Positions 1-64,000 of a stretch of DNA of 64,000 bases are shown piece after piece. Each line of letters starts with the position of its first letter. Within the stretch, counting starts at the first letter, position 1. Where the stretch lies: contig NIVC01000001.1 in the NCBI GenBank assembly GCA_002269645.1, positions 620,001 to 684,000 on the forward strand, written 5' to 3'. The translations under genes and the position numbers were made by a program. Source of the stretch: Macrostomum lignano. Lineage: Eukaryota. Under the pieces are notes generated by a model. It was given only the letters and a program-made list of their open reading frames with translations. It had not been told where the DNA came from and did not search any database.

Positions 1-639
1 CAAAAAACAAACTGCCATAGACAAAAGACTGCCTCGAAATTTCCAAGCTTGACGATGCTTTGTCAAAATTGTCAAAATTTTAGTCAAAAAGTCTTAGTCA
101 AAACTGATTGTAAACTGTTCAATATTGATTCGGAGTTGTCAAAAATGAAGCGGACTTTCGGGGTACACAAACCATAGAGTGTCAGTTTTGAAGCAACTCT
201 GTCAAAATAGAATCGGACTTTGCGGCCCAACCAGTCAGGCTATTTTAGTCTGTGTGTGTAAAATGATGGAGAAAAATAAATTTTATCAATACTTGTAGAT
301 CCCGAAAGCAAAGTCAGAATGAGCTGATTTTGCACAGATAACTTCAGCCCCGTTCAGGTTTTCATTGGATTATTTTGTTACCGAATTCTCCAAGGAGAAG
401 TTGACTAAACGTGCATTGTCAAAATTGAACCAGAGTTTGTCAAAATTGAAGCTTGATCTGTCAATATTGATTGTAGATTTTGAGTGCCCGACCATAGATT
501 GTCAATATTGAAGAGGAGTTTGTCAGTTTCGAAGTTCTCCTTGTTCAAAATCGAGGGTAAAATGGTGTACTACTGCAAATATATCGCAAGAATTTATACT
601 CGCTTAAACAACATTCGATTTCTGACTTTCGCGTCACGT

Positions 640-1012
640 CAGTAAGGTCAAATCGATTTAGTTTCCATTCGGGGTCAGGTAAGGTCAAATCGATTTAGTT
701 TCAAGTCTGGTCAGGTAAGGTCGAATCGATTAATTTTTAAGTCGGTGTCAGGAAAGGTCACATCGATTTAGTTTCAAGTAGGGTCAGTAAAGGTCAAAAT
801 AGATTATTTCTATTCGGGGTCAGATAAGGTCAAATCAATTTAGTTTCTATTCGGGTTCAGGTAAGGTCAAATCGATTTAGTTTCAAGTCGATTCGGGCCA
901 GGTAAGGTCAAATCGATTTAGTTTCTATTCGGGGTCAGGTAAGGTCAAATCGATTTAGTTTCAAGCCGGGGTCAAATAAGTAAGGTCAAATCGATTCGGT
1001 TTCAAGACTGGC
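640..1012. repeat. Degenerate ~37-39 bp tandem repeat (caggtaaggtcaaatcgatttagtttc...)
   Basis: About 9-10 imperfect copies visible. Confidence 0.85.
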
Positions 1013-1532
1013 TGATTCGTGTCACAAATCGTTCCCAATGAGGCTCGCACCTCTTCATCGCAATCCCGAGTCAAGCAAATGTGCCAAACATGCCAAATGT
1101 TGAAGCAGAAAATTCCGTTTAAAACCATGATAGACCCTCGCTCAAGTAAACCATTATGGAGGCAGGCTGTAAAGGCACGGTTTATTATAGGGGCAGTGAA
1201 ACAATAAATTAGATCGGGTGAGATTTCAGTCGCTTCCAGAAAATTTTAGCGGCAAAGGTGAGCGACAAATAACGGCAGAGCGCATGCAGGTAACATGCAA
1301 ATAAACAACAAGTGGAGTTAATTAGGGAGAATTTGAGGAGAGGCGCGTGCAGTGCGGTGCTAAGTAAGATCACGTGATCCCAGTAATGGTATTTCTTCTT
1401 AGCACGTATTGAGCTAAGGGGAAAGCGTTTGTAAAATTTGCATTGATAATAATAAGTTCACTAAGGCTAACGTGCAGCAGATCTTAATAAAATCTATAGC
1501 ATACTACTTAGTAAGTAGTTTTGAATACCAGG

Positions 1533-2050
1533 AGTGACAGATGAGGGCAGGGGAATCACGGGTGTGACAGATGAGGGCAGGGGAATCACGGGTGTGACAG
1601 ATTAGGGCAGGGGAATCACAGGTGTGACAGATTAGGGCAGGGGAATCACAGGTGTGACAGATGAGGGCAGGGGAATCACAGGAGTGAAAGATGAAGGCAG
1701 GGGAATCACAGGAGTGACAGATGAGGGCAGGGGAATCACAGGAGTGAAAGATGAAGGCAGGGGAATCACAGGAGTGACAGATGAGGCCAGGGGAATCACA
1801 GGAGTGACAGATGAGGGCAGGGGAATCACACGAGTGACAAATGAGGGCAGGGGAATCACAGGAGTGAAAGATGAAGGCAGGGGAATCACAGGAGTGACAG
1901 ATGAGGCCAGGGGAATCACAGGAGTGACAGATGAGGGCAGGGGAATCACAGGAGTGACAGATGAGGGCAGGGGAATCACGGGTGTGACAGATGAGGGCAG
2001 GGGAATCACGGGTGTGACAGATGAGGGCAGGGGAATCACAGGTGTGACAG
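1533..2050. repeat. 30-bp minisatellite (gtgacagatgagggcaggggaatcacagga)
   Basis: About 17 near-identical tandem units; explains ORFs 1504-2157. Confidence 0.95.
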
Positions 2051-2177
2051 AGAAAGACGGCAGACCAGAACTGGGTACAGCAGCTGCGCTCTCGCGGGAG
2101 CAGGAAACGAGCCCACATTCGGCAGCAAGCCTGCATAGTCTATGGCCCAAAGCCTGAGAGTGGGGTTGGCCGAAGAA

Positions 2178-10595
<8,418 letters not shown>

Positions 10596-10839
10596 ATAGT
10601 GCTACACTGAAGTACATGTAACAGTGTCTGTCTACCGGTAGATTATTCAAGACTTCAATGAGGTTGTAATTTAAAGAAGCTTTACAGAAATTACTCAGTC
10701 ACTGGGCTGGAGAAACTCAAGTTAAAAAAATATTTACACATCAGTTAGATCACTCAAACCCCAATTAATTTCAAGCTCGTTGATGCATTACCAGTTAAAA
10801 ACGATAACCGGTGACAGGAATCTCTAAAATGTGGTTGAA

Positions 10840-11215
10840 AACAACTCACTAGTGACTCTGACGACTTTTTTTAACGAATCAAACGCGTCTAAACTCAAAC
10901 TGTTGCGTCACGTGAGTTGTAGAATCGTAAAAGTGTCGCAATCGATAGAGTCGTCTAAGAATAGTTGTATTGGCGCTTAACTGTCTACTAACTCAGTAGG
11001 CTAGTTAGAGCGCTTCAAACGCAACTTAGTGAGCTAGGGTCGTTATATCGTCACCCCGGAGTCACTAACAATCGCGCCAGAGTGGTTTTTAGAGTCGCAG
11101 GCAATAAAACGCCTCCAAATGGACTCTTAGGCGACTTGTACCGTGACATCTCGTAGTTTTAGAGTCACTTCTTTCATATTTTATCTGTAAAGCCTGCAAA
11201 GACTCTTCTTGGCGT
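10840..11215 (-). mobile_element. Dispersed ~400-bp non-coding repeat, copy 1 (inverted relative to copies 2 and 3)
   Basis: Reverse complement aligns by eye to 40360-40745 and 45655-45957 (e.g. gttttattg..tgcgactct..aaccactc; ctacttgagttagt..aaagt..agcgc). Confidence 0.7.
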
Positions 11216-12034
11216 CGGTACTCGATTGTATTCGATATCAAAGTTAAAAAATTCCATTTCGGCTGATTAAATTGTAATTTCTACTTTCAGTAATATGAAT
11301 CCCAGTTAAAAGTTAAATCCTGACTGTGATTATTTAAAGGTCTACATGTACTCTCTGAATCCAGACTATTTTTACAGTTTACATGCTTCTTTTTCTCTTT
11401 GATTTCCTGTGCGTTTTTTCACTGATTTTCTCTCCAATGGAAGTTTCCTTTGCTGCTTTGATTGCAATTTTCTTAAAACACAACTACCTGCACTGATGAC
11501 CTGATGTTGTCAACCTCTGCTTATTAAATCCTGTCAATTTAAATAATTATTACTGCTGGACAATAAGCCAATTTGAGAGAGTTTTTTATTACAGAAACAG
11601 ATTTTTATTATTATCATCAAAAATAGCCTGTTGATAGCAAACAAACAATAGCGGCTTTCTCTTGGGCAAGCAACAGACAGTTGAAAGGAAAAGCCGTGCA
11701 AATCGGAACATGCTACCATTAGTAAGTGATGGAAAACATGGGTACGCGTTGTTCTTTATTGAACTTTTTCAATATTCGGGATGCAGTTCCGACTATGAAG
11801 TGAGTGCGAGTTTCTGCGCAAATGAGACTGATCAGTTTACTCTGGAATTGCATTCACCGGCATTAAAATGCGACACAAAAAATGTCTACCAGGCACAGCA
11901 TGATTTAGTGACAGCAAGATTGAGAGCTTAGCCAGCTGGCAGGCGAAGCAGGAATGAAATATTCTGCGAAAAAGCCATAGCATGGCGGCACGATTGATGC
12001 GAACAAAAGGTGGCTTTTTAGGTAAGTAAGTTGT

Positions 12035-12485
12035 TTGGGGTGGCTGTATGGGGTGGGGTTTGCGGGTGGTTGTTTGGAGTAGGGGTTTAGGGGTGAAGGT
12101 TTTTGGGTGGCTGCATGGGGTGGGGATTTGGGGGTGGTGGTATGAAGTGGAGGTTTTGGGGTGGCTGTATGGGTGGAGGTTTTGGGGTGGCTGTATGGGG
12201 TAGTGGTTTCGGGGTGGCTGTATGGGGTAGTGGTTTCGGGGTGGCTGTATGGGGTAGTGGTTTTGGGGTGGCTGTATGGGGTAGTGGTTTTGGGGTGGCT
12301 GTATGGGGTAGTGGTTTTGGGGTGGCTGTATGGGGTAGTGGTTTTGGGGTGGCTGTATGGGGTAGTGGTTTTGGGGTGGCTGTATGGGGTAGTGGTTTTA
12401 GGGTGGCTGTATGGGGTAGTGGTTTTGGGGTGGCTGTATGGGGTAGTGGTTTTGGGGTGGCTGTATAGGCGGTTGGGGTTTTGTG
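12035..12485. repeat. 27-bp G-rich minisatellite (ggggtggctgtatggggtagtggtttt)
   Basis: About 15 tandem units. Confidence 0.93.
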
Positions 12486-12913
12486 GTGGTTGTACGGGAT
12501 AGGGGTTTGGCTTTGGCCTTCTGGGAGTGGCTGTATGGATACGAGTACACGAGTATTAGGATACGAGTACATTCAAGTGCGACCCTCAAACATAAATTCT
12601 GTATAACCATACTTGTCAGAATTGTAAAATCGAGTTTCGAAATTCGCAGAAAGACAATATCTGCATTGGTTATTAAATAATTTCAACGGTGCTACATTTA
12701 AACAGTGGCATACAGTAAATGGAAACTAGAGAGCTTAAATAAAATAAGTCGATTCGGTTCAAACGAGTCTAGACTGGCAAAGTTGGCACACCTGTGCACA
12801 ATGAGATCTCTGTCAATCAATGGCTATTGAACGATAAATTATGAATTCGGTGCATCTGGATGAAATCAATTTCTCTAGTAGAAGCTGGCGCTCTGGAGCA
12901 GCATTTTGGGGAC

Positions 12914-28251
<15,338 letters not shown>

Positions 28252-29814
28252 CCTGCGCGATGATGCCTTCTAGCCGAAGTGTTTCGTTGCTGAATGAATC
28301 CTGCTTGGACAAAGCAGCGTCAAGTTGTTTAAAGGAAGCTAGGAAAATGCCTGCCTGGTGAGAGGCAATGGCAGAGTGCCAATGAGGTGGGTAAGAGAAC
28401 TAACTACAGACGAGTAGAGCCTTAACCAAATAGCTTATATAGCTCTCTAAAATACACACTTCTTATTCTTAAGCGCGATATTAAGAGCGAAGTCTGTCTG
28501 GTAGTTCCTGTCAAGGGGGGGGGAATAATTTAAATTGTAATGCACCCCACAGCCGGGGTGGCGGTGTGGCCAATGGAGGAGGTTTGAAAGGCGTGGGTGG
28601 CGCCGGTAAGGACAGACAGGAGGGGCCCTGAAGCGAGTTTCAAGCGAGCCGGTTTTTACTCGGCATTTAACGGAAGGCCCTATGGGTTTGTCTGGGTGCC
28701 GGCATTTAAGATCGATAAATTATATGGGGGCCCGGCCCCGGAGGGGGGTGGGGGAGGCCCGGCCGGCTGAGGAAGGAGGGGTCTGAGTTGCAAGGCTTGG
28801 TCGGGTGGGGTGGGGTGAGAATTAGAACAGGGCAGGGGGTGGAAGAGGGGGGTTGGTTCCCAGCAAGGCCTGTCTGTGCGTAGGAGTTTTAAATGGGGGC
28901 GTGGAACTGGCAATGCGTTTGTTGTAATAAGGCCAAACCAAACTCATTCCCAGCCAATAGCAGGCTAGGACAAGGCGATGCGCAAATAATCCTACTGTTA
29001 GTAGGTGACTTTAGACGCTAAGGAAAAACAGCTCAATGGCGGATTAAAGAGTGACGCCCAAGTTCGTCATGTCTATAAATAATCGAATAGTATGCGCTAG
29101 CCAATGCAAAAACTGGCACGCTTTGCACTTAGCGCGTTGTTGCTTATAGTTAAAAAACAGCGCGCAGTTTAGAGGGAGCTGAAATAAAAGAACATTGGAA
29201 GACAGGCGGTCACATGCTGTATCCCCGAGATATAGATAGAACTTACGACATTTTCAAGCTCTTATTATAGTTTGAGAGAGAGCGAGAGAGCGAGAGAAGC
29301 TGCCCCTTCCCCCCACTAATCCCATGCAGTACAGGCGTGCACAGCAGATTGCAAGATGGTGACTAAGTGACTAATAATAAAAATAGCGCACAGTTTCAGC
29401 ATGGAAAGGAAACCGAATCAAATTAGTTCAGGTCTTAGCCTTGGCAATGGGGGCAAACACAAACAGGCCGAGAAACTGAGGAGACAACGTGGAACAAATT
29501 TAAAAATAGACATTACGACAGAAATCAGCTCGCAGTTGTTTATAACGCGGCATGGCTGCACGTGATTTCATAAATTCCAAGTTTATGAATTGCACTTTTA
29601 AACACAGGAAATGAGGAAAGAAACAACATCATCCAGATTCATCTTCACAGATCGGCAATTCATTATTTTCAACAATGAGCTGATTGTGTGTGTGTGTTAC
29701 AGGCACAATGTATTTATTTGGTATTCAAGTTTATAATTACTTGATCCTTGATACAGGCTGCCTGTTACATGATAGTTCTGCCTATCGAGCTAACATACAG
29801 ACAGGTAAACTAAC

Positions 29815-30149
29815 AAGGGCTGCTCAAGTAGGAGGACGGGAGGCTACGTTTCTAGGAATTTTTTAGGAGGCCGGTTTTACCAAAGAAAAACATTATTACG
29901 GAGAATGGAGGTTTTTCATATTTTCAGCGCCTAATTTTTATAGAACTCAAACTTTCTAAATGAAAAGCTTTATGAAAATCAATAGAGCTATGAGCAAGGC
30001 AAGACGTATCAAAAGATAAACATTGGGTCTTATTTCCATTAAAATCAATAACAATTTTTGTGCTGAGAAAATGAAAACCTCCCATCTCCGTAATGCATTT
30101 TTCCGGCAAAAGAAACTTAGTTCTCCGTCCTTGTACTTGAGCAGTCCTT
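29815..30149. mobile_element. MITE-like element with ~120-bp imperfect terminal inverted repeats
   Basis: aagggctgctcaagtaggaggacggga..ttacggagaatggaggtttttcat..ttcagc at the left end is mirrored by gctga..atgaaaacctcccatctccgtaa..tctccgtccttgtacttgagcagtcctt at the right end; TSD unclear. Confidence 0.65.
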
Positions 30150-30339
30150 AGTAACTAACTTCTCAGTTAGCTAATTAACTCACAGCTGATATTGTAGAAG
30201 CACAAATTAATTTGGTAAAAAACATGCGCGTTATATACTACTTACTTTTAGCACTGCTAACTTGCTGTATCGCTAAATCAGGGCTTGCAAACTTTTTAAC
30301 TCAAGGGCTGGCCCAGAGGAAGGGAAGGGAAAGAGAGGA

Positions 30340-31125
30340 GGGAACAGATGGTAGAATGCACAAGAGGGAAGGGAGAGAAGAAGGGAGAGACGAAGGGAGA
30401 GCAGAGGGATCGAGAAAGGAGAGGAGAGAAGGTGGGGGAGAGAAGAAAGGAGAGAAGGGAGAGAAGAGAAGGGAGAAGAAAGAAATGAGAGGAGAGAAGG
30501 GAGAGGAGAGAAGGGAGAGAAGAGAAGGGAGAGGAGAGAAGGGAGAGGAGAGAAGGGAGAGAAGAGAAGGGAGAGAAGAGAAGGGAGAGGAGAGAAGGGA
30601 GAGAAGAGAAGGGAGAGGAGAGAAGGGAGAGGAGAGAAGGGAGAGAAGAGAAGGGAGAGGAGAGAAGGGAGAGGAGAGAAGAGAGAGGAGAGAAGGGAGA
30701 GGAGAGAAGGGAGAGAAGAGAAGGGAGAGGAGAGAAGGGAGAGGAGAGAAGGGAGAGAAGAGAAGGGAGAGAAGAGAAGGGAGAGGAGAGAAGGGAGAGA
30801 AGAGAAGGGAGAGGAGAGAAGGGAGAGAAGAGAAGGGAGAGAAGAGAAGGGAGAGGAGAGAAGGGAGAGGAGAGAAGGGAGAGGAGAGAAGGGAGAGAAG
30901 AGAAGGGAGAGGAGAGAAGGGAGAGGAGAGAAGGGAGAGGAGAGAAGGGAGAGGAGAGAAGGGAGAGAAGAGAAGGGAGAGGAGAGAAGGGAGAGGAGAG
31001 AAGGGAGAGGAGAGAAGGGAGAGAAGAGAAGGGAGAGAAGAGAAGGGAGAGAAGAGAAGGGAGAGGAGAGAAGGGAGAGGAGAGAAGGGAGAGGAGAGAA
31101 GGGAGAGGAGAGAAGGCTGAGAGAG
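30340..31125. repeat. Polypurine (GA-rich) tandem array
   Basis: gagaggagagaagg / gagagaagagaagg units with almost no pyrimidines. Confidence 0.96.
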
Positions 31126-31261
31126 CTGAGAAGAGCCACAAACCTTAGGCGGGGCCGGATTGCAATGGTGAAGTTTCAAAGGACCCCTACCCTACAGCAT
31201 TACTATTCCCCTCTAGCTAACAGGCGTAGAGCTAACTAAAATATCCCCCAATGAATAAAAA

Positions 31262-33655
31262 TCAAATATAGGTGCACTTCTCGGCCGGAATGTGACCCGA
31301 GTTGCCAACGTATCGAACTGCCACCCGGCCATTTGGCCGAATAGTTATCCAGGTGATGGAGCCGTGGTCTAGGCTGAACCGGAGCCAAGCCTCCGGCGGC
31401 AGCTGCAACGCCCGGCAGACGAAATAGCGAATAACGTTGGCGTGACAGACCAGCAGTTCGTAGCTGTCCTCGGCTTGGCTGGCCGACGCCCGATGGAAGA
31501 AGCGGCGAAATGCGGACTCGATACGGGCTCCGTCCTGCGGGGGAGACCCCAGATAAGCAAAGCTAGTAAATTCTTTCGATTTTTTACTTTATTTGGCGAT
31601 ATTCGCGCGTTTCTCTACTGATAGTAGAAAATAAGGCATTGAAATTGATAAAATTCTACAAAACTAGCTTGAATTTATGAGCGGATGATCAAATAGAGAG
31701 GCCGATGATCAATGAGAGGGGCGGATGATCAAATAGAGAGGCCGATGATCAATGAGAGGGGCGGATGCTCAAGGGAGGGGCCGATGATCAATGAGAGGGG
31801 CGGATGCTCAAGGGAGGGGCGGATGATCTAAGTGAGGGGCGGATGCTCAAGGGAGGGGCGGATGATCTAAGTGAGGGGCGGATGCTCAAGGGAGGGGCGG
31901 ATGATCTAAGTGAGGGGCGGATGCTCAAGGGAGGGGCGGATGATCTAAGTGAGGGGCCGATGATCAATGAGAGGGGCGGATGATCAAATAGAGAGGCCGA
32001 TGATCAATGAGAGGGGCGGATGCTCAAGGGAGGGGCGGATGATCAATGAGAGGAGGGGCGGATGATCAAGGAGAGGGGCGGATGATCAATGAGAGGGGCG
32101 GATGCTCAAGGGAGGGGCGGATGATCTAAGTGAGGGGCGGATGCTAAAGGGAGGGGCGGATGTTCTAAGTGAGGGGCGGATGCTCAAGGGAGGGGCGGAT
32201 GATCTAAGTGAGGGGCGGATGCTCAAGTGAGGGGCGGATGATCAGAGGGGCGGATGATCAATGAGAGGAGGGGCGGATGATCAATGAGAGGAGGGGCGGA
32301 TGATCAATGAGAGGAGGGGCGGATGATCAATGAGAGGAGGGGTGGATGATCAATGAGAGGAGGGGCGGATGATCAAGGACAGGGGCGGATGATCAAGGAC
32401 AGGGGCGGATGATCAATGAGAGGAGGGGCGGATGATCAATGAGAGGAGGGGTGGATGATCAATGAGAGGAGGGGCGGATGATCAATGAGAGGAGGGGTGG
32501 ATGATCAATGAGAGGAGGGGCGGATGATCAAGGACAGGGGCGGATGATCAAGGACAGGGGCGGATGATCAATGAGAGGAGGGGCGGATGATCAATGAGAG
32601 GAGGGGTGGATGATCAATGAGAGGAGGGGCGGATGATCAATGAGAGGAGGGGCGGATGATCAATGAGGAGGGGTGGATGATCAATGAGAGGAGGGGTGGA
32701 TGATCAATGAGAGGGGCGGATGATCCAGGAACCAAGTGGCATATGAAATAAATAAAATACACAGCAGCAGCGAGCAGACCTGATGAAATGTGTCCGGGCT
32801 GGGCTGATAGTGCGGCGCCGGTGGCTCAGGCGGCACAGGTGCGCCCTCCTCAAGCAAGGAGCAGGGCTCAGCGCTCAGGCTGCTCGGCAGATGACGGCGA
32901 ATTGCTTCAGCTGTTTGCCTGCAGACACGGATTGAATGAAAGCGGCGAATACACAAATATGGTTAAACAAAAAGGGCGACAGATGACCAAGGGGCGGATG
33001 ACCTAGGGGGGGGGGAGGACACAAGACAGGATGCGGATAAGCAACAGGTGAGATGAGTGACTTAAGGCGACAGCTAAAGGGCGGATAACTGAAGGGGCAG
33101 ATGACCCGGGGTGGATAGTATCCATGGAAGCCAACAAAAGACCCTAAAAGTGGCTAAACAAAGCATGCAGGCCCCTCACTTGGCCCTAGTCATGGTGGAG
33201 AAGTGCAGCTTAGTCAGCGGCAAGTTCAGCTCCTTGAGCCGCTGTCCAGTGAGCTCAGCCTGCTGCCAGCCGAGCTCAGTGAGACACCTGGCCGCGTCGG
33301 TGTCGCCGTCGCAGTACTGGGCGTGCCGCACCAGGATGAGGTGCCTGGACGCTTTCGGCACAGCCTCCTCGAGAGCTTTCTCATAGGCTGCCCTTTCTTC
33401 ATCATTACGCGGCGGCCGGACCAGACTCTTGGGATCTCGCCTATCCCAATTGTTATCCCAGCGTACGGACGGTTCGAAATTATTGGTGAAGGAGGCCAAA
33501 GCCTGGCTAGAGTGCAGGAACCGGGCGGCCAGGCCGGTGCCGCCGTAGGTTCCGCCAGCTCCGCTGCCGTCCTCAAAGCGCTGATAGTAACGATAGGCGC
33601 CTATTGCGGCCGCTGTGCCGAACAGGGCGGCGCATTTGCGTAGCACGCCGGACAT
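31262..33655 (-). CDS. PGAM5: Mitochondrial Ser/Thr phosphatase PGAM5; 3 exons
   Basis: Exons 33655-33180, 32918-32780, 31534-31262 with consistent phases. [85 protein letters not shown]. The last exon is not in the ORF track. Confidence 0.95.
31682..32725. repeat. ~19-22 bp intronic minisatellite (gaggggcggatgatcaatga)
   Basis: Variant units filling PGAM5 intron 2. Confidence 0.94.
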
Positions 33656-33714
33656 CTGGCTGAACGGATGGGGGGGGGGCAATTTTAGTGGCTGACTGGC
33701 TGGAGATGAAATAT

Positions 33715-33945
33715 AGTGCTGCTCACTGTCTACCCTATGGTGTGCTTGCTATCTACCTTATGGTGTGCTTGCTGTCTACCCTATGGTGTGTTTGCTGTCT
33801 ACCCTATGGTGTGTTTGCTGTCTACCCTATGGTGTGTTTGCTGTCTACCCTATGGTGTGTTTGCTGTCTACCCTATGGTGTGCTCACTATCTAACCTATG
33901 TTGTGCTCGCTATCTAACCTATGTTGTGCTCGCTATCTACACTAG
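33715..33945. repeat. 22-bp minisatellite (tgctgtctaccctatggtgtgt)
   Basis: About 9 units between the PRELID1-like gene and PGAM5. Confidence 0.9.
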
Positions 33946-34391
33946 CATACTCCTACGTAAACACAAATAAAGACGCGCATTAAATTTACAAAACAAATCA
34001 TAACAGTTTTACACTTTTTATTAAACTATGCATTCAAACTTGCGCCACTGTGAACCAATCTTCGGTAGCAATCCAGTTGGTTCTCATAGCCTCAAACTAA
34101 GCTTTTCGTTTATTAGTTAGTTATTCATTTATTTGTTGCAACAAACGTTGAACTACTAATAGTAGGCTTAGTTAGCTGGGGAGAGATATAGTTTAAAAGT
34201 AAAAAAACACAGAAAGTAATATAAGCAAATAGAAATATGAAGAAATTATTAATACGAGTATATAGTCGGTACAATAAACTATAGACATGGGGGTTGTCCG
34301 GGTAGTTTTCATATTTGATTTTCTTCACGAGTCGATCTCGGAACTTTGAAGACCACAAAAAATCAGCAATTTAGCAGAGAAATCGGATCAA

Positions 34392-35769
34392 TTATTTATC
34401 GGATTTTGAGCAGACCGGGCAGACGCAGCGAATTCTGCGACTGGCCAACAGGCCGCCCGGCCCGGCGCCAACATGGTTGAGTTTGTCGCGCAGAGACTGC
34501 CTGGCAGATCTGGCCAGCTCTTGGCCGGCTTTGTAGTTGCCGCGGGCCTTCTCAACAACGTTGGGAAACATCTGACTGAGCACGTGCATGAAGCCGCGGT
34601 TCGTGTCTTCTACGCGCTTGGCGTAGCTGCTAATGAAGAAATTATTCGCCTTGCGCTGGAGCCAGTCCGACACGCGGACAGTGTGCCGGATGCGGACGGT
34701 TTTGAGCACCTGTTGCAGGTGGGGTGGGACAGACAAATAAAGCTTATTGACTGAATTTATTGAGAAACAGAGTTTGCGATAAGCAGAGTGTAAAGGGGGT
34801 GGGTCAGAGGATTGGGGGCTGGGTGATAAGCAGAGTGTACATAGGACTGGGACAGGGGATTGTGGGGTGGATGATAAGCAGAGTGTACATATGGCTGGGG
34901 CAGGGAATTGGGGGTGGATGATAAGCAGAGTGTACATATGGCTGGGCAGGCTGGGGCAGGGAATTGGGGGGTGGGTGGCAAGCAGAGTGCACATATAGCT
35001 GGGGCAGGGAATTGGGGGGAGGGTGGCAAGCAGGGTGTACATGGGGCTGGGGCAGGGAATTGGGGGGTGGGTGGCAAGCAGGGTGTACATGGGGCTGGGG
35101 CAGGGAATTGAGGGGGTGGCAAGCAGAGTGTACATATGGCTGGGGCAGCGAATTGGGGGGGTGGATGATAAGCAGAGTGTACATATGGCTGGGGCAGGGA
35201 ATTGGGGGGTGGGTGGCAAGCAGAGTGCACATAAAGCTGGGGTAGGGAATTGGGGGGTGGGTGACAAGCAGAGTGTACATGGGGCTGGGGCAGGGAATTG
35301 AGGGGGTGGCAAGCAGAGTATAAATGGGGCTGTGGGGCTGCGGCTGTACATGGGGCTGAGGCAGGGGATTGTGGGGTGGGTTGATGGACATAGAACTCAC
35401 CCGAGTCTCATCCCCACACGGAGTGTAGTGCACGGTCTCGGTGAAAACGCCCAGCCGAGTGAGCAGTCCGATATTCCTGGTGGTTGTGACAATAGACTTG
35501 GCAGCCGGATCGATAACCGAGTCTTCAACAATGTACTCGCACATGCTGGTCAAGGATTTCAAATACCAGGGCAGGGCGCCGGGGGATCTCTGTTTAACTA
35601 ACAGTCGGCGGGTGTGCAAACAGCCGTCCACAATGCGCCTGTCGACAACGTCCTCTGCGACAATGTGCTTAGCGTAGGGATTAGGATAGCGCCGCCAAAA
35701 CGCCAGACAGACCCGTTCCCAGCTGAATGGCAGGCGCTGCGTCACTGATAGATGGCCGCTGTCCGCCAT
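34392..35769 (-). CDS. PRELID1: PRELI/Ups1-family mitochondrial intermembrane-space lipid transfer protein (PRELID1-like); 2 exons, ~228 aa
   Basis: Exons 35769-35401 and 34709-34392, phase 0. SWERVCLAFWRRYPNPYAKHIVAEDVVDR, RRLLVK, YIVEDSVIDP, TTTTRNI, TNRGFMHVL. Confidence 0.82.
34765..35390. repeat. ~47-bp G-rich intronic minisatellite (gagtgtacatatggctggggcagggaattggggggtgggtggcaagca)
   Basis: About 12 variant units. Confidence 0.92.
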
Positions 35770-35864
35770 GCTTAGACAGGGCAGTCGCTTCTCACTGCAA
35801 TGCAATAATTAGGCTTTGTGACGGCAGTACAGTTTAACCCCAAATGCATTGTTTTGTACACTTA

Positions 35865-36525
35865 CACTCCTTATCCACCTCAATCATATCTCTCAAATGT
35901 ACACACCACTCCTTAACCGCCTCAACACAACCCTCCCCTAATGTACACAGCACACTCCTTAACCGCCTCAACACAACCCTCCCCCAATGTACACACCACA
36001 CTCCTTAGCCGCCTCAACACAACCCACACAACTCACAACCACCTTAAAACTGCCCCCAATGTACACACCACACTCCTTAGCCGCCTCAACACAACCCTCC
36101 CCCAATGTACACACCACACTCCTTAGCCGCCTCAACACAACCCACACAACTCACAACCACCTTAAAACTGCCCCCAATGTACACACCACACTCCTTAGCC
36201 GCCTCAACACAACCCTCCCCCAATGTACACACCACACTCCTTAGCCGCCTCAACACAACCCTCCCCCAATGTACACACCACACTCCTTAGCCGACTCAAT
36301 ACAACCCTCCCCCAATGTACACACCATACTCCTTAGCCGCCTCAACACAACCCTCCCCCAATGTACACACCACACTCCTAAACCGCCTTAAAACTGCCCC
36401 CAATGTACACACCACACTCCTTAACCACCTTAAAACTGCCCCCAATGTGCACAGCATACTCCTTAACTGCCTCAACACAACCCTCCCCCAATGTACACAC
36501 CACACTCCTAAACCGCCTTACCTCT
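35865..36525. repeat. 46-bp C-rich minisatellite (ccccaatgtacacaccacactccttagccgcctcaacacaaccctc)
   Basis: Tandem units with a periodic longer variant. Confidence 0.92.
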
Positions 36526-37194
36526 AACTCTATAGTGCAAATGTATGCAAATCTAGATACTGCAATCAGACACTAGAACTAAGAACCGACTAAAAAGAGT
36601 ATAAATAAGTAAAACAAAATAGTGTTAAATATTTCATAAAAAGGATAAAATTTCTTTCACCGAGAGCGATTGTGCAGACATGAACAGTACATAATGTACT
36701 TCTTTGTTTGAAAATAGCTAACTAATTAAATCAAGCGACTAAAATTAAAAGCCAAAATTAGGTTGACAAATTCTATTGAATAATTGGGCAAGCGCTTTAA
36801 TAATATTTGACAGGCCATGAAGCTACTTGAACAATTATTTGATACTTGCTTAAAATTATGAATATATGAGCGTAAAATCACAGTGGCTGAAACTACTTTC
36901 AATTTGGAATAAAATATGTTAAGAATAGTTGCAAAAAATCTTTCCAATGACAAAATATCGAAGAAGAAACTAATTTGCTATTGTCAATGGTCGCCCTTCA
37001 AATGGTTTCAAAGCTAAATAAAAACTGCAGTACTTTAAAAAAACCAGGAATGAAAACACATCAGCATAAGTTGTAAGTTATTATTAAAGTAAATTGCACG
37101 CACTAACCTAATCAAGAAAGCCGAATAGTCGATATTTCATCAGACACAAAACACAAGATAGGGTAAGACGCGACAGGCGAAGGTTTGGGCGGGA

Positions 37195-39060
37195 GCGAGA
37201 GTACACTGGGGATAGAGTGAAGTGAAATTGAGGGGTTGGAGCGAGTGTACACTGGGGATAGAGTGGGGTGAAATTGAGGGGTGGGAGCGAGTGTACACTG
37301 GGGATAGAGTGGGGTGAAATTGAGGGGTTGGAGCGAGTGTACACTGGGGATAGAGTGGGGTGAAATTGAGGGGTTGGAGCGACTGTACGCTGGGGATAGA
37401 GTCAGATGAAATTGGGGTGAAATTGAGGGGTTGGAGCGAGTGTACACTGGGGATAGAGTGGGGTGAAATTGAGGGGTGGGAGCGAGTGTACACTGAATAT
37501 AGAGTGGAGTGAAATTGAGGGGTTGGAGCGACTGTACGCTGGGGATAGAGTCGGATGAAATTGAGGGGTGGGAGCGAGTGTACACTGAATATAGAGTGGA
37601 GTGAAATTGAGGGGTGGGAGCGAGTGTACACTGGGGATAGAGTGGGGTGAAATTAAGGGGTTGGAGCGAGTGTACACTGGGGATAGAGTGAGGTGAAATT
37701 GAGGGTTGGGAGCGAGTGTACACTGGGGATAGAGTGGATTGAAATTAAGGGGTTGGAGCGAGTGTACGCTGGGGATAGAGTGGGGTGAAATTGAGGGGTT
37801 GGAGCGAGTGTACACTGGGGATAGAGTGGAGTGAAATTGAGGGGTGGGAGCGAGTGTACACTGGGGATAGAGTGGGGTGAAATTGATAGGTTGGAGGGAC
37901 TGTACGCTGGGGATAGAGTCGGATGAAATTGAGGGGTTGGAGCGAGTGTACACTGGGGATAGAGTGGGGTGAAATTGAGGGGTTGGAGCGAGTGTACACT
38001 AGGGAATAGAGTGGAGTGAAATTGAGGGGTTGGAGCGACTGTACGCTGTGGATAGAGTCGGATGAAATTGAAGGGTTGGAGCGAGTGTACACTGGGGATA
38101 GAGTGGAGTGAAATTGAGGGGTGGGATCGAGTGTACACTGGGGATAGAGTGGGTGAAATTGAGGGGCTGGAGCGACTGTACGCTGGGGATAGAGTCGGGT
38201 GAAATTGAGGGGTTGGAGCGACTGTACGCTGGGGATAGAGTGGGGTGAAATTGAGGGGTTGGAGCGACTGTACGCTGGGGATAGAGTGGGGTGAAATTGA
38301 GGGGTTGGAGCGAGTGTACGCTGTGGATAGAGTCGGATGAAATTGAAGGGTTGGAGCGAGTGTACACTGGGGATAGAGTGGAGTGAAATTGAGGGGTTGG
38401 AGCGACTGTACGCTGGGGATAGAGTCAGATGAAATCGAGGGGTTGGAGCGAGTGTACGCTGGGGATAGAGTGGGGTGAAATTGAGGGGTTGGAGCGAGTG
38501 TACACTGGGGATAGAGTGGAGTGAAATTGAGCGGTGGGAGCAAGTGTACACTGGATATAGAGTGGGGTGAAATTGAGGGGTTGGAGGGACTGTACGCTGG
38601 GGATAGAGTCGGATGAAATTGAGGGGTTGGAGCGAGTGTACACTGGGGATAGAGTGGGGTGAAATTGAGGGGTTGGAGCGAGTGTACACTAGGGAATAGA
38701 GTGGAGTGAAATTGAGGGGTTGGAGCGACTGTACGCTGTGGATAGAGTCGGATGAAATTGAAGGGTTGGAGCGAGTGTACACTGGGGATAGAGTGGAGTG
38801 AAATTGAGGGGTGGGATCGAGTGTACACTGGGGATAGAGTGAAGTGAAATTGAGGGGCTGGAGCGACTGTACGCTGGTGATAGAGTGGGTGAAATTGAGG
38901 GGCTGGAGCGACTGTACGCTGGGGATAGAGTCGGGTGAAATTGAGGGGTTGGAGCGACTGTACGCTGGGGATAGAGTCGGTGAAATTGAGGGGTTGGAGC
39001 GACTGTACGCTGGGGATAGAGTGGGTGAAATTGAGGGGCTGGAGCGAGTGTACGCTGAAA
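37195..39060. repeat. 46-bp G-rich minisatellite (ggggatagagtggggtgaaattgaggggttggagcgagtgtacact)
   Basis: About 40 units. Confidence 0.96.
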
Positions 39061-39613
39061 GAACGAAGAAAAATTGAGGGGTACACTGCGAAAGGGTACA
39101 CAAACAATACACTGTGAAGAAAATGAAAACTAGATTCTTGCAGAGGCCTTAGACTTCAGTTAGGATTTCATGACAATTATTAATTAGCAAGTGCAACAAA
39201 ACGGTTAAATGAGTTGTTGAATGGTTCGAAACAATTTTAAAAGTAAAATTTGACTATGCTATTTATTCATAATCGAACATAGCCGAACAAAAAGCATAAT
39301 AAATGTTTATCAAATTTGCGGAAAAAACAAAACTAATTATCAATAAATTTTGGCAGAAAAATTGGGTTTAGTGAAACACGTGTCATCTTTTCATTTTTTC
39401 GAATTCTGCGCAACAAAAAATCATAACTAAGTAGCGAATTAAATAGCTACACGTCGCAATTACAAGTATAAAGCGAGGAGAACAAACAGGCATTACAATT
39501 AGATGCAGAGCGAACCAGTTGAAAGTCCCATCTTTGGACAGGTAAAAAAACGACAGTTTAAAAATCCTCATTGAAAGAAAAGCACAGCAGACTAAGGCCC
39601 AGCCGCCGCCAGT

Positions 39614-42600
39614 TCACAGCGATCCCCGAATCAGGTTGCCATCATCGAAGCTGAACTGCACCGCCTTCTTGCCGCCTTCAGCCACGGCAGCGACAGCCGC
39701 CGACGTGGCCGCGGTGGCCAGACGAACGCCGCCGACTCGGCGACGCCGCCTAACCGAGGAACCGGCACGGCGGGGCACGTCGACGCCCAACTGATCGTCG
39801 CCCGATTCGTCATCGGCGGCGCCGGCGTCCATGTCGTCGTCAACGCCGCCGAATAGCTCGGGATCGCTGAAGTGCTGCGGCTCATCCTGCAACGCACCGT
39901 CGCCACCGACACCGCTGCCGATGATGCCGCCGTCGACAGCGTCGTTCTGCTGGCTGCCGGCCGGTATTTTATCGCCATTTTTACCGACATTATCGTCGTA
40001 ATCTTCGTCGGAGTTGCTCGTCGAACTGCTGGAATCGTCATCAAGGCAACCGTCCGACCACACTACCGGGGCTTCTCCGTCCGAGTCGTTTAGCGCCAGC
40101 CGGGCACCTCGGCCGCCACTGCCGCCTCCGCCACCCCCAGCGGGGTTGTCAATGCGGCAGAGCATCTCGGCCAGGTCGGTGAAGCGCAGAGAAGGCGGCG
40201 CCTGCTCCTCCGGCGCGGTGGCGGCCACGGCTGCGGCGGCGGCCGCTGCGGCGGTGGCAGCAGCATTGGGATTGGTTGAGGATGCCAGGGGATCGGACTG
40301 TTGGCGGCTGATCTGCAATGGCCGAAGTCGGGATGTACGGTAATTAGGCTAAGAAGCGTCCCAGAGTCACTTGAGTCGTCCCAGAGAGGTTGCAGGTAAC
40401 ACAGGTAAAATAGGAAAGAATTGACTCGCCAAAAAGTCTTCAAAGAGTGGCCTAAGATTAAATTTCAAGGGTTTTATTGTGTGCGACTCTGAAACCACTC
40501 TGGGGACCGTAGACTCGTGTCTGGAGTCGCTGTAGAATCGCTGAGTTGCGTCACAAGCGCATCTGCGTCACTAAGAATCGTATTTTGCATTTTTAACAAC
40601 TCCATTGAGTCTACTTGAGTTAGTAGAAAGTAGAGCGCTAATGCAACGTATCTTGGACGACTTTTTAGCCACTCTTACGATTCTGCAGCTCACACGATGC
40701 CCTCGTGACTCAACAGTGGCCTCTCAGTTGCATTACAGTCGCCCATCCTCGAATATATTTGTTGACACCAATCATTAGCAATTTAAAGCTATCAACAAGC
40801 CTCACAAAAGGTTGAAAAGAACACATTACCAGTCAGAATCTCAAATGACTTTGAGCCTCGCGTCAAATTAGCCACAAACTTGGGGCCTGTTGCAATGTTT
40901 GCTCCCAAGGTACAGCTTGTGTTAAGCACAATATCATGAAAATTCACCTGTCGTTTAAACACCGGCAGCTTTTTAGATCGGCTCCACTTGCTAATGGCGT
41001 CCAATGCGTAGCGATAGCCGACCTGGTAGATTTCTTCAAACGAGCCGAATTGCAGAGTGGCGTATCGTTCAATTGGCGGCCGCAGGTATTCGCACAGGCC
41101 GTCAGATTTCACGCGCTCCAATTGGCGAACGCAGGACACGTACGCCAGACGGGACTGGATCTCGGTCAGGTTCGGCACGTTCACCTGATTGGGCGAAGTG
41201 ATGCATTACACAACCTGATTGCGAAACTTAGCTAAGACAATGGAACAACTGCTGTCCTAAATAAGCTCCAGTGTAACACAGGCAAGCTAACTGAGCTCCA
41301 GTGTGACATAGATAAGCTAATTGAGCTCCAGTGTGACATAAATAAGCTAATTGAGCTCCAGTGTGACATAGGTAAGCTAATTGAGCTCCAGTGTAACACA
41401 GGCAAGCTAACTGAGCTCCAGTGTCACATAGGTAAGCTAATTGAGCTCCAGAGTGACATAGATAAGCTAATTGAGCTCCAGTGTGACATAGATAAGCTAA
41501 TTGAGCTCCAGTGTGACATAAATAAGCTAAGTGAGCTCCAGTATGACATAGATAAGCTAATTGAGCTCCAGTGTGACACAGATAAGCTAATTGAGCTCCA
41601 GTGTGACATAGGTAAGCTAATTGAGCTCCAGTGTGACATAAATAAGCTAAGTGAGCTCCAGTATGACATAGATAAGCTAATTGAGCTCCAGTGTGACATA
41701 TGCTAATTGAGCTCCAGTGTGACATAGATAAGCTAATTGAGCTCCAGTGTGACATAGATAAGCTAATTGAGCTCCAGTGTGACATAGATAAGCTAATTGA
41801 GCTCCAGTGTGACATAAGCTAATTGAGCTCCAGTGTGACAGATAAGCTAATTGAGCTCCAGTGTGACATAAGCTAATTGAGCTCCAGTGTGACAGATAAG
41901 CTAATTGAGCTCCAGTGTCACACAGGTAAGCTGATTGAGCTCCAGTGTGACAGATAAGCTAATTGAGCTCCAGTGTCACACAGGTAAGCTGATTGAGCTC
42001 CAGTGTCATATAGATAAGCTAATTAAGCTCCAGTGTCCTATAGATAAGCTAATTGAGCTCCAGTGTCATATAGGTAAGCTAATTGAGCTCCAGTGTCATA
42101 TAGATAAGCTAATTGAGCTCCAGTGTCACACAGGTAAGCTAATTGAGCTGCAATGTCACACAGATAAGCCAATCAAGCGGGTGTCACGGGTGAGCTAATT
42201 AAACAACAGTCGCATATAGCCATGCATCAAACTAAATAGACGGAGAAGGTCGCACCTTGGCGGCAAACGGATTAATCCGTTTGTACAGCAGCCACCAGCC
42301 GGACAGCTCGTCTCCATAATTAGTCAAATTAGTCTCATCCTGCGACCCGACATCCACAGCGAAGATAGTAGACGGGGCAAACTTAGTTTTCATCACATCG
42401 GCCGGCAGGTTGTTGACGTAGCCGCCGTCTAGGAGCAAGTTCCCGCTGGCCGGGTCGCACAGGGGCGGCAGGTAGCCGCTCAGAGACATGCTGGCTCGAA
42501 CGTAGCGCCACAACGAGCCGCTGGTGTGAACTCGCATCTGCGATTTAGTAATATCAGTAGTGATGCAGAAATATGGCAGCCACAGGTCCTCGATGCAACG

Positions 42601-44158
42601 ATCGCCAAACACAGATTCGATGCCGCGGTTGAATGCCCGGCCAGTGAACATTGCAGTCTGAGGATAGGTGAGATCTACCAGCTTGTTCCACAGCGAGCTC
42701 ATCTCTTTAGAGAACTGCCGAGCCCTGGCTTCGAAGCCTTCTAGACGGGTCTCCTCAGCCCACAGGGCGCCCATGAACGAGCCGATGCTGGTGCCGCCAA
42801 CCATGTCGATGGGGATGCCGTGCTCAGTGAGTGCGCGCACAATGCCAACGTGAGCGATGCCTCTGGCGCCGCCGCCGCCCAGTACCAGGCCTACCGCTGT
42901 GTTGGTGACCACTCGGGCCAGACGGGAAATGTCCGACATCGGATCTGGCGGCTCGGCGAATACGCGTCTGCAGAGGCGAGATTGCTGCTCATTGTTGGGG
43001 CTGATCAGAATGAGCAAATGGCATTTTGGGGGCAGAGGCTGGGGTAGTTGATGTACATTTGGGGGCAGAGGCTGGGGTAGGGGTTAATGTACATTTGGGG
43101 CAGAGGCTGGGGTAGGGGTTAATGTACATTTGGGACAGAAGCTGGGGTAGGAGCTAATGTACATTTGGGACAGAGGCTGGGGTGGGGGTTAATGTACATT
43201 TGGGGCAGAGGCTGGGGTAGGGGTTAATTTACATTTGGGGGCAGAGGCTGGGGTGGGGGTAAATGTACATTTGGGGCAGAGGCTGGGGTAGGGGTTAATG
43301 TACATTTGGGGGCAGAGGCTGGGGTGGGGGTTAATGTACATTTGGGGCAGAGGCTAGGGTGGGGGTTAATGTACATTTGGGGCAGAGGCTGGGGTAGGGG
43401 TTAATGTACATTTGGGGCAGAGGCTGGGGTGGGGGTTAATGTACATTTGGGGGCAAAGGCTGGGAGTAGGGGTTAATGTACATTTGGGGGCAGAGGCTGG
43501 GGTAGGGGTTAATATACATTTGGGGGCAGAGGCTGGGGTAGTTAATGTACATTTGGGGCAGAGGCTAGGTAGGAGTAAGTGTACACGCGGAGTAGGAGTT
43601 CAAGCAAAGGAAAGGCGGTAGAGTCGCATCTTAGTCGCCCCCCCCCAGAAGGCAAACTCAGAGTAAACCGAGAACAGCAATGTAGACAAGGCGATCACCT
43701 GTAAACCTCGAGCAGCCGGCTGGAGCTGGCACCGGCTCCGGCGCCGCGCCTACGGCTAAACATTCGACGCGGGGCGCGCACATGCAGGTGTTGTTGAATC
43801 ACGAGACGATTGTCACCGAGGGGCTCGGAGGCGCGACTTAAAAACTCGCCAGTTTTTCCTGCAGTGGGCGCGTCTTTACGTCAATGTCTCAATAATCCGT
43901 TCATTAAAATGCACTACTGCCCGTCCCGTCTGTCTGTCTGTCTATCTATTTAGGTCAAAAAGTCCGCTGTGACTCCAGGAATGTGGTGTATGCCATTCTG
44001 TGCAAGACTTGCAATGACCGTTGTATCTACGCAGGTGAGACTTAATATAATTTAATTTAATTTAGTTTAATTTACCCACTTTCACAAAAATTTTTTCTTA
44101 GAATTTAATTGGAGAAATTGTGACTTTGTTTCAACTGTGTGCGTGGTTTCCTTTCGCC

Positions 44159-44253
<95 letters not shown>

Positions 44254-47200
44254 CAGTGTATCTATCCATCTGTCTATCTGTCTGTATGTCTGTCTATCTG
44301 TCTGCCCGCCAGTCTCACCAGGCGTGGGATAGAGCGTGCTCTCCTTATGCAGCAGAATGAGCATGTTGAGCACTCGGCAAGAATCGGGCAGCACTACCTG
44401 CCGCACGTGATCCATAGTTTCAACTCTATCGCTGGCCAGGGCCACAATCAGCACACAATCGGCCTGCCGAATGCACCGCTTAGTCCAGGCGGTCTTGTCC
44501 AGGTCGCACAGATACAGCAGCAACCGGTGGTCGTCCTCTTGCTGAGCCAGCCAGCTGGTGACCCGGTACTCCTGGTCGCGATCGAATGCTCTGCGACCGA
44601 ATCGTTTGAGCATGATGCGGGAGTTGAGGCGCAGACTGGCCCCGATGGTTGACATGGCGTGCTGCAGCTCCAGGGAGAATGCTTCTAGGGGCACCTGGGG
44701 AGAGTTTTGAATGATTGAATCAGTATCGAAATAACCTCACTCATTCAGCAGCCTCTCAACCAGCTTGGATTCCATAGCTACCTCACTCAATCAGCAGCCT
44801 CTCAACCAGCTTGGATTCCATAGCTGCCTCCCTCATTCAGCAGCCTCTCAACCAGCTTGGATTCCATAGCTACCTCACTCACTCAGCAGCCTCTCAAATA
44901 GCTTGGATTCCATAGCTACCTCACTCATTCAGCAGCCTCTCAACCAGCTTGGATTCCATAGCTACCTCACTCATTCAGCAGCCTCTCAACCAGCTTGGAT
45001 TCCATAGCTACCTCACTCATTCAGCAGCCTCTCAACCAGCTTGGATTCCATAGCTACCTCCCTCACTCAGCAGCCTCTCAAATAGCTTGGATTCCATAGC
45101 TACCTCACTCACTCAGCAGCCTCTCAAATAGCTTGAGTTATTTACCTTAGCGCTAGCTGGGAACAGGGCCACAGAACGCAGGTTGGACATTGGCAGACGG
45201 TACAGCTCGAACTCTCGCCCAGTCCTAGACTCGGGATTGTCAACAATATTGCCAAGAAGCCACTGCGACACCAGAGTGGTGAGTCGGGTCACTATATACG
45301 GATGACGCCGCTTGATGTTGTCCAGCAGGTCAACTGGGATGGCGGCCAGCTCGCTGTCGCGCACCGCCAGCACGGTGGTGGCTCTGGGCCTGGCGGTGAA
45401 CACTTCTAAGAAACCAACCAGATCGCCCCTGCCCAGCTCGGCTGTGAGCTCCTTGTGACCCTGGGGAGTTGTGTGTGCCTGGCGAAGGCGGCCGTGCAAC
45501 AGCAAGTAGACAGCGTTGGCGATGTCGCCCTGCAAGGCGGAGAATAGCCAGATAGCAGTTGTGTACTTTTAAATCGACTGGAGTTCAGCTTAGTGAATAC
45601 TATATTAGCTGAATACTAACCGCAACCAATTCTGCTTAACTTGGAAGTGCTAACCATAGTTACTCGTGTCTAGAGTCGCTGTAGAATCACTGAGTTGCGT
45701 CAAACTAAAGCACATCTGCTTCGCTTAATGAATAAGAATCGCATTTCACATTTATAGCAACTCTGTTTAGTCTACTTGAGTTAGTGGAAAGTTAAGCGCT
45801 AACACAATGACTCTTAAACGACTTTTTTTACGGTCCTAAAGCTCACGTGATGCCCTCGTGACTCAACAGTCGCCTCTCAGTCGCATTGCAGTCGTTTGAG
45901 TCAGTTAAAAAGTTACAAGAGTCGGCCCAGAGTTGCCTGAGTCACTAATGAGCTGTTTTCAACGGGATAATGCTACACTACTGTCAGTAGTTTTAGCCAG
46001 GGAAAATATTTCTGGTGGGGCTAGATCGCATATTTTGGGCTTCCTTATAATTATCGAGCAGTTGAAGCTCTGGATAAAGAAAAGTTGCCCGTCTTCGGAC
46101 TTTGTAAGCCGAACTAAGCCAGTTAGAAGAAGTAAGGTAAGACTGGTGATATTTTCTGTTTTACATCTTTCGAGTAAATATAAAATCTTTGGGTGTCCTG
46201 ACTCAATTCTTTGATCTCTAAGTACTAGGATTAGAGAAATCACGAGCCTGGTAGAAGCAATCTACCAAAACTCAAACCAGTTATAATCCATCAAGCATAA
46301 CAATAACAAGCAGTAGCCTAAGCCGCAAAGCAAACTTTTCCATAAATAATTCCAAGAGCCGAACCTGCTTATAGAGCGGCTTGCCAGACTCCAGACAGAG
46401 CCAGTCCAGCACAAAGTCCACCTGTCTGAGAAACGGCGACAGTCGTCTAACAATTAAACTGGCCAGCGGCAGCACCAGACTGGGCTGGGCCCGCATCAGG
46501 GCGTAGAAATCCCGGCTGCTGATGGCGGCCACGCAGGCGTCGGCTTCGCAGCGGACGGTGAAGAGCGACGCCTCGCCAGTGAGAATGGCGATCATGCCAC
46601 AGAGCTCGCCAGGGCCGGCCGAGTAGAGCAGACTGGAGCCCTGGTAGCCCTGGAGTGCGGGATGAGAAATCATATGGAAGGCTAGCAGGGGTCAGTGGCA
46701 ACGTGATCCAAGGGGTCAACAGGGTTCAATGATAGATGGAGTAACGGAATTCAATGGGAAACTCTGAGCAATTGGTTATGGGTAATGGTAATGGACTCAA
46801 CGGAACAAAAGGAGCTAAGGGGTTAACGGGGGTCGAAGACAAAAAAGGTCAAAGGGATAACGGGGGTTAAAGGGACAAAGGAGCTAAGGATTTAACGGGG
46901 GTCGAAGCCAAAAAAGGTCAAAGGGGTGACGGGGGTCAAAGGGACAAAAGGAGCCGAGGGGTTAACTGGGGTCAAAGACAAAGAAGGTCAAATGGGTAAC
47001 GGCCAACGGGGGTCAAGGGGAAAAAGGGTCAAAGGGGTAAGAGGTCAAGAGGACAAGAGGTCAAGGGGGTAGGGGTCAAAGACGTCCCGTTCATGGGCTC
47101 ATGGGTAACGTCAGTCAAGCGATGCTCAAGAAAGGATGACTCTCATAGGGAGAGCGAATGCTGAGGTCACTCATAATCACAAATGTAATTGAGACCCGTG

Positions 47201-49053
47201 TGCAGACAGTTCGCAGAGGAACAGCCCACCTGCTGCGTCACAGCCAGCTTGCCAGTGACAACATAGAACAGCGTAGGCAAATGCTCGCCCTGCTTGGCCA
47301 GCTTGGCGCCGGCGTGCACATTCGCCAGGCTGACCCGACCGTCCAGCAGGCTGGCATCGGACAGGCCAAACAGCTCGGCCAGGTCTGCCTGAGCAGCGGA
47401 CAGCAGCTGCTCCTGACGGGCCGCCTCCGAGTCTTCTGGGCCTGCGAAAATAAAAAAACAGTAGGGTAATTGACTGTCCATGGACACACCCGGTTCCGGC
47501 ACGGTCAATGAAAAGTCTCCAACATTCCAACAGCCCATCGACACGCTTTAAATTCCGACAGAGCGTCACCATACCCAGTTCCGACACTATCCACAAACTC
47601 GACATTCCAAAACTAGCTTTCGACAAACGACACTCTGACATTATCCGACACACTCAACATTTCGAAATTCCGACAAAATCTATCGACACATTCGACATTT
47701 TGACATGATCAATCGACACACAAAACAATCCGACACTCGACATTCCGAAACTATTCATCGACATACTCAAAATTTCGACATTTTAACATTATTGATCGAC
47801 AAACTTGACAGCGGCATTCCGACACTATCCATCGACACTCGACAATTCCGACATTATCCATCGACACTCGAAATTCCGATACTATTCATCGACACTCGAC
47901 ATTCCGACACTATCCATCGACACTCGACATTCCGACATTATCCATCGACACTCGACAATTACGACATTATCCATCAACACTCGACATTCCGACACTATCC
48001 ATCGACATTCGACATTCCGACACTATCCATCGACACTCGACATTCCGACACTATCCATCGACACTCGACATTCCGACATTATCCATCGACACTCGACATT
48101 CCGACATTATCCATCGACACTCGACACTCCGACACTATCCATCGACACTCAACATTCCGACTCTATCCATCGACACTCGACATTCCGACACTATATATGG
48201 ACACACTCGACATTCCTACACTATCCATCGACACACTGATTCTGATTCCCGCGCAACAAAAGTAGATGAGAGAAATCCTTACCATCCTGATCCTGTCGCG
48301 GTCTACGCTGCTTCCGAAGTCGTTGAAAAGTGACAGGCGTGCCATCACGTCCGGCTCGCTGCTGCTGCTGCTGCTGATGCCGCAGGCGGTGCTGGTGATG
48401 CCCGACTCCGCCGCCACCGCTGCCAACAATGCGCGGCACCTCGCCCATAGCCAGCAGTGACCGGTCGCCCGAGCTAGCTCCGGCGCCGCCCTTTCCGTTG
48501 CCGTCCAATTCGCTGTCGGAGTCCTCGCTATCCTCGCCAGTGAAGATGACACCCGGTCGGCCTTCGTTTCTATCCAAGTTTGTCGACGAAGCGCTGGCGG
48601 TCCGTCGGTGATGCTTCGACGTCCGGCGTCGGTCGTTGCGCCGCCTCCGCATGGCGGTCTCCTCGGCGGCGTCGAAGTCGGTGGGATCGCCTCGATCTGC
48701 CAGGCCCGAGTCGGAGCCGGCGGAATCCGCTGAGGCGGCGGTGGCGGCGGCAGACGGCGACTTCGACCGGGAGCGGCGGAACACCCGGATAGGAATGGCT
48801 GCCGACGGTGTGGGCGTCAGGACCGGCGGCGGCTTTGATGCCATCGGCACCGGCTGGGGCGCTGGAGTGCTGGAGCCGGGGGGGACGCCGGTTGCCGCTG
48901 CAGCCGAGGAGGCCAGGCTCAGCACCCGACAGCCGGATGGCGCTTGGGAGTCTGAGCTGACCAGCTCGCTAGTGAGTCCCAGGTAGCTGTTAAGCGCCTG
49001 TTTTGTGCAAGTTATACAGGTTGTAATAAATACGGATGGACGACAGACAGACC

Positions 49054-49089
<36 letters not shown>

Positions 49090-49100
49090 GGCAGACAGGC

Positions 49101-49133
<33 letters not shown>

Positions 49134-50066
49134 GGCAGACAGACAGGCAGACAGACAGACAGACAGGCAGACAGACAGACAAACGCAGGGCAAACTCACC
49201 TGATAGGTGACCCGCTGCAGCCGGATGACAATAAGCTGCACCAGCCGTACCATGGTGAGCCGGTGCTGCGGCTTGGCCAGCAACTCGGCCAGTCGGCCGG
49301 CGGGAATTCGCAGCACGCGGCACTCGGACGAAGCCACAACGGCGCGCAAAGATTTGAGCTTAGGCGAAGAACCAGTGAGAACTTCTAAGAAGCTGAGCAG
49401 AGAACAGATTGAGTGATGCTCGCCGAACTCGTGAAACTGCTGCTGCTGCTGCTGCTCCAGCAGGAGGAGTCGAACCCGGCCCCGCTGCACAATGTACAGA
49501 TCCCCGTCGGCGTCGCCCAGATCAAAGAGCGTCTCGCCGTGGCGCAGCTGCACAATCTCCAGGCATTTGCACATCTCCAATAGAAACGATTTCTCCAACC
49601 CGTCGAATATCCTGAGCGACCGCACGGCCAGGTAAAACTCGTTCAGCATGGGCGGCGGCCAGGCGAAGTCGTCGTCGGCATCCGTTGGCTCCAGGAAATA
49701 GTCCGGTATGCCGTCCATCAGCGGTTGCCGCTGCCTCAGCTGCTGCTGCTGGTACCGCTGGCCGGGCCTGAGCAGCTGCATCAGCTCGGCGCCCTGCGGC
49801 AGGCGCGGCATTTTGGGCAAATTCGGCGCCGCCTGCCGCATCATGCGGCGCAGCCAGTAGCTCAGACGGTCGCGCTTGCGAAACGCCGACCTGGACGGCT
49901 GCTGCGTCAGCGACGGATTGCGAAGCCTCGACCGGCCAGCCAGCTGCGGCCGGCCAGAAGCCGGTGCCCCCTGCTGCGCCAGCGGCCGACCGGTCGACGA
50001 GTAGCGCCGATAAAAGTACAGCAGCAGCAGGGCGCCGGACAGGGTCAGCAAAGCGGTGAGCACCAT
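39614..50066 (-). CDS. sws: Neuropathy target esterase / swiss cheese (PNPLA6/7-like patatin phospholipase with cNMP-binding domains); 10 exons, ~1548 aa
   Basis: Exons 50066-49200, 48997-48283, 47441-47230, 46649-46365, 45529-45146, 44694-44319, 43858-43699, 42967-42256, 41184-40948, 40312-39614; all phases consistent. N-terminal TM segment, three cNMP-like domains, [16 protein letters not shown] (catalytic Ser), [14 protein letters not shown] (catalytic Asp). Confidence 0.95.
40360..40745 (+). mobile_element. Dispersed ~400-bp non-coding repeat, copy 2
   Basis: Aligns to 45655-45957 and to the reverse complement of 10840-11215. Confidence 0.7.
41235..42165. repeat. 30-bp intronic minisatellite (agctaattgagctccagtgtgacatagata)
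   Basis: About 30 units. Confidence 0.95.
43020..43575. repeat. ~36-bp G-rich intronic minisatellite (aatgtacatttggggcagaggctggggtaggggtt)
   Basis: About 15 units. Confidence 0.93.
44160..44300. repeat. (CTAT)n grading into (CTGT)n
   Basis: Direct reading. Confidence 0.93.
44735..45135. repeat. 46-bp intronic minisatellite (cctcactcattcagcagcctctcaaccagcttggattccatagcta)
   Basis: About 9 units filling the intron. Confidence 0.94.
45655..45957 (+). mobile_element. Dispersed non-coding repeat, copy 3 (truncated at one end)
   Basis: actcgtgtctagagtcgctgtagaatc..ctacttgagttagt..gccctcgtgactcaacagt is shared with 40510-40740. Confidence 0.7.
47550..48235. repeat. 28-bp intronic minisatellite (cgacactcgacattccgacactatccat)
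   Basis: Degenerate at the left end, homogeneous at the right. Confidence 0.92.
49040..49182. repeat. (CAGA)n microsatellite
   Basis: Direct reading. Confidence 0.95.
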
Positions 50067-50196
50067 AGCATCCTGGCCCTGCCCCAGCTGGGGAATCAGC
50101 CGGATTGGGAACGGCTGCAGTTGTTGGGGCGGGGCTGCGGTATCTGTGTGGATTCAGTTTGCCTAGCAACTAAATCTAAACTTAATTAGACAACCT

Positions 50197-50525
50197 TATC
50201 TCAACCCGATAGAGTAAGCGGAACTGAAATCTCAACCCGATAGAGTAAGCGGAACTGAAATCTCAACCCGATAGAGTAAGCGGAACTTAAATCTCAACCC
50301 GATAGAACAGAATGGGATCTGTGAAATCTCAACCCGATAGAGTAAGCGGAACTGAAATCTCAACCCGATAGAGTAAGCGAAACTGAAATCTCTACCCGAT
50401 AGAGTAAGCGGAACTGAAATCTCAACCCGATAGAGTAAGCGAAACTGAAATCTCTACCCGATAGAGTAAGCGGAACTGAAATCTCAACCCGATAGAGTAA
50501 GCGGAACTGAAATCTCAACCCGATC
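50197..50525. repeat. 31-bp minisatellite (aatctcaacccgatagagtaagcggaactga)
   Basis: About 10 units, one of them chimeric. Confidence 0.93.
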
Positions 50526-50790
50526 TCAACACAGGTAATAAATAGCGTACAGCAGCTAATAAATATTTATTTAAAAGAATACAAACAGCCAATTTCAATA
50601 AGCAGTGACTTTTTAAAGCTTTAAAAAATTTTTAAAGTCAAATAATATACGAAGTTAAATGAACCACACATTATGGAATGTATAAGACACACACACACAA
50701 TATTACAATAGGAAGCACATATACGCGATATAAGAATTCGGTTAGTTGATTAACAAAACACATTGCGAACTACACAAATGATTGAGATTA

Positions 50791-50904
50791 TAGCATTTTG
50801 CTCCCCGTTTAGGCGTATGGTAATCTACTCGACTGATCCGGTACGCAATGGCAACTCCCTTAGGGGGTAAAGAGTCAATTGCCTAAACGGGGCGCAAAAG
50901 GCTA
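50791..50904. mobile_element. Tiny TA-flanked inverted-repeat element (Tc1/mariner-type MITE-like)
   Basis: TA-gcattttgctccccgtttaggc ... gcctaaacggggcgcaaaaggc-TA: 22-bp TIR with 2 mismatches. Confidence 0.55.
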
Positions 50905-51227
50905 AATTATAATTTTGTGAAAGACGCGCCCAGCAAAGAAAAGGGAAATTCACTGGGAATCCAAGTCTCTGAAGAGAACGCCATATTTGATTAGCGAAAA
51001 CAACGTGAACTGCGTGAGAAAACTGTAAATAAAAAATGACAAGATGCTATGGCAAGAACTGACATAAGCGGAGCTGGAAACCGAAGTCAGGACACTACGC
51101 ATTAATACAATGAAGACTGGAAAATTTGAATGCTTGAGATTTTTATGGATAGAAAGTGCAAAAGGTTAAGAATAGAAAATGTTGGGAAGCTAAAAATTGG
51201 GATTCCTGAATAGGGAAGACGGTAGGA

Positions 51228-51545
51228 TCTGTGGGTGGGGAACAGCAGATGAGTGGGGAACAGAATGGGATCTGTGAGTGGGGAACAGAATGGGATCTGT
51301 GAGTGGGGAACAGAATGGGATCTGTGAGTGGGGAACAGAATGGGATCTGTGAGTGGGGAACAGAATGGGATCTGTGAGTAGGGAACAGAATGGGATCTGT
51401 GAGTGGGGAACAGAATGGGATCTGTGAGTAGGGAACAGAATGGGATCTGTGAGTGGGGAACAGAATGGGATCTGTGAGTGGGGAACAGAATGGGATCTGT
51501 GAGTGGGAACAGAATGGGATCTGTGAGTGGGGAACAGAATGGGAT
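51228..51545. repeat. 25-bp minisatellite (gggaacagaatgggatctgtgagtg)
   Basis: About 12 units. Confidence 0.95.
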
Positions 51546-51630
51546 ACTCAAGTAAGAATAACTGGGTGTGTAGAATCAGCTAGCGGAGGACATTGTCACC
51601 AACAAAAGCAGCTTATGCAGTCACACCCAG

Positions 51631-54600
51631 TTACTCCCCAGCAACCGAGGCGGCGGCAGGCCTCCGACCGTAGACCAGCACGCACGGTACAGCGAAGGCG
51701 GCCTCGTCAAAGACGCGACTGTCAGCCGACAGGCAGTCGACTCTGCCGTCTTCCAATCGGTGCCATCGACAGGCGCCGGCGTCGCCATGGCGACTGCGAA
51801 CGTAAACAACGTATTGCTGCTGAAAGCATCGATAGCGCCAGGCAACGGCCAGCAGATCGTAGCAGTCAGAAGCAGAAGCAGCAGAACCTTCTTCTCCGCT
51901 GATTAACGGCGAAAATCCTCGAATTGGGAAGTCCAAAACGGCTGCCCGATGGTGGCGGCAGTCGGCAAGGCGAATCAACAGGACTGGCGGCAGCGGAGGC
52001 CGCAACTGCTGGCGTCGGGTGGCCCGCTGGCCGAAAGCGCCGCAGGACGGGCACAACCAGGCCTGGCGCCGGTCCAAGCTGCTGCCCGGCCGCCACAGCT
52101 CGGACAGGCAGTCGGACAGGCGGACGCGGTTGCGGCTACGGCCGGGGCCGAACTGGCACCGGCTGGCATCCCAGTTGAAGTCTTGGGCCGACTGCAGTTC
52201 GCAGTGGGAATAGGGGCTGCGCTATTGGCTGAGCTGGGAACATAGACAGCCAGAATGATAATCCATGGACTATTAATAGTAGAGCTTGGACTGGAGTCCC
52301 AGATTCACAATCCATGTACTATCAATAGTAGAGCTTGGATTTGAGTCCCAGATTCACAATCCATGGACTATCAATAGTAGAGCTTGGATTGGAGTCCCAG
52401 ATTCACAATCCATGGACTATCAATAGTAAAGCTTGGATTGGAGTCCCAGATTCACAATCCATGGACTATCAATAGTAAAGCTTGGATTGGAGTCCCAGAT
52501 TCACAATCCATGGACTATCAATAGTAAAGCTTGGATTGGAGTCCCAGATTCACAATCCATGTACTTATCAATAGTAAAGCTTGGATTTGAGTCCCAGATT
52601 CACAATCCATGGACTTATCAATAGTAAAGCTTGGATTGGAGTCCCAGATTCACAATCCATGGACTATCAATAGTAAAGCTTGGATTGGAGTCCCAGATTC
52701 ACAATCCATGTACTATTAATAGTAGAGCTTGGATTTGAGTCCCAGATTCACAATCCATGGACTATCAGTAGTAGAGCTTGGATTGGAGTCCCAGATTCAC
52801 AATCCATGGACTATCAATAGTAAAGCTTGGATTGGAGTCCCAGATTCACAATCCATGGACTATCAATAGTAAAGCTTGGATTGGAGTCCCAGATTCACAA
52901 TCCATGGACTATCAATAGTAAAGCTTGGATTGGAGTCCCAGATTCACAATCCATGTACTTATCAATAGTAAAGCTTGGATTGGAGTCCCAGATTCACAAT
53001 CCATGGACTATTAATAGTAAAGCTTGGATTGGAGTCCCAGATTCACAATCCATGGACTATCAATAGTAAAGCTTGGATTTGAGTCCCAGATTCACAATCC
53101 ATGTACTTATCAATAGTAAAGCTTGGATTGGAGTCCCAGATTCACAATCCATGTACTTATCAATAGTAAAGCTTGGATTGGAGTCCCAGATTCACAATCC
53201 ATGTACTTATCGATAGTAGAGCTTGGATTGGAGTCCCAGATTCACAATCCATGGACTATCAATAGTAAAGCTTGGATTGGAGTCCCAGATTCACAATCCA
53301 TGTACTATTAATAGTAGAGCTTGGATTTGAGTCCCAGATTCACAATCCATGTACTTATCAATAGTAAAGCTTGGATTGGAGTCCCAGATTCACAATCCAT
53401 GTACTATCAATAGTAGAGCTTGGATTGGAGTCCCAGATTCACATTCCATGTACTATCAATAGTAGAGCTTGGACTGGAGTCCCCGACATCCCCGATACCT
53501 TAAATTCCTTTGTACCTTAAGTTAAATCAAGGTAAGGATCCAAAAATGACCCCCATGACAGATGAGTCAACACAAACTCACCCAGGACCGAACCCGAAAC
53601 CATTCAGGCCTGGGCGGCGGCGGCGGCGGCGGCACCAGCAGGTCTTCGGCATCTTCGGTGGCAGCCCTCGGCACCGCGGCGAAATACTCAATAGCAGCCG
53701 GGCCGCCGCTCGATTCCCCGCTGCAGTCGCTGAGATTCGAAAACGTGACAGCCCGACAGTCGGTCTGATAGAAATCGAACTGGCAGTGCTCAAACAGATT
53801 GGCTAGTTCAGTTTTCAAGCTATTTAACCTGCCATTTAGGCTGGACAAGCTCACAGCCAATGGGAAAGCTGGCAGGCTTCCTACAGCACTGTACGCTGCT
53901 GATGCCATGTACACAATAGCGAGAATGTGGTCGCGAGTTCGAACGCAAGACTGGACTGGTTGGACCAGCTCGTAACAGTATATAGAATCCTCCTGGTGCG
54001 GTAGGCCTAAAAAGTACAGGGATAGAGTTAAAACGTGATTTGATAATTATGATCCCAGCAACAAAATCGGGGATTCTGATCCCAGCAAAACTATTTGGGA
54101 TTCTGATCCCAGCAGCACTATTTGGGATTTTTATCCCAACAAAACTACTGGGGATTTTGATCCCGACAAAACTACTGGGGATTTTGATCCTGACAAAACT
54201 ACTGGGGATTTTGATCCCAACAAAACTATTGGGGATTTTGGTCCCAACAAAACTACTGGGGATTTTAATCCCAACAAAACTACTGGGGATTTTGGTCCCA
54301 ACAAAACTACTGGGGATTTCGATTCCAACAAAACTACTGGGGATTTTGGTCCCAACAAAACTACCGGGGTTTTAATCCCAACAAAAAATTAGGGATTTTG
54401 ATCCCAGCAACAATTTGAAAACAAAATAGTCTGCATTACCAGCATCTCACCATAGTCTGCGTACCAATCGTCGGCAGAGAACACCCTAGCCACTTTGCCG
54501 TCAGTCAGTTGAGCCAACAGCAGACAGTCGGAACGAATCTGGATAAGTATACAAAAATCTCAGTTCTATTGGCAGTCAATATATCAAATAAACTCATAAC

Positions 54601-57600
54601 GCAACAGCTACTGACCCCAAATTTCACCCCAATCAGGGCGCACAGATCGCCTGCTTGGCCAGCAGTCGGGGCGTCGATTCGACAGCGCGTCGGCTGATAG
54701 CGTCGCCCAGTTGCCAATGGCAACGCCGGCACCAGACAGAAATGGAACGGACGCAGATTGGCGGATGGCAACAGTGAGTCGGTCGGAGAGTTCAGGCTGA
54801 GCTGCACAAACGGCTGGCAAGCGTCGGACTGGTGGCCGCACTCACAGCATTCGGTGACGCACTGCAGCTGACCTGTGAACAGATCCGACACCAATGTGAC
54901 CGCCGCCGCTGCACCGTCTGCCTCTCTGGGCGGCTGTTTTTTGGAAGCCGAGTGCCCGGCGGCCAGCTCCACATGGAGGCCATTCAGCAGACAAGCCAGG
55001 TAATCCTTGTTTGGTAGTAATTACAGTTTGAAACTTTATAAACTCGAAAAGTCTTGTCTGCGACTGTCACAAGAGCAAAAGTTCACATTTTTTAAATATT
55101 TTACTTGTCCGTTATATACAGATCAAGATAGATATTGTGAAGAGTAGATCCGTGAAGGTTAGATCCTGTAAAGTTTCTATATTGTTAAGGTTAGATCCTG
55201 AGAAGATTAGATCTTGTGAAGGTTAGATCCTGAGAAGATTAGAGCTTGTGAAGGTTAGATCCTGTGAAGATTAGAGCTTGTGAAGGTTAGATCCTGTGAA
55301 GTAGGATGGATCCTGTGAAGCGTAGATCCTGTGAAGCATAGATATTGTGAAGGATAGATCACGTGAAGGATAGATCATGTGAAGAATAGATCTTGTGAAG
55401 GATAGATCCTGTGAAGGATAGATCCTGTGAAGGATAGATCTTGTGAAGGATAGATTCTGTGAAGGATAGATCCTGTGAAGGATAGATCCTGTGAAGGATA
55501 GATCCTGTGAAGGATAGATCTTGTGAAGGATAGATCTTGTGAAGGATAGATCCTGTGAAGGATAGATCCTGTGAAGGATAGATCCTGTGAAGGATAGATC
55601 CTGTGAAGGATAGATCCTGTGAAGGATAGATCCTGTGAAGGATAGATCTTGTGAAGGATAGATTCTGTGAAGGATAGATCCTGTGAAGGATAGATCCTGT
55701 GAAGGATAGATCCTGTGAAGGATAGATCACGTGAAGGATAGATCATGTGAAGAATAGATCTTGTGAAGGATAGATCCTGTGAAGGATAGATCTTGTGAAG
55801 GATAGATCCTGTGAAGATCTTATGAAATCCTTCATCTGATTAAAGACTTTGCTTTTCACGGATATACTCATAAAACTTGGCATTGCCACTTTTCGACACA
55901 ATATAAAGGATCCAATTAAAGAAATTGAAAGTAAGAATGATTGTTAACGAATATTCAAAAGTAAGAATCAATACATTTTTTTGCAAATAAGACAATCATG
56001 GTTCTCGTGGCAACCGAGCCCAACTCACAACGCATTCCAAAGACGCAGCGACAGAGTCAACTCTGCTCAGCTCTTCTTTCGGATCAGCGCAAGCCGACAT
56101 TGTAGCCCGCAATTGGCGCATTAAGATTCGCCCAACAGCTCTGGCCGACACAAACTCGTACAGGCCGGAGGTCATTGCGCGCAGCAGTTCGCAGATTGCG
56201 TCAGTCAGTGGACGACGACGACCAGCTCCGTTGCCTGCTGCGAAGGGTTTGAGATTGCCACTGCCGGAATAAGAGTTGCTAGACTTGGGCATACTGTATC
56301 AGCTTATATTCTCAGCAAGCAAACCTACCAGGCGGTAGGACGAGAAGCTGATCGACCAAGCGCGGCACGCCGCACAGCAGCTGTAGAGCGGCGTTCAAAG
56401 CGCCAGCATCGGCTCCAGGATTGGATAGGCCGCAACAGCAGCCTGCGGGGATGCGCAGTCAGTCAGTCAGTGAGTCAGTCAGTCAGTCAGTCAGTCAGTC
56501 AGTCAGTCAGTCAGTCAGTCAGTCAGTCAGTCAGTCAGTCAGTCAGTCAGTCAGTCAGTCAGTGAGTCAGTGAGTCAGTCAGTCAGTCAGTCAGTCAGTC
56601 AGTCAGTCAGTCAGTCAGTCAACCACTCAGTCAGTCAGTCAGTCAGTCAGTCAGTCAGTCAACCACTCAGTCAGTCAGTCAGTCAGTCAGTCAGTCAGTC
56701 AGTCAGTCAGTCAGTCAGTCAGTCAGTCAGTCAGTCAGTGAGTCAGTGAGTCAGTCAGTCAGTCAGTCAGTCAGTCAGTCAGTCAGTCAGTCAACCACTC
56801 AGTCAGTCAGTCAGTCAGTCAGTCAGTCAGTCAACCACTCAGTCAGTCAGTCAGTCAGTCAGTCAGTCAGTCAGTCAGTCAGTCAGTCAGTCAGTCAGTC
56901 AGTCAGTGAGTCAGTGAGTCAGTGAGTCAGTGAGTCAGTCAGTCAGTCAGTGAGTCAGTGAGTCAGTGAGTCAGTGAGTCAGTCAGTCAGTCAGTCAGTC
57001 AACCACTCACTCAAGTCAGTCAGTCAGTCAGTCAGTCAGTCAGTCAGTCAGTCAGTCAGTCAGTCAGTCAGTCAGTCAGTCAGTCAGTCAGTCAGTCAGT
57101 CAGTCAGTGAGTCAGTGAGTCAGTGAGTCAGTGAGTCAGTGAGTGAGTGGTGAGTGAGTGAGTGAGTGAGTGAGTGAGTGAGTAAGTGAGTGAGTCAGTC
57201 AGTCAGTCAGTCAACCACTCACTCAAGTCAGTCAGTCAGTCAGTCAGTCAGTCAGTCAGTCAACCACTCACTCAAGTCAGTCAGTCAGTCAGTCAGTCAG
57301 TCAGTCAGTCAGTCAGTCAGTCAGTCAGTCAGTCAGTCAGTTAGTAAACGCACAGCTAGTCTGGCTCATAGCAGGCAGCGGCGGTGGCTCCAGCAGGCCG
57401 GAGCGGGCGTCAACCACAGCGCCGGCTTCAATAGCGGCGGTGGCAGCGTCGGCGCGCGGCCAGTGGCCGCTGGCATCGGCGCCGCGGACAACGCGCAGTT
57501 CGATAAGTGCGCACTGGCCAGATCGAACTCTGCCGCGCAATGTCAAAGAGCTGTCAGTCAGCGGGAGGAAAAATCGATAAGGATACTCGCTTCACATTCT

Positions 57601-57975
57601 TTACTCGCTACTCAGTAGTAGGCGATCTCTTAATAAGCATCGTAATTAAACTTGAGAGCACAGAATTAATGCTACTCACTAGTCGGTCACGAGTTCGAAT
57701 CCGCCACTACCGCAGCAGTCGCCAGCAGGCGGAGACAGCCAGAGCCTGGCCGGGGTGTCCGCAGACCAGCTGGCAGCATTATTGGCAGCTTTGATCTCGG
57801 CTTGATTGCCGGTGAGCAGAGCTGTCTGAGCAGCGTTGAGCACAGCGGCAAAGGTGTCAGTGGGTTGGAAACGGTGCACCAAACGGAGATCTGGTCGAGC
57901 AAAGCTGGACAGAGTCAGGCTGAGACTGGGGTCTCGCGATTTTGACTGATCAGAGTCTGCCAAATTGCCGTCCAT
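51631..57975 (-). CDS. USP4/11/15-like ubiquitin-specific protease homolog, predicted catalytically inactive; 8 exons, ~769 aa
   Basis: Exons 57975-57680, 57550-57354, 56442-56329, 56237-56029, 55005-54616, 54538-54451, 54006-53582, 52221-51631 (2310 nt, phases consistent; the exon 4 acceptor is the least certain). UBL (HRF..ARLW..GQCALIE..HWPR), DYLACLLNGLHVEL, DLFTGQL..CCECG..PFVQLSL, LSDCL..WLCPSC, LPPVLLIRL, YDLLAV, VLVYGR. Confidence 0.82.
52255..53482. repeat. 49-50 bp intronic minisatellite (tagtaaagcttggattggagtcccagattcacaatccatggactatcaa)
   Basis: About 24 units. Confidence 0.96.
54040..54410. repeat. 27-bp intronic minisatellite (attttgatcccaacaaaactactgggg)
   Basis: About 13 units. 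Confidence 0.93.
55125..55818. repeat. 16-bp intronic minisatellite (gaaggatagatcctgt)
   Basis: About 40 units. Confidence 0.95.
56456..57340. repeat. (AGTC)n microsatellite ((CTGA)n on the sense strand)
   Basis: Fills almost the whole USP intron 2. Confidence 0.97.
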
Positions 57976-58140
57976 GCCAGGGCGCAGGGACTGAGTTGAC
58001 AAATAATCATATGACTGATGCAGACATAAAATTGAGTGAGAATAAATAAGTGATATACTCATCGAGATTGCTATGTTTGCAATTGTTTTATCATTTAAAC
58101 AATTAAAATTTAAATGTATACACATGCTGGCTGGCCTATA

Positions 58141-61100
58141 ATAATTAGAAGATAGACAGTCTTTGCTTTTTAGATATGGCTTTTCTTCTAAATAAATTTA
58201 TGTTATTTTTATTAGAAGCAAGGGGCTGAGTGCACCCTAGTGCACTTTAAGTGGCATTGACACACAACTGGCAAGAGGCATTACTCCCCATTCTTCTGAC
58301 TCCCCTGAGCAGGCACACACTCACAGGAGTGTACATCAGCCATACACAACCAATCCAGCCAATCTAGCTGGCATAAATTGCGGTAGACTGAAATTGTAAA
58401 TGGCAAAATTAACATTTTGATATTTTTTACATCTAAAAAAAATCTAATAGATTTTTTTTGTTTTATTTTTTTAGGTGCAAAGTTGCAAAACTAAGTCACA
58501 TTTTCAGCCAAAAAAAGTTAATGGCTAGTGTAATCTCAGATTTTGTGCATGCATGATAGTAGGCCTAACTTACTTATCAGAAGATGTATGCCTTAGGAAA
58601 TTGGGATTGCCCTCAATGGTATTAACTATATAAGCAGAGCCAAGCCAAGATTCTAATTTAGCCCTAAATTAATTCCAGATTCATCAATAATAAAATCAAT
58701 AAAAGCTATTTTGCCAAGATAAGAGCAACCTTTCTGACTTTAACTTGCCAATTGGCTAGTGAGTCAACTAAATATCTAGCAAACCAAAATAATAAAAGCT
58801 AGTCTAGTATATTTCAATTTAGATATACAATACTTTATAATTATATGCTGGCTTTGTTGCTGGCACTAAGAGCTAAGACGTGAGATTATATCCAAGATCC
58901 AATTTTAGGATACAATGTGGAAAGTCAATATATTATATAGCATCTCTATTAATGGCTATTGTATATAAAAAACCTAAAAAGCCTACTAGGCATAGATTTT
59001 TTGCTAGTGCTAGGATATAAAATTATATCCAAGGTCTAATTTATAGATGTAGGGTGCAAGCCTAATTTAGAAAGTCAATATGCTATATAGACCTATAGGC
59101 TAGGTAAGCCTATATACTATATAGCTGAATAATGTATAACTTTGGCCAATTATTTATTATCAATATTAAAATTAATATAATAGGATTGGGATGGCTATAC
59201 ACTAAATGACAAATGGAATGGGGTAGCTGACTAAGAGTGAAAGATGAATGAGTCATTATGCTGAATGCCATTTTCTATACTCTTTAAGCAAAGCTTTTGG
59301 CATGCTCTGCCTAATAGTGCTATAAACTTTTTTATTTTTATTGGCATGCCACAACTGTCAAAAGGCCAAAGAAGGTCCTATAGCTTATATTGTTGCAATT
59401 CTAAAAAAGGTAATTAGGCTTTATTGTTACAACTATGAAATTTGCCTCTCTGGTTCATTGGTGCATACTCAATGGATTTGATCCAATCCTCCAACATATA
59501 GCATATAAAGCAAAAAAATTCTCATACACAGTGCATACTTGGGATTATAGGCCATTTGCTTAGTTGTTATATAAATTAACTACATATAGCATAGTAGATA
59601 TAGATCTTAATTTTGGCACTTTTTTCTATCTTAATCTTAGTTTCAAGATCTTGAAAAAAAGTCAAGATTTATATTGTAACTATGACTATTAGTAACTATA
59701 GTGTTTATCATCTTTGATATATAAAGTAATAAAAATGTTGTTATTAACAAGTTCAATATTATATAATAATTGTTTTTCCTTATATAATCATCATTGTATA
59801 CATTTAAAAAATTATTAGCATTGCTAACTATGGTTTGGATTATATATTAGTATATACTAGGTCTAATGCTAGAAAAAATGTACAAGACCTCATTTTTATG
59901 CCAAGACTAAAAAATGTATTATTAATATAACATTTCCATTGTCATATTATTTATACATTGGGATATATGCTAATATAGGGCTATGTTGAAAAATAGCAAA
60001 TAGGCCTAGGCCTACCTTTGTATATTGGGAAATACCAATATATATATTGCCTTTTGAATTATGAACTCATAAATAATGTAAATAAGCTTACTAAATACTA
60101 ATTGGGCTTAATCTATAGAATCTCAAATAAATATTGATTATCATGAAAGTATAGTCTATCTTGAATCTTAAAAATGTGATTTTTTCTGATCCTTACTAGA
60201 TAATATATTTTATAGAGAGCTTGCATGCATGGCACCCATCTACCCAGTGCAATGTTTAAAGTGTATATGGCAACTGCATCTTAACTTATTATATAGTATA
60301 TCATGGCTATGTTGAAAAATGGCAAATAGGCCTAGGCCTACCTTTGTATATTGGGAAATACCAAATATATATTGCCTTTTGAATTATGGACTCATAAATA
60401 GTATAAATAAGCTTACTAAAGACTAATTTGGCTTAATCTATAGAATCTCAAATAAATATTGATTATCATGAAAGTATAGTCTATCTTGAATCTTAAAAAT
60501 ATGATTTTGTCTGATCCTTACTAGATAATATATTTTATAGAAAGCTTGCATGCATGGCAGCCATCTACCCAGTGCAGTGTTTAAAGTGTACATGGCAACT
60601 GCATCTTAACTTATTATATAGTATATCATATATTGTTCAAATTATTGGAAATTAATATTTAAATTAATAAAATAATAGATATGAATTGAGATTATATTGT
60701 ATATAGGATAAAACAAGTAATAAGTTGAATAAATAAGTTTAGTAAATAGTAATTTGCAGATTTGAGGGAAAGGGTCCAATTTGCAATACAGTATATTGCT
60801 AATCTACTAGCTGCCATGCATGAAATTAAAATACAAGGTGGACAGCTGCAATTTATGCAATTTAAATACTATGTGGTATGGATAGTTAACATGTAGATGT
60901 ATGCAATTTAAACATTGCATGGATGGCTATAATGTATGCAAGCTCTCTATATATTTTAATTTTACAATTATCAATAGAAACTGATTGGCCAAAGTTATAT
61001 GCTAGATATGATAAAGATATAATTATCATATTATGCCTATAATAATAGACCTAGGGCCTAGGCCTACTCATAAAAAAGCTAATATTTTTATGGCATGCTA

Positions 61101-61259
61101 AGCTAGCCATATATAGAGATTGCCAGCCTTCTAAATCAACATAATTTTCCAAATACTTGTACTAGGCCTAGGACTAGGCCTATTTCATCTTGCTGTTTAT
61201 TTAAGTACTAAGTAGGCATAGATAGTCCCTGCACCTTAGTAAAAACCTTACTAAGTTAT
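58141..61259. other. AT-rich CpG-depleted block, possibly a decayed transposon
   Basis: Only two CG dinucleotides found by eye (58381, 58879) in ~3.1 kb; no ORF in the track. Confidence 0.7.
59981..60632. repeat. 326-bp direct tandem duplication
   Basis: ctatgttgaaaaat.. starts at 59981 and again at 60307; the copies are highly similar. Confidence 0.93.
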
Positions 61260-63826
61260 CGGTTCAGAACTGTGTTAGGCACTATGTTAGGCAGGCCTAT
61301 AAGGAGGCTCTTCATATTGCTTGTTCTGGTTCTAGCTAGAACCAGAACCAATTTGTAAAGTATAACTTTTTGTCTCCTTAACTAGGCCTAGTGGGATATC
61401 GATGCCAAGAAAAAAGTGAAAAATTGTGCAAAGTGAGGCTGTTAAGGCAGTCAAATATTAGCAGAGTTAAATAGTTATACTGCTGTTTTTCTTGGAAGAT
61501 CCGAACCGATTCTGGTTCTGGAATTGGTAATGTGAAGAGGCTTAAGGACAACTAAGTAGTAGCCAGCAGGCCTACTAGCGACTTATTTTGAACCTGGAAT
61601 TTATATGGATTTAATTATGACGTTTCCTGTAAAGGCTAGAATATTTAAATAACTTTAATTCTTTCATTTTCCTACAGATAAGTCATAGTTCCAGATAATT
61701 TTTTTGCTTTGGAACCAATTCTTATGACAAGGTTAATAAAACAACAGTCATGCTCAGGCATGCTCTTACAGGTCTGCATGTGACAAGATATTAGCTCGAT
61801 ATCAACCCAATTGACCTGCTTTCGCAGATATTACCGACTGTTAAGAAATAGAACATTAAATTTTTATTAAGTTATTTGCTCACCATTTAGTCAAATTCAG
61901 TCAAAAATGGCGAAATAAATTGAACTTTAAAATCTTACAATTTGTTTTATTTATATGCCGTGGTAACTATTTGAATTACCTATTTTCTACGATTTTACCC
62001 TTGAAATATTGAAAGCATGAAGGAATTAACCATGGCCCATTATCTTGCCTTTGATTATTACTGAAAAGACTTTAGCTCATCATTAAGAAAATTAACCCTC
62101 GATGAATTTTAAACGAAGCTCGATTTTTGTTGTCATCACTCTTAAAAAAACTTACTTGTACTTGTATGAATATGAATTCATATTTCTAGGCTTTATACAG
62201 CCTATATGTTACTAAGTAACATATGTCCTTAGTAAGAAGAATATGAAAAGGAGCTGGCTTTTTGTCATATGCCTACATTATTGTTTAAAATGTCTCTAAA
62301 ATATTCAAAAAGTTACTTTACTCTTTAAAAAACTGGTTTTAAACACTAGAATTTCATTTTTAGTTGATCTCAATATAATTTACTTCCATGTTGTAAACTA
62401 AAATTACCTATTACTTAATCACACTTTGTTGCATCGAAAACTGATGTCAGTTAATTAATACTATAAATTTTATGAAAATTAACTTATTATATTCTTTGGA
62501 CAATAAGTTGTAGTCAATTTAATTTAAATGTAGTGTCCGATTTTGCCTCTTAGAGATTGCCACAATTGTTAGAGTAGTAAACAAAAGGACATACTGATTT
62601 GCTGTTATACTGCTAAACATGAAGATTTGTAGGCATTTATATTAATAAATTGTCGTTAAAATATTATTATTAACATTCGATTTATACATTCAAATTCTTA
62701 GTTCGCACGTTGTACAAGTACAAGAGACTTTAATTATAGGTGGACTCTATTACCAATAACAAAAACAATCTTTATGTTACACTGCGGTCTGCATATGATT
62801 ATTTATTTGGAATGCTATTGAGTTACTCTGCAATATTAATTATTAATCAAAGGTTCAAAAAACATTTTAAGACTGCTTAAAAGCACTGAGTTTTTTGTGT
62901 CTGTCTGCAACTGACGTAGCAGTTGATTCCTCCAAGACAGTAGGAAGGAGACGCACAACTTCCCCATCTTATAATCCATTAGCCAAATCCTAGACAATGA
63001 AATTCGATACGGACTAGAAGATTAATTGAATGCAGCAGTTCGTAAGTAATACTGAAAGAAGAACGCGTACTGTCAATTTGAATTTGAACGGCTAATTTAT
63101 TTTTCAGGTCAGTATATATAATTGATAGCTGGCCAAACCTTATCGACAAATCATCAGCAACACTAAATTAAGCCATTTTTTCTCGCAGTGCAAGAAGAAC
63201 ACAAAACTAACGTGTGCAGCATGTATTCGCACGCCAAAACCAGGGGGACTGCGGACCCCCTTGCTTCGCCTGATTCTCCTATTTAGGGCGAAAGTTCCCA
63301 TTGGCTAGCTGGCACAATTGGCCGGCACAGCGGCTTGGTTCCCTATCCCCCCACTCGTCATTCTTTTCTATTTTCCCCTCTCTCCCTCTTCCACTCCCCC
63401 ATTCCAACAGACCCTTCACTTCCCTCTGTCTGTCTTTGGCTTCACCTCGTTCTATTTCGCCAGCGAAGGAGGAAGAGTGCAGTAGCGGCTCCCCATCGCC
63501 CCGGCACCGACCGCTTCGGCAGCCAAACGCGTCCAGGCTTCAACCCCCAGCCAAGCCAAGCTTCTAAAAGCAATATTGCTGCCACTTCCTTGGCTCTATT
63601 TTTCTTCTTTCAAAACTCTCTCTCTCTCTCCCTCTCACCCTTCCATTCCCTGCCAAACTGCCTCCCCCCCATTACAGCCAGTTGCTCTTGCCCAACCCCA
63701 AGCAGCCCTCCCACCCGAAAAGACGGAGCAATTTACCCCCGCTCAAGCAGACGGCCAGTAGCGATCAAGAATTGCATAAGCTACACTTGAGCTTGAGTTG
63801 CTGCCATAGACTACTAGTTAGCTCAC

Positions 63827-64000
63827 TTGCTCAGGCCTGTATAGCAACCCCGCACTGCACCACTCCAGCGGCATCGAAGCCAATCCTTCACGGCCTCGGC
63901 TGCTGCTGAAGCCGGCGACGGTGCCATCATGTCGGAAATTCGGCGAACCATCCAGCAGAGGCTCGTGTCGCCGCTGCTGTCTCAGCACCAACAGCAGCAA
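63827..64000 (-). CDS. Possible coding exon of an unidentified gene running off the window end
   Basis: GC-rich, one open frame ending at a gtgagc donor (63826); no recognisable motif. Confidence 0.25.

Follow-up and report, generated by a model that had tools for sequence, protein, structure and literature searches.

Regulators have repeatedly arisen from enzymes that lost their activity but were kept by selection, and the accepted dead members among the ubiquitin-specific proteases (USPs), USP39/Sad1 and PAN2, are ancient and belong to subfamilies other than that of USP4, USP11 and USP15. About 13% of known deubiquitinases (DUBs) are counted as pseudo-DUBs; USP39/Sad1 provides the model of a scaffold without catalysis, and the USP-like domain of PAN2/USP52 is a structural module (PMC10919355). 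USP53 and USP54, which an earlier note on this DNA had cited as pseudo-USPs, no longer belong with them: their Cys/His triad is canonical, and they have since been recognised as active, K63-specific DUBs (PMC12037411). In the window analysed here (a 64,000-nucleotide stretch of the Macrostomum lignano genome), the minus strand at 57975-51631 bears a USP4/11/15-like gene from which both the nucleophilic Cys and the catalytic His are missing. The core reading of the earlier note, namely an intact gene of this type without catalytic Cys and His, without DUSP domain and with constraint on its fold, withstood every test run.

Gene Structure and Transcript Basis

As rebuilt from the sequence, the gene has eight exons, an open frame and exclusively GT..AG introns (Table 1). 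It corresponds to BOX15_Mlig027673g1 (GenBank PAA94770.1, titled "hypothetical protein"), and the GenBank annotation of M. lignano was built from assembled transcripts only (StringTie/TACO, a de novo transcriptome and TransDecoder; PMC5730564). The in-frame splicing of eight exons proposed earlier thus matches a transcript-derived model. Alternative exon-3/exon-4 and exon-7/exon-8 junctions were enumerated, and the choice among them was fixed by PAA94770.1. Since this protein uses the acceptor at 52191, exon 8 most likely starts there and not at 52221, and the product, counted from the ATG, is 759 aa long; the open frame of the earlier proposal therefore stands, whereas its length of ~769 aa, which goes with acceptor 52221, does not. 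The latter acceptor is an in-frame alternative that would lengthen the protein by 10 aa. The coding sequence of PAA94770.1 begins 14 codons upstream of the ATG at 57975.

Two database proteins (P0002 and P0008; 70–84% identity) were considered as paralogues, but proved to represent this same gene, in models of an older assembly that are frameshifted or fused, and were left out of the rate calculations. The three identifiers of the gene were not found in the M. lignano literature (main text and supplementary tables searched), and the literature searched showed no interaction or phenotype data for it.

Table 1. Position of the gene, its exons and its predicted protein features in the window.
Feature	Position	Strand	Remarks
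Coding region of the dead USP4/11/15-like gene (ATG to TAA)	51631..57975	-	Eight exons, 759 aa; 99-100% identity to PAA94770.1
Exon 1	57680..57975	-	ATG at 57975 in good Kozak context (gcATGg); start of the N-terminal UBL-like domain
N-terminal UBL-like domain (probable), residues ~18-131	57454..57924	-	Split by intron 1; custom HMM 3.8 bits
Exon 2	57354..57550	-	End of the N-terminal UBL-like domain (SGQCALIEL...GHWPR) and linker; HMM aligns GQ..IE..G.WPR
Exon 3	56329..56442	-	Bears the degenerate Cys box
Cys box G169-L187 (GLSNPGADAGALNAALQLL)	56375..56431	-	Codon of the catalytic-Cys column GGC (G178) at 56404-56402
Exon 4	56029..56237	-	Thumb helices; acceptor 56237 agrees with PAA94770.1
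Exon 5	54616..55005	-	LLNGLHVEL, first zinc-ribbon pair, start of the inserted UBL; tblastn matches
First zinc-ribbon pair C325-x-x-C328 (ECCEC)	54838..54849	-	Columns invariant in alignments
UBL inserted in the catalytic domain, residues 374-447	53960..54702	-	Exons 5-7, across introns 5 and 6
Exon 6	54451..54538	-	Rebuilt from sequence
Exon 7	53582..54006	-	Remainder of the insert; low-complexity, proline-rich
Exon 8	51631..52191	-	Second zinc pair, palm, degenerate His box, stop; tblastn matches
Second zinc-ribbon pair C620-P-S-C623	52042..52053	-	Alignments with canonical proteins
His box Y684-D721	51748..51861	-	Codon of the catalytic-His column CAA (Q699) at 51816-51814

Relationship to the USP4/11/15 Family

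The Pfam UCH model (PF00443) matches residues 168-740 with an E-value of 9.7e-9 and 35.6 bits, above the cut-off of 23.9, and the best sequence matches in the PDB are USP15, USP4 and USP11 (E=1.6e-11 to 2.5e-9), ahead of any other USP. In an exhaustive phmmer search of 1.84 billion proteins, the named best matches from outside M. lignano (20 looked up) are animal USP4-like, USP11, USP15-like or Ubp12-type proteins; these 20 include no M. lignano or other flatworm protein, and the library yielded no orthologue from outside M. lignano. Judged by these sequence scores, the relation to the USP4/11/15 family is not due to chance, and the closest relatives belong to the DUSP-UBL clade and not to other USPs, an assignment that follows from search ranking rather than from a phylogeny. 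The family likeness claimed in the earlier note is thereby supported from both the PDB and the protein library.

The likeness is distant. Identity to USP15/USP4/USP11-type relatives is only about 25–30%, whereas canonical members across animals are ~45% identical to one another. The best invertebrate match (P0011) was considered as a possible flatworm protein and rejected as crustacean-like, being 54% identical to a barnacle USP15-like protein. A search with P0011 gave at least 120 canonical USP4/15 sequences; among the matches listed, none is from M. lignano.

Loss of the Catalytic Residues

Alignments with canonical USP4/11/15 proteins were made with sets of 10 and 41 sequences. The Cys box of the M. 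lignano protein reads CCCCGLSNPGADAGALNAALQLL (exon 56442-56329); the conserved Asn (N172) is still present, and the loop in which the nucleophilic Cys became Gly178 contains one extra residue. The His box reads YDLLAVAWRYRCFQQQYVVY...WHRLED, and the glycine-rich blocking loop 2 (BL2), GGMGG in canonical proteins, is replaced by RCF-QQ. The two catalytic columns hold G178 and Q699 in both M. lignano copies of the gene (see below), against NTC and GHY in 41/41 canonical relatives. Both losses asserted in the earlier note are thus seen in the alignment, with the correction that the His column holds Gln and not the Tyr read there before. All the motifs quoted in that note (the Cys box, LLNGLHVEL, ECCEC, CPSC and the His box with WHRLED) occur as written.

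The canonical F-D-D after the His box reads L-E720-D721, with a conservative Glu in place of the first Asp and an invariant second Asp; the third triad residue (Asp/Asn) probably corresponds to one of these two. Two further changes affect the domain: a 14-residue stretch of the thumb that canonical members conserve is missing, and ahead of LLNGLH there are 7 extra residues. The catalytic His862 and BL2 of USP15 served as the reference for residue numbering (PMC6231127).

An alternative exon that would supply the NTC or GHY motif was not found. No second Cys-box or His-box exon showed up in a six-frame motif scan of 49-64 kb. When seven canonical proteins were used as tblastn queries on the window and on both loci, no alternative Cys-box, His-box or DUSP exon was seen. 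With Cys and His both lost, the sequence points to a protein that is most likely a non-enzymatic "pseudo-deubiquitinase".

Retained Parts and Domains

All four zinc-ribbon cysteines are kept: C325/C328 and C620/C623 align with invariant columns, as the earlier note had proposed, and the LLxGLHxxL core that it listed is present as LLNGLHVEL in exon 5. Also shared with canonical members are GL.N, Q185, LL.GLH, the WxCPxC motif and YDL.AV.

As to the UBL domain, which had been reported as retained, the two candidate copies fared differently. The UBL inserted in the catalytic domain is recognised by an HMM of canonical insert UBLs (23.5 bits; best domain E=1e-7; 0/500 shuffles reach this score), and its segment has an AF2 pLDDT of 76-91. 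At the N-terminus, the HMM of canonical UBLs gives a marginal 3.8 bits, against 1.5 for the highest shuffle, and aligns only GQ..IE..GHWPR. Pfam gave no match on either the isolated N-terminus or the insert, Ubiquitin_3 (PF14836) was not detected at the N-terminus, and a BLASTP comparison of the N-terminus with a USP4-like protein from an urchin returned only collinear fragments with E>=0.1. The AF2 model of the N-terminal domain (pLDDT 72, pTM 0.70), which was driven by an alignment of USP4/15/11 UBLs, agrees with USP4/15/11 DUSP-UBL structures at TM 0.62-0.67 and rmsd 2.2-3.0 Å, the same UBLs being part of its input alignment. The N-terminal UBL is thus probably kept, a weakly supported prediction that comes mainly from this alignment-driven model.

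The DUSP domain is lost, as far as sequence searches can tell. Neither Pfam (PF06337) nor an HMM of canonical DUSP domains found a match, and tblastn for a DUSP exon gave a best E=4.9 in the window or within 10 kb upstream at either locus, in line with the earlier statement that no DUSP domain is visible upstream.

AlphaFold modelled the full-length protein only poorly (mean pLDDT 57.5, pTM 0.44; core mostly 45-70). Foldseek matches of this model are USP11, USP15 and USP4 (TM 0.42-0.57 to target), with weak matches to USP39 (8y6o_U) and yeast Pan2 (6r9p_A). Because the model was built on an alignment of canonical USPs, it offers no independent proof of an intact fold, and the circular Foldseek agreement carries little weight.

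A Second Copy and Selection

A second genomic copy, 97% identical, is found on another scaffold beside the same neighbour gene. Its ORF is intact, its splice sites are all present, and it has the same dead motifs. Both copies keep the 759-codon frame and all 14 splice sites and differ by in-frame (3-nt) indels only, and neither full-length copy contains a frameshift, premature stop or broken splice site. Between them, dN is 0.016 and dS 0.052, giving an omega (dN/dS) of 0.32 that is significantly below 1 and rests on 56 substitutions (27 nonsynonymous, 29 synonymous; binomial p=2.3e-5) between two recent copies. The wrong-frame controls gave 1.0 and 0.79. The two halves of the core have the lowest values of the protein's regions (0.26 and 0.20), and true-frame exons of the neighbouring NTE-like gene, treated by the same method, gave 0.12-0.34.

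Given an omega of 0.32 against 0.8-1.0 off-frame, and a dS close to the divergence of the non-repetitive introns (3–8%), purifying selection rather than the decay of a pseudogene accounts for the pattern, and the selection on the fold postulated in the earlier note is upheld. The constraint on the gene is moderate only.

Interpretation

On balance, the locus is probably a transcribed, selectively kept, non-catalytic derivative of a USP4/11/15-type gene. Its ancestor would have been a ubiquitin-specific protease gene of the DUSP-UBL clade (USP4/USP11/USP15; in yeast, Ubp12 type), and very rapid change would have brought its identity to canonical members down to about 25%. On the way it would have lost the DUSP domain, the nucleophilic Cys (now Gly178) and the general-base His (now Gln699), and exchanged the glycine-rich BL2 for bulky residues. 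The landmarks of the USP fold are still there, as are the inserted UBL, all four zinc-ribbon cysteines in the fingers and probably the N-terminal UBL. Papain-type thiol protease chemistry would no longer be possible, and yet purifying selection acts on at least two genomic copies. The observed steps of this account are the gene structure, homology, residue loss, transcript-derived model and selection.

The protein would then work without catalysis, by analogy with spliceosomal USP39/Sad1 or with PAN2 and its USP domain. Most plausibly, the surface of fingers, palm and thumb together with the UBLs would be where ubiquitin, a ubiquitin-like domain or some partner protein binds, and the protein could then be a ubiquitin-binding scaffold, or a decoy protecting the substrates of active USPs or competing for them. 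The scaffold, ubiquitin-reader and dominant-negative roles put forward in the earlier note are hypothetical. With the thumb segment deleted and BL2 replaced, the canonical ubiquitin-tail channel may be absent, which weakens the idea of a ubiquitin reader. A fuller joint reading is offered tentatively. It would make the protein the first DUSP-UBL-clade pseudoenzyme known, a young, fast-evolved, flatworm-specific paralogue that lacks DUSP and catalysis, keeps the zinc fingers and both UBLs, and acts as a ubiquitin/UBL reader or decoy modulating active USP4/15 pathways (spliceosome recycling, signalling) in a highly regenerative animal.

Other explanations have to be weighed against the selectively kept derivative. 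The gene might be a functionless transcribed duplicate on its way to becoming a pseudogene, its catalytic residues gone in the absence of selection and its frame a leftover. The extreme divergence from all relatives (about 25% identity), the low-complexity Ala/Arg/Pro-rich segments, the lack of an orthologue outside M. lignano in the phmmer search of 1.84 billion proteins, and the recent duplication that left the M. lignano genome highly redundant (PMC5730564), relaxing selection on copies, all fit such a course. It is nevertheless unlikely: at ~5% neutral intron divergence the exons have acquired zero stops or frameshifts, two copies share the 759-codon frame with 14/14 splice sites and 3-nt indels only, there is a three-fold deficit of nonsynonymous changes (omega 0.32, p=2e-5) while other frames give about 1, and the most constrained regions are precisely the halves of the dead core (0.20-0.26). 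Alternatively, this could be the sole USP4/11/15-type gene of M. lignano, which would mean a lineage-wide loss of this enzymatic activity. We consider this improbable, although no canonical M. lignano USP4/15 was identified among the 20 named best or likeliest library matches, and for M. lignano only the dead gene is among the matches listed in the homologue searches. Those matches are ordered by how closely they resemble the dead protein or a crustacean query and are ill-suited to find a canonical gene; DUSP-UBL USPs are conserved from fungi to animals, mouse viability needs at least one of USP4 and USP15 (PMC6231127), and evolution accelerated to such an extreme is what a redundant duplicate typically shows.

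Least credible is a protein with surviving deubiquitinase activity, or with protease activity towards a different ubiquitin-like modifier, that relies on non-canonical residues such as a Cys of the CCCC run (C165-C168) or C695. The four-Cys run lies 10-13 residues upstream of the lost nucleophile, C695 occupies the former BL2, and N172, Gln185 and the acidic pair E720-D721 are kept; yet only C168 of the run aligns with a conserved canonical Cys (LCGL), which is not the nucleophile, and the glycine-rich BL2 that gates the ubiquitin tail is now R-C-F-Q-Q. There are precedents for such misjudgement, since the earlier sequence-based pseudo-DUB calls on USP53 and USP54, mis-annotated as inactive, have been overturned (PMC12037411), and USP39 and USP52 are claimed to be active although they lack triad residues (PMC10919355). 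USP53 and USP54, however, have the canonical triad (PMC12037411), whereas here Cys and His are absent from both copies.

The dead USP4/11/15-type gene most likely adds one more, lineage-specific member to a class of dead enzymes that is already known. Its interest is modest and its scope narrow, in that it concerns one gene family in one flatworm genome and is known here from sequence. If the selectively kept derivative is what it appears to be, a recent dead USP4/11/15 form under selection would show which parts carry the non-catalytic function; the candidates would be the zinc fingers and the two UBLs, inserted and N-terminal, and the DUSP domain would be dispensable. It would amount to a natural experiment on turning a deubiquitinase into a non-catalytic regulator. 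RNAi and transgenesis both work in M. lignano, and the question is thus testable.

Comparison with Known Systems

Like USP15, USP4 and USP11 (and fungal Ubp12), the M. lignano protein is predicted to have a UBL followed by a USP domain that is split by an inserted UBL and a disordered insert, and it shares with them the zinc-ribbon cysteines, GL.N, Q185, LL.GLH, WxCPxC and YDL.AV. Unlike them, it has no DUSP domain, carries Gly for Cys with a one-residue insertion and Gln for His, reads RCF-QQ at BL2, has the 14-residue thumb deletion and the 7-residue insertion before LLNGLH, and is only about 25% identical; as far as databases show, the gene is restricted to M. lignano.

Like USP39 and yeast Sad1, it has a USP fold that selection maintains although the catalytic Cys and His are missing. 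Those proteins belong to another subfamily with a ZnF-UBP N-terminus and no UBL domains, and they are ancient and universally conserved, whereas the M. lignano gene is young and lineage-specific. PAN2/USP52 likewise has a USP-like domain without the canonical triad, but in PAN2 this domain is fused to a DEDD exonuclease and WD40, and nothing comparable is present in the dead M. lignano protein. USP53 and USP54 were long annotated as inactive although the triad is present; in the M. lignano protein, both residues are truly missing.

Gene Structure and Transcript

The gene under study, a minus-strand USP4/11/15-like gene without the catalytic Cys and His, was rebuilt by enumerating GT/AG pairs from 57975 down to 51631 with an open frame required. 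Its exons have a G+C content of 53–68% and its introns of 34–50%. Two in-frame acceptors exist for exon 8, of which 52221 yields the 769 aa of the earlier note; the other, 52191, yields 759 aa and is the one used by PAA94770.1 ("hypothetical protein BOX15_Mlig027673g1, partial", free-living flatworm Macrostomum lignano, scaffold NIVC01000001.1). This protein is 99–100% identical to the rebuilt one and has its seven other junctions as well. Gene models in GenBank for this assembly come exclusively from assembled transcripts, by way of RNA-seq processed with StringTie/TACO, a de novo transcriptome and TransDecoder (PMC5730564), and thus the PAA94770.1 model is evidence for a spliced mRNA, which bears on the transcript check proposed in the earlier note.

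PAA94770.1 is labelled partial solely because the frame is open for 14 codons 5' of the ATG. A pyrimidine-rich AG at ~58018, a possible spliced-leader acceptor, immediately precedes these codons. A 31-codon uORF (57915–58010, minus strand), opened by an out-of-frame ATG at 58010 and overlapping the main start codon (57975), is kept in the second copy of the gene; of the two ATGs, the main one lies in the stronger Kozak context.

Features of the window and exons of the rebuilt gene
Feature	Window position	Strand	Remarks
Exon 1	57975-57680	-	frame-keeping GT/AG enumeration
Exon 2	57550-57354	-	frame-keeping GT/AG enumeration
Exon 3	56442-56329	-	frame-keeping GT/AG enumeration
Exon 4	56237-56029	-	frame-keeping GT/AG enumeration
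Exon 5	55005-54616	-	frame-keeping GT/AG enumeration
Exon 6	54538-54451	-	frame-keeping GT/AG enumeration
Exon 7	54006-53582	-	frame-keeping GT/AG enumeration
Exon 8	52191-51631	-	acceptor 52191 used by PAA94770.1
Tandem array	56456-57345		(CAGT)n, about 222 copies; long intron
Tandem array	55127-55816		16-bp unit x43; long intron
Tandem array	54046-54410		27-bp unit x13.6; long intron
Tandem array	52260-53483		49-bp unit x24.8; long intron
Tandem arrays	51250-51545 and 50198-50524		25-bp array and 31-bp array; 3' flank
Neuropathy-target-esterase (NTE)/PNPLA6-like gene	~41600-50066	-	cNMP_binding, NTE_Ploop, Patatin; about 1400-1550 aa
ORF, 1379 aa, uninterrupted	14150-18289	+	endonuclease, reverse-transcriptase, RNase H domains
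ORF with PRELI-like domain	34804-35805	-	E=1.4e-23
ORF with SH2 domain fragment	22440-23402	-	E=1.8e-8

The tandem array that fills a long intron is a different one in each case, and array lengths are strongly unequal between the two copies (intron 6, 444 vs. 1197 bp; intron 7, 1390 vs. 566 bp). Downstream of the gene, the NTE/PNPLA6-like gene follows on the same strand, syntenic at both loci. The 1379-aa ORF is an apparently intact non-LTR (LINE-type) retrotransposon, and the PRELI-like and SH2 ORFs probably belong, as exons, to two other host genes.

Loss of the Catalytic Residues

All of the motifs quoted in the earlier note (CCCCGLSNPGADAGALNAALQLL, LLNGLHVEL, ECCEC, CPSC and YDLLAVAWRYRCFQQQYVVY...WHRLED) were found. 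In MAFFT alignments with 10, then 41 canonical proteins (USP4/11/15-type sequences of the DUSP-UBL clade), G-N-T-C and G-G-H-Y are present in every canonical sequence; both M. lignano copies read G-A-D-A-G178 in the Cys box, with one extra residue and no Cys, and Q-Q-Q699-Y in the His box. An independent HMMER alignment to USP15 gave the same catalytic columns; the reported loss of Cys and His (now G178 and Q699) stands for both copies. Blocking loop 2 (BL2), the glycine-rich GGMGG of USP15 (PMC6231127), is replaced by R-C-F-Q-Q, and the acidic pair D-D by E720-D721. Fourteen residues conserved in canonical proteins, VVAKEAWENHLKRN, are deleted, and seven are inserted ahead of LLNGLH. N172 and Q185 of the Cys box are kept, as are LL.GLH, WxCPxC, LPPVL, YDL.AV and, as previously claimed, the four zinc-ribbon cysteines (C325, C328, C620, C623). 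A CCCC run (C165–C168; window 56442–56432, minus strand) lies immediately N-terminal to the degenerate Cys box; only C168 aligns to a conserved canonical Cys (LCGL).

An alternative exon carrying the NTC/GHY motifs was named in the earlier note as a possible refutation. The six-frame regular-expression scan of 49–64 kb found no Cys-box motif and only two GHY strings, both chance occurrences flanked by stop codons. Seven canonical proteins searched by tblastn against the window and both fetched loci matched only exons 5 and 8 of the gene, the best E-value for their DUSP/N-terminal parts being 4.9, and at neither locus does the 10 kb upstream contain a called gene. The DUSP HMM had no match in the protein either, in line with the absence of this domain noted earlier.

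Domains and Relatives

Pfam UCH (PF00443) matches residues 168–740 above the curated cut-off (E=9.7e-9). An HMM of the inserted UBL, built from the 41 canonical proteins, scored 23.5 bits on residues 345–480 (highest of 500 shuffles, 3.4), with the best domain at residues 374–447 (E=1e-7). The inserted UBL is thus retained; for the N-terminus, the same approach gave 3.8 bits (highest shuffle, 1.5), with the alignment confined to the last strand and G-x-W-P-R, and Pfam had no match. An AlphaFold2 model of residues 13–138, with a canonical-UBL alignment as input (pLDDT 72, pTM 0.70), best matched in Foldseek the UBL halves of the USP4, USP15 and USP11 DUSP-UBL crystal structures (TM 0.62–0.67, rmsd 2.2–3.0 A; other ubiquitin-like folds, TM <=0.53). 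Because the input alignment steers this model, the N-terminal UBL is only probable. The full-length model resembles USP11/15/4 structurally, which adds little given its weakness (pLDDT 57.5; core mostly 45–70, insert UBL 76–91).

Among solved structures, only the catalytic domains of USP15, USP4 and USP11 reach E<1e-8, the next family being Ubp8 (E=0.0024). Scanned exhaustively with phmmer, 1.84 billion cluster representatives yielded 112 proteins at E<=1e-3, three of which are M. lignano models of the gene itself; the remaining matches share at most about 30% identity over the main matched stretches (E>=9e-13). The 20 matches looked up include proteins named USP4-like (lungfish, sea urchin, bug, sponge), USP11 (catfish), USP15-like (damselfly, brine shrimp) and Ubp12 (Mortierella). 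Thus, judging by these matches, and in agreement with the original assignment, the gene derives from the DUSP-UBL clade and has diverged very far. Its identity to all canonical relatives is 24–27%; a crustacean member shares 44–54% with the canonical proteins of other animals, vertebrates included, that rank highest among its relatives. No orthologue at 30–90% identity was found in a 5.8-billion-cluster collection or among 50% representatives, so "M. lignano only" is a statement about databases, whatever their coverage of other Macrostomum species. The UniProt/MetaClust models P0002, P0007 and P0008, which in searches resemble diverged paralogues (70–84% identity), are older M. lignano models of the same locus, frameshifted or NTE-fused; they are misnamed "Cyclic nucleotide-binding domain-containing protein" and "DUF4906 domain-containing protein".

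Selection between the Two Copies

The 90% cluster holds two further GenBank proteins, the truncated PAA50909.1 and PAA57052.1 (Mlig026978g1, 775 aa, scaffold NIVC01002541.1). The locus of the latter has the same downstream neighbour and the same eight exons. Its splice sites are all GT-AG, its frame is open despite two indels of 3 nt, and its dead motifs are the same. The M. lignano genome is recently duplicated and redundant (PMC5730564). Nei-Gojobori counts gave 29 synonymous differences over 580 sites (dS 0.052) and 27 nonsynonymous over 1694 (dN 0.016), hence omega 0.31–0.32 (binomial p = 2.3e-5 vs. neutral 74.5% nonsynonymous). The other two frames of the same alignment gave 1.0 and 0.79, and three non-repetitive introns diverge by 3–8%, in line with dS. 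In the NTE-like neighbour, true-frame exons have omega 0.12–0.34, most overlapping off-frame ORFs 0.8 to 2.5 and two 0.46–0.53. By region, omega is 0.26 in core half D1, 0.20 in core half D2 and 0.37 in the insert. Over the time since the copies split, moderately strong purifying selection has therefore acted on the protein, the dead core especially, as the earlier note had argued, and a free-running pseudogene is excluded.

Exons 1–3 (window 57975–56329 vs. L001, the second locus, 10049–11794) differ at 4/607 nt (99.1–99.5% identity), with one synonymous change against about 6–7 expected, and identity is just 94.6% and 96.7% in introns 1 and 3, which lie among these exons; thus, 5'-exon synonymous sites look unusually conserved.

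Interpretation and Precedents

That the gene is a decaying duplicate is unlikely in view of the omega between copies and of 0.20–0.26 in the dead core. USP15 uses the triad Cys269/His862/Asp879 (PMC6231127); since the thiolate and imidazole that a papain-type USP needs are lacking, ordinary deubiquitinase activity would, on the established mechanism, be very unlikely. Sequence-based "inactive" labels have been overturned before: USP53 and USP54, listed as pseudo-USPs in the earlier note, were reclassified as active (PMC12037411). However, these have the triad (PMC12037411), and the present protein lacks its Cys and His; that it stays active by way of C695, the CCCC run or other non-canonical residues is very doubtful. 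It is also rather improbable that the gene is the sole USP4/15 orthologue of the species rather than an extra paralogue, a reading orthogonal to the others. A functional, non-catalytic USP-fold protein is moderately favoured, its specific binding role being putative.

Selection on the kept fold, together with the retained zinc ribbon, the inserted UBL and the probable N-terminal UBL, would point to a binding function. SART3-type recruitment is known for USP4/15 (PMC4914101), and the loss of DUSP suggests that it is not used here. With BL2 replaced and a deletion in the thumb, the ubiquitin-tail channel may be lost, in which case a predicted role as a scaffold or decoy for a partner would be at least as likely as that of a ubiquitin reader.

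No mention of the gene was found in the literature searched, and GenBank holds it only as a hypothetical protein. It is lineage-specific as far as the databases show, and its animal is a tractable one for experimental tests. Pseudo-DUBs as such are well known; none within the DUSP-UBL clade was found described in the pseudo-DUB literature searched, and the closest precedents for a non-catalytic USP fold are USP39/Sad1 and the USP domain of PAN2 (PMC10919355).
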